Of a stretch of DNA of 64,000 nt, positions 1-64,000 are shown piece after piece. Location of the stretch: NCBI GenBank assembly GCA_900769815.1, contig CAAGID010000030.1, positions 80,415-144,414 on the forward strand. Reading direction: 5' to 3'. Both the position numbers and the translations under genes were made by a program. Below the pieces are notes generated by a model. It searched no databases and was not told where the DNA came from. It worked only from the letters and a program-made list of their open reading frames with translations. The first letter of the stretch is position 1, and the number at the start of each line of letters is the position of its first letter. Source of the stretch: Clostridia bacterium (lineage in GTDB: Bacteria > Bacillota > Clostridia > Christensenellales > QALW01).

Positions 1-386
1 ATAACTTCTGCTTTATTAAGTGTTGATGAGAAGTTTGTAAGTTCACCTGGATATTTAAGGAAATACTTTTCGCCTAAAAGATTTTCTGCTTTTTCATAAA
101 CAGCTTGAATCTGTGAATCATCGAGAACTTCAAAATTGATAACCACAATGCCTGCATCATTAAATCCGTCTGAAACCTGCTTATACTGTTTCTGAACAAA
201 GCAACCTGTTGCTCCTGCTTCCTTCATAATAGCTTCAATATCAGCTATTTCAAACTTTTCATTAAGGTTTACGGTAAGAACGTAAGTTCCACCAACGTCA
301 GATGCACGGTCAAAGCCTAAAAAAGCACCGGTAACAAGTAATACGACTGCAATGACAACTGCTAAAATAACTGAAAGCTTCTTCAT
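1..386 (-). CDS. secF: Protein-export membrane protein SecF, N-terminal part (rest lies beyond window start)
   Basis: ATG at 386-384, two nt after the secD stop (388-390). My translation MKKLSVILAVVIAVVLLVTGAFLGFDRASDVGGTYVLTVNL... gives a signal-anchor TM followed by the DxGG(T) periplasmic start typical of SecF. The frame stays open to position 1. Confidence 0.8.
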   Translation of the reverse strand, partial: MKKLSVILAVVIAVVLLVTGAFLGFDRASDVGGTYVLTVNLNEKFEIADIEAIMKEAGATGCFVQKQYKQVSDGFNDAGIVVINFEVLDDSQIQAVYEKAENLLGEKYFLKYPGELTNFSSTLNKAEV

Positions 387-387
387 A

Positions 388-1674
388 TTACTCACCTCTC
401 TTAAGACCTAATAATTTAGTGCTTGCACCTAAGCCAACGAAAATCTTTGCAATAAATTTAAGAACAAAGATTGAAACGATAGCAGTAATAACTGAACCGC
501 CCATCAATGCAATGCCAAATGATGCAAATTCTGAACCGATAATCCAGAGTCCGATGCCAAGAACAACTGCAACTAAAGAAATCTCTAAAATAACTTTTCT
601 TTCATCCTGAATTCCTGTATCAAGTGCCGAAAGAACGTCTTTGCCTTTAGCATACTGTCTTACCACATTATTAAGGATTATAATGTGTGCAAAAATCATT
701 AAAAGTATTGCAACGAGAATACCAGCTATTGCACTTGCATTTACGATTAACCAGTTAAAGGTTGCGCTAAAGAATGTTAATGCAATAAAGCCGATAAATG
801 CTGAAAGTGTTGCAGCAAGACCTAAAAGTTTATTTGAAAGAATAAAATAAAGTGCAGTAACAACAAGAATTGCAAGTGCAGCAAAAGCAAGAACATTTAT
901 AGCCCTTTCGCCTGCAGTACCGGTTAAGATAACGTCACTTAAAGGCGATTCACTGTTTTCAAGCATTGCAACAGAACCTTCAATTGAACCTGAATTCATA
1001 CAAATTACAAATGCATTTGCGGCATTATAATCAGTAAACTTTAAAGTTGCTTTGCCGTTTTTAATCATATTGCTACCGGTTAAGGTTGCTTTTGCTTTAT
1101 CAGTATCCATCGCAAAAGTTAAAGTATATGCACCGTTTGAGGTAACACTCTTAAGTCTGGCACTTGCTTCTTTATTAAAAGTAACATCAACGTAATAAGT
1201 ATAAGTTTTACCGTCAACCGAGGCTTCTCCGCCTGTAAACTTGGCACTCTTTATATCCTTTTCATTAAAGATAACTTCTGAGCCCTTTGTAACTGTTAGC
1301 TTACCCGGATATGAAAACAAGCTGATTCCGCCAAGCATCTGTGCCTCGCTCAAAGGCATAGTAACGATAACGCTATCCTTTCCCATAACTCTTACGTCAG
1401 CATCCTTATAATCCATAAGCTCTGCACGCTTATTAAGGACATCAACTGCCTTTATCGCTTCAGCGTGAGCATCAAAATTCTGTACGTCTTTAGGTGCCGT
1501 TATATTAAAAACATAAGAAATTGACTGGCCAATATCGCCACCCTTTAACATACCATTATCCCATGAGATAAACTTTTTACCAAACAGGGACACGTTTGCG
1601 CCGAAAGCCCACAGCCCAAGTGCGGCAACAATGACCAACAGGCAAATCAATTTAATTAGACTTTTTATCTTCAT
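388..1674 (-). CDS. secD: Protein translocase subunit SecD
   Basis: 428-aa ORF with an N-terminal TM, a large periplasmic domain and a C-terminal 5-TM block (…LGLAATLSAFIGFIALTFF…GIALMGGSVITAIVSIFV). RBS AAAAGGAG upstream. Translationally adjacent to secF. Confidence 0.9.
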   Translation of the reverse strand: MKIKSLIKLICLLVIVAALGLWAFGANVSLFGKKFISWDNGMLKGGDIGQSISYVFNITAPKDVQNFDAHAEAIKAVDVLNKRAELMDYKDADVRVMGKDSVIVTMPLSEAQMLGGISLFSYPGKLTVTKGSEVIFNEKDIKSAKFTGGEASVDGKTYTYYVDVTFNKEASARLKSVTSNGAYTLTFAMDTDKAKATLTGSNMIKNGKATLKFTDYNAANAFVICMNSGSIEGSVAMLENSESPLSDVILTGTAGERAINVLAFAALAILVVTALYFILSNKLLGLAATLSAFIGFIALTFFSATFNWLIVNASAIAGILVAILLMIFAHIIILNNVVRQYAKGKDVLSALDTGIQDERKVILEISLVAVVLGIGLWIIGSEFASFGIALMGGSVITAIVSIFVLKFIAKIFVGLGASTKLLGLKRGE

Positions 1675-1744
1675 TGAAGTGCAACTCCTTTTATAGAACT
1701 TTATTTATAATGTATGCAATAATACAGTATAAAAATCTTTCTAT

Positions 1745-1773
1745 ATTATATATGAAGATTTAAAATTAGTCAA
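1745..1773 (-). promoter_or_regulatory. Sigma-A-type promoter for secDF (TTGACT-17-TATAAT)
   Basis: Minus strand reads TTGACT (1773-1768), a 17-nt spacer, then TATAAT (1750-1745), about 70 nt upstream of the secD ATG. Confidence 0.5.
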
Positions 1774-1812
1774 GATGAACATTAGAATCTCAAATAAAAT
1801 TTTACCGATTTT

Positions 1813-2181
1813 TCATCGTTTAAGGGCATTTACCGTCAATATTCCTGCAAAGATACCTATGAGGCAGGCAAAGAATAAATCAATGAGTATTTTAAAGGAA
1901 AGCTGTAACGGTTCTACGATAAGAGAAAGCAATAAACATACAAGCCAATAAACGACCGCCGTTATTACACCTGTTACTGCCCCTCGCTTTCTTATTTTAA
2001 TTGCCGAAACAATAGTTCCCGATATTATGCTTGTAATTTTTATAACTAAAGAAATGGTATTTAAAAAGCTTCCTTCAGTATCCTTTGCAAAAAGCGCAAG
2101 GGCGGCTATACCGATGACGGTAACCCCCACCGCAGTTAAAATTCCTTTTAATAATGAAAATAAAGTATTTGTTTTTTTCAC
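1813..2181 (-). CDS. Small 4-TM membrane protein (resembles TIGR04086/YrzE-like family); hypothetical
   Basis: ORF 1813..2190. AGAGGTGA sits 5-6 nt before the second GTG (2181), so I place the start there (MKKTNTLFSLLKGILTAVGV...). Four hydrophobic helices. Confidence 0.55.
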   Translation of the reverse strand: MKKTNTLFSLLKGILTAVGVTVIGIAALALFAKDTEGSFLNTISLVIKITSIISGTIVSAIKIRKRGAVTGVITAVVYWLVCLLLSLIVEPLQLSFKILIDLFFACLIGIFAGILTVNALKR

Positions 2182-2230
2182 AAAAATCACCTCTTGTCAA
2201 TATATATGAAAATTCGTGAAAAATATGTAT

Positions 2231-2264
2231 AAAAAAGCACCTTTTATCAATCGGACAAAAGGTG
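2231..2264 (-). terminator. Rho-independent terminator after the MBL/beta-CASP gene
   Basis: Minus strand reads CACCTTTTGTCCGATTGATAAAAGGTG followed by CTTTTTTAT. Confidence 0.7.
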
Positions 2265-2330
2265 TTTCTTTCTATGAAAGAACCTCTAAAAGCAGTGGTT
2301 GCTATGTTTGTTAATAATATTAAAAAATCA

Positions 2331-3932
2331 TCATTTCTCCCATTTATCAAACAATGCGCGGATCTGTGCTGCAAATTTTGCGTTATCCTTATTAGCCCTG
2401 TTCTCACACCGTTTTGCAAGATTTAACAGAGCCTCCGCTTGCAGAACGAGTTCTCTATGAACGCTGTTTTTCTTAAAACGATTTTTATTTGCACTTCCTG
2501 AAGCCACACGCTTTTTTTCAGCATACGCTGTCATAGAGCCGGTCACAAGATCGTACTCCGTTCCGCTATTGGGCGTTTCTACAGCATAGCCGCGTTCACG
2601 CAACTCATTACAAAGAACTGCGATAGATTCCTCGTTTCCGTGATTAAGAAAAACAGTCCTTGGTTTTTCTGAAAAAGAACCAAGCCATTTGAGCAACCCC
2701 GCCTGGTCCGCATGTCCGCTTGTTCCCTTTAAGGACCGAATCTCGGCACGTACCGCAATATCCTCACCAAAAAGTTTTACTGTAGGTACCCCTTCAATGA
2801 GCATCCTTCCAAGCGAACCTTCCGCTTGGTATCCCACAAACAAAATAAGATTCTGTGGTCTCCATAAGTTATGCTTTAAATGATGGCGAATTCTTCCCGC
2901 CTCACACATTCCGCTTGCAGAGATAATAACCTTTGATTGGGATGTTTCATTGATCATCCTAGAAGCATCCACCGTAATAGCTAACTTTAAATTTTCAAAA
3001 CGGATGGGGTCTATTCCCTGTTCGATCATCTGTCTTGTTTCTAAATCAAAATTCTCAATATCACAATTTGCAAAAATATTAGTTGCCTCTATTGCAAGGG
3101 GACTATCCACATAAACCGGAAAGCTCGTATCCTTAACAAGTTTACGTTGCTTGATTTCTCGTATCGCATATAAAAGTTCCTGTGTTCTGCCAACTGCAAA
3201 AGATGGAATTACAACATTACCGCCTCGGGCAAAGGTACGCTCAATATAATTTGCCAATACCTCAATGGTATCGGTATGGCGCTCATGATTTCTGCTTCCG
3301 TAGGTAGATTCCATAACAAGATAATCTGTATTTTCTACGGAAGACGGGTCATTTATAATAGGTTGATCTGTATTTCCAACGTCACCGCTAAATACAATCT
3401 TGCGTTCATTAGCCCCTTCCCGAAGCCAAAGCTCGATGGCAGCCGAGCCGAGAAGATGGCCAATATCGGTAAAACGAATATCCACACCGGCTGCAACGGT
3501 TATACGTTCATTATATGCAACGCCGTGAAACAGAGATATTGCCCCAATAGCATCCTCCATTGTATACGTGGGTTGTAGGTTCTCCTCGCCCGAACGCTCC
3601 GCTTTACGATTTTTCCATTCAACCTCGCTCATTTGTATATGAGCACTATCTCTAAGCATAATATCCGATAACTTAGCTGTAGCCTTTGTTGCATAAATAG
3701 TTCCCCGGAAGCCGTCCTTATACAATCTTGGCAGCATTCCCGAATGATCAATATGAGCGTGTGTAAGAAAAACAGCATCTACTTGGCTAGGGGCAATAGG
3801 CAAAGGAATATTTTGAAAGACATCAATTCCTTGTTCCATTCCACAATCAACAAGATAATATCTGTTGCTTATCTCAAGCAAGGTGCAACTTCCTGTTACC
3901 TCTTGCGCTGCTCCGATAAACTGAATTTTCAT
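2331..3932 (-). CDS. MBL-fold metallo-hydrolase with beta-CASP / RNA-specificity domain (RNase J/CPSF-like nuclease)
   Basis: MKIQFIGAAQEVTGSC…, HAHIDHSG motif, beta-CASP region, C-terminal …GHADQAGLLKW. Start moved to the ATG at 3932 (RBS GAAAGGA about 10 nt upstream). The 36-codon N-terminal extension in the track has no support. Confidence 0.85.
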   Translation of the reverse strand: MKIQFIGAAQEVTGSCTLLEISNRYYLVDCGMEQGIDVFQNIPLPIAPSQVDAVFLTHAHIDHSGMLPRLYKDGFRGTIYATKATAKLSDIMLRDSAHIQMSEVEWKNRKAERSGEENLQPTYTMEDAIGAISLFHGVAYNERITVAAGVDIRFTDIGHLLGSAAIELWLREGANERKIVFSGDVGNTDQPIINDPSSVENTDYLVMESTYGSRNHERHTDTIEVLANYIERTFARGGNVVIPSFAVGRTQELLYAIREIKQRKLVKDTSFPVYVDSPLAIEATNIFANCDIENFDLETRQMIEQGIDPIRFENLKLAITVDASRMINETSQSKVIISASGMCEAGRIRHHLKHNLWRPQNLILFVGYQAEGSLGRMLIEGVPTVKLFGEDIAVRAEIRSLKGTSGHADQAGLLKWLGSFSEKPRTVFLNHGNEESIAVLCNELRERGYAVETPNSGTEYDLVTGSMTAYAEKKRVASGSANKNRFKKNSVHRELVLQAEALLNLAKRCENRANKDNAKFAAQIRALFDKWEK

Positions 3933-4061
3933 AAAAAACATATCCTTTCTGAATCCTATACTGAAAAGCAAAGCACTGCATCGCCTACCATAATGGGTAT
4001 GTATCATACATTTTACATATTCAAAATATATTTGGCACATAAAAGTACTTTGTTTAAAGTA

Positions 4062-4090
4062 ATTATATCACATATTCCCAAACATTTCAA
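4062..4090 (-). promoter_or_regulatory. Sigma-A promoter with extended -10 (TTGAAA-17-TGaTATAAT) for the MBL nuclease gene
   Basis: Minus strand reads TTGAAA (4090-4085), a 17-nt spacer ending TGTGA, then TATAAT (4067-4062). Confidence 0.55.
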
Positions 4091-4156
4091 TGAAATCGTG
4101 CTTTACGCGATGAAATCTACTTGTCATATGAAAGAACGACTAAAAGTAGTATAGCG

Positions 4157-4480
4157 TCACTTCTTAGAACAACCAACAATCTTGACTAGAATTCCTATCA
4201 GAACTTGTAGTGCAATAATAGCCAACGGAACATATGTCATATATCTTCCTATATTTTTAATGAAAGGGTCATCTTGAACAAGAAGAACCAAACCAACAAT
4301 TAGCACGATAGCTAATAGCGCAGCAAATATGGTTACAATACTCTTTATTGTTTTCTTTGTTTTTTTTGAAATCGTTTTATCGGGAACAATCAATTGCATC
4401 AATTTTATATAACAATACCCAATCAACTCTAACATTCCTTCAAAAAAAATTTCAAAAAACATTTCTAATAGACATCCCAT
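4157..4480 (-). CDS. Hypothetical small membrane protein (107 aa, 2-3 TM)
   Basis: ORF whose ATG overlaps the final TAA of the upstream four-helix-bundle reading frame (TAATG). Hydrophobic segments IVTIFAALLAIVLIVGLVLLV and VPLAIIALQVLIGILV. No recognisable family. Confidence 0.45.
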   Translation of the reverse strand: MGCLLEMFFEIFFEGMLELIGYCYIKLMQLIVPDKTISKKTKKTIKSIVTIFAALLAIVLIVGLVLLVQDDPFIKNIGRYMTYVPLAIIALQVLIGILVKIVGCSKK

Positions 4481-4830
4481 TATTTATTCTCCTTTGCGGT
4501 TTTACAGGTTGCGATCAACAGATTACAAATATTGGCACAAGATTTCTCGGTATATTGATATGTAGCAATATCGATTCTTTTGGTTTCATACATCAATTTC
4601 AACTAATAACTAGTTTCATTTGATTATTTCAATGCGATTTCTAATTTTGCTACAAAATCCTTCTTGCTCTGTACATATTGTGCTTCGTGGATATTGGTGT
4701 CAACGGATGTACCTACCCTTGCAAGCTGATCGGTCATATAAGAACTTTTGGGCGCGGTCACATCGTCAACAAGATTAACAATTGCAACTGCAAATTTAAC
4801 AGATAGATCAAGTAATTTGTTTTCGGACAT
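4480..4830 (-). pseudogene. Four-helix-bundle protein (23S rRNA-intervening-sequence-protein family, TIGR02436-like) interrupted by two in-frame stop codons
   Basis: RBS AAGGTG + ATG at 4830. The frame reads MSENKLLDLSVKFAVAIVNL…AQYVQSKKDFVAKLEIALK-TAA(4626-4624)-SNETSY-TAG(4605-4603)-LKLMYETKRIDIATYQY…TAKENK-TAA. The two stops fall where the family consensus, as I recall it, has …ALKE..ETxYWLxLL… (E and W). Confidence 0.75.
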
Positions 4831-4953
4831 AATAGCACCTTCTTTCGAAAGTATTATACCATAAAATGTTATGTTCTTCAATGATGCATCGCCATTGGCG
4901 ATATGATATACGGCTTTCACCGTATGATATACTTGCTTTGCAAGCATGATATA

Positions 4954-5045
4954 ATATCCGTTTCTTTCATACGCGAAGCGTATATCATCTGCGAAGCAGA
5001 TATCATAGCGTCAGATATATCACCCGTTCCGCGAGAAACGGATAT
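4954..5045. repeat. 12-bp perfect inverted repeat (ATATCCGTTTCT / AGAAACGGATAT) enclosing three degenerate ~17-bp tandem units (GCGAAGCnnATATCAT)
   Basis: 4954-4965 ATATCCGTTTCT and 5034-5045 AGAAACGGATAT are exact reverse complements. Between them lie GCGAAGCGTATATCAT (4974-4989), GCGAAGCAGATATCAT (4991-5006) and GCGTCAGATATATCAC (5008-5023). Confidence 0.6.
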
Positions 5046-5050
5046 CATTA

Positions 5051-5090
5051 AAAAAAGTCACCTTTGTCGGTAGACAAAAGTGACTTTTTT
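5051..5090 (-). terminator. Rho-independent (bidirectional-looking) terminator after tRNA-Asp
   Basis: A6-GTCACCTTTGTC-GGTA-GACAAAAGTGAC-T6: a 12-bp stem with one mismatch, flanked by A and T runs. Confidence 0.8.
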
Positions 5091-5092
5091 CT

Positions 5093-5169
5093 TGGCGACC
5101 CGGATGGGGCTCGAACCCACGACCTCTAGCGTGACAGGCTAGCGCTCTAACCAGCTGAGCTACCGGGCC
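5093..5169 (-). tRNA. tRNA-Asp (anticodon GTC), CCA encoded
   Basis: Reverse complement GGCCCGGTAGCTCAGCTGGTTAGAGCGCTAGCCTGTCACGCTAGAGGTCGTGGGTTCGAGCCCCATCCGGGTCGCCA folds as a cloverleaf with anticodon loop CTGTCAC. Confidence 0.95.
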
Positions 5170-5176
5170 AATATGA

Positions 5177-5252
5177 TGGTGGGAACAATAGGGCTCGAAC
5201 CTATGACCCTCTGCTTGTAAGGCAGATGCTCTCCCAGCTGAGCTATGCTCCC
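5177..5252 (-). tRNA. tRNA-Val (anticodon TAC), CCA encoded
   Basis: Reverse complement GGGAGCATAGCTCAGCTGGGAGAGCATCTGCCTTACAAGCAGAGGGTCATAGGTTCGAGCCCTATTGTTCCCACCA folds as a cloverleaf with anticodon loop CTTACAA. Confidence 0.95.
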
Positions 5253-5268
5253 ATCAATTAACACGCTT

Positions 5269-5297
5269 ATTATATTATAAAGCAAAAATCTTGTCAA
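5269..5297 (-). promoter_or_regulatory. Consensus sigma-A promoter for the tRNA-Val/Asp pair (TTGACA-17-TATAAT)
   Basis: Minus strand reads TTGACA (5297-5292), a 17-nt spacer, then TATAAT (5274-5269), about 16 nt before the tRNA-Val 5' end. Confidence 0.7.
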
Positions 5298-5318
5298 TAG
5301 AAATTTTCATATTTTTCT

Positions 5319-5750
5319 TTAAAATAAAATAACGCCTTTTTTAAGTATAACATTAGCATACTGAGATGTTTCCCCCGTAGCAACAACTGCATACGCCTTT
5401 TTTGCTCTATCGTAAAAAGCAAAGCGCTCAATAAAAGTTATTTCGCTTTCAGTTGCGTGCTCGTTTACTATTTCTTTAAAATCTTCCCATATAAGGGGTT
5501 TGGGGTCTCCTTCAATTGCTTGCATAACAATAAATTTTTCATTATCGTACTGATCAAGAGGAAAGAGTGGTAATATAGCTTTTAAAAGTTCTACCATTCC
5601 TATACCTTCTGCTCGTATTATCTGATTATTATGTGCTATACTTTCCGCAGGAAAATTGGCATCTGCAAGAACTATTTCATCACCATGCCCCATTTCGCAA
5701 AGAATCTTTAATAACTGCGGTGAAATTATGGGTGATATATTTTTTAACAT
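5319..5750 (-). CDS. fucU: RbsD/FucU-family sugar mutarotase (L-fucose mutarotase-like)
   Basis: MLKNISPIISPQLLKILCEMGHGDEIVLADANFP…FAFYDRAKKAYAVVATGETSQYANVILKKGV closely parallels the E. coli FucU sequence pattern as I recall it. RBS GGAAGGAG. Confidence 0.85.
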   Translation of the reverse strand: MLKNISPIISPQLLKILCEMGHGDEIVLADANFPAESIAHNNQIIRAEGIGMVELLKAILPLFPLDQYDNEKFIVMQAIEGDPKPLIWEDFKEIVNEHATESEITFIERFAFYDRAKKAYAVVATGETSQYANVILKKGVILF

Positions 5751-5930
5751 AATAATCTCCTTCCAAAATTACTGTATCAGTAAAAATTAAGCGACCCTAT
5801 ATACTATTCCATTCATTTTGCTACTTCAGTATATTCTGAGTCCTCAAACTAAGCTCTGCTCAATTGTCGAGCAGCACTGACAAAACGATGCAATTTTTCT
5901 TTAATACCCTATTACTCAGTATATGTAATT

Positions 5931-7094
5931 TCAGTTAAGTCCTATATTATCTAAAAAAGCATTCATTTCATCAAATTTTGTTTTGGCAAGATTCCCGTTT
6001 ATTGCTATTTCCCGTTTTGCCATTTTTGCCACATTCGGATTTAACAGCATAAACCATCGTCTGATCTGCATCAACGGCATCAGCCAACGGTGTTTTTCAA
6101 GTACAGGATAATACCTTTTTAATTTGGCATATGGGATAAATATCCTGGATAAAACATACCCCATACGTCCACCTTTTTTCTTTTGTTGGAGCGCCACACG
6201 GTTATCTGTTGAACCATATACACCTCCATGTAATAGAAAATCTTGCATTTGAAGTGATAATTTATCCGGTTTCTTACCACGAAACCATACTTCGTTCAAC
6301 ATCCGTGATGCATTTGAGAATTTTAGCAGTCTGCCTTGAGACAACAATACATCACGAGCAGATAGATCAATGTCTTTCATGCGATCTAATATCCAAAGAT
6401 CAATAAACGGACGAATTCCACACCCTCCGTTTTCAAAATGTTTTGCCATATGTGCGATATGGTAGAAATAGAAGTAAGCATCTGTCATTTCATACCAATA
6501 TTCACTATTTTCACGTAACGTAACATTCTCCCAAACAGAACGCAAAATATCAATAGCGTTTTGGGCTCGTCCTTCTTCTACTAAATCAAAATGAATTTCC
6601 ACATGTATTCCATTTTGAGTAAACAAGGACACATCATGGGTAGCACGTTCCTTCTCAACATAATTCTCGTGGCTTACCAGATATGAAATCGCTATTTCCA
6701 AATCTTCACGATGCACAAGAACGTCAATATCACAGCTCGTACGCATCCATTCTTCCGGATAATACTTTCGGATCACAGAACCTTTTAGCGGAAGAAACGG
6801 AATGTGAGCATTTTCAAGTGCTGCACAAAGTTTTTCATATTCGTATTCTATTCGTTCATAACGCCAAATCGCTTTAAGAATACATTTTTCTAATTCAGCA
6901 TTCTCTTTTGTTATAAGTTCATTTTGCTTTAATCCAAGAACCAAAAGATGGACTACGTCATGCACGGACGATATTTTCAACAAATCTTGGAGTAACTCGG
7001 GCGAGTAATTATTTTTTTCTTCTTCCGTTATTTTCGTTCCACAGATCGCAGAACGCAACAAAGCGAAAAGTATTTGAATTGTTCTTTGATCCAT
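5931..7094 (-). CDS. Uncharacterised nucleotidyltransferase-family protein (PF14907/NTP_transf_5-like), last gene of the polysaccharide locus
   Basis: 387 aa. The N-terminal helical region (…LLKISSVHDVVHLLVLGL…) followed by …PLKGSVIRKYYPEEWMRTSCDIDVLV…HVEIH… is typical of this family. Confidence 0.6.
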   Translation of the reverse strand: MDQRTIQILFALLRSAICGTKITEEEKNNYSPELLQDLLKISSVHDVVHLLVLGLKQNELITKENAELEKCILKAIWRYERIEYEYEKLCAALENAHIPFLPLKGSVIRKYYPEEWMRTSCDIDVLVHREDLEIAISYLVSHENYVEKERATHDVSLFTQNGIHVEIHFDLVEEGRAQNAIDILRSVWENVTLRENSEYWYEMTDAYFYFYHIAHMAKHFENGGCGIRPFIDLWILDRMKDIDLSARDVLLSQGRLLKFSNASRMLNEVWFRGKKPDKLSLQMQDFLLHGGVYGSTDNRVALQQKKKGGRMGYVLSRIFIPYAKLKRYYPVLEKHRWLMPLMQIRRWFMLLNPNVAKMAKREIAINGNLAKTKFDEMNAFLDNIGLN

Positions 7095-7119
7095 AGTGAT
7101 GTACTCCTTGTAATATTGT

Positions 7120-7857
7120 TTATCGTGTAATTCCTATATATTCGGCTTTTACTTTTTCATAACTTTCCAAGTTTCCAATATCATATCGTTTCCCGGGCAT
7201 TTCCATGGCGTGAACTTGTGTTTGTGTGCAAAGCCAAGTAATATAGCTTCCGGGTGCATCAATTCCACATCCGCTGTCAATACCTTTTTGCACAAGTTTT
7301 ACATCTTCTCTTGTGTAATAATAAAACGGAGGACAACACCAATGTGACTTCGGCTCAGTGGGTTTTTCTTCCATATCTGTTACCATATCATTTCCGTCAA
7401 TGCAAACCACACCGCACTTTTTTAGTTTTTCAACTGATTCCTCATAATAACGCATAATGCACGACGTCTGCTTTTCAATTGCGTACTTTATGAATCTCGT
7501 CAAACTGAAATCAAGTAGATTATCGCCGGCAATGACAAGTACATCGTCGTCGAGTTTCAACTGTTCAATGGCAAATTGAATGTCCTTGACAGCACCGAGA
7601 CGAGTTTCGTTTGTACTTGTTCCGTCGTCAACAACTGTGACTTTCTGCGTTTTTTCAGCCGCCCACTTTCCAAAATGATGAGCAAACTTATGGTTTGAAA
7701 TGACTACATATTCGTCAACTGCCCCAAAACTGTCAATATCATCGAGCAGCCAATCAAGTATGGTTTTTTCTTGAACTTCAAGTAAAGGTTTCGGGAAATT
7801 TTCTGTCAAAGGATAAAGTCTTGTGGCATATCCTGCTGCCAAAATCAAACACTTCAT
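7120..7857 (-). CDS. Sugar-1-phosphate nucleotidyltransferase (NTP_transferase fold; nucleotide and sugar specificity unknown)
   Basis: MKCLILAAGYATRLYPLTENFPKPLL… (GxGTRL-type P-loop variant); 245 aa. Its start overlaps the stop of the upstream kinase (ATGA overlap at 7854-7857). Confidence 0.8.
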   Translation of the reverse strand: MKCLILAAGYATRLYPLTENFPKPLLEVQEKTILDWLLDDIDSFGAVDEYVVISNHKFAHHFGKWAAEKTQKVTVVDDGTSTNETRLGAVKDIQFAIEQLKLDDDVLVIAGDNLLDFSLTRFIKYAIEKQTSCIMRYYEESVEKLKKCGVVCIDGNDMVTDMEEKPTEPKSHWCCPPFYYYTREDVKLVQKGIDSGCGIDAPGSYITWLCTQTQVHAMEMPGKRYDIGNLESYEKVKAEYIGITR

Positions 7858-9026
7858 AATTTCACTCCATCTGCACTTTCACAAATATGTACGGAATACT
7901 TACCTTCAAGATGCGGAAACGCTTTCAGGTATTCTTTCGTTACTGTTTCAATAATACTTTCTTCATATGCGGGGTCAATAATTGCAAGACAACAGCCCTT
8001 GAAACCTGCACCCGAAAAGCGACCGCCATAGATTCCTTTGGTCTCAGTCATGATTTCATACAGTTTAATCAATTCAGGAGATCCCGTTTCCCAATTATGA
8101 ATGGAGCTGTATCCGCTTTCAAAGGACAAATTACCGTAGGCTTCAATATCCCCGTTGCGCCACGCTTCTGCCCCTTTTTGAACTCGGTCAAATTCCGTGT
8201 ACCAATGCTCGGCACGCTTGCGCCAATTTTCGGGAAGTCTGTCTTTGTATTGATGGAATACCTCAATGGGAACATCACGGAGATTGGTTTCTTCAAATTT
8301 TCCATATTCCATACCCGCATACGCTTTTAGCGCATAAGCAGCACTTCTGCATTCGTCAACACGCATATTGAAAGCTGACCCTGCAAGGCTACGCTCCAAT
8401 CCGCTGAAGAAGATTGCAAACTTATACGGCTTCATCTGTGCGGACTGAGGTATAAGCTCGTATGTATCATCCAGTAAATCCATATAAAGCAGATGATCCT
8501 TTTTACAATACACTTCGCAGGATTGATCGAGCTTTCCGCAGGACACACCCACATATTTGTTTTCCGCTTCTTTGGAAATAGTAATTAATTTATCAGGAGA
8601 GAGTTCAATCCCATTTATCTTGCAGAGTGCAGACAAATAAGTAATAATCACAGCAGCCGATGAGGACAAGCCCCCAATAGGAAGCTCTCCGTCCAAAACC
8701 GCACAAAGTCCGCGGCGAAGCGGATAACGCTTATTCAGCGCTATCGTTGCACCACGCAGATGATCTGCCCAATCGTTTTCTTTGGTTTTCGGAGCGGCTT
8801 CAACGTGCCATTGTGCTCTTTTATCAAACTGTAATGACTGAATTTCAATAACCCCGTTTTCTTTAGGACCATAGGCAATATGAATACCCTTATTGATAGC
8901 AAATCCCGTTATCTTGCCAAGTTGATGATCTGAATGTGCTCCAATAGGGCATACACGGTACGGGGTAAAATCTGTGTATCGCGGTGCCTTTTTATAAGTG
9001 TATTCAAACGCTTCATATGCGGTCAT
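7854..9026 (-). CDS. GHMP-family anomeric sugar kinase, galactokinase/galacturonokinase-like
   Basis: …YRVCPIGAHSDHQLG… (galactokinase-type signature), PIGGLSSSAAV (GHMP ATP motif), …KRAEHWYTEFDRV… and …RFSGAGFKGCC…. Start moved to the ATG at 9026 (RBS AGAGAGGT); the track's 25-codon extension overlaps ugd. Confidence 0.8.
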   Translation of the reverse strand: MTAYEAFEYTYKKAPRYTDFTPYRVCPIGAHSDHQLGKITGFAINKGIHIAYGPKENGVIEIQSLQFDKRAQWHVEAAPKTKENDWADHLRGATIALNKRYPLRRGLCAVLDGELPIGGLSSSAAVIITYLSALCKINGIELSPDKLITISKEAENKYVGVSCGKLDQSCEVYCKKDHLLYMDLLDDTYELIPQSAQMKPYKFAIFFSGLERSLAGSAFNMRVDECRSAAYALKAYAGMEYGKFEETNLRDVPIEVFHQYKDRLPENWRKRAEHWYTEFDRVQKGAEAWRNGDIEAYGNLSFESGYSSIHNWETGSPELIKLYEIMTETKGIYGGRFSGAGFKGCCLAIIDPAYEESIIETVTKEYLKAFPHLEGKYSVHICESADGVKL

Positions 9027-9039
9027 AATATACCTCTCT

Positions 9040-10230
9040 TCAATCTCTAAAATACAAATCTCTCGTATATACTTTATCCAATACATCTGATATATCATCA
9101 CTGTATCGGTTTGCTAGAATCACATCTGACATTTGCTTAAAATCATTCAGATCTCGAATTACACGGCTGTTGAAGAAGCTATTCTCTTTCATAGTCGGCT
9201 CGTAGATAACCACTTCAATTCCTTTGGCCTTAATACGCTTCATAACCCCCTGAATAGAGGATTGACGGAAATTATCAGACCCTGCCTTCATTGTAAGACG
9301 ATAGACGCCGACGATTTTAGGATGCTTTGCAATAATCTGATCGGCAATAAAATCTTTACGGGTCCCGTTTGCCGCAACAATTGCAGAAATAATGTTCTGC
9401 GGAACATCGTTGTAATTGGCAAGAAGTTGTTTAGTATCCTTAGGCAAGCAGTAGCCACCATAACCGAAAGAAGGATTGTTATAATGAGAACCAATACGAG
9501 GGTCAAGTCCCACGCCCTCAATAATAGACTTTGTATCAAGTCCACGTACGGCCGCATAAGTGTCAAGTTCATTAAAGAAGCTGACACGCAATGCAAGATA
9601 AGTGTTGGCAAACAGTTTTACCGCCTCTGCCTCGGTTGGATTCATATATCGGACTTCGATATCCTCCTTGATCGCGCCTTCTTTGAGCAAAGAAGCAAAG
9701 GTTTCTGCGGCTTTTTCCAAGCGCTTGTTACGAACAGGAACCCCAACGATAATACGGCTGGGATAAAGATTGTCGTACAACGCCTTGCCTTCACGGAGAA
9801 ACTCCGGGCTGAACAAAATATTATCACAACAGAAATCCTCTCTTGCCTTCTCGGTAAAACCAACGGGTACGGTAGATTTTACGATCATAACTGCATCGGG
9901 ATTGACTTCTATAACCTGCTCAATGACTGATTCAACGGATGATGTATCAAAATAATTTTTGTTCGGGTCATAGTTTGTAGGCGTAGAGATAATAACCAGC
10001 TCAGCATCCTTGTATGCGGATGCCCCATCAGTTGTAGCAATAAGTTTTAAGTTTTTGGTTGCCAAATATTCTTCGATTTCCTTATCTACGATAGGGGATT
10101 TCTTGTTGTTGATCATCTCTACCTTTTCTGGGATGATGTCAACTGCGGTAACTTCATTGTTCTGCGCAAGCAGAATTGCCATAGATAAACCGACATAGCC
10201 GGTTCCTGCGACTGCTATTTTCATTTGCAT
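9040..10230 (-). CDS. ugd: UDP-glucose 6-dehydrogenase
   Basis: [23 protein letters not shown]… (NAD-binding GxGxxG), …[12 protein letters not shown]… (catalytic Cys motif). RBS AAAGGAGAG. Confidence 0.92.
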
Positions 10231-10325
10231 ATACTCTCCTTTTTAATTTACTTTTTTGAGTATGCACGTTCAGTCCCTACGAGTGTTTCTCCATGGCAAC
10301 CTATTATGCAAAAATAATGCTTTAA

Positions 10326-11417
10326 TTATTTGTTCTGATAAAATTCGTGATACCATTCCGCAAATTTGCGAAGTCCGTCACGAAGTGAGGTGGACGGCTT
10401 GAAACCGAAATCTCTTTCGAGTGCAGAGGTGTCTGCATATGTGATTGGTACGTCGCCGGGCTGCATCGGAACGAGCTTTTTATGAGCTTCAAAGTCGTAA
10501 TCTTCGGGTAAAACTTTCGCACGGATAAGTTCCTCTTGAAGAATGGTTACGAAATCTAAAAGGTTTTCAGGATTATTATTACCGATATTATAAACAGCAT
10601 AGGGTGGTAAAGGAAGACCATCCTCCCCCATCTGCCTTTCAGGTGCACGTTGCATAACTCTCTTTACGCCTTCAACAATGTCATCAACATAAGTAAAATC
10701 ACGCTTACAATTACCATAGTTGAAAATCTCGATGGTTTCGCCTTTTAAAAGCTTATTCGTAAAACCGAAATACGCCATATCAGGACGACCTGCAGGACCA
10801 TAAACTGTAAAGAAACGAAGTCCCGTAGAAGGAATGTTGTATAATTTCGAATAGGCGTGTGCCATTAGTTCGTTGCTCTTTTTTGTTGCGGCATAGAGCG
10901 AGACAGGGTTGTCCACCTTATCGTCAGTCGAATATGGAATTTTCTTGTTTGATCCGTAAACTGAAGATGAAGAAGCATAAACTAAATGTTCCACAGGATA
11001 ATCTGTGTTCATTGTTGCACGGCAGGCTTCCAAAATATTATAAAATCCAATGATGTTGCTCTCAATATACACATCGGGATTAGTGATCGAATAGCGAACA
11101 CCTGCCTGAGCAGCAAGATTAACAACAATCGAAAAGTGATACTTTTCAAAAAGACTATCGATAAGTGCACGATCTGCAAGATTTCCTTTCACAAATTCCC
11201 ATGTGCAATCAGTATGCTCAGTTGCGTGCTTTTCAATCTCAGTAAGACGATATTCCTTTATTGAAACGTCATAGTAGTCGTTGAGGTTGTCAAGACCGAC
11301 TATATGAATACCGGGAACTGTGCGAAGTAGGTCCATTACAAGGTTCGAGCCGATGAAACCAGCTGCACCTGTAACCAGAATGGTCATATTTTCCATATTT
11401 ACATTAGGTGTTAACAT
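10326..11417 (-). CDS. UDP-glucuronate 4-epimerase (NAD-dependent SDR epimerase; makes UDP-GalA)
   Basis: …ILVTGAAGFIGSNL…LDNLNDYYDVSIKEYRL…YASSSSVYG…YAATKKSNE… matches the Cap1J/GlaKP/LpsL-type pattern. The ORF track opens at a TTG (11447); I prefer the ATG at 11417 (GAAGGT 12 nt upstream). The start is uncertain within 11396-11447. Confidence 0.8.
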   Translation of the reverse strand: MLTPNVNMENMTILVTGAAGFIGSNLVMDLLRTVPGIHIVGLDNLNDYYDVSIKEYRLTEIEKHATEHTDCTWEFVKGNLADRALIDSLFEKYHFSIVVNLAAQAGVRYSITNPDVYIESNIIGFYNILEACRATMNTDYPVEHLVYASSSSVYGSNKKIPYSTDDKVDNPVSLYAATKKSNELMAHAYSKLYNIPSTGLRFFTVYGPAGRPDMAYFGFTNKLLKGETIEIFNYGNCKRDFTYVDDIVEGVKRVMQRAPERQMGEDGLPLPPYAVYNIGNNNPENLLDFVTILQEELIRAKVLPEDYDFEAHKKLVPMQPGDVPITYADTSALERDFGFKPSTSLRDGLRKFAEWYHEFYQNK

Positions 11418-11447
11418 ATTATTTCTCATACCTTCTTTAAGTTTCAA

Positions 11448-12617
11448 TTATTCCATCTTACCAAAGACGTATTTTTGATATTGGTCTATAGGAGTACACT
11501 TCATCTTTCTTATCCATCGAAGTACTTCACCGGTTCTTTTACCAAATGGTCCACGACCATGCGCCATCTCTACCACCCAAATACCCCCATCCTTCATGTT
11601 CGCCTCAATCAGTACAGGTTCGCCCTCTTTGTTGATCGTAAAATCCCAATTTACGCAGCCTATCTGAGGGATTGCCTCATGCATTCTGTATGACGCTTTC
11701 AGGACTTCGGGGAACAGCGGGATTTTGTAGCCTGCAAATTTTAAATGGGTATCCGGATGTTCTTTGAACTCTTTTTTAAACTCGGTAAAAGCAGTATCAT
11801 GTATGGTTCCGTCATCGTCAATGGCGATAAACATACCTCCGGCATGGGCATTATCCAAATAACTGCCTCCCTTACCTATTCTCATGATCGCAGGCATGTG
11901 ACAAATTCTATCTTTCCAGCGATATGTAATAATCCGGAATGTATTCACGCTCTTATCGTAAATATTTGCAATGCTTTCATGGCAAGACAATCTCTCTTGT
12001 ACTACAAAATTTTCCCCCAGAGATTCCAATACCGCTTCTGCTTTCATGCCGGATATCCGGTCGACGCCATTCTGCATATCCAGTAGCACGCAACCTCTTC
12101 CGGACGAGGAATCGACTGACGGCTTAGCAAATACCTCCCCCAGTCCACTTAGGTTAGACATCGCCTGTTCTTTAGAAATAAATCGTCTGTCGGGATCGCA
12201 ATACGCGCCCCTGTTTGCCAACAAGAGGCACTTTGGCACTGTTACATTGACGGACTCCGCAAAGAAGGGTAGCACATTTTTGTCATAGAACGCATTCATA
12301 TATGCATTGTTTATATTCATATAATACTCAAACTCTGGGATAAACAGCAATTCAGGAAAATAATTTACATCAAAGTTACCCGTATATGCTGTAAAATGCC
12401 GATGCCAAGTATAGGGGATCTTCTCGCCGTAGTTGTCCAAATACAACTTGTCTATCGCTTTTTCCTGTTCTTTCGTCAATGTAACCGATGACCAAATCGG
12501 GACCCTGCGAGGGTCCTTGAACTTTTTGATCTCCCATTTTCTTTTCCTATTGACGATCATGTTATCAAAGGTCTTTAAAAGAGTTTGCTTAAATTTTTTT
12601 CGAATCCTTAAAAACAT
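11448..12617 (-). CDS. ATP-grasp protein of the sugar-transfer-associated type (ATPgrasp_ST-like)
   Basis: 389 aa: …FPELLFIPEFEYYMN…VFAKPSVDSSSGRGCVLL…FVVQERL…GGMFIAIDDDG…NWDFTINKEGEPVLIEAN…. These ATP-grasp fold motifs have the layout found in polysaccharide loci. Confidence 0.65.
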   Translation of the reverse strand: MFLRIRKKFKQTLLKTFDNMIVNRKRKWEIKKFKDPRRVPIWSSVTLTKEQEKAIDKLYLDNYGEKIPYTWHRHFTAYTGNFDVNYFPELLFIPEFEYYMNINNAYMNAFYDKNVLPFFAESVNVTVPKCLLLANRGAYCDPDRRFISKEQAMSNLSGLGEVFAKPSVDSSSGRGCVLLDMQNGVDRISGMKAEAVLESLGENFVVQERLSCHESIANIYDKSVNTFRIITYRWKDRICHMPAIMRIGKGGSYLDNAHAGGMFIAIDDDGTIHDTAFTEFKKEFKEHPDTHLKFAGYKIPLFPEVLKASYRMHEAIPQIGCVNWDFTINKEGEPVLIEANMKDGGIWVVEMAHGRGPFGKRTGEVLRWIRKMKCTPIDQYQKYVFGKME

Positions 12618-12690
12618 TTTTTATCTCTCCCTTTTCCCTAAACTTTTCCGATTCTCCGATGCCGCTATTTTACTTGGCGTTTGCTACTCT

Positions 12691-13854
12691 CTATTTTTTG
12701 AGCGCCGCCCGAAGTTGCGTTGAACTAATCCCTTGCGTATATGGAAAATAAACGATCTCTACACCCTTATCCTTAAAGTATTCCTCATATCGCATAAAGC
12801 GTTCTGTTCCTTTGTAGTCACTGCCAACAAACAGTTTATTATATTTCACTACATCGTAAGCATCACAATCTTCTGCAAACGATTCTATGACTTCATCCAC
12901 ATAACAGATATGCTTTATGATCTCCGATCGCTCCTCGAAAGGAATAAATGTTTCCTTTCCTTTCCATGCACCACTCTTATGTACGCCAACCACAAGATAG
13001 TCACACTGCTCCTTTGCTCTGCGGAGCAGATTCAAATGTCCGATGTGGAACAAATCAAATGTGCCGCTGAGATAACCGACCACCACCTGTGGTTTTCTAT
13101 TGATACGACCACTTTTCAGCTTATAGTCATAGCTTTCCAATCCGTACTGCATTGGATCTGTATGATAACGTTTCAACACGCCTTTATAGATATCTTCATA
13201 TTGCGGGATATACAGCGTTTCACGCTCATACATACGCGTAATGATATGCTCCGCGGCCGCAGCGACCTGCGCTATGTCGTTTCCCTGCCCATTGAAATTG
13301 GTCCCTTTCAAAGAGCCTGGAGATACATCTAAAATCCGGTTTTGATAACCGTCGTGACATAGCTCTGCATTCAAGTTCTCAATAAAACTGCACAAGCCCG
13401 ACTTGGAAGCACCATACACCGAAAACAACGGGGAGACAACATGTCCGGCAATACTTCCCATGACCGCACAATAAAAGTCTTCCTCTTTGTTACATAGCTT
13501 GGAATAAAACTTTTGAATTACCTGCACCGGTCCCAGCATATTGCACTTTATCAGCTTTTCAATTTCTATGGCGGTCAAATCATCAAAACGCGCAACTCTG
13601 CCAAATCCGGCAGTAATCAAAAGGGCATCAATGTCGGTCATGCCATCGAGGCAATCCAGTCTATCCTGTGTCAAATCGATCCGTTGGAAAGATGTACACT
13701 TTTCAAATTTCTGCGTTATGTTCTGAGGAATATCATCTGCCTTAGGTGCATCCTTACCCACTATATACACATGGTCATAACCGCGTTCCAGCAGATTCAA
13801 CACCATTGCAAGCCCAATGCCGCTATTTCCGCCTACTACGAGTGCTTTTTTCAC
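12691..13854 (-). CDS. Two-domain fusion: N-terminal classical SDR oxidoreductase + C-terminal TagD-type (HxGH) cytidylyltransferase
   Basis: GTG start at 13854 (GGGGGG 6 nt upstream). SDR domain: KKALVVGGNSGIGLAMV… and …SVYGASKSG… (YxxxK). Cytidylyltransferase domain: …VVGYLSGTFDLFHIGHLNLLRRAK… (HxGH) and …YTQGISSTQLR (RTxGISTT-like). The track's 51-codon N-terminal extension overlaps the upstream gene and is unsupported. Confidence 0.8.
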   Translation of the reverse strand: MKKALVVGGNSGIGLAMVLNLLERGYDHVYIVGKDAPKADDIPQNITQKFEKCTSFQRIDLTQDRLDCLDGMTDIDALLITAGFGRVARFDDLTAIEIEKLIKCNMLGPVQVIQKFYSKLCNKEEDFYCAVMGSIAGHVVSPLFSVYGASKSGLCSFIENLNAELCHDGYQNRILDVSPGSLKGTNFNGQGNDIAQVAAAAEHIITRMYERETLYIPQYEDIYKGVLKRYHTDPMQYGLESYDYKLKSGRINRKPQVVVGYLSGTFDLFHIGHLNLLRRAKEQCDYLVVGVHKSGAWKGKETFIPFEERSEIIKHICYVDEVIESFAEDCDAYDVVKYNKLFVGSDYKGTERFMRYEEYFKDKGVEIVYFPYTQGISSTQLRAALKK

Positions 13855-14791
13855 TGTGATCCCCCCTTGTTTCTCTTGTTTTTGTATTACTTGGAAGAAC
13901 AATCTGTTCTCCCCATATATAGTCGTATTGCTCCGGAATGAACGGAACCATTCCGCCATGATGAAAAAATGTATATTCGCCAAAATATACTTGACCGTTG
14001 ACCTCATACATATCTATCCGCACCTGCGGAATGCCCTTGCTAAGCTGTGAAGCCAACCGAACCATTTCCTCATATTTTTGGGGACGTTGAATCGGATAAG
14101 TACTATTGGGGTGCGCCGCCTGTCGCAGTGGCAACCGATTGAAATCAATGTCGAAATAATCAAACTTTACTTCCTGCCCTACCCTATTTCTGTCCGATGC
14201 AATGAATAAGTACTTGGGTTCTCCGTTAAAACTGAAAAATTTGTAGTCCTTCAATTCTCTCGATACATCATCGATCATAAACTGTTCGGCAATAATTCGG
14301 GGCGGGACGTTTTTATATGGCCATTCCCTACCTTTTTTGTAGAAATTCGCAGCAAGCGCATTTTCAATCTTTTTCTTTGCCGCCTCGCGATCTAGCTTTG
14401 ACTTATCGGTTACAATTACAAGACCCCCGCTATCATGGGTACACTTTAAAACAAACTGATCGGGGAGTGTATCAAAATCAATATCATCAAAGTTTTCCCA
14501 GACACCCAAGGTAGGTATTATATATTCTTCTCCGATTTTGTCCGCAACATATTCCTTGACCGCCATCTTGTCCACAAGAGTCGTATACAAAGGATTATGA
14601 TCGTACAGTTTAAGCCACTGGAGTTTTTCGTTGAATGTCGTTGGATCCTTCAGGTTTAATTTTTTATCCATAGCCGCACGATACTTCATTTTAACAAACG
14701 CCTTGTCACTCATCCAGTCAAAAGAGATATACTTTTCCAGCTTCCAATATAGTCGAAATGGGTTTTTAATATATGATATCAATTTACTCAC
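13823..14791 (-). CDS. TupA-like ATP-grasp amidoligase-family protein (ATPgrasp_TupA)
   Basis: …LNLKDPTTFNEKLQWLKLYDHNPLYTTLVDKMAVKEYV…IPTLGVWENFDDIDFDTLPDQFVLKCTHDSGGLVIV… is the hallmark of this family. Start placed at the GTG at 14791 after AGGAGGGG. Confidence 0.8.
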   Translation of the reverse strand: MSKLISYIKNPFRLYWKLEKYISFDWMSDKAFVKMKYRAAMDKKLNLKDPTTFNEKLQWLKLYDHNPLYTTLVDKMAVKEYVADKIGEEYIIPTLGVWENFDDIDFDTLPDQFVLKCTHDSGGLVIVTDKSKLDREAAKKKIENALAANFYKKGREWPYKNVPPRIIAEQFMIDDVSRELKDYKFFSFNGEPKYLFIASDRNRVGQEVKFDYFDIDFNRLPLRQAAHPNSTYPIQRPQKYEEMVRLASQLSKGIPQVRIDMYEVNGQVYFGEYTFFHHGGMVPFIPEQYDYIWGEQIVLPSNTKTRETRGDHSEKSTRSRRK

Positions 14792-14833
14792 TGCCTCACC
14801 CCTCCTAAAAGCGTACATACTTTATCTGGCATG

Positions 14834-16018
14834 CTACTGATCCGCATTAGGTGCTTCGTTGGAACACTGTTTTTTATGCTGTTTTACATAAAAATCATTG
14901 ATTCTGTTACAAATGATCTCTGCTGACTTACCTGATTCATATACATGAAACACTTTACAAATATGCTCTGCATTTTTCTGATAATCATCTTCATCCATCT
15001 GTGCAAGGATGTCATTCAGTTCCTGCTGTGTTTTCGCAACGAGAAAGCCCTTTTCCTCAAAGTCGTATGAAATTTCACGATCGTTCCGAATATACTCATC
15101 CAAATCAAACGCCGCTAGAACAACGCCCTTACCCCTACGAATAAAATCAGAGGCACAGGAGGAGTAATCAGATATCAGCAGATCTCCGATTGCAAGCAAA
15201 TCCGCCATATCCGGATAATCGGAAACATCAATACAACGCGTACCATCACAGGAAAAATCAAGTTTTTCCGTGTTGGAATGTGCTCTAACCAAGCATACCC
15301 ACTTGTTACCCTTGGATTCCAGAATTTCCAATGCCTTATTCAAATCAATCAAAACACGCTGAAACTCTTTGTTGTGATCCCGAAACGTGGGTGCATATAT
15401 CAATATTTTTGTATCTTTGCCAATACATAATTTCTCCCGTGTCATATCCTGTTCTTGTAGATCAACACATATCAGTTTATCGTTTCTGGGGGTCCCTACG
15501 CGCAATACCTCGCCCTTATAATTAAAAGCAGTTCTATATTGGGACTCCCCGTAATCGGATGCCGCAATACACAGATCCGTAATGTATTCATCCTGTATGG
15601 GTGTTGCCCACTGTTCTTTGGTCTTGATATCGTATAGCACCTTCTTAAATCCAATATCCCCATGCCAGGTTTGTATAAAAAACTGCCCCTTAGGTCTCTT
15701 TCGTATATTTGCTCTGTTATGTGTGTTTGTAACAAAGCAAAAGCAAGAAGAAAGCGCATCATAAAATTCTTTTCCGCAGCAATTAACTAACTTAATATAT
15801 TCCGGCATTATTTTCTGCATCTTTTCTTTGTCACTCACTGCCCACACGATTTGATACTCCGGATATAGCTCATGTAATTTAATGGAAATTGCCTTGGGAT
15901 TATCCGAATACTGTGCACCGTTAAAGTTCATAAATAACACTTCATTTTTAGGGCTTTGCATCATCCATCTAAGCTTCATATATCCCTTTCGAAGGGTCAT
16001 AGATATTTTTTTATTCAT
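14834..16018 (-). CDS. CDP-alditol (CDP-glycerol/ribitol) polyol-phosphotransferase, TagB/TagF family
   Basis: …FNGAQYSDNPKAI…QTWHGDIGFKKV…YAPTFRD…LISDYSS… are conserved TagF-family blocks. The start codon is uncertain (poor RBS at all candidates). Confidence 0.8.
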   Translation of the reverse strand: MNKKISMTLRKGYMKLRWMMQSPKNEVLFMNFNGAQYSDNPKAISIKLHELYPEYQIVWAVSDKEKMQKIMPEYIKLVNCCGKEFYDALSSCFCFVTNTHNRANIRKRPKGQFFIQTWHGDIGFKKVLYDIKTKEQWATPIQDEYITDLCIAASDYGESQYRTAFNYKGEVLRVGTPRNDKLICVDLQEQDMTREKLCIGKDTKILIYAPTFRDHNKEFQRVLIDLNKALEILESKGNKWVCLVRAHSNTEKLDFSCDGTRCIDVSDYPDMADLLAIGDLLISDYSSCASDFIRRGKGVVLAAFDLDEYIRNDREISYDFEEKGFLVAKTQQELNDILAQMDEDDYQKNAEHICKVFHVYESGKSAEIICNRINDFYVKQHKKQCSNEAPNADQ

Positions 16019-16083
16019 AACAACAAATATTTTCTCCTGTCTCTGTATATACTAACAGATTTTCCAAAACAGTATGCACCGTT

Positions 16084-17526
16084 TTATCCGTTCTTAAGTT
16101 CCTTCAGAAAAGAAAGCACTTTCTTTCTCCGAACGAACGCCCAAATAGTCAATAGAGCAATTATGGAATATCTCAGTATCGGCAATTTGAATATTAAAAA
16201 AAAGCTAAAGCCACAGATCAAAAAGATCAACGAAATCGTCATTAGGATCCTAAAATCATATACCTTCACTCCCCCAAGATCCTTTTTGCAAACATTCCGC
16301 ATGAAAACGAAATGCATTCCACAATACACAATATAGCAGATAAGTGTTGTATATCCCGCTGCGAAATACCCCCAAATAGGAATAGCCAAATAGTTAAGCA
16401 GTACATTCAGTAGGGCACCAATGACACTTGCAAGCGCAATTTTCCACGTTTTCTTATTGTAGAACTCAAACGCAGCAAACACATTATATGCAAAGGTAAA
16501 ATAAACACTCATAGCAATCGGGGGAATGATCCAAATCGCATCTGCGTAGGTTTTCGGCGCAAATATTGCAATAACCTCAGGTGCAAAAGCAATAAGTATT
16601 ACATTGATAAACGCTATTCCAATCAAACAAGGATATATCGTTTTTGAAATATCCTCAAACTTTCTAGTTTTTATTTTGTGATAAATCCAAGGACTCAATG
16701 TTGACAATAATGCCGTATTGAACAATCCCATTATCCGGGAAACTGAGTAAGCCAAATTATAAACTCCTGCTTCTCCGGAGCCAACCATTGCATTTATCAT
16801 AATGCGGTCAGCACTGTTCAACACAGTTTGCGATAAATAATGCGGAATTAACGGAATATTAAATGATAGTGCATATTTCCAAAACTTCTTAGAACAAAAA
16901 ACCTTTCCACGTCGCATTTGGACGAAGAACAATCCACCATAGCAAATTAAGTCTACAAGCGCTAAACCTAAAATTCTAGCAAGCACTTTATCTTCTGCAT
17001 TAAGAACAAGAATAATTCCTAGTCCCGGCTTTGCGACAGATGCGCTCAAAGTAATCAAGACCAATGCCACATAGTTTAACTTTACGCGTTGTTCCACTAC
17101 CCAAAAATTGAAGACAGCTGTTGACCATATCATAACCAGCATAGCAAGACACTGTACTGTGGTTAACCCAAGAAGCTCATTCCAGAAATTGCGGAACAAA
17201 AAATATAAAACTGTCCAGATAAAGGTCAAGGTCAGTGTTAGTCCTTGTAAGGAAGATGTAAATACATTTTTCTCCTCATCAAACTTAACTAGTCCCTGCA
17301 TATAAACGCCCGCACTTAGGTTCAGCGTAATAAATACAGACAAGATATCCTGCCACGAAGAAAAGGAACTATATGCGCCGTACTCCGCTGTGGTTAAGAG
17401 CCTTGTGAAAATCGGGGTAGTAATAAAGGATATCCCTCTTTGCAGGAAAGTGCAAATCAATATCCAAATTGATGCCTTTACGCCTCGATTAAGAGCTTTA
17501 TATTTTTGCAACAGTTTTCTTACCAT
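16084..17526 (-). CDS. wzx: Oligosaccharide flippase (Wzx, MOP superfamily)
   Basis: 480 aa, about 12-14 TM. N-terminus …GVKASIWILICTFLQRGISFITTPIFTRLLTTAEYG… is typical of polysaccharide biosynthesis/flippase proteins. Confidence 0.8.
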   Translation of the reverse strand: MVRKLLQKYKALNRGVKASIWILICTFLQRGISFITTPIFTRLLTTAEYGAYSSFSSWQDILSVFITLNLSAGVYMQGLVKFDEEKNVFTSSLQGLTLTLTFIWTVLYFLFRNFWNELLGLTTVQCLAMLVMIWSTAVFNFWVVEQRVKLNYVALVLITLSASVAKPGLGIILVLNAEDKVLARILGLALVDLICYGGLFFVQMRRGKVFCSKKFWKYALSFNIPLIPHYLSQTVLNSADRIMINAMVGSGEAGVYNLAYSVSRIMGLFNTALLSTLSPWIYHKIKTRKFEDISKTIYPCLIGIAFINVILIAFAPEVIAIFAPKTYADAIWIIPPIAMSVYFTFAYNVFAAFEFYNKKTWKIALASVIGALLNVLLNYLAIPIWGYFAAGYTTLICYIVYCGMHFVFMRNVCKKDLGGVKVYDFRILMTISLIFLICGFSFFLIFKLPILRYSIIALLTIWAFVRRKKVLSFLKELKNG

Positions 17527-17549
17527 GTTTTATTTCCTCACATTAGAAA

Positions 17550-18677
17550 TCAGCCCAAAGAACCCAATATTCCCTCTGCGCGTTTCTTCCAAGTGTATTT
17601 TTCAGTAAAGTCATTATAGGCGCGCTGTGCAATCTCGTCGCGCAACTGTTCGTCTCTTTGAAGCGCATCAATGGATTTAACCCAAGCATCAATATCGTCA
17701 GGATCACACATCAATCCGTTTTCACTGTGATGCATGACTTCCTTCAGCACATCCAGATCGGAACACAAGATCGGCTTTCCCCAAGACATATATTCAAACA
17801 ACTTCAAAGGTGACATCCATTTACCGATGTCGTTTTTATTGTCTGTCGCACCCGCAGTTCTGACGTTCCGCATATAGGGCGCGATCAGGCAATCCATCGC
17901 CATTCCGTATTGCTGTGCCTCGACCGGCTTTACGAAGCCGTAAAACGCTATGTTGTCGCATCCCTGCAACTGCTCCTTCCAAAAGTCAATATCCTTTTCC
18001 ATTCCTCCAACGATATGGAAAAAGGTATTAGGGCATTTGGGAGCCAACTGGGAAATAATTTCCATTCCCTTTCCCTTATACAGATGTCCGATGTAGCCCA
18101 AATTGAGCATATTCTCGTACCGAATTTCATTTTTCGCCACCACATTGGGATCAACCGGATCGGCACCGTCGTGTGCTACGTGTATAAACTGCTCGTCCAC
18201 GCCGTATTTGTCTACGTAAAAATTCTTCAACTGTTGGGAAATGACCACGAGCTTTTTTAGCTTTTTCATCCGCAACAGCATCTTAAACTGCATGACGGCT
18301 TTCTTTCCCAATCCGTCGATTGCGGAATGGGATTCCCACACCGTTGCAAATCCCGAAGCAGCCGCCATTAGACAACAGGTTACGTCACGGCTGTATACCA
18401 GATCAGCTTTTTCTTTTTTATAAACCCGCAACGTTCTCAGTGCATATCGCAACGCCCTCAATGGGAAGCGCTGGGGCCAGCGTGTATATTGAATGGAAAA
18501 GTTTTTTCTGACGTTATAATAAGAAAACAGATCCACCGTATCGTCCCTAGCAATATCCGATGAAATCAAAAGCGTATCGTGCTCAATATCAGAAAATGCC
18601 TGACACATTTTCATAATATGAATGCTGTTTGCCTCTCTGGAGGGAATTTTAGATATGGAACAATAAACGAGTTTCAT
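17550..18677 (-). CDS. Glycosyltransferase, GT4 (GT-B) family
   Basis: 375 aa. C-terminal …SPLKLFEYMSWGKPILCSDL…E… is an EX7E-like motif. Confidence 0.8.
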   Translation of the reverse strand: MKLVYCSISKIPSREANSIHIMKMCQAFSDIEHDTLLISSDIARDDTVDLFSYYNVRKNFSIQYTRWPQRFPLRALRYALRTLRVYKKEKADLVYSRDVTCCLMAAASGFATVWESHSAIDGLGKKAVMQFKMLLRMKKLKKLVVISQQLKNFYVDKYGVDEQFIHVAHDGADPVDPNVVAKNEIRYENMLNLGYIGHLYKGKGMEIISQLAPKCPNTFFHIVGGMEKDIDFWKEQLQGCDNIAFYGFVKPVEAQQYGMAMDCLIAPYMRNVRTAGATDNKNDIGKWMSPLKLFEYMSWGKPILCSDLDVLKEVMHHSENGLMCDPDDIDAWVKSIDALQRDEQLRDEIAQRAYNDFTEKYTWKKRAEGILGSLG

Positions 18678-19969
18678 TTTACTTTATCTCCTGCCATCAG
18701 GCACTTTTCGTGTTGCTCTTGTTTCTGTTGCAAAAAGACGATCATAAAGAAGACAAATGGCATCGAGAAATGATGAATAAACGGTTCCTTGGCTTCTACA
18801 ACTGCAATCGCAACAAAAAAGAACAACATGATAAACTTGATATCTCTATTTTTAATAGCAATAATGTTTTTTAACATTTCTTTATACAGACAGACATAGA
18901 ATACAACAGCCATAATAAGACCGTATCCAAAGTAAGCCTGCAGATAACCCGTATCAGACCGGCTAAGAACACCACTGCTGGAATAACCTCGATAGATAGA
19001 GGTTCCTATGATAGTTTCGGCAGAAATGGGAGCCACCTCCTGTGCCTGAAGTGATGTCACAAAGGAGGAATTATCCGCACCACCCTCCAAAAGCTCCTTT
19101 ATTTTTCTATAGATACCGAATTTCTCTATGGAAGAAAAGAATTCAGGATAAATAATAAGCAGTGCTCCACATCCCAAAAGTCCTATAACAACGATCCAAA
19201 TACCTTTAACAGAGAGCTTAGAAAATACAAGATACAATGTCACCAAAACCAAAAGCACGGCACCAAAAGCGAAGCCGGTAGAACCCGATAGTAAGGTAGC
19301 AAATAGAATAAATATATACCCAAGTGTGTATAACAGGAGACTTCTCTTTTTGATCATGAGATAGGCACCTGAAACCATTCCTATAAACAGATTGACGGAC
19401 AACAGTGCCTCTCCAGCTCCCAAGCCTGCAGCACGGTAGGGAGATAAATAGGAAAAGTTTGTATCCAAAACAAAGTGATTGTATAAAAAATACTTGACAC
19501 TATCGCTAAAGTACTGTGATATAGCAATTGCAGCTTGTAAAAGTGTCGCAAAAAAAACTGCTTTAAAAAACTGCTCACTGTTATCAAAACAGTCGTACAT
19601 AAAATAACAAATCAGCGGAACAAAAAAAACAAACAACAACGTTCTGGATAAAATAGATTCTCCATTAACAGAGGATCCAATATTATTGATAATACCTAAA
19701 AGGAACACCCAACCAAGCATTACGATAGATAATACAAATATATTAATTATTGTTCTTCCCGATAATGTGGTTTTAGAAGGAAGTTTAATTATAAAATTTC
19801 TTCTGGCAAGAAACAATACCATGCATAAAAAGAATACCAGTTTTCTAGAGGTTAGAATATCAGGAACACCGATAGGCTGAACTTCATATATAAAGAAAAA
19901 CACCAATAATGTTTGCCATAATGTTTTTCGTGAAGATGATAATCCCTTGTCTTTTAATTCGTCTTTCAT
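18674..19969 (-). CDS. wzy: O-antigen/capsule repeat-unit polymerase (Wzy-like, O-antigen ligase-like membrane protein)
   Basis: 431 aa, about 10-12 TM, with a larger loop near the C-terminal third. AT-rich, and sits between GT genes next to wzx. Confidence 0.65.
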   Translation of the reverse strand: MKDELKDKGLSSSRKTLWQTLLVFFFIYEVQPIGVPDILTSRKLVFFLCMVLFLARRNFIIKLPSKTTLSGRTIINIFVLSIVMLGWVFLLGIINNIGSSVNGESILSRTLLFVFFVPLICYFMYDCFDNSEQFFKAVFFATLLQAAIAISQYFSDSVKYFLYNHFVLDTNFSYLSPYRAAGLGAGEALLSVNLFIGMVSGAYLMIKKRSLLLYTLGYIFILFATLLSGSTGFAFGAVLLVLVTLYLVFSKLSVKGIWIVVIGLLGCGALLIIYPEFFSSIEKFGIYRKIKELLEGGADNSSFVTSLQAQEVAPISAETIIGTSIYRGYSSSGVLSRSDTGYLQAYFGYGLIMAVVFYVCLYKEMLKNIIAIKNRDIKFIMLFFFVAIAVVEAKEPFIHHFSMPFVFFMIVFLQQKQEQHEKCLMAGDKVK

Positions 19970-19978
19970 AAACTCTCC

Positions 19979-21070
19979 TTAGATACCCTTTTTCACAGTA
20001 GAGGTAATCACGTCCTGCCATGCTGTGAATATTCTTTGTTGAGAATGGGTTTTTGTAATTTGTTTTTCGTTATTCCTCAACTCCAGATTATCACCATTGT
20101 CTAAAACAATTCGCATCTTTGTAATTAAGTCATCCTCATCGCCTGTCGTAAATAAATAACCGTTGACGCCATTTTGAATTAATTCTCTTGGTCCTCCGCA
20201 AGGGCAATCAGAACAAACAGCCGGAATTCCTAAGCACATTGCCTCCATCAAAGCATTCGGCATCCCTTCGTAATATGATGTCATCACAAACAACCGTGCG
20301 CCATATATTTTATTCAAAACATCCGGATACGCACCCGCCAATATAATCTTTTTGCATGCGGTTTCCTGTATCAGTGCACTCAAATTTGCTTTTAACGGAC
20401 CTTCTCCATATATTTCTAAAGTCAATTCCGGATAATATTTACTGATTTTTGAAAATGCCCGAATGAGCAACTCATAATTTTTTTGCTTTGACAGTCTGCC
20501 TACTGCTACAACGCGATTATCCTGTTTTCTTATAGGATAATCCTCAAATTTGAGATAGACAGGGTTATGAATGACAACACCTTTTCTCTGGATCTCTTCA
20601 GAAAAATATGCTTTAGCATCGCTGGTTTGGAAAACGATCTTGGATACTGCTTTTAGTGCCACATATCGCATCAACTTCGCCAATTTACCATATTCGAGGT
20701 TGGGATCATTTCTCTCAGAATAAATCATAGGTATACTTTTCGCACAACCGGAAATTACAGCATAAAAAACAGGCTGAATCCAATAACTGATAATAACATC
20801 TGGATTGATTTGCCGAATGATACGCTTTGTAAATTGGAGTATCTTCATATGCATAGCAAGTTTTCCGGAGTTCGCAATTTTATTTCCGATAAAGCATACA
20901 TTTTCGGCTACAGGATATGCCTGTGCATCGCCTTCCACAGAGACCAGATACACTTCATTTTCACAATTTTCGGAAAGCCAATTTGCCAGATTGATTATAG
21001 ACTTCTCGGCACCGCCGTATATATTGCCAGCCTTACTTACAGAAAGGCACGCCATCAACATAATTTTCAT
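19979..21070 (-). CDS. Glycosyltransferase, GT4 family
   Basis: 363 aa: …GGAEKSIINLANWL… at the N-terminus and …SYYEGMPNALMEAMCLGIPAVCSD… (EX7E). Confidence 0.85.
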   Translation of the reverse strand: MKIMLMACLSVSKAGNIYGGAEKSIINLANWLSENCENEVYLVSVEGDAQAYPVAENVCFIGNKIANSGKLAMHMKILQFTKRIIRQINPDVIISYWIQPVFYAVISGCAKSIPMIYSERNDPNLEYGKLAKLMRYVALKAVSKIVFQTSDAKAYFSEEIQRKGVVIHNPVYLKFEDYPIRKQDNRVVAVGRLSKQKNYELLIRAFSKISKYYPELTLEIYGEGPLKANLSALIQETACKKIILAGAYPDVLNKIYGARLFVMTSYYEGMPNALMEAMCLGIPAVCSDCPCGGPRELIQNGVNGYLFTTGDEDDLITKMRIVLDNGDNLELRNNEKQITKTHSQQRIFTAWQDVITSTVKKGI

Positions 21071-22170
21071 AGTTTTTTACCCATATTACATATTTCAGAC
21101 AATTTATGAAATGAAGCAAGTGCTATCTGTTCCCATGAATATGTATTTCTTACATATTCCTTACAACGACTAATATATAAATCTTGACAATTTAAATAAT
21201 CTTTCTTTGCCTTTAACAAGGCATTTGCAATACTTTCACTATCCAATTCTGTTCCCCAGCCAAGATTCTGCTCTACCACTTCATTCATCACATTTGTTCC
21301 AGGTGTTACCAAACAAGGATTTCCGTATTTCCATGCCTCTAGTACTGTCATAGGAAATCCTTCATACCGTGAGGTCAGTAACATAATTCCGTGTCTTTCC
21401 AACAACTTTTTCTGTGCATCTCCGTAGATCGGGCCACAATTCGTTACCTTCAAAGAACGGTAATTCCTGATTCTGTTATTTATATAGTCAATACTTTTCT
21501 CTGAACCAGTACCATAGAGTTCTATCTGTATAACCGCATCCTTTTGTTCCAGGATATCCAGTGCATCAAACAAATAATCCAGTCCCTTATGGTTAATATC
21601 AAATCTACCAATAAAATAGAAAGACCAATTCTCTTGCGGTACATATTCGGCAACTATTTCATCGGTTTTTATACCATTAGGAATCACCAAATCACATAAG
21701 GTGCAATATTTCGAATCTGCCTTTTCGTTCTCATTCAGAAAAATATAACCCTTTGCTTTTTTCATAAAGGATCGCAATATCAAATGATTTGCTACCAACT
21801 TTTTGTATTTGGATTTTGTCAATGCTGCCTCACCAAAGGATCCATGTGGCTCGATAAAATACGGTATCCCCAATTTAATAAGCGTTTTATAAAATTTAAG
21901 GTATTCAAAATAATAATGACTATGAAAAATAACCACATCCGGGTCAACGCTATGAACAAAGGATTCAAAAGACCGATCTCCCAAACAATTAAAATATGGA
22001 GAACTCATTTGAGATATGTCTGCTTTAACCGACAGAACGCTTGCTTCAAAACCCTTTATTTCATTTTGTGCATTTACTAAATTTCTCAAAACGACCGGTA
22101 TTCCTCCTGAAAGATTTAAATGTGTCGCTGTAACGTGTAATAGTCTCATTGTTTTCACGGCAACAACCAT
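21067..22170 (-). CDS. Glycosyltransferase, GT4 family
   Basis: 367 aa: …SGGIPVVLRNL… and …SRYEGFPMTVLEAWKYGNPCLVT…. The start may instead be the ATG at 22149 (MRLLHV…). Confidence 0.8.
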   Translation of the reverse strand: MVVAVKTMRLLHVTATHLNLSGGIPVVLRNLVNAQNEIKGFEASVLSVKADISQMSSPYFNCLGDRSFESFVHSVDPDVVIFHSHYYFEYLKFYKTLIKLGIPYFIEPHGSFGEAALTKSKYKKLVANHLILRSFMKKAKGYIFLNENEKADSKYCTLCDLVIPNGIKTDEIVAEYVPQENWSFYFIGRFDINHKGLDYLFDALDILEQKDAVIQIELYGTGSEKSIDYINNRIRNYRSLKVTNCGPIYGDAQKKLLERHGIMLLTSRYEGFPMTVLEAWKYGNPCLVTPGTNVMNEVVEQNLGWGTELDSESIANALLKAKKDYLNCQDLYISRCKEYVRNTYSWEQIALASFHKLSEICNMGKKL

Positions 22171-22255
22171 TAATATTTTGTTGCCATACCTCTTTCTTCA
22201 ATATATTGGGATAAACAATCAATACAGCTATCTTACTAAAACATATCCTGTTTTA

Positions 22256-22714
22256 TCAATCAAGCCGTTTAATTAACTTCGCCGGAATTCCTCCATACAA
22301 GCATCCTGACTCTTTCAGATCCGATGTCACAACGGCTCCCGCTGCTACTATTGAATGATCTGCAATATTTACACCGGAACAGATCGTTACATTTGCACAC
22401 AGCCATACATTGTTTCCTACGTTGATAGGTCTTTCAATATGCATGTCCTCGTTTTCTGCTCTTTCCCACCACTTCGTTGTATCTAATCCTGTAGAGATAA
22501 TTGCAACTCCATGCGAAAGAACGCAAGCATCTCCGATCGTTACATTGCCAACCGCATTTATAAATACATTATCGTTGATATGTACCTTCTTGCCAAGCTT
22601 TAAGCGTTTTTTAAAATACACACGCGGTACCTCATATAAAACAGCCTGGGAAAACTGTGGAAAGATACTCTTAAATAATGTGGTTTTAATTTTTCGATAT
22701 ATTCTACCGACCAA
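22256..22714 (-). CDS. Hexapeptide-repeat (LbH) acetyltransferase
   Basis: 152 aa with repeated [LIV]-G-x-x-x-x units (…IGDACVLSHGVAII…VGNNVWLCANVTICSGVNIADHSIVAAGAVV…). Confidence 0.8.
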   Translation of the reverse strand: MVGRIYRKIKTTLFKSIFPQFSQAVLYEVPRVYFKKRLKLGKKVHINDNVFINAVGNVTIGDACVLSHGVAIISTGLDTTKWWERAENEDMHIERPINVGNNVWLCANVTICSGVNIADHSIVAAGAVVTSDLKESGCLYGGIPAKLIKRLD

Positions 22715-22719
22715 CTATA

Positions 22720-23538
22720 TCACTTCCTCAAAAATTTTTTATACACCCAATATTGAATTTTGACCGGCATCAAAAACATTCCGGTTTGAGCCACTGCCAC
22801 AATCATATAGTCAGCAAAGCTTGCGTAGCCCATTTTCCAAAAACGTTTAATAGTATCAATGTAACTTTTTGTGTTTTCCCAACTTTTGCGACGTTTTGCA
22901 AGATCGTCATTAGATCGGAAATACAAAAGTGATTCCCCGATGTTTTGTGCTTTACAGCCTGAGAAAAGCATTCTTCCAAAGAGATCAACGTCTTGATTTC
23001 TTCTTAAATCTGAATATCCACCATTTTCAAGCACCTTGTTTTTCCTGTACATTACGGCAGGGTGATTAAATGCGCTGCGCTTTTTTGCAAAGTTATAAAT
23101 ATCATCGTGCTTTTCAGGAACTTCACGAACTGAAACAACTTCATCGGGGGAAGAATAAAATTCATCTACAAAAGAACCCACAATGCTTAATTCCGGATTC
23201 ATTTCAAACACCTTTAATTGCTTTTCGCAACGCTCCGATTTTGATATATCATCTGTATCCATACGCGCAACAAGCTCGTTCTTGCATTCTTTCAGACCCT
23301 CATTCAAAGCTAAGCCTAAACCTATGTTTTCTTTATTAACTACGATCGAAAACAATCCAGGATATTTGTCTGTATATTCTTTTATAACCGCATACAATTC
23401 ATCATTTAACGGACCATCTTCTACTATAACAATCTCATCAGGTAAAACTGTTTGGTTGATCATACTATCAATGGCCATCCGTAAATATTCAGGCTTTTCT
23501 TTTACATACAAAGACATAAGTACGCTGTAGTTTTCCAT
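22720..23538 (-). CDS. Glycosyltransferase, GT2 family
   Basis: …SVLMSLYVKEKPEYLRMAIDSMINQT…EIVIVEDGP…ARMDTDD… (DxD). Confidence 0.85.
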   Translation of the reverse strand: MENYSVLMSLYVKEKPEYLRMAIDSMINQTVLPDEIVIVEDGPLNDELYAVIKEYTDKYPGLFSIVVNKENIGLGLALNEGLKECKNELVARMDTDDISKSERCEKQLKVFEMNPELSIVGSFVDEFYSSPDEVVSVREVPEKHDDIYNFAKKRSAFNHPAVMYRKNKVLENGGYSDLRRNQDVDLFGRMLFSGCKAQNIGESLLYFRSNDDLAKRRKSWENTKSYIDTIKRFWKMGYASFADYMIVAVAQTGMFLMPVKIQYWVYKKFLRK

Positions 23539-23543
23539 ACTAA

Positions 23544-24239
23544 TTAACTCCTCAACATTTCTTTTGCTTCTGCCTGCTTTGCATCATAAGTCTCTTGATC
23601 TACTTTACCTTCCATCAGCAACCAATCACCAAAGTCCATATCAGATACAGTACCCTCACGAACTGTGTCACTTCTTTTGAGAACCTTGCCAACTGTCTGG
23701 AAAATGATTTTCATATCACCGATAAACGTGATGCCTTTGTCTATGTATTCAAGATCGAATTCAATTTTCTGTTCCCAAGTAATATTGTTGCGCCCGTTTA
23801 CTTGTGCAAGTCCGGTCAAACCGGGACGAACATCGTGCCTTCTTCGCTGTTCTTCTGTCATAAAAACGCAATCCCGAACCAAGAAGGGTCTTGGACCGAC
23901 TATTGAAATGTGCGCTAAGGCTATATTGGCTAAAGATGGAAGCTCGTCAAGTGACGTGCTACGGAGCCACGCACCATACTTTCCGAGACGCTGATCATCT
24001 GGAAGAAGATTTCCGTCTTTATCTTTTGCGTTACTCATAGTGCGAAATTTTATCAACTTGAAAATCTTTTCTTTTCCATCTTTACCTTTCTTACCGGGTC
24101 TTGGCTGAAAGAAAAACGGATTACCTTTCATAGCAATTGCACCAACCACAGTCAAGATAAGCAGGATTGGAGACAACACAAGCAAAACTATCACAGATAA
24201 TATGAAATCTATCAATCTCTTAAAAAACTTTGCGTACAT
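23544..24239 (-). CDS. Small monotopic undecaprenyl-phosphate sugar-phosphotransferase (initiating PGT; PglC/WcfS/EpsL-like)
   Basis: MYAKFFKRLIDFILSVIVLLVLSPILL…KFRTM…DELP…VGPRP… are canonical bacterial sugar-transferase motifs; 231 aa. Confidence 0.88.
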   Translation of the reverse strand: MYAKFFKRLIDFILSVIVLLVLSPILLILTVVGAIAMKGNPFFFQPRPGKKGKDGKEKIFKLIKFRTMSNAKDKDGNLLPDDQRLGKYGAWLRSTSLDELPSLANIALAHISIVGPRPFLVRDCVFMTEEQRRRHDVRPGLTGLAQVNGRNNITWEQKIEFDLEYIDKGITFIGDMKIIFQTVGKVLKRSDTVREGTVSDMDFGDWLLMEGKVDQETYDAKQAEAKEMLRS

Positions 24240-24259
24240 TATCTATTCCTCTTTCAAAT

Positions 24260-25537
24260 TTAATTGAAACAGCTTCTAATAATCTCTATCACCTTGTCCT
24301 GTTCCTCAGAAGGCATCTTATTGTCAGACGGCAAACACAAACCGCGTTCAAAGATATCCGCACCCACATCCACACAACTGCCGGCAATATAGGCGTTGGT
24401 TCTGCAACGTCCGCTGCCATCGCGGGTTACAAATTCGTGCATACGATACATCGGCTGCATATGCATCGGTTTCCAAATTGGTCTGCCTTCGACGTTATAT
24501 TTAGCGAGAGTTTCTAAAATTTCTGTCGGACAAGTCTTACCCGGCTCTTTTATGTACAATGCCGTTGAATCATCTCTGACCTGCTTGCACATATAATCCT
24601 TGCTGATGATCATAGCAGACAGCCAATAGTTCGGTTCTGTGCCATCCATAATCGGATTCATTTGTACCGGCAAGTCCTTGAAGCCGTCACGGTAACGCTC
24701 ATAAATCGCTTTTTTCTGTGCGATGTGTTCTTCCAAGTAAGGGTACTGGCCACGTACAACACCTGCAATCACGTTGCTCATACGATAATTATAGCCGACT
24801 TCCTCGTGCTGATACCATGGAGCGTTTTCTCTTGCTTGCGTTGACCACTTGCGAGCTTTATTCGCAACCTCGATATCGTTTGTCAAAAGACAGCCACCAG
24901 CAGAGCCGGTGATGATCTTATTGCCGTTGTAGCTGATCGCAGAGTAATTACCAAAAGAACCGCACTGTCTGCCGTTAATAGTTGCGCCCATTGCTTCTGC
25001 CGCATCTTCAATCAGAAGCGCACCGTGCTTCTCACAAATTTCCTTAATCAAATCCATTCTTCCGGGGAAGCCGTACAGTTCTGCAGAAACGACTAATTTC
25101 ACATCGGGATACATTTCAAATGCTTTTTCAAGTGCTACAGGATCCATATTCCATGAATCTGATTCCGTGTCAATAAATACAGGAATACCACCCTCATAAA
25201 CAACAGGATTTAATGTGGCATCAAAGGTCATATCGGAGCAAAATACTCGTTTGCCCTCCAATGCACCGTGACTGATTGCAGGTTTACCGTAAAGTGTTTC
25301 GCCTGCGTGTTTAATTGCCAAATGAAGTGCAGCAGTACAACAAGACAGACCCACCGCATATTTCATCTCTGCCTTTTCGGCGGCTATACGCTCAACCTCG
25401 TTGATATTCTCGCCAACCGTACTCATCCAGTTTGTATCATAAGCCTGCTGAACATATTTCATTTCCTCGCCGTGCATTGTCGGTGTAGCAAGCCAGACCT
25501 TTTTCTCAAACGGTGCAAACTGTTTTGAATCTTTCAT
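24260..25537 (-). CDS. DegT/DnrJ/EryC1/StrS-family PLP aminotransferase (nucleotide-4-keto-6-deoxy-sugar aminotransferase; PglE/WcfR/EpsN-like)
   Basis: …TPTMHGEEMKYVQQAYDTNWMSTVGENI…LIEDAAEAMG…SYNGNKIITGSAGG… (PLP lysine region). First gene after the locus promoter. Confidence 0.85.
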   Translation of the reverse strand: MKDSKQFAPFEKKVWLATPTMHGEEMKYVQQAYDTNWMSTVGENINEVERIAAEKAEMKYAVGLSCCTAALHLAIKHAGETLYGKPAISHGALEGKRVFCSDMTFDATLNPVVYEGGIPVFIDTESDSWNMDPVALEKAFEMYPDVKLVVSAELYGFPGRMDLIKEICEKHGALLIEDAAEAMGATINGRQCGSFGNYSAISYNGNKIITGSAGGCLLTNDIEVANKARKWSTQARENAPWYQHEEVGYNYRMSNVIAGVVRGQYPYLEEHIAQKKAIYERYRDGFKDLPVQMNPIMDGTEPNYWLSAMIISKDYMCKQVRDDSTALYIKEPGKTCPTEILETLAKYNVEGRPIWKPMHMQPMYRMHEFVTRDGSGRCRTNAYIAGSCVDVGADIFERGLCLPSDNKMPSEEQDKVIEIIRSCFN

Positions 25538-25683
25538 TTACTAAATACCTCGAATTTGTTATTTTTTGTCTCTGTAATTTTTACACTTACTCATACTGCA
25601 AATCTTAGTTCTCTCACTGTGCTTTGTTCTTTTCTTACGAATCATACTTACGCAATAATTCAATCAAACTGCATTCGTTACAT

Positions 25684-25712
25684 ATAATAACACAGTATAT
25701 GCGTTTTGTCAA
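25684..25712 (-). promoter_or_regulatory. Sigma-A promoter of the polysaccharide locus (TTGACA-17-TATTAT)
   Basis: Minus strand reads TTGACA (25712-25707), a 17-nt spacer ending TGTGT, then TATTAT (25689-25684). This leaves a ~140-nt leader before the ATG at 25537. Confidence 0.55.
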
Positions 25713-25818
25713 TGTATTGCTAAATTTTGAACATGAAAATATATGTATAAATGACAATGATTGGTAACACTTTTTCTACCATTTTGAGGACTCAAAAGCA
25801 TTGCCTAATTTTGAAATA

Positions 25819-25853
25819 TAAAAAAATATGTCGAAAATTGCAAAATTTCCGAC
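25819..25853 (-). terminator. Rho-independent terminator ending the pur-fhs-fbp-deacetylase transcription unit
   Basis: Minus strand reads GTCGGAAAT-TTTGCA-ATTTTCGAC (9-bp stem including one G-U) followed by ATATTTTTTTAT. Confidence 0.7.
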
Positions 25854-25862
25854 GTTCTTTAA

Positions 25863-26705
25863 CTATAATTCAATTTGTACTGTTTTTCCCGGCAGAAGGC
25901 TGTAATTTTTGCCTTCAACATTAAAGAAGAGTTCCGTGTTTGTAGGGTTGTAAATTATACTTCCGTCAGCGGAAGTTTTTAACTGTTTATATGCTTCAAG
26001 GTACTCAAAAATCTCCGTATTTGTTGCATACCAAATTTCTTCACGGTTACCCATAAACTCACAGAATTCTTCAATTACGTGCCAATTATCACGCTGTTCA
26101 AACTCATAGCTATGACCCCATAAATAGAAAAGCAACGGCTCGTAGTGTACCGTGCATTCAACAAAATACTTTGCTAAGTTCATAAGGTCGGGGTTATTAT
26201 GATGGCAGGTTGCAGGCAAGCGAAGCCAATCCTGGGAAATCAAAAAATTATTGCTTGACTGAACTGTTCTTGCATATAAAATACCGCAAGCTTTTAAACA
26301 ATCAACAACTTCTTGGCTTGTTGTGCCGTAAGGATACGCCATCCCTCTTGTAATTTTGCCTGTAGTTTTCTCAATATCAATTTTATCAATAAGAATTTCG
26401 TAAGTAATTTCTTGAGGAGTCAAGGTTTCAAGACGGGGATGATAATATCCGTGAATGGCAACCTCCATACCGTTTGAAAGGTATAGATCATAGGCTTCTT
26501 TTTTAGTCATTCGTCTGTTAACAATCTGACCTTCGGGATAAACGGTACCAACAGATGAAAAACGACCGCTGTTTACATTAAAAGTGCCCTTAATGCCGTG
26601 CTTTTTCATAATGTTGACAAGACGGACATCCTGTTCTACAGCATCGTCATAGCTTAATGTAAGTGCTTTTTCCTTAAAACCGGGAAACTTTGTTTTTCTA
26701 TACAT
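25863..26705 (-). CDS. Polysaccharide deacetylase family protein (NodB-homology domain)
   Basis: …ALTLSYDDAVEQDVRLVNIMKKHGIKGTFNV… (DD motif) and …AIHGYYH… (His motif); 280 aa. Confidence 0.75.
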   Translation of the reverse strand: MYRKTKFPGFKEKALTLSYDDAVEQDVRLVNIMKKHGIKGTFNVNSGRFSSVGTVYPEGQIVNRRMTKKEAYDLYLSNGMEVAIHGYYHPRLETLTPQEITYEILIDKIDIEKTTGKITRGMAYPYGTTSQEVVDCLKACGILYARTVQSSNNFLISQDWLRLPATCHHNNPDLMNLAKYFVECTVHYEPLLFYLWGHSYEFEQRDNWHVIEEFCEFMGNREEIWYATNTEIFEYLEAYKQLKTSADGSIIYNPTNTELFFNVEGKNYSLLPGKTVQIEL

Positions 26706-26706
26706 T

Positions 26707-26901
26707 TTACCAGTCCTCCTTGTGCAGTTTACTGCTTGTTTTTATATCGTCGTAATATGCTTTATATTCTTCAATGAACTTCTGATGACCATCTGTATCC
26801 AAGGTGTAAAGTTCTTCAGGCGAAAGTTCCCAAGGATCAAAAGCATCCTCATCGTCCATCTCGGAAAGCTTAAGCATATAGCCTCTGTTTATCTTTGCCA
26901 T
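26707..26901 (-). CDS. Hypothetical small acidic protein (64 aa)
   Basis: ORF packed between fbp (stop 26904) and the deacetylase (ATG 26705) with 1-2 nt gaps: MAKINRGYMLKLSEMDDEDAFDPWELSPEELY…. No family recognised. Confidence 0.45.
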   Translation of the reverse strand: MAKINRGYMLKLSEMDDEDAFDPWELSPEELYTLDTDGHQKFIEEYKAYYDDIKTSSKLHKEDW

Positions 26902-26903
26902 AA

Positions 26904-28871
26904 CTACCTCGAATTCGTTTCTTTGATTTTACCTGTTTCGTATGCCTTTAAAAGCATAGTTAAATCCGCTATTCTTTCGGAAATTTTCTTTCCCGTATCA
27001 GTATTTTTAACAAGAATATCATTATCGGAATGTTCAAAAACAACTGTATCCGAAACTACATCCGTATTATTCTTGATGGCCTCATCAGCCCCGCAAAATG
27101 GCTCATGTGCAGATATGCGCATACCTTGTGCATTATAAATAAGTGTATATCCTGCAATGCCCGTTTTGTTTCTGTAAGCCTTACAGAAGCCACCGTCAAT
27201 AACGATTACCCTGCCACCTGCTTTCACAGGTGCTTCGCCTAAATTTTTACGAACGGGAATGTGGCCGTTTATTATGTGTGCAGTATCTTCATTAAGCCCG
27301 AATTCTTTTAAAATACATTTTATCGTATTTTCATTTTCATAACAAGTATAATATGCATTTTTAGGCTCACTCCAAGCCTCCTTATCATCAATAAGCAAGC
27401 GTTCAAAGGTTGCCATTTTCTTTCTTCCGCATAAAGGCGAATCTTTACCGCACCACAAAAACCACATAATATCTTTACCCTGTTGCTTTTGCTTGGTGCC
27501 CTCAAGAGAAAAATACCCTTGACGTGCCTTTTTATCGAAATAGTCTAGTAGCTCTCTGCCGCATTTATTTTCGCCGGCTTCAAGCTTCATAAAGGTTCCG
27601 TCATCATTTAAAGGTATACAGCCATGGAACAAAAGATTCCCGTTAAAAACAGTATACATTTCGCCTTTTTCAAACAAAAATCCTACGTGACGCTGAAGCT
27701 TTTCTGAACGCATAAAGGCATTTTTTAAATACAGCATAACCTCTGCTTCTTCGTTAGTAAGTTTATATGGCTGAACGGGGTCAATGGTGGGAAAATCTGC
27801 ATCCTTAAGCTTATAGATTTGATTATCAATAATTACAGTTCCTTGCTTTTTATCAATTTTATCAAGGAAAAGTCTGTCTTCCATTTTAAATTGAGGATTT
27901 CGTAAAACAGTCTGACCTTCAAGCTTAAACTGAATAACGCTTATTGCCTTATGCATTCGAGCAATTAAAACGTCATCATCACTGTAATAAACGTCGCCTT
28001 CTGAATTGCCTTTGGGCATATAGCCTGAAACATCAGAGTTTTTATATACTTCCTGCGCAAAAAGTGAAAGAGGTCTTAAGGAAATACCATACCCTATTTC
28101 AACAACGTCAAGATTTTTATAAGTAATTGAATTGTTTAAAACCGTTGCAATACACGTTCTTGAGCCTGATGCTGCGCCCATCCAAAGAACGTCGTGATTG
28201 CCCCATTGGATATCAAGGGAATTTTCCTTAATAAGCTCTTCTACGATTATATCCGCACGGGGACCTCTGTCAAAAATGTCGCCTACAATATGAAGATGGT
28301 CAATAACAAGACTTTTTATGGCTGAGCATACTGCAATAATAAACTTTTGTGCAGCGCCTATATCGATGATGGTTTTTACGATATTTTCATAATATCTTTC
28401 CTTGTTTTTTGCATCATAGTCGTTATTAAGAAGCTCATCGATTATATAATCAAAGCCGCTTGCCGTTTTTTTAAGGTGTTTTCTTACCTTTGACCTGGTA
28501 TACTTACTGCTTACAAAACGGCATATTTCAAGAAGTCTTACAAGTGTAATGTTGTACCAATCATCTTTATCTGAAATTTTTTCTAAAAGTTCATTAAGCT
28601 TTTCTTCGGGATAATATATGAGTGTTGCAAGCTCTTCCCTTTCCTTTAAGGTTACCGTTTTTGAAAAAAGCTGTTCAATTTTTCGCCTTATAACACCTGA
28701 AGCGTTTTTTCGGATATGCTGATAAGCTTCATACTCGCCGTGAAGATCACTCATAAAATGCTCAGTGCCCTTGGGTAAATTGAGTATTGCATTAAGGTTA
28801 ATAATTTCGTTAAGTACTCTGTTACGGTCAGGATATTGTTTCTGAAGTTCAAGAATATATTTGTTTTCCAT
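26904..28871 (-). CDS. fbp: Fructose-1,6-bisphosphatase class 3
   Basis: 655 aa: MENKYILELQKQYPDRNRVLNEIINLNAILNLPKGTEHFMSDLHGEY… is the characteristic Firmicute class-III FBPase N-terminus. Metallophosphoesterase motifs (GDIFDRG, GNHD). Confidence 0.92.
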   Translation of the reverse strand: MENKYILELQKQYPDRNRVLNEIINLNAILNLPKGTEHFMSDLHGEYEAYQHIRKNASGVIRRKIEQLFSKTVTLKEREELATLIYYPEEKLNELLEKISDKDDWYNITLVRLLEICRFVSSKYTRSKVRKHLKKTASGFDYIIDELLNNDYDAKNKERYYENIVKTIIDIGAAQKFIIAVCSAIKSLVIDHLHIVGDIFDRGPRADIIVEELIKENSLDIQWGNHDVLWMGAASGSRTCIATVLNNSITYKNLDVVEIGYGISLRPLSLFAQEVYKNSDVSGYMPKGNSEGDVYYSDDDVLIARMHKAISVIQFKLEGQTVLRNPQFKMEDRLFLDKIDKKQGTVIIDNQIYKLKDADFPTIDPVQPYKLTNEEAEVMLYLKNAFMRSEKLQRHVGFLFEKGEMYTVFNGNLLFHGCIPLNDDGTFMKLEAGENKCGRELLDYFDKKARQGYFSLEGTKQKQQGKDIMWFLWCGKDSPLCGRKKMATFERLLIDDKEAWSEPKNAYYTCYENENTIKCILKEFGLNEDTAHIINGHIPVRKNLGEAPVKAGGRVIVIDGGFCKAYRNKTGIAGYTLIYNAQGMRISAHEPFCGADEAIKNNTDVVSDTVVFEHSDNDILVKNTDTGKKISERIADLTMLLKAYETGKIKETNSR

Positions 28872-28918
28872 TTATTCTCTCCTTTCTCCCTAAAAAACTT
28901 AAAGACTTTGCTTAATTA

Positions 28919-30595
28919 TTAGAATAATCCTGTGATTTTGCCGTTAGCATCAACGTCAATACGTTCTGCGGCAGGTACTTTAGGAAGACCGGGCATTGTT
29001 AAAATATCGCCGGTTAATACTACGATAAAGCCTGCACCTGCAGAAACCTTAACGTTTTTAATTGTAACAGTAAAGTTTTCAGGTGCACCCAGTTTGGTTG
29101 GGTCATCAGAAAAACTGTACTGTGTTTTTGCAATGCATACGGGAAGTTTATCAAAGCCAAGCTCAGTAAGCTGTGCAATCTGTTTTTTAGCGTTGGGCAT
29201 AACGGTAATTCCGTTACCGCCATAAACCTTTTTAACGACTGCTTCAATCTTATCTTCAATTGTTCCGTCAAGCTCGTAAGAGAAGGTAAAATCGCCCTTT
29301 TCTTCTTCGCAAAGACGAACAACCTCTTTAGCCAATTCTTCTCCACCCTTGCCGCCTTCTGCCCATACGGTGGAAAGCACTGTGTTTACGCCCAATTCCT
29401 TACACTTTTTGATGATGAAATCAATTTCATTATCGGTATCTGTGGGAAAACGGTTAACTGCAACAACGCAAGGTAACTTATATACGTTCTTAATATTTGA
29501 AACGTGACGGAGAAGATTGGGAATACCCTTTTCAAGAGCCTCAATATCCTCAAAATTAAGCTCGGTCTTTGCCCTGCCGCCGTGCATCTTAAGAGCACGT
29601 ACAGTTGCGACAACTACAACTGCATCAGGCGTAAGACCTGCCATACGGCACTTGATGTCAAGGAACTTTTCAGCACCTAAATCAGCACCGAACCCTGCTT
29701 CGGTAATGGTATAATCGCCCATTTTAAGGGCAAGCTTTGTTGCCATAACTGAGTTACAGCCGTGTGCGATATTTGCAAAGGGTCCGCCGTGAACGAAGGC
29801 AGGAGTTCCTTCTAAGGTCTGCACAAGGTTAGGCTTAATGGCATCCTTTAAAAGTGCACACATTGCACCTTGAGCCTTAAGCTGACCGCAGGTAACGGGC
29901 TTATCATCGTAGGTATAGCCTACTATAATTCTTGAAAGTCTCTCTTTTAAATCCGTAATAGAATTTGAAAGGCAAAGAATAGCCATAATTTCAGATGCAA
30001 CGGTAATATCAAAGCCGTCTTCACGAGGTACACCGTTAGCTTTACCGCCCATACCGTCAACAACAAAACGTAATTGGCGGTCATTCATATCAACGCAACG
30101 CTTCCAGGTAATTTTTCTTACGTCAATACCTAATTGGTTGCCCTGCTGAATATGGTTATCAAGCATTGCGGCAAGAAGATTGTTTGCTGCACCGATAGCG
30201 TGGAAGTCACCTGTAAAGTGAAGGTTAATATCTTCCATAGGCACAACCTGAGCATAGCCGCCGCCTGCCGCACCGCCCTTAACACCGAAAACGGGACCTA
30301 AAGAAGGTTCACGAAGTGCAACCGTTACGTCTTTACCGATTCTTTTAAGGCCGTCGGCAAGACCGATCGTTGTGGTGGTCTTGCCTTCGCCTGCAGGTGT
30401 AGGTGTAATTGCAGTAACAAGAATAAGTTTACCATCTTTTCTGTCAGTTTCTTCTAATAATGAAAGGTCAATTTTGGCTTTATATCTGCCGTACTGCTCA
30501 ATATACTTTTCGTCAACGTGAGCTGTTTTTGCGATTTCGCTTATATTTTTCATCTCACAAGCCTGAGCAATTTCTATATCGGATTTATATTCCAT
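28919..30595 (-). CDS. fhs: Formate--tetrahydrofolate ligase
   Basis: …KSDIEIAQ…[23 protein letters not shown]…GGGYAQV…; 558 aa. Start lies 11 nt after the purL stop. Confidence 0.95.
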
Positions 30596-30606
30596 TTTTA
30601 TCTCCC

Positions 30607-33600
30607 CTATTTAAAATATTTTACTGCCGAAGCAAACATTCTTATATCATAGTTTCCTTCAACATTTTTATAGAGTCCTTTACCTATACGCTCAGAGTGA
30701 CCCATTTTACCGAATACCCTACCGTCAGGAGAAGTGATGCCTTCAATAGCACACATAGAATCATTGGGGTTAAAATGAATATCGCTTGTAGCGTTACCTT
30801 CTAAATCAACGTACTGCGTCGCAATCTGACCGTTTGCCTTAAGCTGTTCAATAAGCTTGGGATCAGCAATAAATCTGCCTTCGCCGTGTGAAATAGGCAC
30901 GTTAACGATGTCGCCTACGTTCATAAGTGATAACCAAGGAGATTTATTTGATGCAATACGTGTCCTTACAATACGTGACTGATGGCGTGCGATAGTATTG
31001 AAGGTAAGTGTAGGACAGGTTTCATCAGTATCAATAATCTTGCCGTAAGGAACAAGACCTAACTTAATTAGTGCCTGGAAACCGTTACAGATACCGCACA
31101 TAAGACCGTCGCGGTTATCAAGAAGGTCACTTACGCCTTCCTTGATAGCACCGTTTCTGAAGAAGGCAGTAATAAATTTACCGCTTCCGTCAGGCTCATC
31201 TCCACCTGAGAAACCGCCGGGAATAAATATCATCTGTGCATCCTTAAGTTTTTTAGCAAAGGTATCAACGCTTCTCTGAATACCGTCAGATGAAAGGTTA
31301 TTGATTACGATGATTTCAGGCTCTGCCCCTGCATCGCGAACTGCTTTAGCTGAATCAAACTCACAGTTTGTACCGGGGAATGCAGGAATAAGAACCTTGG
31401 GCTTTGCAACCTTTATTCTTGGTGCAGGATAGCTTGTTGCCTTATATTCAAAATTCTCGATTTTATTATTGCCTTGGTCAATATTACAGCTGTATACGCT
31501 TTCAAGCTTATCTTCATATGCAGTAAGAAGCTTATTAAGGCAAATTTTTTCGTCCTTATACTCAATAACTTCTTCTGTCTGGGTTGTACCAATAAGGCGT
31601 GCATCTTCAATTTCTTCAGTTGCTTCAAATATGAATGCACCGTAATTATACTTAAATATACACTTGGGGCACATATTTTCATCATACTTAAAGCCTATTG
31701 AGTTACCAAAGCACATCTTCATAACTGCTTCGCCGATACCGCCCATACCTAAGGTATAGCAGGAAAGAATCTTGCCTTCACGCATAAGTGAAGTAATTTT
31801 ATTGAAGGTAGCAATTAAAGATTCAGTTACCGGAAGACCGTTTTCATCATATTCAGGATAGATAGCATAAACCTTATTGCCTGCTTTCTTGAATTCAGGC
31901 GAAATAACGTCCTGAACCTTGCCCGTTGTTACTGCGAAGGAAACAAGTGTAGGAGGAACGTCAAGGTCCTCAAAGGAGCCTGACATTGAGTCCTTACCGC
32001 CGATTGAACCGATGCCCAATTCCTTCTGTGCTTTAAATGCACCTAAAAGTGCGGCTAAAGGCTTGCCCCAACGCTTGCCGTCCTTGCCGGGATGCTCGAA
32101 ATATTCCTGGAAGGTAAGGTAAACGTCTTCAAAGGAAGCACCTGTTGCAATTAATTTTGAAACAGATTCAACTACTGCGGTGTATGCACCGTGATAGGGA
32201 CTCTGTTCAGTAATAAAGGGATTATAGCCCCAAGCCATAAATGAGCAATCGTCAGTATGCTTCTTTTCAACAGAAACCTTCTGTACCATTGCCTGAATTG
32301 GTGTTAACTGATTCTTACCGCCAAAGGGCATAAGCACTGTGCCTGCACCGATGGTGGAGTCAAAACGCTCTGAAAGACCGCGTTTTGAGCACATATTAAG
32401 GTCGGAGGCAATATCGAAATAATTTTCGGTAAAACTTTCCTTGATTTCCTTATTCTTTATTTCAGGCTTTGCGGGTGTAACTGTTATATGCTTTTCAGCA
32501 CCGTTTGAGTTAAGGAACTCACGGCTGATATCAACAATCTTTTTGCCGTTCCAGTTCATAACAAGACGGGGTTCTTCCTTAATAACCGCAACGGGACAAG
32601 CCTGAAGGTTTTCTTCTTTTGCAAGTGCCAAGAATTTATCAATATTTTCTTTTTCGATAACAACTGCCATACGCTCCTGAGATTCGCTTATTGCAAGCTC
32701 AGTACCGTCAAGACCGTCGTACTTCTTGGGAACTGCATTAAGGTCAATTTCAAGACCGTCGGCAAGCTCGCCGATAGCAACAGAAACACCACCTGCACCG
32801 AAGTCGTTACAGCGTTTAATCATTTGTGTTGCTTCTTTATTTCTGAAAAGACGCTGAAGCTTTCTTTCTTCAGGTGCATTACCCTTCTGAACTTCAGCAC
32901 CGCAGGTTTCAAGACTCTGTGCGGTATGTGACTTTGATGAGCCTGTTGCACCGCCGCAACCGTCACGGCCTGTACTTCCGCCTAAAAGAATTACAACATC
33001 ACCGGGGGCAGGAACTTCTCTACGAACGTTCTCCTGAGGTGCGGCTGCAATAACTGCACCGATTTCCATACGCTTTGCAGCATAGCCGGGATGATATATT
33101 TCGTCAACTATACCCGTTGCAAGACCGATCTGGTTACCATATGAAGAATAACCTGCAGCAGCGGTAGTAACAATCTTTCTCTGAGGAAGCTTTCCCTTTA
33201 TAGTTTCAGAAACGGGCTTTAAGGGGTCAGCGGCACCTGTTACACGCATTGCACCGTAAACGTATGCTCTGCCTGACAAGGGATCACGGATTGCACCGCC
33301 AATACAGGTTGCTGCACCGCCGAAAGGCTCGATTTCTGTGGGATGGTTATGTGTTTCATTTTTAAAGAGAAGTAACCAGGGCTCTTTTACACCGTCAACT
33401 TCAACTTCAATTTTAACTGTACAAGCGTTGATTTCTTCTGATTCATCAAGCTTATTAAGCAAACCGTGCTTTTTAAGATATTTAACTGCAACCGTTGCAA
33501 GGTCCATTAAGCAGATGGGCTTTGTACGGTTAAGCTCTTTACGTACTTCAATATATTCTTCATATGCCTTCTGTAAAAGTTCATCTTCAAACTTAACGTC

Positions 33601-34296
33601 ATCAATAATCGTAAGGAAGGTTGTATGACGGCAATGGTCTGACCAGTATGTATCAATCATTCTGATTTCAGTAATGGTGGGGTCACGGTCTTCTGACTTA
33701 AAGTAATCCTGACAGAACTGAATATCGTCAGCATCCATTGCAAGGCCGTATTCCTTAACGAAATTTTCAAGACCTGCCCTATCAAGTTTAATAAAACCGT
33801 CTAAAGTTTTAACCGTTGTGGGAATTTCATAGTTAACCTTTAAGGTTTCAGGCTTATCTAAAGTTGCTTCCCTTGCTTCAACGGGGTTAATAACGTACTT
33901 TTTGATTTCAGCAATTTCATTTTCGGTTAAATCTCCGTAAAGAGCATAAACCTTGGCTGTTCTGATTAAGGGTCTATCGCCCTGTGAGATAATCTGAATA
34001 CACTGTGCGGCAGAGTCAGCACGCTGGTCAAACTGACCGGGCAAATATTCAACTGCGAAAACGAAAGCACCGTCGCAAGAAATATCGTCAGTTACGATAT
34101 CAAGCTGGGGCTCTGAAAAAACCGTCTTTTTTGCATAGTTAAAAAGCTCTTCGGTAATATTTTCCGCATCATAACGGTTAATTACGCGAACGTCCTTTAA
34201 TGATTCAATGCCCAATAAGTTATTGGCTTCTGAAAGAAGTCCTTTTGCTTCATTGGCAAGTTCCTTTTTCTTTTCTACAAAAACTCTGAAAACCAT
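30607..34296 (-). CDS. purL: Phosphoribosylformylglycinamidine synthase (single-chain large PurL)
   Basis: 1229 aa with N-terminal PurS-like, central AIRS and C-terminal glutamine amidotransferase regions (…GICNGFQAL…). Confidence 0.95.
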
Positions 34297-34297
34297 A

Positions 34298-35566
34298 TTA
34301 TTCTCCTTTTGCCTTTAATGCCCTTGCGCCTATATCGTTACGATAATAAGCGTTTTCGAAGGAAATTTTCTTAACAAGCTTATAAGCTTCTTTGATTGCT
34401 TCTTCAAGTGTATCGCTTACTGCAGTTGCACCTAAAACACGCCCGCCGTTTGTAAGAAGCTTACCGTCTTTTAATGATGCACCTGCAACGTAGACGTTAT
34501 CTTTGATTTCCTTGGGGATATTCATTTCAAAGCCCTTATCGTATTTTTGGGGATAGCCCTTTGATGCCATAATAACACAGCAGGCATTTTTATCCATAAA
34601 GCTTACATCAACCTTATCAAGCTCACCGTTGGTAACTGCCTGCATAACCGTTAAAAGGTCGCTCTTTAAAAGAGGAAGAACCACCTGTGTTTCAGGATCG
34701 CCAAAACGGCAGTTATATTCAATAACCTTAGGTCCGTTTTTCGTAAGCATAAGTCCGAAATAAAGACATCCTTTAAATGTTCTGCCCTCAGACTTCATTG
34801 CATTGATTGTAGGAATAAATATCTTTTCCATACATTCCTTTGCAATATCCTCAGTATAATAGGGGTTCGGCGCAACAGTACCCATACCGCCTGTATTAAG
34901 ACCTGTATCGTTATCCCCTGCGCGCTTATGGTCCATTGAAGAAATCATCGGTACAACAATGTTGCCGTCAGTAAAAGATAAAACTGAAACTTCAGGACCT
35001 TCTAAAAATTCTTCAATTACGATATTGTCTCCGCTTGCACCGAAAACCTTATCTTCCATCATGCTTTTAACTGCATCGATGGCTTCCTGGCGTGTCAAAG
35101 CGATTATAACGCCTTTACCTAAAGCAAGTCCGTCAGCCTTAATAACTGTAGGAATAGGTGCATCCTTAAGATATTCTAAAGCCTTTTCAACGTCATTGAA
35201 AACTTCGTACTGTGCTGTAGGAATATTGTATTTTTTCATAAGATTTTTTGAAAAAACCTTACTGCCTTCGATAATTGCCGCATTGGCTTTAGGTCCAAAG
35301 CAAGGAATCCCTTCCTTTTCCAAAGCATCAACTGCACCTAAAACAAGAGGATCATCAGGTGCAACAACTGCATAATCTATGCGGGTTTTAACTGCAAAAT
35401 CAACGATTTTATCAATTTCCTTTGCACCGATGTCAACTATCGTTGCATCCTCTGCCATACCGCCGTTACCTGGCAATGCAAAAATCTCGGTTACATTTTT
35501 ATTTTCTTTAAGTTTTTTTATGATGGCGTGTTCTCTACCGCCGCCACCGACAACCATTATCTTCAT
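34298..35566 (-). CDS. purD: Phosphoribosylamine--glycine ligase
   Basis: MKIMVVGGGGREHAIIKKL…; ATP-grasp; 422 aa. Confidence 0.95.
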   Translation of the reverse strand: MKIMVVGGGGREHAIIKKLKENKNVTEIFALPGNGGMAEDATIVDIGAKEIDKIVDFAVKTRIDYAVVAPDDPLVLGAVDALEKEGIPCFGPKANAAIIEGSKVFSKNLMKKYNIPTAQYEVFNDVEKALEYLKDAPIPTVIKADGLALGKGVIIALTRQEAIDAVKSMMEDKVFGASGDNIVIEEFLEGPEVSVLSFTDGNIVVPMISSMDHKRAGDNDTGLNTGGMGTVAPNPYYTEDIAKECMEKIFIPTINAMKSEGRTFKGCLYFGLMLTKNGPKVIEYNCRFGDPETQVVLPLLKSDLLTVMQAVTNGELDKVDVSFMDKNACCVIMASKGYPQKYDKGFEMNIPKEIKDNVYVAGASLKDGKLLTNGGRVLGATAVSDTLEEAIKEAYKLVKKISFENAYYRNDIGARALKAKGE

Positions 35567-35575
35567 ATTTTCTCC

Positions 35576-36760
35576 TTAATGATGGAATAAACGCATTCCT
35601 GTAAATGCCATAGCCATACCGTATTTATCTGCACATTCAATAACAAGATCGTCTCTGATTGAACCGCCGGGCTCGGCAATATACTTAACACCGCTTCTCT
35701 TTGCACGCTCAATGTTATCGGAGAATGGGAAGAAAGCGTCTGAACCAAGTGCAACACCGTCAATGGAAGCAAGATATTCCTTTGCTTCAGCATCTGTTAA
35801 GGGTTCGGGCTTTTCGGTAAAATATTTTTCCCAATTACCGTCTGCACACACATCTTCTTCATTTTTATTGATATAACCGTCGATTACGTTATCTCTGTCA
35901 GGACGTGAAAGTTCAGGCTTAAAGGGAAGATTCAATACCTTATCGTGCTGACGAAGGAACCAGGTGTCAGCCTTTGTACCTGCAAGACGTGTGCAGTGAA
36001 TTCTTGACTGCTGACCTGCACCAACACCGATAGCCTGTCCGTCATAAGCAAAGCAAACTGAGTTTGACTGTGTATATTTAAGTGTAATAAGTGAAATTAT
36101 AAGATCGCGTACTGCTTCATCGGGAAGTTCCTTATTCTTTGTAACAAGGTTCTGTAAAAGTTCACGGTTAATTTCAAAGTTGTTTCTGCCCTGTTCAAAG
36201 GTAATGCCGAAAACCTGCTTATGCTCAATAGCATCAGGCACATAATTTGCATCAATTTTTACGATATTGTAGTTGCCGTTTCTCTTGGTTTTTAAAATCT
36301 CAAGAGCTTCAGGCTCATAACCAGGTGCAATAACGCCATCGGAAATTTCTCTTTTAATCATCTTCGCGGTGGTAACGTCACAAACGTCTGAAAGTGCTAC
36401 CCAGTCACCAAATGAGCACATTCTGTCAGCACCGCGGGCACGGGCATATGCACAAGCAAGGGGAGAATCATCAAGACCTTCAATATCATCAACAAAGTAA
36501 GCCTTTTTAAGCTTTTGGGGTAACTTTACGCCAACTGCTGCTGAAGTAGGCGAAACGTGCTTGAAAGAAGTAACTGCAGGTAAGCCCAATGCTTCCTTTA
36601 ATTCTTTAACCAGCTGCCAGCTGTTAAAAGCATCAAGGAAGTTAATATAGCCCGGTCTTCCGCAAAGAATTTCAATGGGAAGATCAGAATCATCGTGCAT
36701 AAATATTTTTGCAGGCTTTTGATTTGGATTGCAACCGTATTTTAATTCAAATTCTTTCAT
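35576..36760 (-). CDS. purH: AICAR formyltransferase (PurH transformylase domain only; no MGS-type IMP cyclohydrolase domain)
   Basis: 394 aa: …LKYGCNPNQ…SFKHVSPTSAAVGV…AEPGGSIRD…FTGMRLFHH. The N-terminal IMPCH/MGS domain of the usual ~510-aa PurH is absent. Confidence 0.88.
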   Translation of the reverse strand: MKEFELKYGCNPNQKPAKIFMHDDSDLPIEILCGRPGYINFLDAFNSWQLVKELKEALGLPAVTSFKHVSPTSAAVGVKLPQKLKKAYFVDDIEGLDDSPLACAYARARGADRMCSFGDWVALSDVCDVTTAKMIKREISDGVIAPGYEPEALEILKTKRNGNYNIVKIDANYVPDAIEHKQVFGITFEQGRNNFEINRELLQNLVTKNKELPDEAVRDLIISLITLKYTQSNSVCFAYDGQAIGVGAGQQSRIHCTRLAGTKADTWFLRQHDKVLNLPFKPELSRPDRDNVIDGYINKNEEDVCADGNWEKYFTEKPEPLTDAEAKEYLASIDGVALGSDAFFPFSDNIERAKRSGVKYIAEPGGSIRDDLVIECADKYGMAMAFTGMRLFHH

Positions 36761-36771
36761 ATCTATACTCC

Positions 36772-37488
36772 TTACTTGTTTTTGTTTACTATTCTTGAAT
36801 CATATTTACCTGTTTCAAGGTCAATATATCTAACAAAAAGTGAAACCTTATTATCAGCATTTAAGTTCTTCCAGATAATGTCGGTTAAAGTATCAATATC
36901 CGTATCGGGAAGTTCAAGTGTTTTGGGCTCGCCCTCAAAGCTGGGAAGGGGGTTTCCGTCACACTTATAAGTATGGATAAACTTTGCTTTTCCGGGCAAT
37001 GGATTTGAGTAAGCAAAAGTATATCTCTGGCAGGAGCTTCCGTCGCCCTCTGCTGATTTTAAAATTGACATTGCATAATTCATATCTCCTTTTTCAAGGC
37101 GGATAATACCTGAAATACGAGGTGTGAAGTTAGGTGCATCGTCTTCAAACTCACGGGTTCTTAACGCCTGTTCAAATGTCATTTGTCTGTCCATAAGCTC
37201 ATAAATCGTATCTGTCTGGTCACCGTTTGTAACGATGGTCTTATTGCCAAGAACTCTTACGGGAGCATAAATGATAAGGTGTGGATCAACCATCTTAGAC
37301 TCATCATAAGCTTGAGTTCTGATGCCTTCGCCGTCTTCAACGAAAACGCGGTTACGGCTGTTTTCGCTTCTGCCCATAATAAAATACGCGGTAATTGCCT
37401 TTTTACCGTCTTTACTTTTGCCGATAATAATACCTCTGCCGTGGTAAGCTAAAGAATTAAGTTCATTTTCAAGAGTTCTAATTTCCAT
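36772..37488 (-). CDS. purO: IMP cyclohydrolase, PurO (archaeal-type) family
   Basis: …AYHGRGIIIGKSKDGKKAITAYFIMGRSENSRNRVF…IVTNGDQTD… resembles the PurO pattern. Sits exactly where the cyclohydrolase activity is missing from purH. Confidence 0.75.
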   Translation of the reverse strand: MEIRTLENELNSLAYHGRGIIIGKSKDGKKAITAYFIMGRSENSRNRVFVEDGEGIRTQAYDESKMVDPHLIIYAPVRVLGNKTIVTNGDQTDTIYELMDRQMTFEQALRTREFEDDAPNFTPRISGIIRLEKGDMNYAMSILKSAEGDGSSCQRYTFAYSNPLPGKAKFIHTYKCDGNPLPSFEGEPKTLELPDTDIDTLTDIIWKNLNADNKVSLFVRYIDLETGKYDSRIVNKNK

Positions 37489-37503
37489 TTTTATGCCCTC
37501 CGC

Positions 37504-38133
37504 TTATTTAATAGTTGCTATACCGTTTTCAACGGTAATTCTTTCATCACAAAGTAATTTTACCGCTTGAGGTAAAATCTTCCATTCAGCCTCTTCCATT
37601 ATACGTCTTTGTAACGTTTCAGGAGTATCGCCATTTAAAACTTCAACTGCCTTTTGCAGGATGATAGGTCCGCCGTCACACTCTTTAGTAACAAAATGAA
37701 CCGTTGCACCTGATACCTTAACGCCTTTTTTAAGGGCTTCCTCGTGAACACGGAGACCGTAATAGCCTTTACCGCAGAAGGAAGGAATAAGGGCAGGATG
37801 AACGTTTACCATTTTATTAGGAAATGCGTTACATACCGCATCGCCTAAAATAGTCATAAAGCCTGCATAAACGATTACATCAGCCTTCTCTTCAAGAAAT
37901 GCTTTAAGCATATCTTCCGTATATTTATCAACGCTGTCGTAATCTTTTCTTATCAGCGTTCGTGTTTTAATGTTATTCTGCTCTGCTCGGACAAGAGCAT
38001 AAGCGTCAGCGTTAGAGGCTATAACGCAGGTAATTTTACCGTTACCCAGCTCTCCCCTCTTTTCAGCGTCAATTAACGCCTGAAGATTGGTGCCGCCGCC
38101 GGAAGCAAGAACAACTATATTTTTCTTATTCAA
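37504..38133 (-). CDS. purN: Phosphoribosylglycinamide formyltransferase
   Basis: …NIVVLASGGGTNLQALID…NVHPALIPSFCG…. I place the start at the TTG at 38133 (GAGGGTG 6 nt upstream, overlapping the purM stop). The track's GTG at 38151 is the alternative. Confidence 0.88.
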   Translation of the reverse strand: MNKKNIVVLASGGGTNLQALIDAEKRGELGNGKITCVIASNADAYALVRAEQNNIKTRTLIRKDYDSVDKYTEDMLKAFLEEKADVIVYAGFMTILGDAVCNAFPNKMVNVHPALIPSFCGKGYYGLRVHEEALKKGVKVSGATVHFVTKECDGGPIILQKAVEVLNGDTPETLQRRIMEEAEWKILPQAVKLLCDERITVENGIATIK

Positions 38134-39163
38134 TGATAACACCCTCATCACTTTCTATAACAGTACCGATAATATAAGCATCTTCGCCCTGAGCCTTTAA
38201 GATTTCAAGAGCCTTATCTGCTTCGTCAGCCTTAACAACAATGCTCATACCAACGCCCATATTAAAGGTATTGAACATATCACGCTCGGAAATTCCGCCA
38301 ACCTTCTGAATAAGATTAAAGATAGGAAGAACCTTAAGGGTTGATTTATCAACCTTAACTGAATAGCCATTAGGTAAGCTTCTGGGAATATTCTCATAGA
38401 ATCCCCCGCCTGTAATATGTGAAATTGCGTGTACGTCAACCTGCTCTAAAAGTGCAAGAACCGCTTTAACGTAGATTTTTGTAGGTGTAAGTAACGTTTC
38501 GCCTAAGGTTTTGCCGTTAAGTTTATCCTTATAAGCTGTTAAATCACAGTTGCCGATATCAAAAACCTTACGAACAAGTGAGAAGCCGTTGGAATGTACA
38601 CCGGAAGATGCAAGAGCAATAACCTTATCCCCTGCAGTTACCTTATTGTTATCTAAGATTTTCTTTTTATCAACAATACCTACTGCAAAGCCTGCAAGGT
38701 CGTAATCCTCTAAGGGCATCATACCGGGATGCTCAGCAGTTTCGCCACCGATTAAGGCTGCACCTGACTGTACACAACCTTCGCATACACCGCTTACGAT
38801 TGAAGCAATTTTTTCAGGATAGTTCTTTCCGCAAGCAATATAATCAAGGAAGAAAAGGGGTTTTGCACCACAGCAGATAATATCGTTTACACACATTGCA
38901 ACTGCGTCAATACCGATAGTATCGTGCTTATCCATTAAAATTGCAAGCTTAACTTTTGTACCGCAACCGTCGGTACCGCTTACAAGAACGGGCTCTTCAT
39001 AACCCGTAGGAAGACCGAAGCAACCACCAAACCCGCCAACGTCATCAAGGCAACCTGCGTTACGTGTTCTTTTAATATGTTCTTTCATAAGTTCAACTGA
39101 CTTATAACCTGCAGTAATATCTACACCTGCTGCTGCATAACTATCTGATTTTGATTTCATCAT
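38126..39163 (-). CDS. purM: Phosphoribosylformylglycinamidine cyclo-ligase (AIR synthetase)
   Basis: …SYAAAGVDITAGYKSVELMK…SGTDGCGTK…; 345 aa. Confidence 0.95.
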   Translation of the reverse strand: MMKSKSDSYAAAGVDITAGYKSVELMKEHIKRTRNAGCLDDVGGFGGCFGLPTGYEEPVLVSGTDGCGTKVKLAILMDKHDTIGIDAVAMCVNDIICCGAKPLFFLDYIACGKNYPEKIASIVSGVCEGCVQSGAALIGGETAEHPGMMPLEDYDLAGFAVGIVDKKKILDNNKVTAGDKVIALASSGVHSNGFSLVRKVFDIGNCDLTAYKDKLNGKTLGETLLTPTKIYVKAVLALLEQVDVHAISHITGGGFYENIPRSLPNGYSVKVDKSTLKVLPIFNLIQKVGGISERDMFNTFNMGVGMSIVVKADEADKALEILKAQGEDAYIIGTVIESDEGVIIE

Positions 39164-39169
39164 TTTTAT

Positions 39170-40591
39170 TTATTCCTTTCCGTTCCAACAATAGGTACAA
39201 AGCTTGCAGGGCTCAATACCAATTGCTTTAATAATTCCCTCAAGGGATTGAAAATCAAGTGACGTAAAGTGAAGCTTTTCACATATAACCTGACGAAGCT
39301 TTTGTCCTCGTTCAGTTTTTGCATCTGAATATTCTTCAAGATGCTTTAAGCCTTCCTCGCCTTCAAGCTCAATAACCGTTCTTCTTGCAATTAACTCCAT
39401 CTGGTTTGACGAACGTGAGAAGTTAAGATATTTACAGCCGTAAATAATGGGCGGACAAGCTGAACGTATATGTACTTCTTTTGCACCGTTATCATAAAGG
39501 AAATCAACCGTTTCCTTTAACTGTGTACCGCGAACGATAGAATCGTCAACAAAAAGAAGCTTTTTACCTTGTATAAGCTCGTGCACGGGAATCATTTTCA
39601 TCTTTGCAACGCGGTTTCTTTGTGCCTGGTTAGTAGGCATAAAGCTTCTTGGCCAGGTAGGCGTATATTTAATAAAGGGTCGTGCAAAGGGGATTTTAGA
39701 CTCATTTGCATAGCCAATTGCGTGAGGTGTGCCTGAATCAGGAATACCGCCAACAAAGTCAATACCGTCAGTTTTGTCTAAGTCTTTATCGCTTTCAGCC
39801 ATTATCTGACCGTTCCTATAGCGCATAACCTCAACGTTTACGCCTTCATAATTTGAAGTTGAGTATCCGTAATATGACCAAAGGAATGCACATATCTTCA
39901 TCTCTTTTTGTGCAGGAAGAAGTGTTTTCATCTCCGTTGCAGTAAGTTCCACGATTTGACCGGGGCCAAGCTCTAAAACGTCAGTATAATCAAGTTTTTT
40001 ATAGGCAAAAGATTCAAATGCAACTGCATATCCGTTTTTATTTTTACCAACAATACAAGGCGTCCTGCCGTAGAAATCACGTGCGGCAATTATCGTACCT
40101 TTATCGGTAAGAATAAGTACCGTTGCTGAGCCTTCTATAGACTGCTGAGCAAAGCGGATGCCGTCAGCAAAATTGTCTTTTTTATTCATTAACGCGGCAA
40201 AAAGTTCAACTGTGTTAACCTTACCGCCTGTCATTGCACTGAACTGGTCACCGTCTGACAGATATTTTTTAATTAGCTCATCAGAATTGTTTATTGCACC
40301 TACCATTGTTATGGCATATGCACCAAGTCCTGAACGGAATAAAAGAGGTTGAGGATCGGTATCGCTTATACAGCCGATAGCCGCCGTGCCGCTCATTTCG
40401 TCAAAAATGTCTTCAAACTTGGTTCTGAAGGGCGAATTCTGTATATTATGTATTTCTCTTTGTAAACCCACTTCACTGTTCCAAGCCGCCATACCGCCAC
40501 GGCGTGTGCCTAAATGAGAGTGATAGTCAGTGCCGAAAAATACGTCTGAAATAGCATCGCGCTTACATACTGCGCCGAAAAAGCCACCCAT
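39170..40591 (-). CDS. purF: Amidophosphoribosyltransferase-like protein (PurF position in operon) lacking the N-terminal catalytic Cys
   Basis: PRPP motif …KLLFVDDSIVRGTQLK… and a PurF-like layout, but the N-terminus is MGGFFGAV… (ATG GGT GGC) rather than MCG…. Strong RBS AAAGGAGA fixes the start. Confidence 0.8.
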   Translation of the reverse strand: MGGFFGAVCKRDAISDVFFGTDYHSHLGTRRGGMAAWNSEVGLQREIHNIQNSPFRTKFEDIFDEMSGTAAIGCISDTDPQPLLFRSGLGAYAITMVGAINNSDELIKKYLSDGDQFSAMTGGKVNTVELFAALMNKKDNFADGIRFAQQSIEGSATVLILTDKGTIIAARDFYGRTPCIVGKNKNGYAVAFESFAYKKLDYTDVLELGPGQIVELTATEMKTLLPAQKEMKICAFLWSYYGYSTSNYEGVNVEVMRYRNGQIMAESDKDLDKTDGIDFVGGIPDSGTPHAIGYANESKIPFARPFIKYTPTWPRSFMPTNQAQRNRVAKMKMIPVHELIQGKKLLFVDDSIVRGTQLKETVDFLYDNGAKEVHIRSACPPIIYGCKYLNFSRSSNQMELIARRTVIELEGEEGLKHLEEYSDAKTERGQKLRQVICEKLHFTSLDFQSLEGIIKAIGIEPCKLCTYCWNGKE

Positions 40592-40602
40592 AGAAATCTC
40601 CT

Positions 40603-41091
40603 TTAAAGCTTTGTTGCGATATCTAAATCTTTTTCCAATACCTTTTTAGCATCGGAAACACGTTTTGAATCAAGTTTTAACTGTAAGCCCTTATCCTCAA
40701 CTGCGATAATCTGTGCAGCAAGAAGTGCCGCATTAGCACCACCGTTAATTGCAACTGTTGCAACGGGGATACCGGTGGGCATCTGTACTGTTGCTAAAAG
40801 CGCATCCATACCGTCAAGGTTTGAGCTTGAACAAGGAATACCGATAACAGGTAATGTTGTATTTGCCGCAATAGCACCTGCTAAATGTGCCGCCATGCCT
40901 GCGGCGGCAATAATAACACCAAAGCCGTTATCTCTTGCATTCAATGCAAAATCACGTGCTTCAACAGGTGTACGGTGTGCTGAATAAACGTGTACCTCAA
41001 AAGGAATTTCAAGGCTTTTAAGCATATCTGTTGCTTTTTTAATTATAGGAAGGTCACTGTCGCTTCCCATTACAATTCCAACTTTTTTCAT
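40603..41091 (-). CDS. purE: 5-(carboxyamino)imidazole ribonucleotide mutase / AIR carboxylase (PurE)
   Basis: MKKVGIVMGSDSDLPIIKKA…YSAHRTP…PVIGIP…. Start moved to the ATG at 41091 (RBS AAGGAGAG). The track's upstream extension runs through the riboswitch. Confidence 0.92.
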   Translation of the reverse strand: MKKVGIVMGSDSDLPIIKKATDMLKSLEIPFEVHVYSAHRTPVEARDFALNARDNGFGVIIAAAGMAAHLAGAIAANTTLPVIGIPCSSSNLDGMDALLATVQMPTGIPVATVAINGGANAALLAAQIIAVEDKGLQLKLDSKRVSDAKKVLEKDLDIATKL

Positions 41092-41104
41092 AAAAACTCT
41101 CCTT

Positions 41105-41222
41105 AAAAAACATAAAAGAGCACAGTTATTTACAAAAATGCAAATAATTGTGCCCAGACGGTCGGCTATAAAAACTCCTTGCTCCACTGTGGTTTTTCCA
41201 CAATTATCCGTCAGTCGCAAGA
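41105..41222 (-). promoter_or_regulatory. ZTP (pfl-motif) riboswitch with intrinsic terminator expression platform
   Basis: Minus strand reads TTGCGACTGACGGATAATTGTGGAAAAACCACAGTGGAGCAAGG…ATAGCCGACCGTCTGGGCACA. This carries the conserved GACUGACGG, GUGGA…ACCAC and CCGACCGUCUGGGC elements; ACGG/CCGT can form the pseudoknot. GCACAATTATTTGCA-TTTT-TGTAAATAACTGTGC plus a T-run overlaps the 3' aptamer arm. Confidence 0.85.
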
Positions 41223-41242
41223 AACTTAAAAATCACACTAAA

Positions 41243-41271
41243 ATTATATTGTAAAATGCAATTTTTGTCAA
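41243..41271 (-). promoter_or_regulatory. Consensus sigma-A promoter of the pur operon (TTGACA-17-TATAAT)
   Basis: Minus strand reads TTGACA (41271-41266), a 17-nt spacer, then TATAAT (41248-41243), immediately upstream of the riboswitch. Confidence 0.75.
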
Positions 41272-41304
41272 GGCACGCAGCATATTAAAAATAAGAAATA
41301 TATG

Positions 41305-41724
41305 TTAATTTTTCGCCTGTGTCTCACAGTAAATACAACGGTAAATTCCCTTTTCTTTATCAGCAAGCTTAAACACGTGGTCAAGCTCCTGCTCGCAGCT
41401 TGAAATACATCTTGGATTCTTACATTTTATAACGTTTGTAAGAATTTCAGGCTTTGCAATGCTCTTTTTTTCAACGAGAATACCATTTTTGATTACGTTT
41501 ACGGTTGCACCGGGATCAACGTAACCAATAACGTCTAAATTTACGGGGATATCAGCATCGATCTTTATAATGTCTTTTCTGCCCATTTTTCTGGAAAAGC
41601 CGTTTTTAATTAAAGCAATTGAGCAGTCAAGTTCGGATAAACCTAAAAGCTCATATAAAAGCATACCTCTGCCGGCTGTAATATGGTCAATTACAACACC
41701 ATTCTGAATTGAATCCACGTTCAT
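41305..41724 (-). CDS. pyrI: Aspartate carbamoyltransferase regulatory chain
   Basis: …[10 protein letters not shown]…; C-terminal zinc domain CKNPRC…CIYC; 139 aa. Overlaps the pyrB stop. Confidence 0.9.
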
Positions 41725-42641
41725 AAAAGGTCAGCCTCCTTCAGAAGTTTTAAAATAAGTGCCATTCGCATATATTTGCCGTTAAGCACCTGTTTGAAAT
41801 AGCAAGCGCGCTTGTCCTCATCAATCTTAACGCTTATCTCGTTTACTCTTGGCAGCGGATGCATTATAGCAAGGTCATCCTTTGCATTTTTAAGCTTTTC
41901 AGGTGTAAGAATATAACTGTCCTTAAGGCGAAGATAATCCTCTTCATTAAAGAAACGTTCTCTTTGAACACGTGTCATATATAAAATATCAAGTTCAGGC
42001 ATTGCTACTTCAAGACTTGTTGTCTGCTTATATTCAATATTCTTCTCTTTTAAAATATTTTTAACGTAGCTTGGAAGTTTTAATTCTTCAGGCGAAATAA
42101 GCACGATTTTTACGTTTTCATAGCGTGAAAGTGCGTTAATAAGGGAATGAACGGTTCTGCCGAATTTAAGGTCACCGCAAAAGCCTACTGTAAGATTATT
42201 AAAGCCGCCCTTTTCCCTATAAATAGTTAAGAGGTCTGCAAGCGTCTGTGTGGGATGGTTATGTCCCCCATCGCCTGCATTGATTACGGGAATAGTTGCA
42301 TTTTTTGAAGCAACGTAGGGTGCGCCCTCTTTAGGATGACGCATTGCAATAATATCGGCATAACAGCTTATGGTCTTTGCCGTATCGGCAACGCTTTCAC
42401 CCTTTGCAGCCGAAGAAGAATTTGCTTCGGAAAAGCCTATAACATTTCCGCCAAGCTCATACATTGCCGCCTCAAAAGAAAGGCGTGTTCTTGTAGAGGG
42501 TTCAAAAAAGAGTGTAGCAAGCTTTTTACCTTTGCAGACTTCGCTGTACTTTTTAGGATTTTCAATAATATCGCAAGCACAGGAAATAAGCCCATCAATC
42601 TCATTAACGCTGAGGTCAAGTATATCAATAAGACTTCTCAT
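41721..42641 (-). CDS. pyrB: Aspartate carbamoyltransferase catalytic chain
   Basis: …[14 protein letters not shown]…HPTQ…HPLPR…; 306 aa. Confidence 0.95.
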
Positions 42642-42658
42642 TTTCTCTATCCTTTTTA

Positions 42659-43315
42659 TTAGATTTTTGCACCGTTAACTTGAAGATAATTTTTAATTCT
42701 GTCTACGTTTTCCTTGTTTTTGGGGTCTTCTTCAAGATACTCAATAATATCGTAAACGTCTACAACTGAATATACGGGGAAACCGAATTCTTCGCCCACT
42801 TCAGCCATTGCCGATTTTTCAGTCTGTCCCTTTTCCTTACGGTCAACCATAACAAAGGTAGCTTTAACTTTAACGCCTTCAAGCTTACTTAAAATTGCCA
42901 TACTTTCGCGAATTGCAGTACCTGCGGTAATAACATCTTCAACGATAACCACTTCTTCGCCTGCCTGGGGCTTATAACCTACGAATACACCGCCCTCGCC
43001 GTGGTCCTTTTCCTCTTTACGGTTAAAGAAGAAGGGTACGTCAAGGTCATTTTTTGAAAGTGCACAAGCAACTGAAACTGCTATTGGAATCCCCTTATAT
43101 GCAGGACCGTAAAGAACCGTTTTCTCGTTGCCGATTTTCTCAAAATATGCCTTTGCATAGAATTCGCCTAACTTTGAAATCTGGTCGCCGGTTTTAATAT
43201 CGCCTGCGTTAATGAAGTAAGGAATCTTTCTACCTGATTTTGCAGTGAAATCCCCAAACTTAAGAACGCCTGCACCCTCTAAAAACTGTATAAACTCTCT
43301 TTTATAGCTTTCCAT
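42659..43315 (-). CDS. pyrE: Orotate phosphoribosyltransferase
   Basis: …[17 protein letters not shown]… (PRPP motif); 218 aa. Confidence 0.92.
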
Positions 43316-43333
43316 TTTATTTTCTCCTTTATT

Positions 43334-44032
43334 TTAATCGCAGAATTCTCTTACGCATCTTTCGTAAGCTTCAACGGGATCTTCTGCAGCAGTAATAGGT
43401 CTGCCAACAACAATATAATCTGAGCCGATTTTTTTAGCCTCCGCAGGTGTCATAACACGTTTCTGATCGCCAATATCGCCATCTGCAAAACGAACACCCG
43501 GAGTTACGGTAATAAATTCTCTGCCACAGGTTGAGTGTACCTTTTCGGCCTCTAAGGGCGAACAAACAACACCGTCAAGACCTGCTTTCTTAGCATTTGA
43601 GGCGTAGTGCATTACTACCTTGTCAATAGGCTCGTTAATTAAGAGGTCGTTCTGCATACTTTCCTGGTCTGTGGAGGTAAGCTGTGTAACGGCAATTAAA
43701 ATGGGACGTGTGCCATCTTCTCTTGTCAATCCTTCAATGGCGGCAGTCATCATATTAATTGTGCCGGAAGCGTGAAGATTTGTCATGTCAACGTCAAGAC
43801 GCGATAAAACCGACATTGACTTTTTAACTGTATTGGGAATATCGTGAAGCTTTAAATCAAGGAAAATCTTGTGTCCTCTCTTTTTGATTTCACGTACGAT
43901 TTCAGGACCTTCAGCATAGAAAAGCTCCATACCGATTTTTACAAAAGGCTTTCTGCCCTGAAACTTATCTAAAAATTCAAAAAACTTTTCCTTTGAGGAA
44001 AAATCGCAAGCAATAATAACATCCTTTCCCAT
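43334..44032 (-). CDS. pyrF: Orotidine 5'-phosphate decarboxylase
   Basis: …IIACDF…FVKIGMELF…IFLDLKLHDIPNT…; 232 aa. Confidence 0.93.
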   Translation of the reverse strand: MGKDVIIACDFSSKEKFFEFLDKFQGRKPFVKIGMELFYAEGPEIVREIKKRGHKIFLDLKLHDIPNTVKKSMSVLSRLDVDMTNLHASGTINMMTAAIEGLTREDGTRPILIAVTQLTSTDQESMQNDLLINEPIDKVVMHYASNAKKAGLDGVVCSPLEAEKVHSTCGREFITVTPGVRFADGDIGDQKRVMTPAEAKKIGSDYIVVGRPITAAEDPVEAYERCVREFCD

Positions 44033-44943
44033 TATAAAACACCTCCGATAATATCTCTTAAGTTATCTATTTTATATTCTTCCATTTTTTTAGGAAGCTC
44101 TTCAATAATATTTTTGCAGGCAAAGGGCTCAATTAAATTCATTGCACCTACTTCAACTGCAGTTGCACCTGCAAGCATCATTTCAATAACGTCTTCAGCG
44201 GACGAAACACCGCCCATACCGATAACGGGAATCTTTACAGCGTGGGCAACCTGATATACCATTCTTACTGCAACGGGAAAAATTGCACTGCCTGAAAAAC
44301 CGCCCATTTTATTGGCAATAACGGGTTTTCTTGATTTTAAATCTATACGCATACCTAAAAGAGTATTTATAAGACTTATACCGTCTGCCCCTGCATCCTC
44401 GCAAGCCTTTGCAATGGAAACAATATCCGTTACGTTGGGCGAAAGCTTTATTATTACAGGCTTGGTTGTTACCTTTTTAACTGCTTTTGTAACATCTGCC
44501 GCATTTTCAGGGGAAGTACCAAAGCTCATACCTCCACCGTGCACGTTAGGACAGCTTACATTAACTTCAAGCCAGCCAACCTGCTCACATTTATCTAATT
44601 TTTCACAAGTGTAAGCGTAATCTTCAACGGAAAATCCGCTTACGTTTGCCATAACGGGCTTATGAAAGCACTTTTTTAATTTGGGAAGTTCTTCACTAAT
44701 TACCTTTTCAACGCCGGGATTCTGAAGTCCTACCGCATTTATCATACCCTGAGGACACTCGGCAATTCTCGGTGTGGGGTTACCAAAGCGAGGATCTTTT
44801 GTTGTTCCTTTAAATGAAAAAGTGCCTAAAATATTTATATCGTAAATTTCATTGAATTCATAACCAAAACCAAATGTTCCCGAAGCAGGAATAACGGGGT
44901 TATCAAGCTCAATACCGCAAAGGTTTACACTTAATTTTCCCAT
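44032..44943 (-). CDS. pyrD: Dihydroorotate dehydrogenase B, catalytic subunit
   Basis: …NPVIPASGTFGFG…NVSCPNV…; 303 aa. Paired with pyrK. Confidence 0.93.
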   Translation of the reverse strand: MGKLSVNLCGIELDNPVIPASGTFGFGYEFNEIYDINILGTFSFKGTTKDPRFGNPTPRIAECPQGMINAVGLQNPGVEKVISEELPKLKKCFHKPVMANVSGFSVEDYAYTCEKLDKCEQVGWLEVNVSCPNVHGGGMSFGTSPENAADVTKAVKKVTTKPVIIKLSPNVTDIVSIAKACEDAGADGISLINTLLGMRIDLKSRKPVIANKMGGFSGSAIFPVAVRMVYQVAHAVKIPVIGMGGVSSAEDVIEMMLAGATAVEVGAMNLIEPFACKNIIEELPKKMEEYKIDNLRDIIGGVL

Positions 44944-45662
44944 AAGATTTCCTCCTTCTCTAAAACGGGACCGTCTTTGCAGATACGCTTATAGCCCGTA
45001 ACGGTTTTACAAGAGCAACCCATACAAGCACCGAAGCCGCAACCCATTCTTTCTTCAAAGCTAAACTGACCGCTTGTTACGCTTTTTTTGTAAATTGCTT
45101 TAAGCATAGGTTCAGGTCCGCAGGTATAAAAGTATGAATATTCCCTATCCATTTCATCGGTTACAAAGCCTTTTGTGCCGTATGAGCCATCAACTGTTGT
45201 AACGAAAACTTCTGCACCTAATTTTTTGAATTCTTCTTCATAAAAGATTTCGTCTTTAGTGTTAAAGCCAAGAATAACGGTAACCTTTTTGCCCATTTTA
45301 ATAAGCTCACGGCAAAGCATATACATAGGCGGAACACCTACGCCACCGCCAATTAAAAGAGGTGCGTTTCCTGCTTTTGAAAGGTCGTATCCGTTACCAA
45401 GACCCGTTAAAATATCTAAAGTGCCTTCTTTCATAAGGCTCATCTGCTTTGTGCCTTTGCCTACAACCTTATAAACGAGAGTAAGCAAATCATTTTGACA
45501 GTCACAAACGGAAATAGGTCTTCTTAAATATAAGCCGTCAAGCTTAATATTTACAAACTGACCTGGACAAGTAATATCACTTGTATCGCCCTTGAGCACC
45601 ATTTTATAAACGGTGCTCGTCAGGGGGATATTTTCTAAAATTTCAAATAATCCTTGTTTCAT
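44931..45662 (-). CDS. pyrK: Dihydroorotate dehydrogenase B electron-transfer subunit
   Basis: FAD/NAD-binding domain plus a C-terminal 2Fe-2S Cys cluster (…MGCGFGACMGCSC…ICKDGP…). Confidence 0.9.
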   Translation of the reverse strand: MKQGLFEILENIPLTSTVYKMVLKGDTSDITCPGQFVNIKLDGLYLRRPISVCDCQNDLLTLVYKVVGKGTKQMSLMKEGTLDILTGLGNGYDLSKAGNAPLLIGGGVGVPPMYMLCRELIKMGKKVTVILGFNTKDEIFYEEEFKKLGAEVFVTTVDGSYGTKGFVTDEMDREYSYFYTCGPEPMLKAIYKKSVTSGQFSFEERMGCGFGACMGCSCKTVTGYKRICKDGPVLEKEEILWEN

Positions 45663-45670
45663 TTTTCACC

Positions 45671-48600
45671 TTAAGCATCAATAGTTGAAATTGTAAGGGT
45701 GGTTTCCTCTAAAACGTCTAAAAGAACTTTAACTGTATCAAGGGAAGTAAACATCGTAACATTATTTTCCGTTGCATATCTACGGATTTCATAACCGTCA
45801 GTCATCTGACCGCTACCGATATCACGAGTGTTAATAACGTATGCAATGTGTCCCTGACGAAGTGCATCGGGAATCTCATCGGGATCTTCGTGAATTTTAC
45901 TGAGCACGTGTGTGCGGATTCCGTTAGCCTTTAAGTATTCAGCAGTTCCTTTTGTTGCCTGAATATTGAAGCCTAAGTTATAGAAACGGCGTATTAAGGG
46001 AAGTGCCTCCTCCTTATCCTTATCTGAGATTGTTGCAAACACGGTACCGTAATTCTGCAAATGCATACCTGATGCCTGAAGTGCCTTATATAATGCACGG
46101 TTAAGCTTATCGTCATATCCAATTGCTTCGCCCGTTGACTTCATTTCAGGCGAAAGATAAGCATCAAGACCGCGAATCTTATTAAATGAGAATACGGGAA
46201 CCTTTACGTACCAACGGTTCTTTTCGTTGGGATAGATTCCGAAAATTCCCTGTTCTTTAAGACTCTTACCCATAATAACTTCAGTTGCAATATCAGCTAA
46301 GGAATAGCCCGTTGCCTTTGATAAGAAGGGAACTGTTCTTGAAGAACGGGGGTTAACCTCAATGATAAATACGTTATCATTTTCATCAACGATAAACTGA
46401 ATATTATAAAGGCCGATAATACCGATGCCAAGACCTAACTTTTTAGCGTACTGAAGAATTGTTCCCTTTACCTTATCGGAAATTGAGAAAGTGGGATATA
46501 CGCTGATGGAGTCACCTGAGTGGATACCCGTTCTTTCAACAAGCTCCATAATGCCAGGAACGAAAACGTCGTGACCGTCACAGATAGCGTCAACCTCAAC
46601 CTCTTTACCTTGAATATATTTATCAACAAGTACCGGCTTATCCTCGTCAATTTCAACGGCAGTTTTAAGATAGTGGCGAAGCTGTTCCTCGTTTGCAACT
46701 ATCTGCATAGCGCGTCCGCCTAAAACGAAGCTGGGACGAACAAGTACGGGGTAACCTATTTCCTTTGCGGCGTTGATGCCGTCTTCAATCTTTGTAACGG
46801 CTCTGCCCTGAGGCTGAGGAATGTTAAGCTCCTCTAAAACCTTTTCAAAGCTGTCACGGTTCTCTGCACGCTCAATGGCATCGCAGTCAGTACCGATAAT
46901 CTTAACACCGCGTGCCATAAGAGGCTCGGCAAGGTTAATAGCAGTCTGTCCGCCTAAGGAAGCAATTACACCTTCAGGCTTTTCAAACTCGATAATATTC
47001 ATAACGTCCTCAGTTGTAAGAGGCTCAAAATAAAGCTTATCGGCAGTTGTATAGTCAGTTGAAACGGTTTCGGGGTTATTATTGATAATAATTGCTTCAT
47101 ATCCTGAATTTTTAATTGTTGTAACGGCGTGTACTGTTGAATAGTCAAATTCAACACCCTGACCGATACGGATAGGACCTGCACCTAAAACAACTATCTT
47201 CTTTTTATCGGTAAGTTTTGATGCGTTTTCGCCCTGATATGAAGAATAGAAGTAAGGAATATATGCGTTTGTATGGCAGGTATCCACCATCTTGAATATG
47301 GGGAAAATATTACTTGCCTTACGCATAGAGAATACTTCAATTTCACTTATGCCCCAAAGCTTTGCAATAAACTTATCTGAAAAGCCCATTGTCTTTGCCT
47401 TTTTAAGGGTTTCAAGGTCATTATTAGCCTTTAATACTTCTTCCATTTCAACAATTTTCTTAATGGATTCAAGGAAGTATCTTGTAATCTTCGTAATATC
47501 GTAAAGTGTTTCAGTATCAGTTTTACGTCTTAAAAGCTCAGCAACGGCAAAAATGTTATCATCCTTAAATTCCTTGATATAATCAAGTAATTCCTCAGTG
47601 GTCATATTATCAAACTTAGGAAGGTGGAAGTGACAGCATCCGATTTCAAGTGAACGAACTGATTTTAATAAGCACTCTTCCAAGGTTGAGCCTATGCCCA
47701 TAACCTCGCCCGTTGCCTTCATCTGTGTGCCTAAAGTATTTTTGGCAGTTGCAAACTTATCAAAGGGGAATCTGGGAAGCTTTGCAATAACGTAATCAAG
47801 GCTTGGCTCAAAGGCTGCGTTTGTGTTTGCAATTTTAATATCTTCAAGAGCCATACCTACTGCAATCTTTGCAGTAACGCGGGCAATGGGATAACCTGAT
47901 GCCTTTGAAGCAAGAGCCGACGAACGTGAAACGCGGGGGTTAACCTCGATTAAATAATATTGGCTTGAATTGGGGTCAAGTGCAAACTGTACGTTACAAC
48001 CGCCTTCGATTTTAAGCTCGCGGATAATCTTGATTGCTGAATCGTTAAGCATCTTAAGGTCGTGGTCGCTTAAAGTCATAATAGGTGCAACTACAAGGGA
48101 GTCACCTGTATGTACGCCAACGGGGTCGATATTTTCCATACCGCAGATGGTAATTGCGTGGTCGTTGGAGTCACGCATAACTTCAAACTCAATTTCCTTA
48201 TATCCCTTAACGCTCTTTTCAATAAGTACCTGATGAACAGGAGAAAGCTTAAATGCGTTGATACCAACCTCAATAAGTTCTTCTTCAGAGTATGCAAAGC
48301 CGCCGCCGGTACCGCCTAAAGTAAATGCAGGACGAAGTACTACGGGATAGCCGATTTCCTTAGCAGCCTTTTTAGCTTCTTCAAGGTTATATGTAATTTC
48401 TGAAGGAATTGTCGGCTCTCCTATTGACTGACAAAGCTCTTTAAAAAGTTCTCTATCCTCAGCACGCTCAATACTTTCGCTGCTGGTACCTAAAAGCTCA
48501 ACACCGCACTCCTTTAAAACGCCCTTCTTTTCAAGCTGCATTGCAAGGTTAAGACCTGTCTGACCGCCGATACCGGGAACGATGGCATCAGGGCGTTCAT

Positions 48601-48838
48601 ATCGAAGAATTTTTGCGATGTACTCTAAAGTCAAAGGCTCCATATAAACCTTATCTGCAATAGTCGTATCCGTCATAATTGTTGCAGGGTTTGAGTTGCA
48701 CAAAACGACCTCATAGCCTTCCTCTTTAAGTGCAAGACAAGCCTGAGTGCCTGCATAGTCAAATTCAGCTGCCTGACCTATTACGATAGGACCTGAACCT
48801 ATAATAAGAATTTTTTTAATGTCTGTTCTCTTTGCCAT
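45671..48838 (-). CDS. carB: Carbamoyl-phosphate synthase large subunit
   Basis: 1055 aa with duplicated ATP-grasp halves: MAKRTDIKKILIIGSGPIVIGQAAEFDYAGTQA…. Its ATG overlaps the pyrC stop (TAATG). Confidence 0.95.
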   Translation of the reverse strand: MAKRTDIKKILIIGSGPIVIGQAAEFDYAGTQACLALKEEGYEVVLCNSNPATIMTDTTIADKVYMEPLTLEYIAKILRYERPDAIVPGIGGQTGLNLAMQLEKKGVLKECGVELLGTSSESIERAEDRELFKELCQSIGEPTIPSEITYNLEEAKKAAKEIGYPVVLRPAFTLGGTGGGFAYSEEELIEVGINAFKLSPVHQVLIEKSVKGYKEIEFEVMRDSNDHAITICGMENIDPVGVHTGDSLVVAPIMTLSDHDLKMLNDSAIKIIRELKIEGGCNVQFALDPNSSQYYLIEVNPRVSRSSALASKASGYPIARVTAKIAVGMALEDIKIANTNAAFEPSLDYVIAKLPRFPFDKFATAKNTLGTQMKATGEVMGIGSTLEECLLKSVRSLEIGCCHFHLPKFDNMTTEELLDYIKEFKDDNIFAVAELLRRKTDTETLYDITKITRYFLESIKKIVEMEEVLKANNDLETLKKAKTMGFSDKFIAKLWGISEIEVFSMRKASNIFPIFKMVDTCHTNAYIPYFYSSYQGENASKLTDKKKIVVLGAGPIRIGQGVEFDYSTVHAVTTIKNSGYEAIIINNNPETVSTDYTTADKLYFEPLTTEDVMNIIEFEKPEGVIASLGGQTAINLAEPLMARGVKIIGTDCDAIERAENRDSFEKVLEELNIPQPQGRAVTKIEDGINAAKEIGYPVLVRPSFVLGGRAMQIVANEEQLRHYLKTAVEIDEDKPVLVDKYIQGKEVEVDAICDGHDVFVPGIMELVERTGIHSGDSISVYPTFSISDKVKGTILQYAKKLGLGIGIIGLYNIQFIVDENDNVFIIEVNPRSSRTVPFLSKATGYSLADIATEVIMGKSLKEQGIFGIYPNEKNRWYVKVPVFSFNKIRGLDAYLSPEMKSTGEAIGYDDKLNRALYKALQASGMHLQNYGTVFATISDKDKEEALPLIRRFYNLGFNIQATKGTAEYLKANGIRTHVLSKIHEDPDEIPDALRQGHIAYVINTRDIGSGQMTDGYEIRRYATENNVTMFTSLDTVKVLLDVLEETTLTISTIDA

Positions 48839-50055
48839 TATTTTATGCCTCCTGAATTTTTCATATATATCACATTATCGTCTTTAACGGTAATTAAACA
48901 TTGTGCAAAAAGCCTGTCTCCCTTAAAGGGCGTTGCTTTACCTAAGGAAATAAAGTTTTCCGGATCAACAACGTATTCATCACTTAAATCCCATATTGAA
49001 AATCCGTTGTCTTTTATATTGAATCGCTTTTGAGGATTTTTTGCTAAAAGCTCAATTAACTTTTCAAGGGAAATTATATTGTTTTTAACAAGGTGGGTAT
49101 ACATAACTGAAAACGCCGTTTCAAGACCCACTATACCAAATGCACTTTTTTCAAGACCTCTTGATTTTTCCTCAGCAGAGTGAGGTGCGTGGTCGGTAGC
49201 TATCATATCTATGGTGCCGTCAACTACCCCTTCAACTAAAGCCTCTCTGTCACTTATATCTCTTAAAGGAGGATTCATTTTGAATCTGCCGTCCTCCTGT
49301 AAGAAGCTATCGTCTAAAACAAGATAATGAGGTCCCGTTTCGCATGTTACGTCAATACCGTCTTTTTTAGCCTGACAGATAAGTTCAACGCTTTCTTTAC
49401 AAGATATATGGCAAACGTGATATTTTACGCCTGTCTTTTTTGCTAAGTTTAGGTCTCGTTCTATCTGCTTATATTCGCTTTCGGAGCATATACCCTTGTG
49501 ATTGTGTTTTTTTGCATATTCGCCTCTATGAATGTATCCGCCTTCAAGAAGGTCGTTTACCTCACAATGGGCAACTATCATTTTATTTAATTCTTTTGCT
49601 TTTTTCATAGCTTCAAGCATAAGCTCGTCACTTTGTACACCTCTGCCGTCATCGGAATATGCTATAGCAATATCCTTCATTTTTTCAAAGTCAGAAAGTG
49701 TTTCGCCCCTCTGCCCTACGGTAATTGATGCGTAAGGATAAATATCAATAACGGAATCTCTGTCAATTATCTCTTTCTGGACCATTATATTTTCAAAGGA
49801 ATCAGGCACGGGATTCAGGTTAGGCATTGTGCAAACGGAAGTATATCCGCCCTTTGCCGCACATCTTGAGCCTGAAAATATAGTTTCTTTATAAGAAAAA
49901 CCCGGCTCACGAAAGTGCACATGCACGTCGGTAAAGCCGGGAAAAACACAATATTTATCATAATTGTAAAATTTTGAATTCTCAAGAAAAGAGGACACTG
50001 ATGCTATCTGGTGTTCGTTTAAGCCTATACATTTTGCCTTCAAAGTGTCTTTCAT
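48838..50055 (-). CDS. pyrC: Dihydroorotase
   Basis: …PGFTDVHVHFREPG…; …DHAPH…. Start moved to the ATG at 50055 (RBS GAAAGGA), because the track's extension runs through the leader terminator. Confidence 0.88.
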   Translation of the reverse strand: MKDTLKAKCIGLNEHQIASVSSFLENSKFYNYDKYCVFPGFTDVHVHFREPGFSYKETIFSGSRCAAKGGYTSVCTMPNLNPVPDSFENIMVQKEIIDRDSVIDIYPYASITVGQRGETLSDFEKMKDIAIAYSDDGRGVQSDELMLEAMKKAKELNKMIVAHCEVNDLLEGGYIHRGEYAKKHNHKGICSESEYKQIERDLNLAKKTGVKYHVCHISCKESVELICQAKKDGIDVTCETGPHYLVLDDSFLQEDGRFKMNPPLRDISDREALVEGVVDGTIDMIATDHAPHSAEEKSRGLEKSAFGIVGLETAFSVMYTHLVKNNIISLEKLIELLAKNPQKRFNIKDNGFSIWDLSDEYVVDPENFISLGKATPFKGDRLFAQCLITVKDDNVIYMKNSGGIK

Positions 50056-50071
50056 CTTTTTTATCCTTTCA

Positions 50072-50106
50072 CAAAAAAAGCCTTGCCCGTAAAACAGCGG
50101 CAAGAC
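50072..50106 (-). terminator. Intrinsic terminator inside the pyr operon leader (attenuator)
   Basis: Minus strand reads GTCTTGCCGCTGTTTTACGGGCAAGGC followed by TTTTTTTG. It ends 16 nt before the pyrC RBS and lies downstream of the promoter at 50206-50234. Confidence 0.7.
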
Positions 50107-50205
50107 ACACAAAAACCGAACACAACCTGCGCTGTATTCTGAAAAATATTTGCAATCTTACCGATATCACAGTACCGTCTTTTAAAGATTTATTTTACTG
50201 TTAGA

Positions 50206-50234
50206 ATTGTATCACTTTCTGCCTAAAATGTCAA
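50206..50234 (-). promoter_or_regulatory. Sigma-A promoter of the pyr operon (TTGACA-17-TACAAT)
   Basis: Minus strand reads TTGACA (50234-50229), a 17-nt spacer, then TACAAT (50211-50206). Confidence 0.65.
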
Positions 50235-50340
50235 CTTACTTTTGGTGCTTTTTGGGTAATATTATATAATTTTTTACACATATAAAAAGAGTCACAAATG
50301 TGCAGATATGCAAGTGTTTCAGTTGTGTTAAGAAATGCTA

Positions 50341-50372
50341 TAAAAATAAGGATTTTCACAAAGAAAACCCTT
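50341..50372 (-). terminator. Probable rho-independent terminator after the SGNH/DUF4886 gene
   Basis: Minus strand reads AAGGGTTTTC-TTTG-TGAAAATCCTT (10-bp stem, one G-U) followed by ATTTTTAT. Confidence 0.55.
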
Positions 50373-50484
50373 AAATTCACTTATATCCAACGTTAAATTT
50401 CTTATGATGTTCTTCTCAGCTTCTGTCATGTTAAATACGACGAATACGGCACATCGCTTTCACGGTTTTATATTCTTTTTTTAT

Positions 50485-51195
50485 TTATAATTCCATTATA
50501 CATTTTTTTGCTATGGTAATTTCTTTTTCTGTTATAGGTTCATCAAAGTCGTCAAAAGAATTCTCAGTAATATTGGCACCTGTAAAAGTACGCAACCATA
50601 ATAATGCCAATGCATATCTACCGATGCCAAAAGAAGCGTGCATTGTATCAAGATGCAAATTATCCACTCCTGAATGAAGCAGATTTATAAAAAGTCTTCC
50701 CGAAGGAATAATTCCGTCTGCCTTTTTTGAAGCTTCTATATATGCTTCGTGGATTTTTTCATACATCTCCTCCGGTGTATTGAATCCCTCGTTTTTAAGA
50801 CGTGCTGAATCTTTTTCATATGCCCACGTTTCGTGAAGATATATTTTTGCCTTTGGTGCAAGATTTCTTATGTATGCAATAAGTTCAGTTAAATAGGGTT
50901 CAAAACTATCATAAATATAAGAATATCCACTTACTTGTTGAAGCGTTATATAATCCCACTGTCTTGATAAAAGGGCTTCTTTTATAGACATATTATAGCC
51001 TGAACCGTGACCGTTTATTGCTAATGCATATGCTTTTTCGCCACTATGCATATTTACAAAATGCTTATATAATGAGCAGCCACCGATAACAAGATTCGTA
51101 GTATGAAAATTTTTATATCCTTGTTTTTTTGCCATTTCATAAAGATATCTTGTTGCATCCTGTGAAAAGCTGTTTCCAATTGATAAAATATTCAT
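50485..51195 (-). CDS. SGNH/GDSL-like hydrolase family protein (DUF4886-like)
   Basis: MNILSIGNSFSQDATRYL… (GNSFS block I) and …ITLQQVSG…; 236 aa. Confidence 0.65.
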   Translation of the reverse strand: MNILSIGNSFSQDATRYLYEMAKKQGYKNFHTTNLVIGGCSLYKHFVNMHSGEKAYALAINGHGSGYNMSIKEALLSRQWDYITLQQVSGYSYIYDSFEPYLTELIAYIRNLAPKAKIYLHETWAYEKDSARLKNEGFNTPEEMYEKIHEAYIEASKKADGIIPSGRLFINLLHSGVDNLHLDTMHASFGIGRYALALLWLRTFTGANITENSFDDFDEPITEKEITIAKKCIMEL

Positions 51196-51223
51196 TTTAT
51201 TCTCCTATTAAATATTTTTTCAT

Positions 51224-51252
51224 ATTATATCATACACCATTCCCGTTTTCAA
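51224..51252 (-). promoter_or_regulatory. Sigma-A promoter with extended -10 (TTGAAA-17-TGaTATAAT) for the SGNH gene
   Basis: Minus strand reads TTGAAA (51252-51247), a 17-nt spacer, then TATAAT (51229-51224) preceded by TGA. Confidence 0.6.
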
Positions 51253-51265
51253 GAAATTTTTCTTT

Positions 51266-52297
51266 CTAAAAGCATTTTTTCTGTACATTTGCACCTAATT
51301 CTTCACACTTACCGCAACGGTAGCAGACTTCATTATCACAAATATCCTTTTCAAAGTAATTTATGATATTGGAAATGGTAGTTTCAGCAATATTATCTAA
51401 CGCTTCATTAGTTAAAAATGCCTGATGAGAAGTAACGATAACGTTAGGCATTGAAATAAGCCTTAGAAGCGTATCGTCGGTGATGATATTTTCCGATAAA
51501 TCCTCAAAAAAGAATTCTGATTCCTCTTCATAAACGTCAAGGCAGGCAGCACCGATTTTCTTTGTACGAATGCCTTCAATAAGAGCTTCAGTATCTATAA
51601 GTGCACCACGAGATGTATTGACTATAACTACCCCATCCTTTAATTTTCCCATAGTTTCGCTATTTAACATATGTCGTGTTTCTTCGGTTAACGGACAATG
51701 AAAGGATATAATATCACTTTTTTCATAAAGCTCATCAAGGGAAACGTAGTTAATATCACTATCCTTTATGGGGAATTTATCATAGGCGATAATATTCATA
51801 TTAAAACCTTTGCAGATGTCCATAAATACTCTGCCGATTTTACCGGTACCTACTATGCCTATGGTTTTATTAAAAAGGTCAAAGCCCGTCATAGAGTTAA
51901 GGGAAAAATTAAAATCACGAGTGCGAATATATGCTTTATGAGTTTTTCTTACCTGTGTTAACAATAGTGCCATAGCGTGCTCGGCTACCGCATAAGGCGA
52001 ATATGCAGGCACACGCATTATATGAAGCTTTTTAAAGGCATGCTTTATGTCAACATTATTATAGCCTGCACAGCGTAAGGCTATGATTTTCACGCCCATT
52101 TCATATAATTTATCTATTACAGATGCATTGACAGTATCGTTTACAAACACGCAAACGCCTTGACAGCCTTGTGCAAGATTTACCGTATCAACATTTAATT
52201 TCGTATCATAAAACTTAAAATTTATGCCCTTTTCTTTTCCGAACTTTTCAAAATGAACAATATCGTAGGGCTTTGCATCAAAAAATGCTATATTCAT
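51266..52297 (-). CDS. ldhA: D-lactate dehydrogenase / D-isomer-specific 2-hydroxyacid dehydrogenase with Cys-rich C-terminal tail
   Basis: MNIAFFDAKPYD…GIVGTGKIGRVF… (NAD motif), …TSRG…, …SHQAF…. Start at the ATG at 52297 (GGTGA 5 nt upstream). The tail is …CDNEVCYRCGKCEELGANVQKKCF. Confidence 0.85.
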   Translation of the reverse strand: MNIAFFDAKPYDIVHFEKFGKEKGINFKFYDTKLNVDTVNLAQGCQGVCVFVNDTVNASVIDKLYEMGVKIIALRCAGYNNVDIKHAFKKLHIMRVPAYSPYAVAEHAMALLLTQVRKTHKAYIRTRDFNFSLNSMTGFDLFNKTIGIVGTGKIGRVFMDICKGFNMNIIAYDKFPIKDSDINYVSLDELYEKSDIISFHCPLTEETRHMLNSETMGKLKDGVVIVNTSRGALIDTEALIEGIRTKKIGAACLDVYEEESEFFFEDLSENIITDDTLLRLISMPNVIVTSHQAFLTNEALDNIAETTISNIINYFEKDICDNEVCYRCGKCEELGANVQKKCF

Positions 52298-52340
52298 ACT
52301 AATCACCACGTTTATTATTTGTTTTAAAAATGCAAATTAT

Positions 52341-52369
52341 GAAAAAAGTGCCGAAATTTTTTCGGCACC
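52341..52369 (-). terminator. Rho-independent terminator after ispH-rpsA
   Basis: Minus strand reads GGTGCCGAAAAAATTTCGGCAC followed by TTTTTTCAT. Confidence 0.8.
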
Positions 52370-52376
52370 TTTTAAA

Positions 52377-54344
52377 TTATTCTTCTACAGTTTCTTCTTC
52401 AATTTCTTCAATTTCTTCAATTTCTTCAGCTTCTTCTTCATCAGCAAGAAGTGCTTTGATTGAAAGGCTGATACGCTTTTCTTCAGGGTCAACACTCAAA
52501 ACAAGTGCTTCGATTTCCTGGCCAACCTTAACTGCCTCGTCAACCTTCTGAACGTACTTGTTGGAAACTTCGGAGATATGTACCAAACCGTCGATTCCGG
52601 GCTCAAGTGCTACGAATGCACCAAAGGATGTAATGCGAACAACTGTGCCCTTAACAACTGAATCAACTGCATATTTTTCAACTGCAGTATCCCAGGGCTT
52701 GGGCTGAAGCTGCTTATAACCAAGAGAAATTCTTTCATTCTCTCTATCAAGTGAAAGGATTGTAACCTCAACTTCCTGGTTAACCTTAAGTACGTCTTCA
52801 GGCTTATTGATGCGATACCATGCAATATCACCGATATGAATAAGACCGTCAACTCCGCCAAGGTCAACAAATGCACCGAAATCGGTAAGTCTTCTTACAA
52901 CACCTGTTACGGTTGCACCTTCGCTGAGCTTTGACCAAGCTGCTTCTAAGGCTGCCTCTCTTTCTTCCTTAATAATTGTGCCGTGTGTAGCAACAACTTT
53001 ACGATGCTTTAAATCAATATCAATGGCACGAACACGAAGTGTCTGACCTACATAGCGGTCAACATCCTTTGCAAAGCCATTGGCACGAATCTGTGAACGG
53101 GGAATAAATACGCGGATACCATTATAATCAGCGGTAAGTCCGCCCTTAACTGCTTCCTTAACTGTTACCTCGAAAATTTCTCCGTTGGAAATAGTCTGCA
53201 GGGTCTTGTCAGCCTCAAGACGAGCTATAACTTTTTTTCTTGAGAGAATAACATTACCGTTGCCATCATTAACCTTAACTACCTCAACTTCGATTTCGTC
53301 GCCCTCTTTAAAGAGTGCTTTAGGGTCTTCGGCACCGGAGGCTGTTAATTCCTCTTTGGTAATCAAGCCGTCAGCTTTATACCCGATATCTACGCTTACT
53401 TCGTCTTCTTTAGCATAGATAACCTTACCCGTAATAATCTGACCGGGACGGATTTTTACCAGAGTTTTGTCCATTTCTTCTTCAAAACTAAGGTTTTCTG
53501 CAAAAATTTCATTTTCGCTCATTTTCTCCACAACCTCCTTTATTAACCAATCCGGGGTGGAAGCACCGGCGGTTATACCTATGATATCGTTTTTATATGT
53601 TTTTATAGTTAAAACGTCGTTAACCGTTTCAACCGCATAGGTCCTTAAACAAAATTCACTGCATATTTTATACAGTTTGGCAGTGTTTGAGCTTTGTTTT
53701 CCGCCTATTACAACCATCACGTCAACCTGTTTTGCTATATCCATAGCCTCGCTCTGACGCTGTCCCGTTGCATCGCAGATAGTATCAAACACGTTTATTT
53801 CGCCTGAGTATTTTTCTTTTATAGCCTTGACTATATTTTCAAATAAATCTCTGCGGGTGGTTGTCTGCACAACTACACACAAAGCTTTTTCAGTTTCAGG
53901 AAGTTTTGAAACCTCCTCAACGCTGTTTATAATAAACCCCTTATTTTCGCAATGGCCGTTTATGCCTATTACCTCAGGATGAGTTTTCTCGCCTATTATA
54001 ACAATAAACTGATTATTTAGCAAAGCTTTTTCAACAATTTTCTGTATTCTTCTTACAAAAGGACACGTTGCATCAATAATCTCAACGTTTTTTTGATAAA
54101 AAGCCTCAATTTCCGACTTTGGTGCACCGTGACTTCTTATAATAACTGCACCCTCAAAAACTTCATCAGCATTATTTATAGGATACACTCCGTTATCCTT
54201 AAAACCCTTTACCACCTGCGGATTATGAATTATCTCCCCTAAGGTATAAAGCTTTTTATATTTTCCCATACTATTTTCAACAGTTTCAACTGCTTTTTTT
54301 ACCCCGAAGCAAAAGCCTGCACTTTTGGCAATTATAAATTTCAT
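52377..54344 (-). CDS. ispH: Bifunctional 4-hydroxy-3-methylbut-2-enyl diphosphate reductase (IspH) / ribosomal protein S1-domain fusion
   Basis: The N-terminal ~280 aa is IspH (MKFIIAKSAGFCFGVKKAV…). The C-terminal part has four S1 domains and an acidic tail EEEAEEIEEIEEIEEETVEE. As I recall, this fusion is common in Clostridia. Confidence 0.9.
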   Translation of the reverse strand: MKFIIAKSAGFCFGVKKAVETVENSMGKYKKLYTLGEIIHNPQVVKGFKDNGVYPINNADEVFEGAVIIRSHGAPKSEIEAFYQKNVEIIDATCPFVRRIQKIVEKALLNNQFIVIIGEKTHPEVIGINGHCENKGFIINSVEEVSKLPETEKALCVVVQTTTRRDLFENIVKAIKEKYSGEINVFDTICDATGQRQSEAMDIAKQVDVMVVIGGKQSSNTAKLYKICSEFCLRTYAVETVNDVLTIKTYKNDIIGITAGASTPDWLIKEVVEKMSENEIFAENLSFEEEMDKTLVKIRPGQIITGKVIYAKEDEVSVDIGYKADGLITKEELTASGAEDPKALFKEGDEIEVEVVKVNDGNGNVILSRKKVIARLEADKTLQTISNGEIFEVTVKEAVKGGLTADYNGIRVFIPRSQIRANGFAKDVDRYVGQTLRVRAIDIDLKHRKVVATHGTIIKEEREAALEAAWSKLSEGATVTGVVRRLTDFGAFVDLGGVDGLIHIGDIAWYRINKPEDVLKVNQEVEVTILSLDRENERISLGYKQLQPKPWDTAVEKYAVDSVVKGTVVRITSFGAFVALEPGIDGLVHISEVSNKYVQKVDEAVKVGQEIEALVLSVDPEEKRISLSIKALLADEEEAEEIEEIEEIEEETVEE

Positions 54345-54928
54345 TGATTTTCCTCTAACAAGCTATTCATTGATTTATAGGCAAGCTCGGTAAACTCACT
54401 TAACACCTGTGAATTTGCTTTTTTGCCTGCAAATGAACTTAAATCAAGAGGTTTCCCAATATAAAGAGTGTTTTTCTTGAAAAATTTAGGCTTGCTTTTA
54501 AACATCATCGGAATAACTGTGCTTTGATTTTTAAGAGCAAACATTCCCGTACCTGAGTGCATTTCCTCAAGTTTTATATATGGACTGTCAGTTCTTGTGC
54601 CCTGAGGAAAAATCATAAGGTTATTGCCGTCTTTTAACAAATTACAGGCGTGCTTTATTGCTTTAAGGTCAGCAGTCTCCCTATCAACGGGGAAAACACG
54701 CACTTCCTTTAATACCCACGCAAAAAACTTATTTTTAAATATCTCTTTTTTGGCAATAAAATGAGTATTTGAGGGAAGATGTGCAAGTAAAATTACCATA
54801 TCGGTAATACTTTGATGATTGCACATATATACAGTATTGCGTTTTGTAATATTCTCTTTGCCGTAAACCTTACAGGGTACGACAAGTCTTAAAATAGTAG
54901 CAATAATGCTAACAAGCCATCTGAGCAT
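54341..54928 (-). CDS. plsC: 1-acyl-sn-glycerol-3-phosphate acyltransferase
   Basis: …CNHQSITD… (NHxxxxD) and …FPQGTR…; 195 aa. Confidence 0.85.
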   Translation of the reverse strand: MLRWLVSIIATILRLVVPCKVYGKENITKRNTVYMCNHQSITDMVILLAHLPSNTHFIAKKEIFKNKFFAWVLKEVRVFPVDRETADLKAIKHACNLLKDGNNLMIFPQGTRTDSPYIKLEEMHSGTGMFALKNQSTVIPMMFKSKPKFFKKNTLYIGKPLDLSSFAGKKANSQVLSEFTELAYKSMNSLLEENQ

Positions 54929-55588
54929 TTATTTACCTTCTTTGATAACGTTTATGATAAAATTCTCAACTTCCTCAATTGTCATATGAGTGCTGTCAAC
55001 AAGAACGGCGTCTTCTGCCTGCCTTAAAGGCGAAAATTCACGGTGAGAGTCATTATAATCCCTCTGTTCAATTTCCTCCTGAATCTTTTTAACGTCAACC
55101 GTCTGACCCTTTTCTTCAAGCTCCTTTGCTCTGCGACGGGCACGCTCAGAAGAATCCGCAGTAAGATAAAATTTAAAATCAGCGTCAGGTAGAACGCAAG
55201 TACCAATATCTCTGCCGTCTAAAATACAATCGTTCTGTCTTGCAGTTTTCTGCTGCATTTTAACTAAAAACACACGTACCGGCTGTAATGCGGAAAAATC
55301 AGAAGCAGCCTTTGAAACGGCGTTTTCACGGATCCTTAAGGAAACATCCTCGCCCTTAAGATACATTTTCTGCATACCCTCTTCATACTTAACTAAAAGG
55401 TCAATATTTTTAAGTGCTTCTTCGACCTTTTCAGTTTCCTTAACGGTAATTCCGTTATCAAGCATATGAAGTGCTACGGCACGGTACATTGCACCCGTAT
55501 CAAGATACATTATGTTAAGTTTTTTGCTTATTGCCTTTGCAACTGTGCTTTTACCTGCACCTGCAGGACCATCAAGAGCTATTTTCAT
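54929..55588 (-). CDS. cmk: Cytidylate kinase
   Basis: MKIALDGPAGAGKSTVAK…YLDTGAMYR…. Start moved to the ATG at 55588 (RBS TAGGAGAA). Confidence 0.92.
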   Translation of the reverse strand: MKIALDGPAGAGKSTVAKAISKKLNIMYLDTGAMYRAVALHMLDNGITVKETEKVEEALKNIDLLVKYEEGMQKMYLKGEDVSLRIRENAVSKAASDFSALQPVRVFLVKMQQKTARQNDCILDGRDIGTCVLPDADFKFYLTADSSERARRRAKELEEKGQTVDVKKIQEEIEQRDYNDSHREFSPLRQAEDAVLVDSTHMTIEEVENFIINVIKEGK

Positions 55589-55598
55589 AAAAATTCTC

Positions 55599-56828
55599 CT
55601 AACACGATATGCCTGCCAGATAACCTGTTGATAAGGCAAGCTGAATATTAAATCCACCCGTTAAGGCATCTATGTCTATCATTTCGCCTGCAAAATACAG
55701 GTCTTTAATAATTTTGCTTTCCATTGTTGAGGGGTCGATTTCCTTAACGTTTATACCGCCCCTTGTTATTATTGCTTCGTTTATAGGTCTTAACCCATCA
55801 ACGGGAATCTCAAGATTTTTAAGGGTTTTTATAAGCCTTTGTCTTTCTTCCTGCTTAAGCTGATTTACAGGCTGGTCGTCCTTTAACCCTGCATTAAGAA
55901 GCACTGCAGAAATTAATCGTGAAGGCAGTAATTTGACGCAGGTATTTTTTAAGGTTTTGTTGCCTGCTTCTTTGAAATCTCTTAAAACACGAGCATCGAG
56001 CTGATCATAATTCAAGCCCGGTTTTAAATCAACAGTAACCTTTAATTTTGAAAAATCATATTTGGTAAGCTTACTGCTTAAGGTTAAAACAAGGGGACCT
56101 GAAATGCCAAAGTGAGTAAAAAGCATTTCGCCTAATTCTTCATAAAGCTTTCTGCCGTTATATTCAGCCTTCAGCGTTACGTTTTTAAGGGAAAGTCCCA
56201 TAAGACTGTGTACCCATTTTTCACTTGAAGTAAGAGGAATTAAAGAAGGTATAAAATCTTCTACCTTATGCCCCATTTCTTCAAGCTTACTTTTCCACAA
56301 ACCGTCAGAGCCCGTTGAAATGTAAGATGCACCGCCTAAGGCAAGAATCACCTTATTGCAGGAATATACTCTGCCGTTATATTTAACACCCGTTACCTTA
56401 TTATCGGCAATGATGATATCTTCTAATTTAGTATTTAATAAGACCTTTGCCCCTGAATTTTTAAGATACTTTTCAAAGGCTTTTATTATGTCGCTTGATT
56501 TATCGCTTACGGGAAAAACGCGATTGCCTCTTTCTGTTTTAAGGGGTGTGCCGTTTTCTTCAATAAGATTCATTACGCTGTCAGGGGTAAAAGTATATAC
56601 TGCAGAATAACAGAAGTTTGAATTCTTGGAGATATTAAGAAAGAAATCCTCAATATCGCAGGCATTTGTAACGTTACATCTGCCCTTACCGGTTATAAAC
56701 ATTTTTTTAAAAAGTTTTTCGTTCTTTTCAATCAAGGTAACATCAGCCCCTTGATATGCCGCCTGAGCCGCCGCAATTACGCCTGCAGGGCCGCCGCCTA
56801 TAACGTAAATCTTACTTCTTTCCTGCAT
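55599..56828 (-). CDS. HI0933-family FAD-dependent oxidoreductase (aminoacetone-oxidase-like flavoprotein)
   Basis: …IYVIGGGPAGVIAAAQAA…TGKGRCNVTN…YFAGEMIDIDALTGGFNIQLA…. Start at the ATG at 56828. Confidence 0.8.
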   Translation of the reverse strand: MQERSKIYVIGGGPAGVIAAAQAAYQGADVTLIEKNEKLFKKMFITGKGRCNVTNACDIEDFFLNISKNSNFCYSAVYTFTPDSVMNLIEENGTPLKTERGNRVFPVSDKSSDIIKAFEKYLKNSGAKVLLNTKLEDIIIADNKVTGVKYNGRVYSCNKVILALGGASYISTGSDGLWKSKLEEMGHKVEDFIPSLIPLTSSEKWVHSLMGLSLKNVTLKAEYNGRKLYEELGEMLFTHFGISGPLVLTLSSKLTKYDFSKLKVTVDLKPGLNYDQLDARVLRDFKEAGNKTLKNTCVKLLPSRLISAVLLNAGLKDDQPVNQLKQEERQRLIKTLKNLEIPVDGLRPINEAIITRGGINVKEIDPSTMESKIIKDLYFAGEMIDIDALTGGFNIQLALSTGYLAGISC

Positions 56829-57666
56829 AAAAATTGTTCTTACTTCTGAGCATCTCCATCTCTGTAAGATTGCCCGCAAGCTCTTCCTTCTTTTCCTGAC
56901 TTATTGCTGCCAAAAGAGCATTTACCACACTTAAAGGTGCAACGAGGGAATCCACAAAGGATACCGTGTTGCAGTGAACCTCCATTTTAATATGTGAGTA
57001 CTCGCTTAAAGGCGAAAATGCACTGTCGGTTATGCCTATACATTTTGCACCCCGTGCCTTTGCATAGCACATAGCATCAACGGTACGCTTTGAGTATCTT
57101 GGAAAGCTTATTCCGATAAAAACATCGCCTGCACCTAAATGTATAAGCTGCTCTATATTATCACTTGAAGCATCGGTAACTGTACGCACGTTATCAAGAA
57201 TAAAATCAAGATAATACCCTAAAATATATGCTATGGTATGTGCTGAACGAACACCCATAACGTAAACACGTTTTGCATTTACAATAGTTTTTACCGCTTC
57301 TTCAAATGCCTGAGTATCAATTTCATTTAAGGTTAATTTTAAATTATCAATATCGGTTTTTAAAACCTTTTCAAAAAGCTTTGCATTGGGAAGCTGTCCC
57401 GTAAGCTCCATTCGCTGTGTTCCTGTAAGTCTTGAACGAAGCATCTCCTGAAGCTCCTTTTGTAATTCAGGGTAGCCTGAATAACCAAGTGAATCGGCGA
57501 AGCGAACCACCGTTGATTCGCTTACGCCTGCTTTAACACCCAGTTTACCTGCCGTTAAAAATGCGGCAGAATCAAAATTTTCCATAATATAAGTGGCAAT
57601 TTTTTTATGCCCCTTACTCATTTTTTTATATGCAAGATCTATTTTTTCAGTAAAATCTGCACTCAT
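56812..57666 (-). CDS. MurR/RpiR-family transcriptional regulator (HTH + SIS domain)
   Basis: …MSKGHKKIATYIMEN…TAGKLGVKAGVSESTVVRFADSLGYSGYPELQ… followed by a SIS domain (…VYVMGVRSAH…). Confidence 0.85.
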   Translation of the reverse strand: MSADFTEKIDLAYKKMSKGHKKIATYIMENFDSAAFLTAGKLGVKAGVSESTVVRFADSLGYSGYPELQKELQEMLRSRLTGTQRMELTGQLPNAKLFEKVLKTDIDNLKLTLNEIDTQAFEEAVKTIVNAKRVYVMGVRSAHTIAYILGYYLDFILDNVRTVTDASSDNIEQLIHLGAGDVFIGISFPRYSKRTVDAMCYAKARGAKCIGITDSAFSPLSEYSHIKMEVHCNTVSFVDSLVAPLSVVNALLAAISQEKKEELAGNLTEMEMLRSKNNFYAGKK

Positions 57667-57681
57667 AAATGAAAATTCCTT

Positions 57682-59076
57682 TTACATAATTTCGCTTACG
57701 CTAACAGAAATGTCAAGTTCCTTTTTGCCTTCTTTAGCCTCTTTACGTGCTTTAAAGAAGTTCATTGCAACCTGCGGGAAAAGTGCGTATGAAAGTACGT
57801 CTTCTTCCTGCTCCATAAAGTCTTTTATCTCTGCTTTAAGACTTTCGTATTCAGGCTTTAATGCGTCTGCGGGTCTATTTGTAATAACAGGTGTGTCTCC
57901 GATACACTTTTTGCGAACTTCCTCGTTAACAGGTGCGGGAAGCTGACCGTATTCGCCTGCTAAAAGACCTTTTGATTCCTTTGTAACCATCTTATAACGC
58001 TCGCCCATAAGCACGTTAAGAACTGCCTGAGTACCTACGATCTGGCTGGTAGGTGTAACCAAAGGAGGATAGCCGAAATCCTTTCTTACATTGGGAACTT
58101 CAGCTAAACAATCCTGAAGCTTATCCTCTTTGCCTGCTTCCTTAAGCTGTGAAAGAAGGTTTGAGAACATACCGCCTGGAACCTGATATAAAAGTGTGTT
58201 GATGTTAACAGCTAATACCTTGGGGTCAAGAATCTTATCGTTTGTAAGACGCTGTGCAACCTTCTTAAAGTGTGCTGAAGCCTCAACAAGCTTATCAAGT
58301 TCAAGACCTGTATCATACTCAGTACCCTTAAGCGTAGCAACCAAGGATTCAGTTGTGGGCTGGCTGGTGCCGTTTGCTAAGGGAGAAAGTGCAGTATCTA
58401 CAATATCAACACCTGCTTCAATAGCCTTTAAGATGGTCATATCGCCCGTACCTGAAGTATTGTGTGTGTGAAGATGGATAGGACACTTAACTGCTTTTTT
58501 AAGTTTTGTTACAAGCTCATAAGCATCATAAGGAAGAAGAAGGTTTGCCATATCCTTGATACAAATAATATCTGCCCCCATCTGTTCCATCTGCTTTGCA
58601 AGCTCAACGAAATAATTTGTATCGTGAACAGGACTTGTGGTATAACTCATTGCAAGCTCTGCAATACCGCCGTACTTCTTTGTGCTTTTTGCTGCCTGTT
58701 CCATATTTCTTAAATCGTTAAGAGCGTCGAAAATACGAATGATTTCAATTCCGTTTTCAACTGACTTCTGAACAAACTTATCAACTACGTCATCAGCATA
58801 GTGACGGTAGCCTAAAATGTTCTGTCCGCGAAGAAGCATCTGTAATTTTGTATTGGGAAGTGCCTTCTTTAATTTGCGGAGTCTGTCCCAGGGGTCTTCA
58901 TTTAAGAAACGCAGGCAGGAGTCAAAGGTTGCACCTCCCCAGGCCTCCAATGAATGATAACCGATGCTGTCCAATATTTCACAAGCAGGAAGCATCTCTT
59001 CAATTTTCATACGTGTTGCAGCCTGGGATTGGTGTGCGTCACGTAAAATAGTATCTGTAATTAAAACTTTTGCCAT
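57682..59076 (-). CDS. oadA: Oxaloacetate decarboxylase alpha-type carboxyltransferase subunit (no fused biotinyl domain)
   Basis: MAKVLITDTILRDAHQSQ…LEAWGGATFD…HLHTHNTSG… is the pyruvate-carboxyltransferase (HMGL-like) fold. At 464 aa it ends before any AMKM biotin domain. Confidence 0.85.
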   Translation of the reverse strand: MAKVLITDTILRDAHQSQAATRMKIEEMLPACEILDSIGYHSLEAWGGATFDSCLRFLNEDPWDRLRKLKKALPNTKLQMLLRGQNILGYRHYADDVVDKFVQKSVENGIEIIRIFDALNDLRNMEQAAKSTKKYGGIAELAMSYTTSPVHDTNYFVELAKQMEQMGADIICIKDMANLLLPYDAYELVTKLKKAVKCPIHLHTHNTSGTGDMTILKAIEAGVDIVDTALSPLANGTSQPTTESLVATLKGTEYDTGLELDKLVEASAHFKKVAQRLTNDKILDPKVLAVNINTLLYQVPGGMFSNLLSQLKEAGKEDKLQDCLAEVPNVRKDFGYPPLVTPTSQIVGTQAVLNVLMGERYKMVTKESKGLLAGEYGQLPAPVNEEVRKKCIGDTPVITNRPADALKPEYESLKAEIKDFMEQEEDVLSYALFPQVAMNFFKARKEAKEGKKELDISVSVSEIM

Positions 59077-59088
59077 AATATACCTCCA

Positions 59089-60549
59089 TTAACCATAGAT
59101 AGCGAGAAGTACACCGGCAGCAACTGCTGAACCGATAACACCTGCTACGTTGGGGCCCATTGCATGCATCAAAAGGAAGTTCTTGGGGTTAGCCTTCTGA
59201 CCTTCAACCTGAGAAACACGTGCAGCCATAGGCACTGCTGAAACACCTGCCGAACCGATAAGAGGATTGATTTTGCCCTTTGTAAGCCAGCACATAAGCT
59301 TGCCAAGAAGCACGCCACCTGCCGTACCCATACAGAATGCAAAGAGACCCATACAAATGATAAGGAACGTCTGAAAACTGAGGAAGTTTGAACCAACTGC
59401 AGTTGCACCAACTGTCGTACCAAGAAAAATTGTAACTATATTACAAAGCTCGTTCTGAACGGTCTTACTTAAACGCTCCGTTACACCGCATACTCTTAAA
59501 AGGTTACCGAACATTAATGAACCAATAAGGGGTGCAGTATCGGGCAAAATAAGGATAACTGCTATTGCCGTTGCAATGGGGAAAATAACAAGTTCACGCT
59601 TTGAAACGGGACGAAGCTGTTCCATAACGATTTCACGTTCTTTCTTTGTTGTAAGAAGACGCATAATGGGGGGCTGAATAATAGGTACAAGTGCCATATA
59701 TGAATATGCAGCAACTGCAATAGCGGCAAGCAGATGAGGTGCAAGTTTACTTGCTACTAAAATTGCAGTAGGTCCATCAGCACCGCCGATAATACCGAGA
59801 CTTGCAGCTTCATTACCATTGAACTGACCTGTTACAATTGCAATAATAAAGGTAATAAAAATACCTACCTGTGCCGCTGCACCTAAAAGAAGACTCTTAG
59901 GATTAGCAATTAAAGGTGAGAAATCTGTCATAGCACCAACGCCCATAAAGATAAGGCAGGGATAGATGCCAAGCTTAACACCAAGATAGAGATAGTCAAA
60001 AAGGCTTGCCTTTACCAGTTCAACAGAGCTTGCAAGTTCCTGAACGTTTACCGTGCTGTTGGTAACGAAAATGTTTACACTTTCAACAACGGTTTCGCCG
60101 TACTGTATGCTTCCGTCTTTAAGAATTGAAACGGTTTCTTCAATGCCAAGACCTGAAACTGTACCGATTACATCTCCGTTAAACAATACCTGTCCATTTT
60201 TAAGTATTTCCCAGCCCTCTTTCACAATGAGGTCAGCTGAGTTGAATACGTACTGTCCGTGTCCTGCAAAAGCTGCCCAATGAACTTCACCGCCATCGAA
60301 GCAAAGGTCGTTAAATATCTGACCGATACCGATATTCGCTAAAAGCATACCTGTTGCAATAGGAACTAAAAGCAAGGGCTCGAACTTTCTGCCGATGGCA
60401 AGATACAAAAGAACACATGCAATAACAATCATAACAAGTGTCTGCCATCCGCCGCCTAAAAAATTATTAAATATGCCGTAAATTCCGCTGGTTTCCCATA
60501 AAGTTTTTATGGTTTCACCGAAATTTATCGACAAAACAGCTAAATTCAT
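59089..60549 (-). CDS. oadB: Sodium-ion-translocating decarboxylase beta subunit
   Basis: …FEPLLLVPIATGMLLAN…MGVGAMTDF…IIGGADGPTA…SAGVSAVPMAARV…HAMGPNVAGVIGSAVAAGV… is an OadB/GcdB/MmdB family pattern. Confidence 0.9.
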   Translation of the reverse strand: MNLAVLSINFGETIKTLWETSGIYGIFNNFLGGGWQTLVMIVIACVLLYLAIGRKFEPLLLVPIATGMLLANIGIGQIFNDLCFDGGEVHWAAFAGHGQYVFNSADLIVKEGWEILKNGQVLFNGDVIGTVSGLGIEETVSILKDGSIQYGETVVESVNIFVTNSTVNVQELASSVELVKASLFDYLYLGVKLGIYPCLIFMGVGAMTDFSPLIANPKSLLLGAAAQVGIFITFIIAIVTGQFNGNEAASLGIIGGADGPTAILVASKLAPHLLAAIAVAAYSYMALVPIIQPPIMRLLTTKKEREIVMEQLRPVSKRELVIFPIATAIAVILILPDTAPLIGSLMFGNLLRVCGVTERLSKTVQNELCNIVTIFLGTTVGATAVGSNFLSFQTFLIICMGLFAFCMGTAGGVLLGKLMCWLTKGKINPLIGSAGVSAVPMAARVSQVEGQKANPKNFLLMHAMGPNVAGVIGSAVAAGVLLAIYG

Positions 60550-60564
60550 ACAGTGCCTCCAAGA

Positions 60565-60912
60565 TTATTCAAGGCCTACAAGAATATCGCCCGTATTTAC
60601 TGTTGAACCCTTTGTAACTACAGATTTAACTGTACCATCCTGAGGTGCAAGAATTTCATTTTCCATCTTCATTGCTTCAAGAATGCAAAGAATATCGCCC
60701 TTCTTAACAGATGCGCCAACCTGAACCTTAACGTCAAGGATTGTTCCGGGCATAGGTGCTTCAACGTTAACTGCACCGCCTGCAATAGGTGCTGCTGCGG
60801 GAGCGGGTGCAGCCTCAGCCTTAGGTGCTTCTTTTACGGGAACAGGTGCGCCTGTCTCCTCGATTTCAACAACATATATTTTTCCGTTTACATTTACATT
60901 AAATTTACGCAT
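60565..60912 (-). CDS. Free-standing biotin carboxyl carrier subunit of the decarboxylase
   Basis: 115 aa with a Pro/Ala linker (APVPVKEAPKAEAAPAPAAAP) and the biotinylation motif …LEAMKMENEI…. Confidence 0.88.
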   Translation of the reverse strand: MRKFNVNVNGKIYVVEIEETGAPVPVKEAPKAEAAPAPAAAPIAGGAVNVEAPMPGTILDVKVQVGASVKKGDILCILEAMKMENEILAPQDGTVKSVVTKGSTVNTGDILVGLE

Positions 60913-60931
60913 TTTATTTTCCTCCTAATAA

Positions 60932-61270
60932 TTAACCCTTTTTAATTGATTTGATTTTAAAATCAGAATTACCTGTAACACAAGTAATTGCGGCAGATAT
61001 TGCGGCAATAAAATCGCCGTCTTTTTCTGCTTCGAGTGCATCGGGAGCCTCAGCCATAACACCTGCAGAAATTCTTTTTTCTTCTTTCTTCGGTGCAACA
61101 GGTGCTTTCGTCGTTTCTGCCGGTGCTTTTCTGTCCTTTAAAACAAAGTGGAGTGCTTCGATAAGTACGATGAGTATTGCAAGAACCGCAAACACAACGG
61201 TAACACCTATCAAAGTAACCATCAATGAATCAGCAACAGTGGTAGCAAGTGTCTGGAACGTTGTAACCAT
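60932..61270 (-). CDS. oadG: OadG-family (gamma/delta) small membrane subunit of Na+-pumping decarboxylase
   Basis: 112 aa with a single N-terminal TM (…LIGVTVVFAVLAILIVLI…) and a Pro/Ala/Lys-rich tail. First gene of the oad cluster; RBS AGAGAGGTG. Confidence 0.7.
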   Translation of the reverse strand: MVTTFQTLATTVADSLMVTLIGVTVVFAVLAILIVLIEALHFVLKDRKAPAETTKAPVAPKKEEKRISAGVMAEAPDALEAEKDGDFIAAISAAITCVTGNSDFKIKSIKKG

Positions 61271-61314
61271 TAAAAATTCACCTCTCTGTATTCTATGTGT
61301 ATAAACACTTTTTT

Positions 61315-61365
61315 AAAATAAAAAGCACAACACAGCGCTTTTAAAAATTGCGCTGAAGTTGTGCT
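61315..61365 (-). terminator. Strong hairpin + T-run about 45 nt upstream of oadG (rluB terminator and/or leader attenuator)
   Basis: Minus strand reads AGCACAACTTCAGCGC-AATTTTTAAAA-GCGCTGTGTTGTGCT followed by TTTTTATTTT. Confidence 0.7.
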
Positions 61366-61531
61366 ATAAAACAAGGAATAAAAGTGTAAAGGTCATTAAC
61401 CTCTACCCTAAAAAAATTATGCAATAAAACGTCTTTCTTAATCTTGCCCATTTCGGCCCTTTCGTCAAGTGAAATTACAACTTGCATTACATTGTAAAAC
61501 ACTTATGTTGTTCAAAAATTGTCGCACTATA

Positions 61532-61561
61532 ATAATATCACATAAAGGGTTATTTTGGCAA
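61532..61561 (-). promoter_or_regulatory. Candidate sigma-A promoter (TTGCCA-18-TGaTATTAT) just downstream of rluB
   Basis: Minus strand reads TTGCCA (61561-61556), an 18-nt spacer ending TGTGA, then TATTAT (61537-61532). If used, it gives a ~255-nt leader before oadG. Confidence 0.4.
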
Positions 61562-61575
61562 GCATTTTTTCTCAT

Positions 61576-62280
61576 TTATTTGATATTTTCAAGGTATTCT
61601 ATCTCATTTTCCGTCAAATATCTCCACTGCCCTTTTTTCAGCCCTGAAAGAGTAAGCTCGCCGTGACGGATACGTGTTAAATGAATAACTTTTTTATTTA
61701 CCGCTTCAAACATTTTTCTTACCTGTCTGTTTCTGCCCTCGTGGATAATTACCGATAAGCTTGTGGTGTGGTCGGTAATCTCGGTAACACGAACCTTGCT
61801 GGGTGCAGTCTTTTGTCCGTCAATGATAACGCCTGCTTGAAGTTTTAGAACTTCCTCCCTTGAGATTTCGCCTTGGATAACGGCAAGATATTCTTTTTCA
61901 ACCTCAAATTTAGGATGGGTAAGGTGATATGCCGCATCGCCGTCATTAACCAAAAGAATAAGTCCTTCGGTGTGATAGTCAAGTCTGCCTACCGGATAAA
62001 GGCGCACCTTTTCGTCAACAAGGTCCAAAACGGTAGTTCTGCCTTCAGGGTCCGAAGCGGTGCTCATAACCTTATCAGGCTTATAAAGCATTATGTACAC
62101 CCGATTTTTCGGGAGTTTTAAAATTTGACCGTCAAAGGAAACTGTATCTCCTTCATTTACTTTTGTGCCAAGCTCAGTTACTGTTACACCATTTACTTGA
62201 ACTCTGCCCTCTAAAATAAGCTGTTCTGAAGCACGCCTTGAAGCAACACCGCAATCTGCCATATATTTTTGTAATCTCAT
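61576..62280 (-). CDS. rluB: Pseudouridine synthase, RsuA/RluB family
   Basis: MRLQKYMADCGVASRRASEQLILEGRVQVNG… (S4 domain) and …VGRLDYHTEGLILL… (catalytic Asp motif). Confidence 0.88.
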   Translation of the reverse strand: MRLQKYMADCGVASRRASEQLILEGRVQVNGVTVTELGTKVNEGDTVSFDGQILKLPKNRVYIMLYKPDKVMSTASDPEGRTTVLDLVDEKVRLYPVGRLDYHTEGLILLVNDGDAAYHLTHPKFEVEKEYLAVIQGEISREEVLKLQAGVIIDGQKTAPSKVRVTEITDHTTSLSVIIHEGRNRQVRKMFEAVNKKVIHLTRIRHGELTLSGLKKGQWRYLTENEIEYLENIK

Positions 62281-63332
62281 TTTCTTCCTCCTTGCACGTC
62301 TTCTTTAAAAACGCAGGGCACTTTAATTACTTCTTTATTTTCAAAAAAGAACTTTATCTCCCCTGCACCCTGTCCCTTTTTAACGGGAGCATCAGTATCT
62401 AATAAGAGTTCATACTTTGCCTTAAGATACTCCCCCTTTTTTAATGGATAGAAAACGTCTTCTTTTGTTATTATATCACACTTTTCAGAATTTCCGCCAA
62501 AAATATTTGCAGAAGTTACAATTTCATCTTTTTTTGAAATCTGAACGAACTTATATTCCGAAAATGCCTTGTTTAAAAGCGTTTTTGAATCGTTAAACCA
62601 ATTATAATCATTTAAAACGACGCATATTACCTGCACACCGTTGCGTGTGGCTGACGAACAAAGACATCTCCCCGCATTTCTCGTATAGCCCGTTTTAATA
62701 CCGTCTCCGCCTTCAAGCTCGCCTAGTATGCGGTTTTTATTATAAAGATACCGAAGATTTTTGTCCTCGCCTATTTGATAATTTTTGGTTGATACAACTT
62801 TCTTGAAAATATCATTATTCATTGCATAAGCACAAAGACGGGCAAGGTCGTTGCTTGTTGTATAGTGATTTTCACTTTTTAAACCGCAAGGGTCCTCAAA
62901 ATGAGTATCCTTTAAGTTAAGTTCACGCGCCTTTTCATTCATAAGTGCAATAAAATCTTCACTGCTTCCCGAAGTAAGAATCGCTAAAGCATACGCCGCA
63001 TCGTTACCTGAAGCCATCATTAAACCGTATAAAAGTTCTTCCCCTGTAAGTTTTTCGCCTTTTTTAAGGTATATCGACGAGCCTTCTATACCAACCGCTT
63101 CATCGGGAATATCGTATATCTTATATAAATCAAGATTTTCGATTACTAAAATGGCAGTCATAACCTTCGTGGTGCTTGCCATTGCCATTCTTTTATTGCC
63201 GTTGCTTTCATATAAAATTCTGCCTGAAGATTTTTCAATAACGGTGTACGCCGAAGCCGAAACTGCCTGAGCGTTTATATTAAACGCAGTTATGCATATA
63301 AACAAAAGCATAACCGATATAATTTTTTTCAT
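62277..63332 (-). CDS. D-alanyl-D-alanine carboxypeptidase (serine-type, PBP5/DacB-like)
   Basis: Signal peptide MKKIISVMLLFICITAFNINAQA; …MASTTKVMTA… (SxxK), …SGND… (SxN) and …KTGYT… (KTG). Start at the ATG at 63332 after GGAGG. Confidence 0.88.
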   Translation of the reverse strand: MKKIISVMLLFICITAFNINAQAVSASAYTVIEKSSGRILYESNGNKRMAMASTTKVMTAILVIENLDLYKIYDIPDEAVGIEGSSIYLKKGEKLTGEELLYGLMMASGNDAAYALAILTSGSSEDFIALMNEKARELNLKDTHFEDPCGLKSENHYTTSNDLARLCAYAMNNDIFKKVVSTKNYQIGEDKNLRYLYNKNRILGELEGGDGIKTGYTRNAGRCLCSSATRNGVQVICVVLNDYNWFNDSKTLLNKAFSEYKFVQISKKDEIVTSANIFGGNSEKCDIITKEDVFYPLKKGEYLKAKYELLLDTDAPVKKGQGAGEIKFFFENKEVIKVPCVFKEDVQGGRK

Positions 63333-63342
63333 AAATTCCTCC

Positions 63343-63373
63343 AAAAATAAAAAATAGAGTCTTTCAACTCTAT
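63343..63373 (-). terminator. Hairpin + T-run between gerW and the carboxypeptidase gene
   Basis: Minus strand reads AAAAAATAGAGT-TGAAAG-ACTCTATTTTTTATTTTT. The T-run runs directly into the GGAGG RBS of the next gene. Confidence 0.6.
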
Positions 63374-63381
63374 TTTTTGCA

Positions 63382-63771
63382 TTATTCTAAATTTAAGTCT
63401 TCATTATTTCTGGTAAAATTTTTAATTTGTTCCATTACTTGCGGTACAAGGTCAATTATTTTATCGTAACTGCTGTTTTTCTGAATAGGCAAAAATCTTA
63501 TATTGTCCCCCGAAATTATTAAAAATCCGCTGGGTTTTACCGATACACCCGCTCCGGAAGCACCTAAAAAAGGATAGTCTTCTTTTTTGCTTTCATTAAA
63601 CTCGTATTCTCCGCCACCCGAAACAAAACCAAAGCCTATCTGTGATACGGGAATTACTGTTGCTCCGTTAGGTGCGATTACCGCATTACCTATAACCTTG
63701 TCAACGTCAATCATTTTATTGAGGTTTTCCATTGTAGATGTCATTATGTTTTCAATAGGATGCTTTTCCAT
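63382..63771 (-). CDS. gerW: GerW/YtfJ-family sporulation protein
   Basis: MEKHPIENIMTSTMENLNKMIDVDKVIGNAVIAPNGATVIPVSQIGFGFVSGGGEY… follows the YtfJ pattern. Confidence 0.85.
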   Translation of the reverse strand: MEKHPIENIMTSTMENLNKMIDVDKVIGNAVIAPNGATVIPVSQIGFGFVSGGGEYEFNESKKEDYPFLGASGAGVSVKPSGFLIISGDNIRFLPIQKNSSYDKIIDLVPQVMEQIKNFTRNNEDLNLE

Positions 63772-64000
63772 TTCTTTTTTCCTCCATATATTTTTAAAAT
63801 TGCAATAAGCCCGTGAAAGAGATTTGTTTTAAATATTCCTTGTCCGAAAAATTCGAAAACTTCCTCATTAAATTCAGGAATAATATCTATTTGACAATTT
63901 TCTTTTACCCTAAAAGGTGCCGTCAAGCCCGAAAGTGCACCGTTTAACATTGCCGAAGACGATGCCTCTCCTGTACCTATTCTCGCCTTAATTTTAAGAT
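63744..64000 (-). CDS. DUF2953/YtfI-like protein, C-terminal part (5' end beyond window)
   Basis: The frame stays open from the window edge (…LKIKARIGTGEASSSAMLNGALSGL…) to the stop at 63744. It overlaps the gerW start, the same pairing as B. subtilis ytfI-ytfJ. Confidence 0.55.
   Translation of the reverse strand, partial: LKIKARIGTGEASSSAMLNGALSGLTAPFRVKENCQIDIIPEFNEEVFEFFGQGIFKTNLFHGLIAILKIYGGKKKWKSILLKT

Follow-up and report, generated by a model that had tools for sequence, protein, structure and literature searches.

Recurrent pairing of a TupA-like and a PF14397 ATP-grasp ligase in surface-polysaccharide loci and its predicted role in uronate decoration

The window, the whole stretch of 64,000 nucleotides analysed here, comes from an uncultured gut Clostridia-like bacterium with a Wzx/Wzy-type surface-polysaccharide operon, and this operon carries two ATP-grasp ligases, a TupA-like enzyme and a sugar-transfer-associated (PF14397) enzyme, which form a recurrent pair in many gut anaerobes and are no oddity of one locus. 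The model we propose, to which we give about an even chance (probability roughly 0.5), combines two successive reactions: the TupA-like enzyme would amidate a chain-bound uronate and the PF14397 enzyme would perform a further ligation, the polyol-phosphate module of the operon working independently. Linked ATP-grasp ligases that act one after the other in the synthesis of teichuronopeptide and O-antigens have been proposed earlier on genomic grounds (PMC4431377). The family itself was already predicted; among the new points are the recurrent pairing of the ligases and the recognition of the SDR-cytidylyltransferase fusion located between them as an incidental, swappable module.

The two ligases and their operon

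The operon extends from about 5.3 to 25.5 kb of the window with every gene on the minus strand, and both ligase reading frames were found on that strand at the coordinates of Table 1. Its PglE-like aminotransferase (24260-25537) has PglE (PDB 1o61, E 2e-61) as top PDB match. A polysaccharide deacetylase (CE4) devoid of signal peptide lies just upstream of the operon (25863-26705).

Table 1. Genes of the surface-polysaccharide operon with their predicted functions
Feature	Coordinates	Strand	Basis
RbsD/FucU mutarotase, distal operon gene	5319-5750	-	Pfam/NCBIfam
NTP_transf_5, distal operon gene	5931-7094	-	Pfam/NCBIfam
Sugar-1-P nucleotidylyltransferase, distal operon gene	7120-7857	-	Pfam/NCBIfam
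Galactokinase-like GHMP kinase, distal operon gene	7854-9026	-	Pfam/NCBIfam; PDB galactokinases E 7e-36
UDP-glucose 6-dehydrogenase (Ugd), UDP-GlcA source	9040..10230	-	three UDPG_MGDP_dh domains
UDP-glucuronate 4-epimerase-type SDR (UDP-GlcA to UDP-GalA)	10326..11417	-	PF01370/PF16363
ATPgrasp_ST (sugar-transfer-associated ATP-grasp) ligase, 389 aa; candidate second amide ligase	11448..12617	-	PF14397
SDR + TagD-like cytidylyltransferase fusion, 387 aa	12691..13854	-	adh_short + CTP_transf_like
TupA-like ATP-grasp ligase, 322 aa; candidate uronate C6-carboxylate amidoligase	13823..14791	-	PF14305 + Cj1438C homology
CDP-alcohol phosphotransferase (Glyphos_transf, TarF-like)	14834..16018	-	PF04464 E 8.4e-65
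Wzx-type flippase	16084..17526	-	PF01943 E 5.9e-20
Repeat-unit assembly: PglE-like aminotransferase, PglC-like phosphoglycosyl transferase, GT2, hexapeptide acetyltransferase	17550..25537	-	Pfam
Repeat-unit assembly, continued: three GT4 + polytopic Wzy candidate	17550..25537	-	Pfam

The TupA-like character attributed to the first ligase by the initial annotation was borne out by the profile search, which aligned the protein with the whole of PF14305 (profile positions 1-241 of 241; 232.3 bits for a cut-off of 25, E 7.8e-69), and by the presence of the motifs FNEKLQWLKLYD and VLKCTHDSGG. The gene starts with GTG, 9 nt past an AGGAGG ribosome-binding site, and a separate gene prediction made from this DNA (locus L001) gave an identical product. 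In a BLASTP comparison with Cj1438C, the sequence of which was taken from the supplement of PMC11800379, the protein showed 30% identity over about 290 residues (E 6e-41), a level that leaves substrate specificity unfixed. All signature motifs are kept, and TFNEKL, FVLK-x-HD-x-GG, REW-x-YK, PR-x-x-AE, VR-x-D-x-Y and GE-x-TF are common to both proteins.

The second ligase, for which a sugar-transfer-associated ATP-grasp type had been put forward, did match PF14397 (163.6 bits for a cut-off of 31.4, E 7.5e-48, profile positions 6-271 of 278); its gene starts with ATG after GGGAGAG, and weak matches to YheC/D and RimK-related ligases were obtained with Pfam/NCBIfam. The PF14397 family comprises 365 clusters at 50% identity (E <= 1e-30), and in the literature searched we found neither a mention of it nor a characterised member. 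When compared by BLASTP, the two ligases have no detectable similarity (E 2.3) and therefore represent two different ligase families, as first supposed.

Structure modelling likewise agreed with the ATP-grasp assignments, and the catalytic motifs of both ligases are intact. The AF2 model of the TupA-like protein (pLDDT 89.7) has a Ddl/LysX-like ATP-grasp fold, with Ddl and LysX as best Foldseek matches (E 1e-6), and residues K116, H119, D120, E169, R258, D260 and E272 do not vary among 29 homologues. The PF14397 protein (pLDDT 90.7) is modelled as an ATP-grasp ligase with an E-x-N Mg-binding motif; its Foldseek matches are Ddl, RimK and LysX (E 2e-7), with L-amino-acid-ligase-like folds as well, and K165, Q207, R246, DNAHAGG, D325 and E338-x-N340 are invariant in 23 homologues. 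A sequence-level search of the PDB gave no match for either protein. The nearest solved folds of both are thus RimK, LysX/ArgX, Ddl and the L-amino-acid ligases (Foldseek E 1e-7 to 1e-6), with which they have in common the ATP-binding Lys, the hinge Glu and a Mg-binding D...E-x-N (PF14397) or D...E-x-T (TupA-like), a likeness that implies the formation of an acyl phosphate. However, the identity is only 10-17% and the TM score 0.35-0.5, family-specific helical N-terminal regions replace the canonical pre-ATP-grasp domain in both window ligases, and their presumed substrates are glycan-linked whereas RimK/Ddl-type enzymes act on peptides or free amino acids.

Directly downstream of the ligases, in one tightly packed operon, lie the epimerase and Ugd genes, in keeping with the initial annotation. 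Ugd scores 335 bits with TIGR03026 (cut-off 190) and 628 bits with NF011631. The epimerase, of 363 aa in the gene call on L001, matches PDB 5u4q (E 3e-109), the B. cereus UDP-GlcA 4-epimerase BcUGAepi (6zl6, E 4e-38) and MoeE5 (E 3e-31), the last two ranking above the GalE entries; 5u4q carries a dehydratase name as deposited, and we take it to be a uronate epimerase of K. pneumoniae. Judging from these homologies, the two enzymes would supply UDP-GlcA and UDP-GalA.

The fusion gene starts with GTG after AAGGGGGG and its start overlaps the stop of the TupA-like gene by 32 nt. The best solved relatives of its product are TagD and ECT, and glycerol-3-phosphate cytidylyltransferase is the top NCBIfam match of the C-terminal domain. 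The neighbouring Glyphos_transf scores 133 bits with the NCBIfam TarF model, under the cut-off.

Recurrence of the ligase pair across genomes

We scanned 80 loci containing PF14397, of which 62 remained after dereplication, 36 of them with 6 kb or more of flanking sequence on each side; 28 TupA-anchored loci were sampled separately. A TupA-like gene is present in 28 of the 36 PF14397 loci (78%), with few exceptions on the same strand and separated from PF14397 by no more than one gene, and PF14397 is found in just 3 of the 28 TupA-anchored loci (11%), an asymmetry which fits PF14397 as an add-on to the TupA step. The commonest neighbours of PF14397 in the 62 dereplicated loci are glycosyltransferases, flippase, PGT, Ugd and TupA-like genes, a minority of the members lying outside polysaccharide loci. 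Ugd (22/62) and the epimerase (29/62), as against 9/62 for RmlA, are the commonest nucleotide-sugar genes, these values being frequencies within PF14397 loci and not enrichments; GHMP kinase and nucleotidyltransferase genes occur in 7 and 6 of the 62. Neighbourhood clustering of these 62 loci revealed no aminotransferase, decarboxylase or HAD family conserved around the pair.

Ugd or the epimerase accompanies PF14397 in 20 of the 36 loci (56%) and the TupA-like gene in 13 of the 28, no other nucleotide-sugar genes being as common in these two sets. Neither is present within 10 kb in 15 of the 28 TupA loci, nor in 14 of the 36 PF14397 loci even when GHMP kinase is counted. Such loci may use other carboxylates, or their supply genes may be elsewhere.

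A model of successive ligation and its alternatives

The TupA-like domain of Cj1438 is a C. jejuni glucuronate amidoligase that uses phosphorylated amino alcohols (PMC11800379, PMC12409886), as the initial annotation had stated, and Cj1438C amidates GlcA with ATP once this sugar has been added to the growing chain (PMC12409886). The C-terminal domains of Cj1438 (C. jejuni HS:2) and HS19.11 resemble the window protein by their PF14305 membership, their capsule-type glycan and the presence of Ugd in the same locus. In contrast, Cj1438C is fused to a GT2 and belongs to an ABC-transporter-type (poly-Kdo-linked) capsule system, whereas the window protein is stand-alone in a Wzx/Wzy locus and its substrate could be GalA instead of GlcA. 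C. jejuni also encodes enzymes devoted to supplying the amine (Cj1436 and Cj1437) and the phosphatase Cj1435, none of which is present in the window locus, and no PF14397 partner has been described there.

TupA of Bacillus halodurans C-125 is the founding member of PF14305, and its link with teichuronopeptide, given in the initial annotation, was confirmed (PMC8153356). This polymer, made of polyglucuronate and poly-gamma-glutamate amino-acid material (PMC8153356), is the kind of uronate-peptide conjugate predicted by our two-ligase reading, although the window glycan is a repeat-unit heteropolysaccharide and no poly-gamma-glutamate synthetase (Pgs/Cap-type ligase) was detected by Pfam among the ORFs of the locus. 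The literature examined did not provide a biochemical definition of the TupA reaction. WemR-type TupA-like genes of Proteus O-antigen loci, likened to the window protein by description, are predicted to decorate the glycan with amino acids (PMC13419641); these are Gram-negative O-antigen systems and the assignments are predictions only.

In the model we prefer, GlcA or GalA would first be built into an undecaprenyl-PP-linked repeat unit at the cytoplasmic face of the membrane. By analogy with Cj1438C acting on chain-bound GlcA, the TupA-like enzyme most likely amidates one of these uronates on the lipid-linked unit, ATP serving to convert the C6 carboxylate into an acyl phosphate that would be coupled to an amine. 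This amine is most likely an ordinary amino acid, since Pfam revealed no amine-making gene (PLP transaminase/decarboxylase) and no HAD phosphatase among the locus ORFs, the sole aminotransferase being PglE-like. The PF14397 enzyme would be an accessory ligase that most likely performs a second ATP-dependent ligation on the same glycan; in the preferred version it would extend the free carboxylate of the first amino acid in a RimK-like manner and generate a uronoyl-dipeptide or oligopeptide, as suggested by its affinity, albeit weak, to the RimK-related and YheC/D ligases, enzymes whose substrates are carboxylates of amino acids or peptides. The fusion and Glyphos_transf would act independently, producing a CDP-polyol and attaching a polyol phosphate as side group, Wzx would flip the decorated unit, and Wzy would then polymerise it. 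Both the sequence of the reactions and their placing at the lipid-linked stage are proposed by analogy. In its most specific form, a portable two-step cassette in which the TupA-like enzyme joins an amino acid to GlcA or GalA as its N-uronoyl derivative and PF14397 extends it to a di- or oligopeptide, the scheme seems to us unlikely.

The ligases could also perform two parallel amidations, either of different uronates (for example GlcA by the TupA-like enzyme and GalA by PF14397) or of the same uronate with different amines, thereby producing two uronamides and no peptide. We hold this to be a possible though rather doubtful arrangement. It agrees with the predicted ability of the locus to make both UDP-GlcA and UDP-GalA, and most uronamides described in bacterial glycans bear a single amine or amino acid, as in the case of Cj1438. 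Moreover, at least one locus with full flanks, L013, contains PF14397, Ugd and the epimerase but no TupA-like gene, L052, L003 and L019 probably being similar, and tandem PF14397 pairs exist without TupA; PF14397 can thus function where no TupA product is available, and this makes the successive-ligation version less convincing. On the other hand, an independent uronate amidoligase would be expected to accompany Ugd by itself at much the same frequency as TupA does, which is at variance with the 78% versus 11% asymmetry, and TupA-only loci usually hold Ugd and the epimerase together, so that the epimerase does not track the second ligase. We consider it improbable that one or both ligases would activate the carboxylate of an amino acid, a pyruvate ketal or another acidic substituent and couple it to an amino-sugar amine generated by the PglE-like aminotransferase or the CE4 deacetylase, or that another acid group of the glycan would be modified. 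The presence of these two genes, the 40-50% or so of family loci devoid of nearby Ugd or epimerase and the pyruvyl-transferase-like genes of 10 of the 62 PF14397 loci argue in this direction, but the hexapeptide acetyltransferase beside the aminotransferase recalls diNAcBac synthesis, so the amine is probably acetylated; close DegT homologues (score >390) occur in just 2 of the 80 PF14397 loci scanned, and the neighbourhood clustering, with its threshold of 5 loci, yielded no CE4 deacetylase family. In addition, the sole TupA-like enzyme characterised to our knowledge, Cj1438C with its HS:19 orthologue, activates a uronate.

The flanking of the fusion by the two ligases, stressed in the title of the initial annotation, would be explained if the SDR-cytidylyltransferase supplied the amine in the form of an amino-polyol, either phosphorylated or CDP-activated. 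The gene order TupA, fusion, PF14397 with its 32-nt overlap, the use of phosphorylated amino alcohols by Cj1438C and the equal similarity of the cytidylyltransferase domain to ethanolamine-phosphate cytidylyltransferase and TagD are compatible with such a partnership. Yet the comparative data largely refute it and leave it very little likelihood: the close relative L082 has a GT4 in place of Glyphos_transf and the fusion but keeps both ligases, Ugd and the epimerase; the 80 genome loci contain at most weak partial matches to the fusion domains, except L001, which is the window's own DNA; and GT4, flippase, Wzy, pyruvyl transferase or GT2 genes lie between the two ligases elsewhere. Furthermore, homologues of the fusion adjoin Glyphos_transf or LicD and also occur beside LicD and rhamnose genes without any ATP-grasp enzyme, and there is no aminotransferase for an amino-polyol in the locus, its DegT protein being PglE-like. 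The fusion and Glyphos_transf are a swappable polyol-phosphate module separate from the ligases, and the flanking is a coincidence of this lineage.

Significance of uronate decoration

Amidation turns the negative charge of a uronic acid into a neutral, zwitterionic or peptide-bearing group, and thereby alters the charge of the capsule, its recognition by phages and antibodies and possibly immunomodulation. Among gut bacteria, zwitterionic capsules are known to modulate the immune system. At the level of annotation alone, our observations constitute a useful but unsurprising functional prediction. If a two-ligase decoration of uronates does operate in commensal anaerobes, it would assign a function to two widespread families, make uronamide and glycopeptide capsules predictable from sequence and provide enzymes for the chemo-enzymatic derivatisation of glycans. 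Should the two-step cassette prove true, capsules of glycan and peptide resembling teichuronopeptide would occur widely in anaerobes of the gut and rumen, in taxa as diverse as Clostridia, Collinsella, Bacteroidia, Elusimicrobia and Streptococcus constellatus, and PF14397 would represent a new class of glycan-templated peptide ligase.

Two ATP-grasp ligases of different families

The initial annotation had recognised two ATP-grasp ligases of different kinds in the window, and both open reading frames are now fully confirmed, far beyond chance. The TupA-like ligase covers the entire PF14305 profile (E 7.8e-69; 232 bits for a cut-off of 25) and contains the motifs quoted for it; it starts at a GTG with AGGAGG 9 nt upstream, and an independent gene prediction for this DNA (L001) gives the same protein of 322 aa. 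The second ligase, whose ATG is preceded by GGGAGAG, matches PF14397 (ATPgrasp_ST, sugar-transfer-associated ATP-grasp) with E 7.5e-48 and 164 bits for a cut-off of 31; its secondary matches, to YheC/D-like and RimK-related glutamate-ligase models, are weak. No mutual similarity between the two ligases is detectable.

The catalytic residues are intact in both proteins. The alignment of 23 PF14397 homologues shows the ATP-binding K165, the hinge Q207/E208, R246, the DNAHAGG motif and the Mg-binding D325...E338-x-N340 to be invariant or nearly so, and K116 (within FVLKCTHDSGG), E169, R258/D260 and E272 are invariant among 29 TupA-like homologues. The AlphaFold2 models (pLDDT 90.7 for the PF14397 ligase and 89.7 for the TupA-like ligase) are confident ATP-grasp ligase folds, and Foldseek relates both to the carboxylate-amine ligases Ddl, LysX/ArgX, RimK and L-amino-acid ligases (E 1e-7 to 1e-6, TM 0.35-0.5); this similarity is at the level of the fold, sequence searches of the PDB having returned no true matches for either protein. 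Longer forms occur in both families: many TupA-like homologues, P0133, P0139 and P0131 (~440-490 aa) among them, reach ~445 aa by duplication of the C-terminal half of the domain or by a whole second partial domain, and some PF14397 proteins (including P0468, P0469 and P0490) are tandem PF14397-PF14397 double domains of 750-1026 aa.

The family precedents named in the annotation hold. Cj1438C, the C-terminal TupA-like domain of C. jejuni Cj1438, catalyses the ATP-dependent amidation of the GlcA C6 carboxylate with ethanolamine phosphate or serinol phosphate after GlcA has joined the growing chain, the amine being supplied by Cj1436 and Cj1437 and the phosphate then being stripped by the Cj1435 phosphatase (PMC11800379, PMC12409886); the tupA gene of B. 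halodurans is tied to teichuronopeptide, in which polyglucuronate and poly-gamma-glutamate are combined (PMC8153356). Aligned with the Cj1438 sequence from the paper's supplement (PMC11800379), the TupA-like ligase has 30% identity to the amidoligase domain (E 6e-41) and shares every signature motif, which identifies it, by sequence, as genuinely homologous to an enzyme with proven uronate amidoligase activity. At this distance the specificity of Cj1438C cannot be transferred to it. Furthermore, whereas the HS:2-type system of C. jejuni includes amine-making genes and a phosphatase (Cj1435-Cj1437), the window locus has neither.

The polysaccharide locus and its exchangeable module

The long open reading frames of the region are tightly packed on the minus strand and form an operon (see the table). 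Its gene content is that of a Wzx/Wzy-type heteropolysaccharide locus and would be sufficient for the supply of UDP-GlcA and UDP-GalA, the dehydrogenase and the epimerase having been found immediately downstream of the ligases as annotated. Chain-length genes of the Wzz/CpsC-CpsD type are absent from the locus. The neighbours of the operon are housekeeping genes: upstream are a class-3 FBPase gene and the purine and pyrimidine operons, downstream a beta-CASP RNase gene. Between 28.9 and 60.5 kb the window otherwise carries genes for formate-THF ligase, purine and pyrimidine biosynthesis and oxaloacetate decarboxylase subunits, amid which 52377-54344 (-) encodes a 655-aa protein in which IspH/LytB is fused to four S1 RNA-binding domains.

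Genes of the polysaccharide operon in order of transcription (window positions)
Feature	Position	Strand	Remark
PglE-like aminotransferase (DegT)	from 25537	-	first gene of operon; best solved relative PglE, E 2e-61
PglC-like phosphoglycosyl transferase	after aminotransferase	-	
GT2	after phosphoglycosyl transferase	-	
Hexapeptide acetyltransferase	after GT2	-	
Two GT4	between acetyltransferase and Wzy candidate	-	
Wzy candidate	18674-19969	-	polytopic membrane protein, 431 aa; placed where Wzy polymerase is expected; no Pfam match
Third GT4	after Wzy candidate	-	
Wzx flippase	after third GT4	-	
Glyphos_transf	between Wzx and TupA-like ligase	-	TarF-like CDP-alcohol phosphotransferase
TupA-like ligase	13823-14791	-	PF14305; 322 aa
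SDR-cytidylyltransferase fusion	12691-13854	-	387 aa; classical SDR + TagD-like domain
PF14397 ligase	11448-12617	-	PF14397
SDR epimerase	directly downstream of PF14397 ligase	-	5u4q, E 3e-109; Bacillus cereus UDP-GlcA 4-epimerase, E 4e-38; MoeE5
Ugd	directly after epimerase	-	UDP-glucose 6-dehydrogenase
GHMP kinase	after Ugd	-	galactokinase-like; galactokinase signature
Sugar-1-P nucleotidylyltransferase	after GHMP kinase	-	4-nt gene overlap with GHMP kinase
NTP_transf_5 protein	5931-7094	-	PF14907, 'uncharacterised nucleotidyltransferase'
RbsD/FucU mutarotase	~5319	-	operon end

The GHMP kinase and the nucleotidylyltransferase, with the nearby mutarotase (5319-9026), resemble a salvage route to an NDP-sugar, for which Gal, GalA, L-Ara and L-Fuc are candidates; the kinase was set aside as a source of phosphorylated amine on account of its signature and of the overlap of the two genes. 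Among 62 dereplicated PF14397 loci, a GHMP kinase is present in seven (L003, L007, L009, L013, L057, L066, L067) and the nucleotidyltransferase in six, sometimes directly upstream of the PF14397 ligase and sometimes in loci without Ugd. The NTP_transf_5 gene is kept in close relatives (L001, L082) and is not conserved across PF14397 loci.

The cytidylyltransferase fusion does lie between the two ligases, as annotated. Its GTG start overlaps the TupA-like stop by 32 nt, an overlap created by a basic, low-confidence tail of 16 residues at the TupA-like C-terminus (13823-13870) that is absent from 306-aa relatives, and translational coupling is thus possible. A functional coupling of the fusion to the ligases was considered and rejected. 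Neither fusion domain has more than weak, partial matches in the 80 PF14397 loci, the window's own DNA aside, and where a single gene separates TupA from PF14397 elsewhere it encodes a GT4, a flippase, a Wzy-like protein, a pyruvyl-transferase-like protein or a GT2, never an SDR-cytidylyltransferase. The close relative L082 (PF14397 88% and TupA-like ~89% identical) retains the backbone, both ligases, the epimerase, Ugd, the GHMP kinase, the nucleotidyltransferase and NTP_transf_5, and has TupA-Wzx-GT4 (6421-9922) at the place corresponding to Wzx-Glyphos_transf-TupA-fusion in the window (12691-17526); L084, a 75%-identical relative, has the gene order of the window. The fusion architecture is itself conserved and widespread in Clostridia, where it accounts for at least 120 clusters of 63% identity or higher. 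Its homologues come directly after Glyphos_transf in one context; in another, a rhamnose-type locus devoid of any ATP-grasp gene, the gene directly before the fusion encodes a LicD phosphotransferase. The varied intervening gene, the L082 swap and these partners together define the fusion and Glyphos_transf as an independent, exchangeable module, unrelated to the ligases that flank it.

The most likely role of this module is the production of a CDP-polyol and the attachment of a polyol-phosphate side group. The fusion itself suggests a one-protein route to the CDP-polyol, by reduction followed by cytidylylation or in the reverse order; proteins of this architecture, the homologues in L166 (7001-8158) and L167 (7001-8164) among them, are annotated simply as 'SDR family oxidoreductase'. 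Between the window and L082, two close relatives, a module has been swapped naturally, with the rest of the locus conserved; this would imply a serotype-like switch in which the side group is either a polyol phosphate or a sugar.

Recurrence of the ligase pair

Species-representative genomes were scanned with the PF14397 alignment, and the ORFs of the 80 resulting loci were searched with the window proteins. These loci come from Clostridia, Collinsella, Bacteroidia, Elusimicrobia, Synergistaceae, Anaerococcus, Streptococcus constellatus and Alkalicoccus; the window's PF14397 ligase has at most 58% identity to any representative scanned, and the nearest relatives of the window proteins are in gut and rumen Clostridia. 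Exact copies of these proteins were found on metagenome contigs only. The family is moderately large: clustering at 50% identity gives 365 clusters for E <= 1e-30 and 3,776 for E <= 1e-10. Dereplication at 80% identity left 62 representatives, 36 of them with at least 6 kb on both sides.

A TupA-like gene lies within 10 kb in 28 of these 36 full-flank loci (78%), almost always on the same strand as PF14397 and adjacent to it or one gene upstream. The eight others are L018, L024 and L051, where PF14397 is an orphan amid housekeeping genes; three Elusimicrobia loci (L076, L080, L081), two of which have tandem PF14397 paralogues; L049, a different, ligase-rich cluster; and L013, with GHMP, PF14397, Ugd and epimerase genes. 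Given this make-up, the pairing is near-universal in ordinary polysaccharide loci. The tandem pairs of L076 and L081 stand beside a GT2, the Bacteroidia locus L049 has PF14397 amid further ATP-grasp and AMP-ligase genes, and PF14397 genes outside polysaccharide loci neighbour argininosuccinate synthase, SulP-type transporter or LpxB-like genes. Conversely, among 28 dereplicated TupA-anchored metagenome loci, PF14397 is present in three and Ugd or the epimerase in 13, so that PF14397 appears as an add-on to the TupA-like gene and not the reverse. L013 and the tandem loci show that a TupA product is not needed for the family to act.

Within the same 10 kb, Ugd is found in 18 of the 36 full-flank loci, a UDP-GlcA-epimerase-like gene in 16, either of them in 20 (56%), and either of them or a GHMP kinase in 22; the Ugd frequencies are raw counts without a matched background, for which the TupA-anchored loci and other sugar pathways within the loci are weak comparators. 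Unbiased clustering of the neighbours in the 62 loci recovers TupA-like proteins (43), epimerase-type SDRs (29), Ugd (22), PGTs (20), Wzx-like flippases (15, typically adjacent), pyruvyl-transferase-like proteins (10) and also GT4 and GT2; no amine-making enzyme or phosphatase family emerges from it.

A proposed model for decoration of the acid sugars

In the model that we propose, Ugd and the epimerase would provide UDP-GlcA and UDP-GalA, and the glycosyltransferases would place both sugars into an Und-PP-linked repeat unit. The TupA-like ligase would convert the C6 carboxylate of a uronate into an acyl phosphate and join it to an amine, probably an ordinary amino acid since the locus is without amine-supply and phosphatase genes. 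The PF14397 ligase would then carry out a second ATP-dependent ligation. The initial annotation had proposed amide formation on the GlcA/GalA carboxylates. This is a reasonable reading, to which homology and gene neighbourhood lend partial support; it is weakened by the absence of Ugd and the epimerase within 10 kb in about 40-50% of the family loci.

As to the second ligation, we tentatively favour the extension by the PF14397 ligase of the carboxylate of the first amino acid, because the association of the two genes is asymmetric, PF14397 leans towards RimK and YheC/D-type ligases, and successive action has already been proposed for linked ATP-grasp ligases (PMC4431377). A parallel amidation, in which the PF14397 ligase would act on another uronate or use another amine, seems to us only somewhat less probable. 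The coupling of an amino acid to an amino sugar instead of a uronate is disfavoured, since the locus combines its aminotransferase with an acetyltransferase, and since this aminotransferase is not conserved together with the ligase pair. The same gene was rejected as a Cj1437-like DHAP transaminase for serinol phosphate, a judgement made from its solved relatives, PglE being the best, and from the PglC-like PGT and the acetyltransferase beside it. A CE4 polysaccharide deacetylase without obvious signal peptide (25863-26705, -) adjoins the locus on its upstream side; it could yield a free amino sugar and therefore bears on amino-sugar acylation.

In conclusion, amidoligation by TupA-like proteins was already known, and PF14397 is a predicted, uncharacterised family for which the searchable literature library returned no mention under either of its names. 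Our observations add that the two ligases constitute a recurrent cassette across gut anaerobes, and we put at roughly 0.6-0.7 the probability that both decorate the acid sugars of this glycan by forming amides.

Follow-up and report, generated by a model that had tools for sequence, protein, structure and literature searches.

A probable PglE/PglC-type initiation module opening a Wzx/Wzy-dependent surface-glycan locus of a gut Clostridia bacterium

Analysis of a 64-kb stretch of DNA from a Clostridia bacterium (the window) indicated, with a probability of roughly 0.7, that a PglE/PglC-type initiation module heads a ~20-kb Wzx/Wzy-dependent surface-glycan locus of an uncultured, Oscillospirales-like gut bacterium of the Clostridia. 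In the mechanism proposed here, a UDP-GlcNAc 4,6-dehydratase encoded beyond the window would supply UDP-2-acetamido-2,6-dideoxy-4-hexulose, which the aminotransferase, carrying PLP on K207, would convert to UDP-2-acetamido-4-amino-2,4,6-trideoxyhexose. A 231-aa monotopic phosphoglycosyl transferase (PGT) would then transfer the sugar-1-phosphate to undecaprenyl phosphate, the neighboring GT2 enzyme would add the second sugar, and three GT4 enzymes, a flippase and a Wzy-like protein would finish and polymerize the repeat unit. The polymer would probably be decorated with uronic acid, by way of Ugd and a 4-epimerase, with polyol phosphate, by way of an SDR-cytidylyltransferase and a TarF-like enzyme, with O-acetyl groups, and with amide bonds that two ATP-grasp ligases would form.

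Organization of the locus

The aminotransferase and PGT genes are the opening genes of a transcription-unit-like locus on the minus strand (Table 1). They are separated by 20 nt, the PGT and GT2 genes are separated by 5 nt, and another 5 nt lie between the GT2 stop and the TTG start of the LbH gene. An earlier note on this DNA had described the first two genes as a DegT-family aminotransferase and a monotopic PGT of about 230 aa, and the open reading frames and their Pfam families (PF01041 and PF02397) agree with that description. A search of 25300-27100 found no inverted repeats, so a PSA-like invertible promoter was rejected, and no Rfam element was found in the leader. The polysaccharide deacetylase encoded upstream was considered as a member of the module and rejected, as it had no counterpart in 80 sibling loci and a terminator-like hairpin follows its gene.

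Table 1. Features of the surface-glycan locus and its flanks, in window coordinates
Feature	Coordinates	Strand	Basis or remark
Terminator-like hairpin	25853-25830	-	3' of upstream deacetylase gene; consensus match only
Promoter-like site, TTGACA-17-TGnTATTAT, extended -10	25712-25684	-	Consensus match only
PglE-type sugar 4-aminotransferase, 425 aa, first locus gene	24260..25537	-	DegT_DnrJ_EryC1 (PF01041), E 3e-70; 1o61 match
Small monotopic PGT, 231 aa, 'DM' subtype	23544..24239	-	Bac_transf (PF02397), E 1.6e-50; 8e37 match
GT2 glycosyltransferase, 272 aa	22720..23538	-	PF00535, E 2.6e-23
LbH acetyltransferase, O-acetyltransferase-like, 152 aa	22256..22714	-	NCBIfam and PDB matches
Three GT4 glycosyltransferases	21067-22170, 19979-21070, 17550-18677	-	Pfam Glycos_transf_1 / Glyco_transf_4
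Polytopic membrane protein, 431 aa, candidate Wzy polymerase	18674-19969	-	~10 hydrophobic segments
Wzx-type flippase, 480 aa	16084..17526	-	PF01943 Polysacc_synt, E 5.9e-20
TarF-like CDP-alcohol phosphotransferase (Glyphos_transf)	14834..16018	-	PF04464, E 8.4e-65
TupA-like ATP-grasp ligase	13823..14818	-	PF14305, E 7.8e-69
SDR + cytidylyltransferase fusion	12691..14007	-	adh_short, E 1.3e-23; CTP_transf_like, E 1.6e-16
'Sugar-transfer associated' ATP-grasp ligase (ATPgrasp_ST)	11448..12617	-	PF14397, E 7.5e-48
SDR epimerase, UDP-glucuronate 4-epimerase-like	10326..11447	-	PDB relatives
UDP-glucose 6-dehydrogenase (Ugd)	9040..10230	-	NF011631, 628 bits; TIGR03026, 335 bits, over cut-off
Galactokinase-like GHMP kinase	7854-9101	-	Distal gene
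Sugar-1-P nucleotidyltransferase	7120-7857	-	Distal gene
NTP_transf_5 protein	5931-7094	-	Distal gene
RbsD/FucU mutarotase	5319-5750	-	Distal gene
tRNA-Val + tRNA-Asp	5093..5252	-	Mark distal boundary of locus

The GT2 enzyme is the probable second-sugar transferase. The 431-aa membrane protein had no match in Pfam or NCBIfam and is a candidate Wzy polymerase. The TarF-like protein scored 133 bits against the NCBIfam TarF model, under the cut-off, and the SDR-cytidylyltransferase fusion, which is annotated publicly as a gene for 387 aa, is a probable CDP-polyol synthase. By strand and spacing only, the distal genes (5319..9101) would also be part of the locus.

Lineage of the aminotransferase and subtype of the PGT

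The closest solved relative of the aminotransferase was C. jejuni PglE (1o61; E 2e-61, residues 14-413 aligned), and the PLP lysine was kept (K207, in an NGNK motif). Bit scores were 223 against PglE, 92 against S. sonnei WbgX and 52 against WcfR, with identities of 33%, 22% and 29% (the last over 148 aa), the WcfR comparison sequence being a ~240-aa N-terminal fragment with reading frames joined, from a pBAS17 sequence with machine-reading errors. WcfR and WbgX were 41% identical to each other. Judged by sequence, the aminotransferase belongs to the PglE lineage and lies outside the AATGal-synthase lineage (WcfR, WbgX). Its product is most likely gluco-configured, of the N-acetylbacillosamine type, and not AATGal, as homology and the sibling loci suggest; identity to PglE is only 33%, which leaves the stereochemistry at C4 unfixed. 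Orthologs that were 70-94% identical adjoined an upstream CapD/PglF-type dehydratase of ~650 aa in about 35 of the 80 sibling loci, and also in L085. Of 75 related loci, about 64 had a PGT gene beside this aminotransferase, so the pairing is not due to chance.

C. concisus PglC (8e37; E 1.4e-56) was the closest solved relative of the PGT, with 49% identity, compared with ~30-34% for the FucNAc4N transferase WbgY. The hallmarks of small monotopic PGTs were present (a single N-terminal hydrophobic segment at 3-40, Ser23-Pro24, an Asp98-Glu99 dyad and PRP at 116-118), as was the GxLLP loop motif, in the form GNLLP at 76-80. Together with an aromatic box this motif is the mark of UDP-diNAcBac-specific PGTs, a cluster whose criteria include a score of at least 200 on a profile HMM (Anderson et al. 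2023, PMC10186338). At the box positions Y118, Y122, W150, F154 and F197 the window enzyme has Asp, Met, Trp, Ile and Phe, so that two of the five are kept and Y118, Y122 and F154 of PglC are replaced by Asp123, Met127 and Ile159. The E117-K196 pair of PglC is replaced by Arg122...Asp202, and a C-terminal tail of 28 aa spans 204-231. Asp and Met were found at the first two box positions in all 24 members of what is called here the DM subtype, in which the tail is conserved as well.

On a profile built in this study from box-intact PGTs, which is not the HMM of Anderson et al., the window PGT scored 289 bits, PglC 309 and WbgY 126. By overall similarity the window PGT fell inside the PglC-like super-cluster, equally near PglC as the box-intact subtype, and the best 120 matches in a database search with it were all at least 88% identical. 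For each of 63 PGTs the nearest neighbor was of the same subtype, and several alignment columns split the two subtypes perfectly. The aminotransferase, in contrast, was common to both: mean identities inside the two subtypes were 77% and 75%, against 76% across them, and the best splitting column of its alignment reached a balanced accuracy of 0.77, which is no subtype separation. In most sibling loci a GT2 gene comes after the DM-type PGT gene, and in L033 the two are fused. Loss of Tyr118 and Tyr122 was perfectly correlated with the type of the next glycosyltransferase, which was GT2, versus the GT4 clusters c6 and c8 found solely in box-intact loci. The DM-type PGT is a distinct, uncharacterized subtype and a variant of the known PglC-like system; the window enzyme may use UDP-diNAcBac after all.

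The 4-amino group and the charge of the polymer

Neither a PglD/EpsM-type N-acetyltransferase nor a PglF/CapD/EpsC-type 4,6-dehydratase was found in six frames of the 64-kb window. The dehydratase would thus lie outside it, and the visible part of the amino-sugar pathway is incomplete. Many of the sibling loci, too, have no dehydratase linked to them. The SDR at 10326-11447 was rejected as the missing enzyme, with 49.8 bits on the PglF/CapD profile and solved relatives (PDB 5u4q, scoring 369 bits, followed by the B. cereus UDP-GlcA 4-epimerase 6zl6 family, WbgU and MoeE5) that include UDP-GlcA and UDP-GalNAc 4-epimerases. The 152-aa LbH protein was likewise rejected as an N-acetyltransferase. 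Its top NCBIfam matches were maltose O-acetyltransferase and WcaF, its top PDB matches were maltose and galactoside O-acetyltransferases, and 13 sibling loci had its cluster (c3) alongside the PglD-like cluster (c4). The protein is therefore no substitute for the PglD-like genes. These results are in line with the earlier note, which had reported no PglD/EpsM-type gene, a single, O-acetyltransferase-like LbH enzyme, and ugd and 4-epimerase genes in the locus.

In a six-frame profile search of 64 loci, a PglD-like gene was linked to 1 of 23 PGTs of the DM subtype versus 20 of 41 box-intact PGTs. The corresponding counts from ORF calls were 1/21 and 13/31 (Fisher p = 0.0036, a test that overstates independence because the loci are phylogenetically related). 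The 21 box-intact loci (of 41) with no linked PglD-like gene amount to about half, which makes the absence of an acetyltransferase from any one locus weak evidence. L095, the locus most closely related to that of the window (genes 83-94% identical), has a NeuD-like gene with a frameshift on the upstream side of its aminotransferase gene; no trace of such a gene was found in the window. A divergent NeuD-like gene of 187 aa was present in the same place, with a DM-type PGT, in L075, L088-L090 and L093/L094. The DM subtype is therefore not intrinsically acetyltransferase-free, and an absolute rule to that effect was dropped. Because linked PglD-like genes are so rare for this subtype, we lean toward a 4-amino group that is non-acetylated before transfer in the window locus.

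The neighboring anionic groups may be modified in turn. The C-domain of Cj1438, a characterized TupA-like member, amidates the C6 carboxylate of GlcA (PMC11800379), and by analogy the TupA-like ligase at 13823-14818 could amidate uronates and remove their negative charge. TupA-like genes were not enriched with the DM subtype (4 of 21 loci versus 3 of 31 box-intact loci) and also occurred in loci with PglD-like genes. The ATPgrasp_ST gene adjoins the epimerase and Ugd genes and had no homolog among the 80 sibling loci; for both ATP-grasp proteins a search for solved relatives found none. Phosphate charges could instead come from the TarF-like phosphotransferase and the CDP-alcohol synthase. This phosphate option, the two ATP-grasp ligases and the absence of a dehydratase had not been mentioned in the earlier note. 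The note had placed a free 4-amine beside uronate carboxylates: the amine half of this proposal gains from the linkage counts and the decayed NeuD-like gene, and the carboxylate half is weakened by the possible amidation. A zwitterionic polymer is in our view possible but rather unlikely.

An AATGal-initiated zwitterionic polysaccharide (ZPS) similar to PSA or Sp1, in which a free axial 4-amine would stand beside free uronate carboxylates, would suit a locus that is headed by an aminotransferase and a small PGT, stands in a window with no PglD-type gene and includes Ugd and a UDP-GlcA-epimerase-like SDR, and its dehydratase may sit outside the locus, as for B. fragilis PSA (PMC13063421). However, the aminotransferase is far nearer to PglE than to either of the two synthases compared, WcfR and WbgX, which are themselves nearer each other, the PGT shares 49% with PglC versus 34% with WbgY (standing in for WcfS), the same aminotransferase is found in sibling loci with PglD-like genes and PGTs of the diNAcBac fingerprint, and the TupA-like ligase may amidate the uronate; such a polysaccharide is quite unlikely here. 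The gene pair had been likened to both WcfR/WcfS and PglE/PglC and taken as the signature used to predict ZPS. The PglE/PglC likeness stands, that to WcfR/WcfS and an AATGal start finds no support, and in the strict sense the signature is missing, because the genomic ZPS screen (PMC10167101) rests on WcfR orthology and the window aminotransferase is not a WcfR ortholog. Ordinary diNAcBac initiation is a stronger contender. A PglD/EpsM-type acetyltransferase and a dehydratase elsewhere in the genome would then lead to transfer of diNAcBac-1-P, with no free amine. The dehydratase has to be unlinked in any case, half of the box-intact loci are likewise without a linked PglD-like gene, the PGT retains GxLLP, Trp150, Phe197 and a PglC-like profile score, and a divergent NeuD-like gene lies beside the DM subtype in some loci. 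Yet the loss of Tyr118 and Tyr122, confined to the DM subtype, tracks a different next glycosyltransferase and a scarcity of PglD-like genes, and the NeuD-like gene survives only as a pseudogene in L095 and is missing from the window. We hold diNAcBac initiation to be possible but somewhat unlikely.

The 4-amine might also be acylated with a group other than acetate by an ATP-grasp ligase, in the manner of B. cereus Pyl or Neisseria PglB2, leaving N4 neutral or anionic. Two ATP-grasp genes lie within the locus, a fusion of a PGT with a PylC-like ATP-grasp occurs in one sibling locus (L056), and there is a published precedent in Pyl, which, as cited in PMC11626204, attaches 2-oxoglutarate to a UDP-4-amino sugar. 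The window ligases are of different ATP-grasp families (TupA-like and ATPgrasp_ST), however, and the sole characterized TupA-like enzyme works on a uronate carboxylate. The distribution of TupA-like genes over the two subtypes and beside PglD-like genes, and the position of the ATPgrasp_ST gene next to the epimerase and Ugd genes, also argue against this acylation, which we hold to be improbable. It is less probable still that the module is a remnant, in which case there would be no 4-amino sugar for want of a dehydratase and the locus would be silent or use another initiating sugar. A window of 64 kb with no dehydratase and the loss or decay of the NeuD-like gene in the lineage would fit a remnant, but the genes are all intact and tightly packed behind a strong promoter-like site, identical proteins were found again in public assemblies, a linked dehydratase is missing from many sibling loci too, and an unlinked one is known from PSA.

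Few defined molecules of bacteria shape the responses of T cells. Zwitterionic polysaccharides are among these few, and their genomic prediction has so far been made by WcfR homology. A broader proposal, tentative and in our view more doubtful than probable, is that the DM-type PGT is specific for UDP-N-acetylbacillosamine (free 4-amine, gluco) and, with a horizontally mobile, highly conserved PglE-like aminotransferase, starts a large unrecognized class of free-amine surface glycans in gut Clostridia. LicD/TarF-type phosphotransferases, pyruvyl transferases or Ugd are frequently encoded in the loci too, so that many of these glycans would be zwitterionic or teichoic-acid-like. If the proposal is true, free-amine glycan loci escape WcfR-based ZPS screens, and many abundant gut Clostridia are candidate producers. 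The DM signature (Asp/Met for two tyrosines of the box, together with the tail) gives the PGT field a concrete and testable marker of specificity. Should the sugar prove to be plain diNAcBac, the capsule locus would be an ordinary one.

Comparison with known systems

As in the PSA locus of B. fragilis with WcfR/WcfS, an aminotransferase and a small PGT start a Wzx/Wzy locus that has no N-acetyltransferase and encodes an anionic partner. The dehydratase gene for PSA lies outside its locus (PMC13063421), and the window locus is also without its own. Unlike in PSA, the window aminotransferase is not of the WcfR lineage and there are no inverted repeats. The three-step logic is shared with WbgX-WbgY-WbgZ of S. 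sonnei and P. shigelloides O17, which make a FucNAc4N O-antigen. That polymer contains a free 4-amine and uronic acid. In contrast to the window, the dehydratase is adjacent there, and the window enzymes are only 22% identical to WbgX and ~30-34% to WbgY.

Among the decorating enzymes, the TupA-like ligase shares PF14305 with Cj1438 of C. jejuni HS:2, and both are encoded in a glucuronate-making capsule locus; the window enzyme is stand-alone, whereas the Cj1438 version is a glycosyltransferase domain. The window locus showed no genes for serinol or ethanolamine phosphate. The combination of a 4-amino-sugar pathway and an ATP-grasp ligase with no acetyltransferase is shared with B. cereus Pat/Pyl and probably with Neisseria PglB2, which has an ATP-grasp domain. 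Unlike in Pat/Pyl and PglB2, the window ATP-grasp genes represent different families and are found 9-12 kb away from the pair.

The nearest characterized relatives of both window enzymes are found in the Pgl system of C. jejuni and C. concisus (PglF-PglE-PglD-PglC) and the EpsC-EpsN-EpsM-EpsL system of B. subtilis. The window has no PglF/EpsC and no PglD/EpsM, its next enzyme is a GT2 and not a GT4 of the PglA/EpsD type, and its product, as predicted from the genes, would be a Wzx/Wzy polymer, whereas the Pgl product is an N-glycan. The window PGT differs from PglC in the Asp/Met/Ile changes to the box, in having Arg...Asp for E117-K196, and in the extra 28-aa tail. It shares with PglC the Ser-Pro re-entrant helix, the Asp-Glu dyad, PRP and GxLLP, and in sibling loci, such as the E. 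faecalis plasmid locus L081, the full set of dehydratase, aminotransferase, PGT and acetyltransferase is encoded as in the Pgl and Eps systems.

The initiation pair and its locus

A DegT-family aminotransferase and a small phosphoglycosyltransferase (PGT) had been named in the earlier note as the first two genes of the locus, and this assignment was confirmed by Pfam, by solved relatives and by the gene layout. The top solved relative of the aminotransferase was C. jejuni PglE (1o61/4ztc, E ~1e-61, residues 14-413 aligned), with the PLP lysine at K207 within an NGNK motif. That of the PGT was C. concisus PglC, an N,N'-diacetylbacillosaminyl-1-phosphate transferase (8e37/8g1n, E ~1e-56), so the proposed likeness of the pair to PglE/PglC also held. 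The PGT had a single hydrophobic N-terminal segment with Ser23-Pro24, an Asp98-Glu99 dyad, and PRP at 116-118.

All large ORFs from 5.3 to 25.5 kb were encoded on the minus strand, and only 20 nt separated the aminotransferase and PGT genes. Upstream of the pair were a polysaccharide-deacetylase gene and then a terminator-like hairpin, and a promoter-like site with a near-consensus extended -10 was located ~147 nt 5' of the aminotransferase start (the hairpin and the site are pattern matches only). The hairpin, the promoter-like site and the tight gene packing indicate that the pair is the head of the unit.

Features of the locus and its flanks, in window positions
Feature	Position	Strand	Remarks
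tRNA-Val and tRNA-Asp	5093-5252		close the locus distally
Galactokinase-like GHMP kinase, sugar-1-P nucleotidyltransferase, NTP_transf_5 protein, FucU/RbsD mutarotase	5319-9101	-	distal end
Ugd			downstream of pair
SDR			downstream of pair; solved relatives include B. cereus UDP-glucuronate 4-epimerase, WbgU, MoeE5
ATPgrasp_ST ligase			downstream of pair
SDR fused to TagD-like cytidylyltransferase, TupA-like ATP-grasp, TarF-like glycerophosphotransferase (Glyphos_transf)	12691-16018	-	downstream of pair; TupA-like gene between the other two
Wzx flippase			downstream of pair
431-aa protein			downstream of pair; ~10 hydrophobic segments, no family match
Three GT4 enzymes			downstream of pair
LbH protein, 152 aa	22256-22714	-	after GT2, 5-nt gap
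GT2	22720-23538	-	after PGT, 5-nt gap
Bac_transf protein (PGT), 231 aa	23544-24239	-	PF02397, E 1.6e-50
DegT/DnrJ/EryC1 aminotransferase, 425 aa	24260-25537	-	PF01041, E 3e-70
Polysaccharide deacetylase	25863-26705		upstream of pair
PurL-like	30607-34296		sole confirmed purine gene of the window
Predicted ORF	40603-41220	-	TTG start 41220
ZMP/ZTP riboswitch	41145-41228	-	66.4 bits, above gathering score; overlaps 5' end of the predicted ORF

The 431-aa polytopic protein is putatively Wzy-like. The four distal genes look like a sugar salvage and activation route; the GHMP kinase scored 197.8 bits, under the 226.65 cut-off for the galactokinase-like match. FBPase class 3, FTHFS and PurL flank the locus on the opposite side; the FTHFS shares 95-96% identity with proteins from MAGs of uncultured Clostridiales/Oscillospiraceae.

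Sibling loci and two PGT subtypes

When species-representative genomes were scanned, 80 loci were recovered whose aminotransferases share 70-93% identity with that of the window; their bins carry the labels of many Clostridia families, and some bins are unrelated. A copy 76% identical was found on an IS-flanked E. faecalis mobilizable plasmid (L081:7699-8976), and the module appears to move horizontally. Identities of 78-93% were seen in bins labelled Oscillospiraceae, Lachnospiraceae, Erysipelotrichaceae, Bacilli, Sphaerochaetaceae, Coriobacteriaceae and Prevotella, some of which may be contaminated.

Clustering of the neighbouring ORFs of the sibling loci identified two recurrent neighbours. 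Immediately 5' of the aminotransferase in ~35 loci was a ~650-aa membrane-anchored dehydratase with a PseB/FnlA-like C-terminal half, which indicates that this aminotransferase clade acts on the PglF product. Immediately 3' of the PGT in ~20-26 loci was a ~205-aa acetyltransferase of the NeuD/PglB/VioB family (TIGR03570, 231 bits, above cut-off).

When the PGTs were aligned with PglC and the published diNAcBac fingerprint positions (PMC10186338) were read off, they divided cleanly into two types. The YYWF type retained the aromatic box, while the DM type had Asp at PglC position 118 and Met at 122, Arg and Asp in place of the PglC Glu117-Lys196 pair in nearly all members, and a conserved C-terminal tail of 28 aa. 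The window PGT is of the DM type (Asp123, Met127, Trp155, Ile159, Asp202-Phe203), a variant that is uncharacterised. The nearest neighbour was of the same type for 63 of 63 PGTs, and several alignment columns parted the types perfectly. For the aminotransferases this was so in only 39 of 63, the best column reached a balanced accuracy of 0.77, and mean identities were 77% (DM-DM), 75% (YYWF-YYWF) and 76% (DM-YYWF). In other words, the aminotransferase is not divided by PGT type, and therefore DM and YYWF loci make the same amino sugar.

The dehydratase was equally frequent in the two kinds of locus (7/18 DM, 15/34 YYWF), while PglD-like genes were found in 1 of 23 DM versus 20 of 41 YYWF loci by six-frame search; ORF calls gave 1/21 versus 13/31 (Fisher p = 0.0036, relatedness ignored). 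In most loci a GT2 gene came next after the DM-type PGT, and GT4 neighbour clusters c6 and c8 were confined to YYWF loci. In one sibling locus a GT2 domain was fused to a DM-type PGT (L033:1712-3331), a Rosetta-stone fusion that supports functional coupling of the window PGT and its adjacent GT2.

A 276-289-aa protein with no Pfam/NCBIfam match was encoded immediately after DM-type PGTs, in the slot taken by the PglD-like gene after YYWF PGTs. It occurred in 6/21 DM (L023, L027, L029, L031, L044, L046; e.g. L031:11968-12798) versus 0/31 YYWF loci, and also at L086:943-1779 and L094:5026-5895 among the further compared loci, and was absent from the window. Stand-alone cytidylyltransferase genes (5/21 versus 1/31) and LicD genes (7/21 versus 2/31) were somewhat enriched in DM relative to YYWF loci; together with the TagD- and TarF-like genes of the window, this hints at teichoic-acid-like phosphodiester substituents.

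N-acylation and charge

Profiles of the CapD/PglF-type dehydratase and the NeuD/PglD-type acetyltransferase were built from the sibling loci and run on six frames of the 64 kb. No PglD/NeuD-type gene was found there, the best match (46 bits) being to the LbH portion of the 152-aa protein, and the absence of PglD claimed in the earlier note thus extends across the entire window. The dehydratase required by the pathway was likewise absent, with an epimerase-like SDR (49.8 bits) as the best match to the PglF/CapD-type profile. If the genome has a dehydratase and an N-acetyltransferase for this pathway, they lie unlinked to the pair. The 152-aa LbH protein was ruled out as a PglD substitute because in 13 sibling loci its cluster occurs alongside genuine PglD-like genes; its closest relatives are maltose/galactoside O-acetyltransferases, in agreement with its earlier description as O-acetyltransferase-like.

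Metagenome contigs with PGTs 88-93% identical to that of the window represented six distinct contexts. In two of these (L088-L090, L093/L094) a divergent 187-aa NeuD-like gene was immediately upstream of the aminotransferase (intact copies at L088:8137-8700 and L093:7137-7700), scoring 117-123 bits on the sibling-locus profile and 75.5 bits on TIGR03570, under that cut-off; a similar gene was found in sibling locus L075. The closest relative of the window locus, L095 (83-94% identical gene by gene), had only a frameshifted remnant of this gene (L095:7150-7700), and no trace of it was found in the window region upstream of the aminotransferase, which indicates that the lineage leading to the window locus lost its linked N-acyltransferase. 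In several DM-type loci the NeuD-like gene and aminotransferase were preceded by a 596-aa protein with no Pfam/NCBIfam match (L093:5318-7108, L094:644-2434, L095:5323-7113).

This loss fits an un-acetylated amine and, equally well, complementation from elsewhere. A free N4 on the polymer is a tentative reading (probability about 0.35); acetylation of N4 by an unlinked enzyme is almost as likely, and some other acyl group at N4 is less likely. Negative charge could come from uronates (Ugd and the epimerase) or from polyol phosphate (the SDR-cytidylyltransferase and the TarF-like enzyme). Polysaccharide pyruvyl transferase (PS_pyruv_trans) accounted for 3 of 72 downstream proteins pooled over seven DM-type loci (L002, L009, L011, L032, L041, L047, L052), chosen for lacking clusters c3 (LbH), c4 (PglD-like) and c16. 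As PSA shows, pyruvate ketals are a further type of anionic partner. Among TupA-like ATP-grasp enzymes only the C-domain of Cj1438 is characterised; it converts the glucuronate carboxylate to an amide (PMC11800379). ATP-grasp enzymes are also able to acylate 4-amino sugars, Pyl being a published case cited in PMC11626204. Either activity may shift the charge balance. The net charge pattern is beyond prediction from sequence, and it is doubtful that the polymer is zwitterionic.

In one sibling locus a YYWF-type PGT was fused to a PylC-like N-terminal domain and an ATP-grasp domain (L056:11293-12553; the contig end cuts the ORF). We take this architecture to resemble that of Neisseria PglB2.

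Comparison with PSA and FucNAc4N enzymes

The zwitterionic polysaccharide (ZPS) screen rests on the AATGal-synthase lineage (PMC10167101), and the earlier note had equated the pair with WcfR/WcfS (AATGal initiation) as well as with PglE/PglC. WcfR was represented by ~240 N-terminal residues from a published plasmid sequence whose text has machine-reading errors, and WbgX and WbgY were taken from an S. sonnei plasmid. The window aminotransferase scored 223 bits against PglE (33% identity), versus 92 bits against WbgX (22%) and 52 bits against the WcfR fragment (29% over 148 aa), while the WcfR fragment and WbgX scored 170 bits against each other (41%). These values place the window aminotransferase outside the AATGal-synthase lineage. 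Of the earlier reading, then, the pair and the lack of PglD in the window stand, and the WcfR lineage does not; a polymer of AATGal/PSA type is highly improbable. Overall similarity to PglC was alike for the DM type (49.7%) and the YYWF type (50.7%), and the DM type was far from the FucNAc4N transferase WbgY (33%). We class the module as an initiation pair of the PglE/PglC type; as judged from these sequences, its sugar would most likely be of the bacillosamine type.
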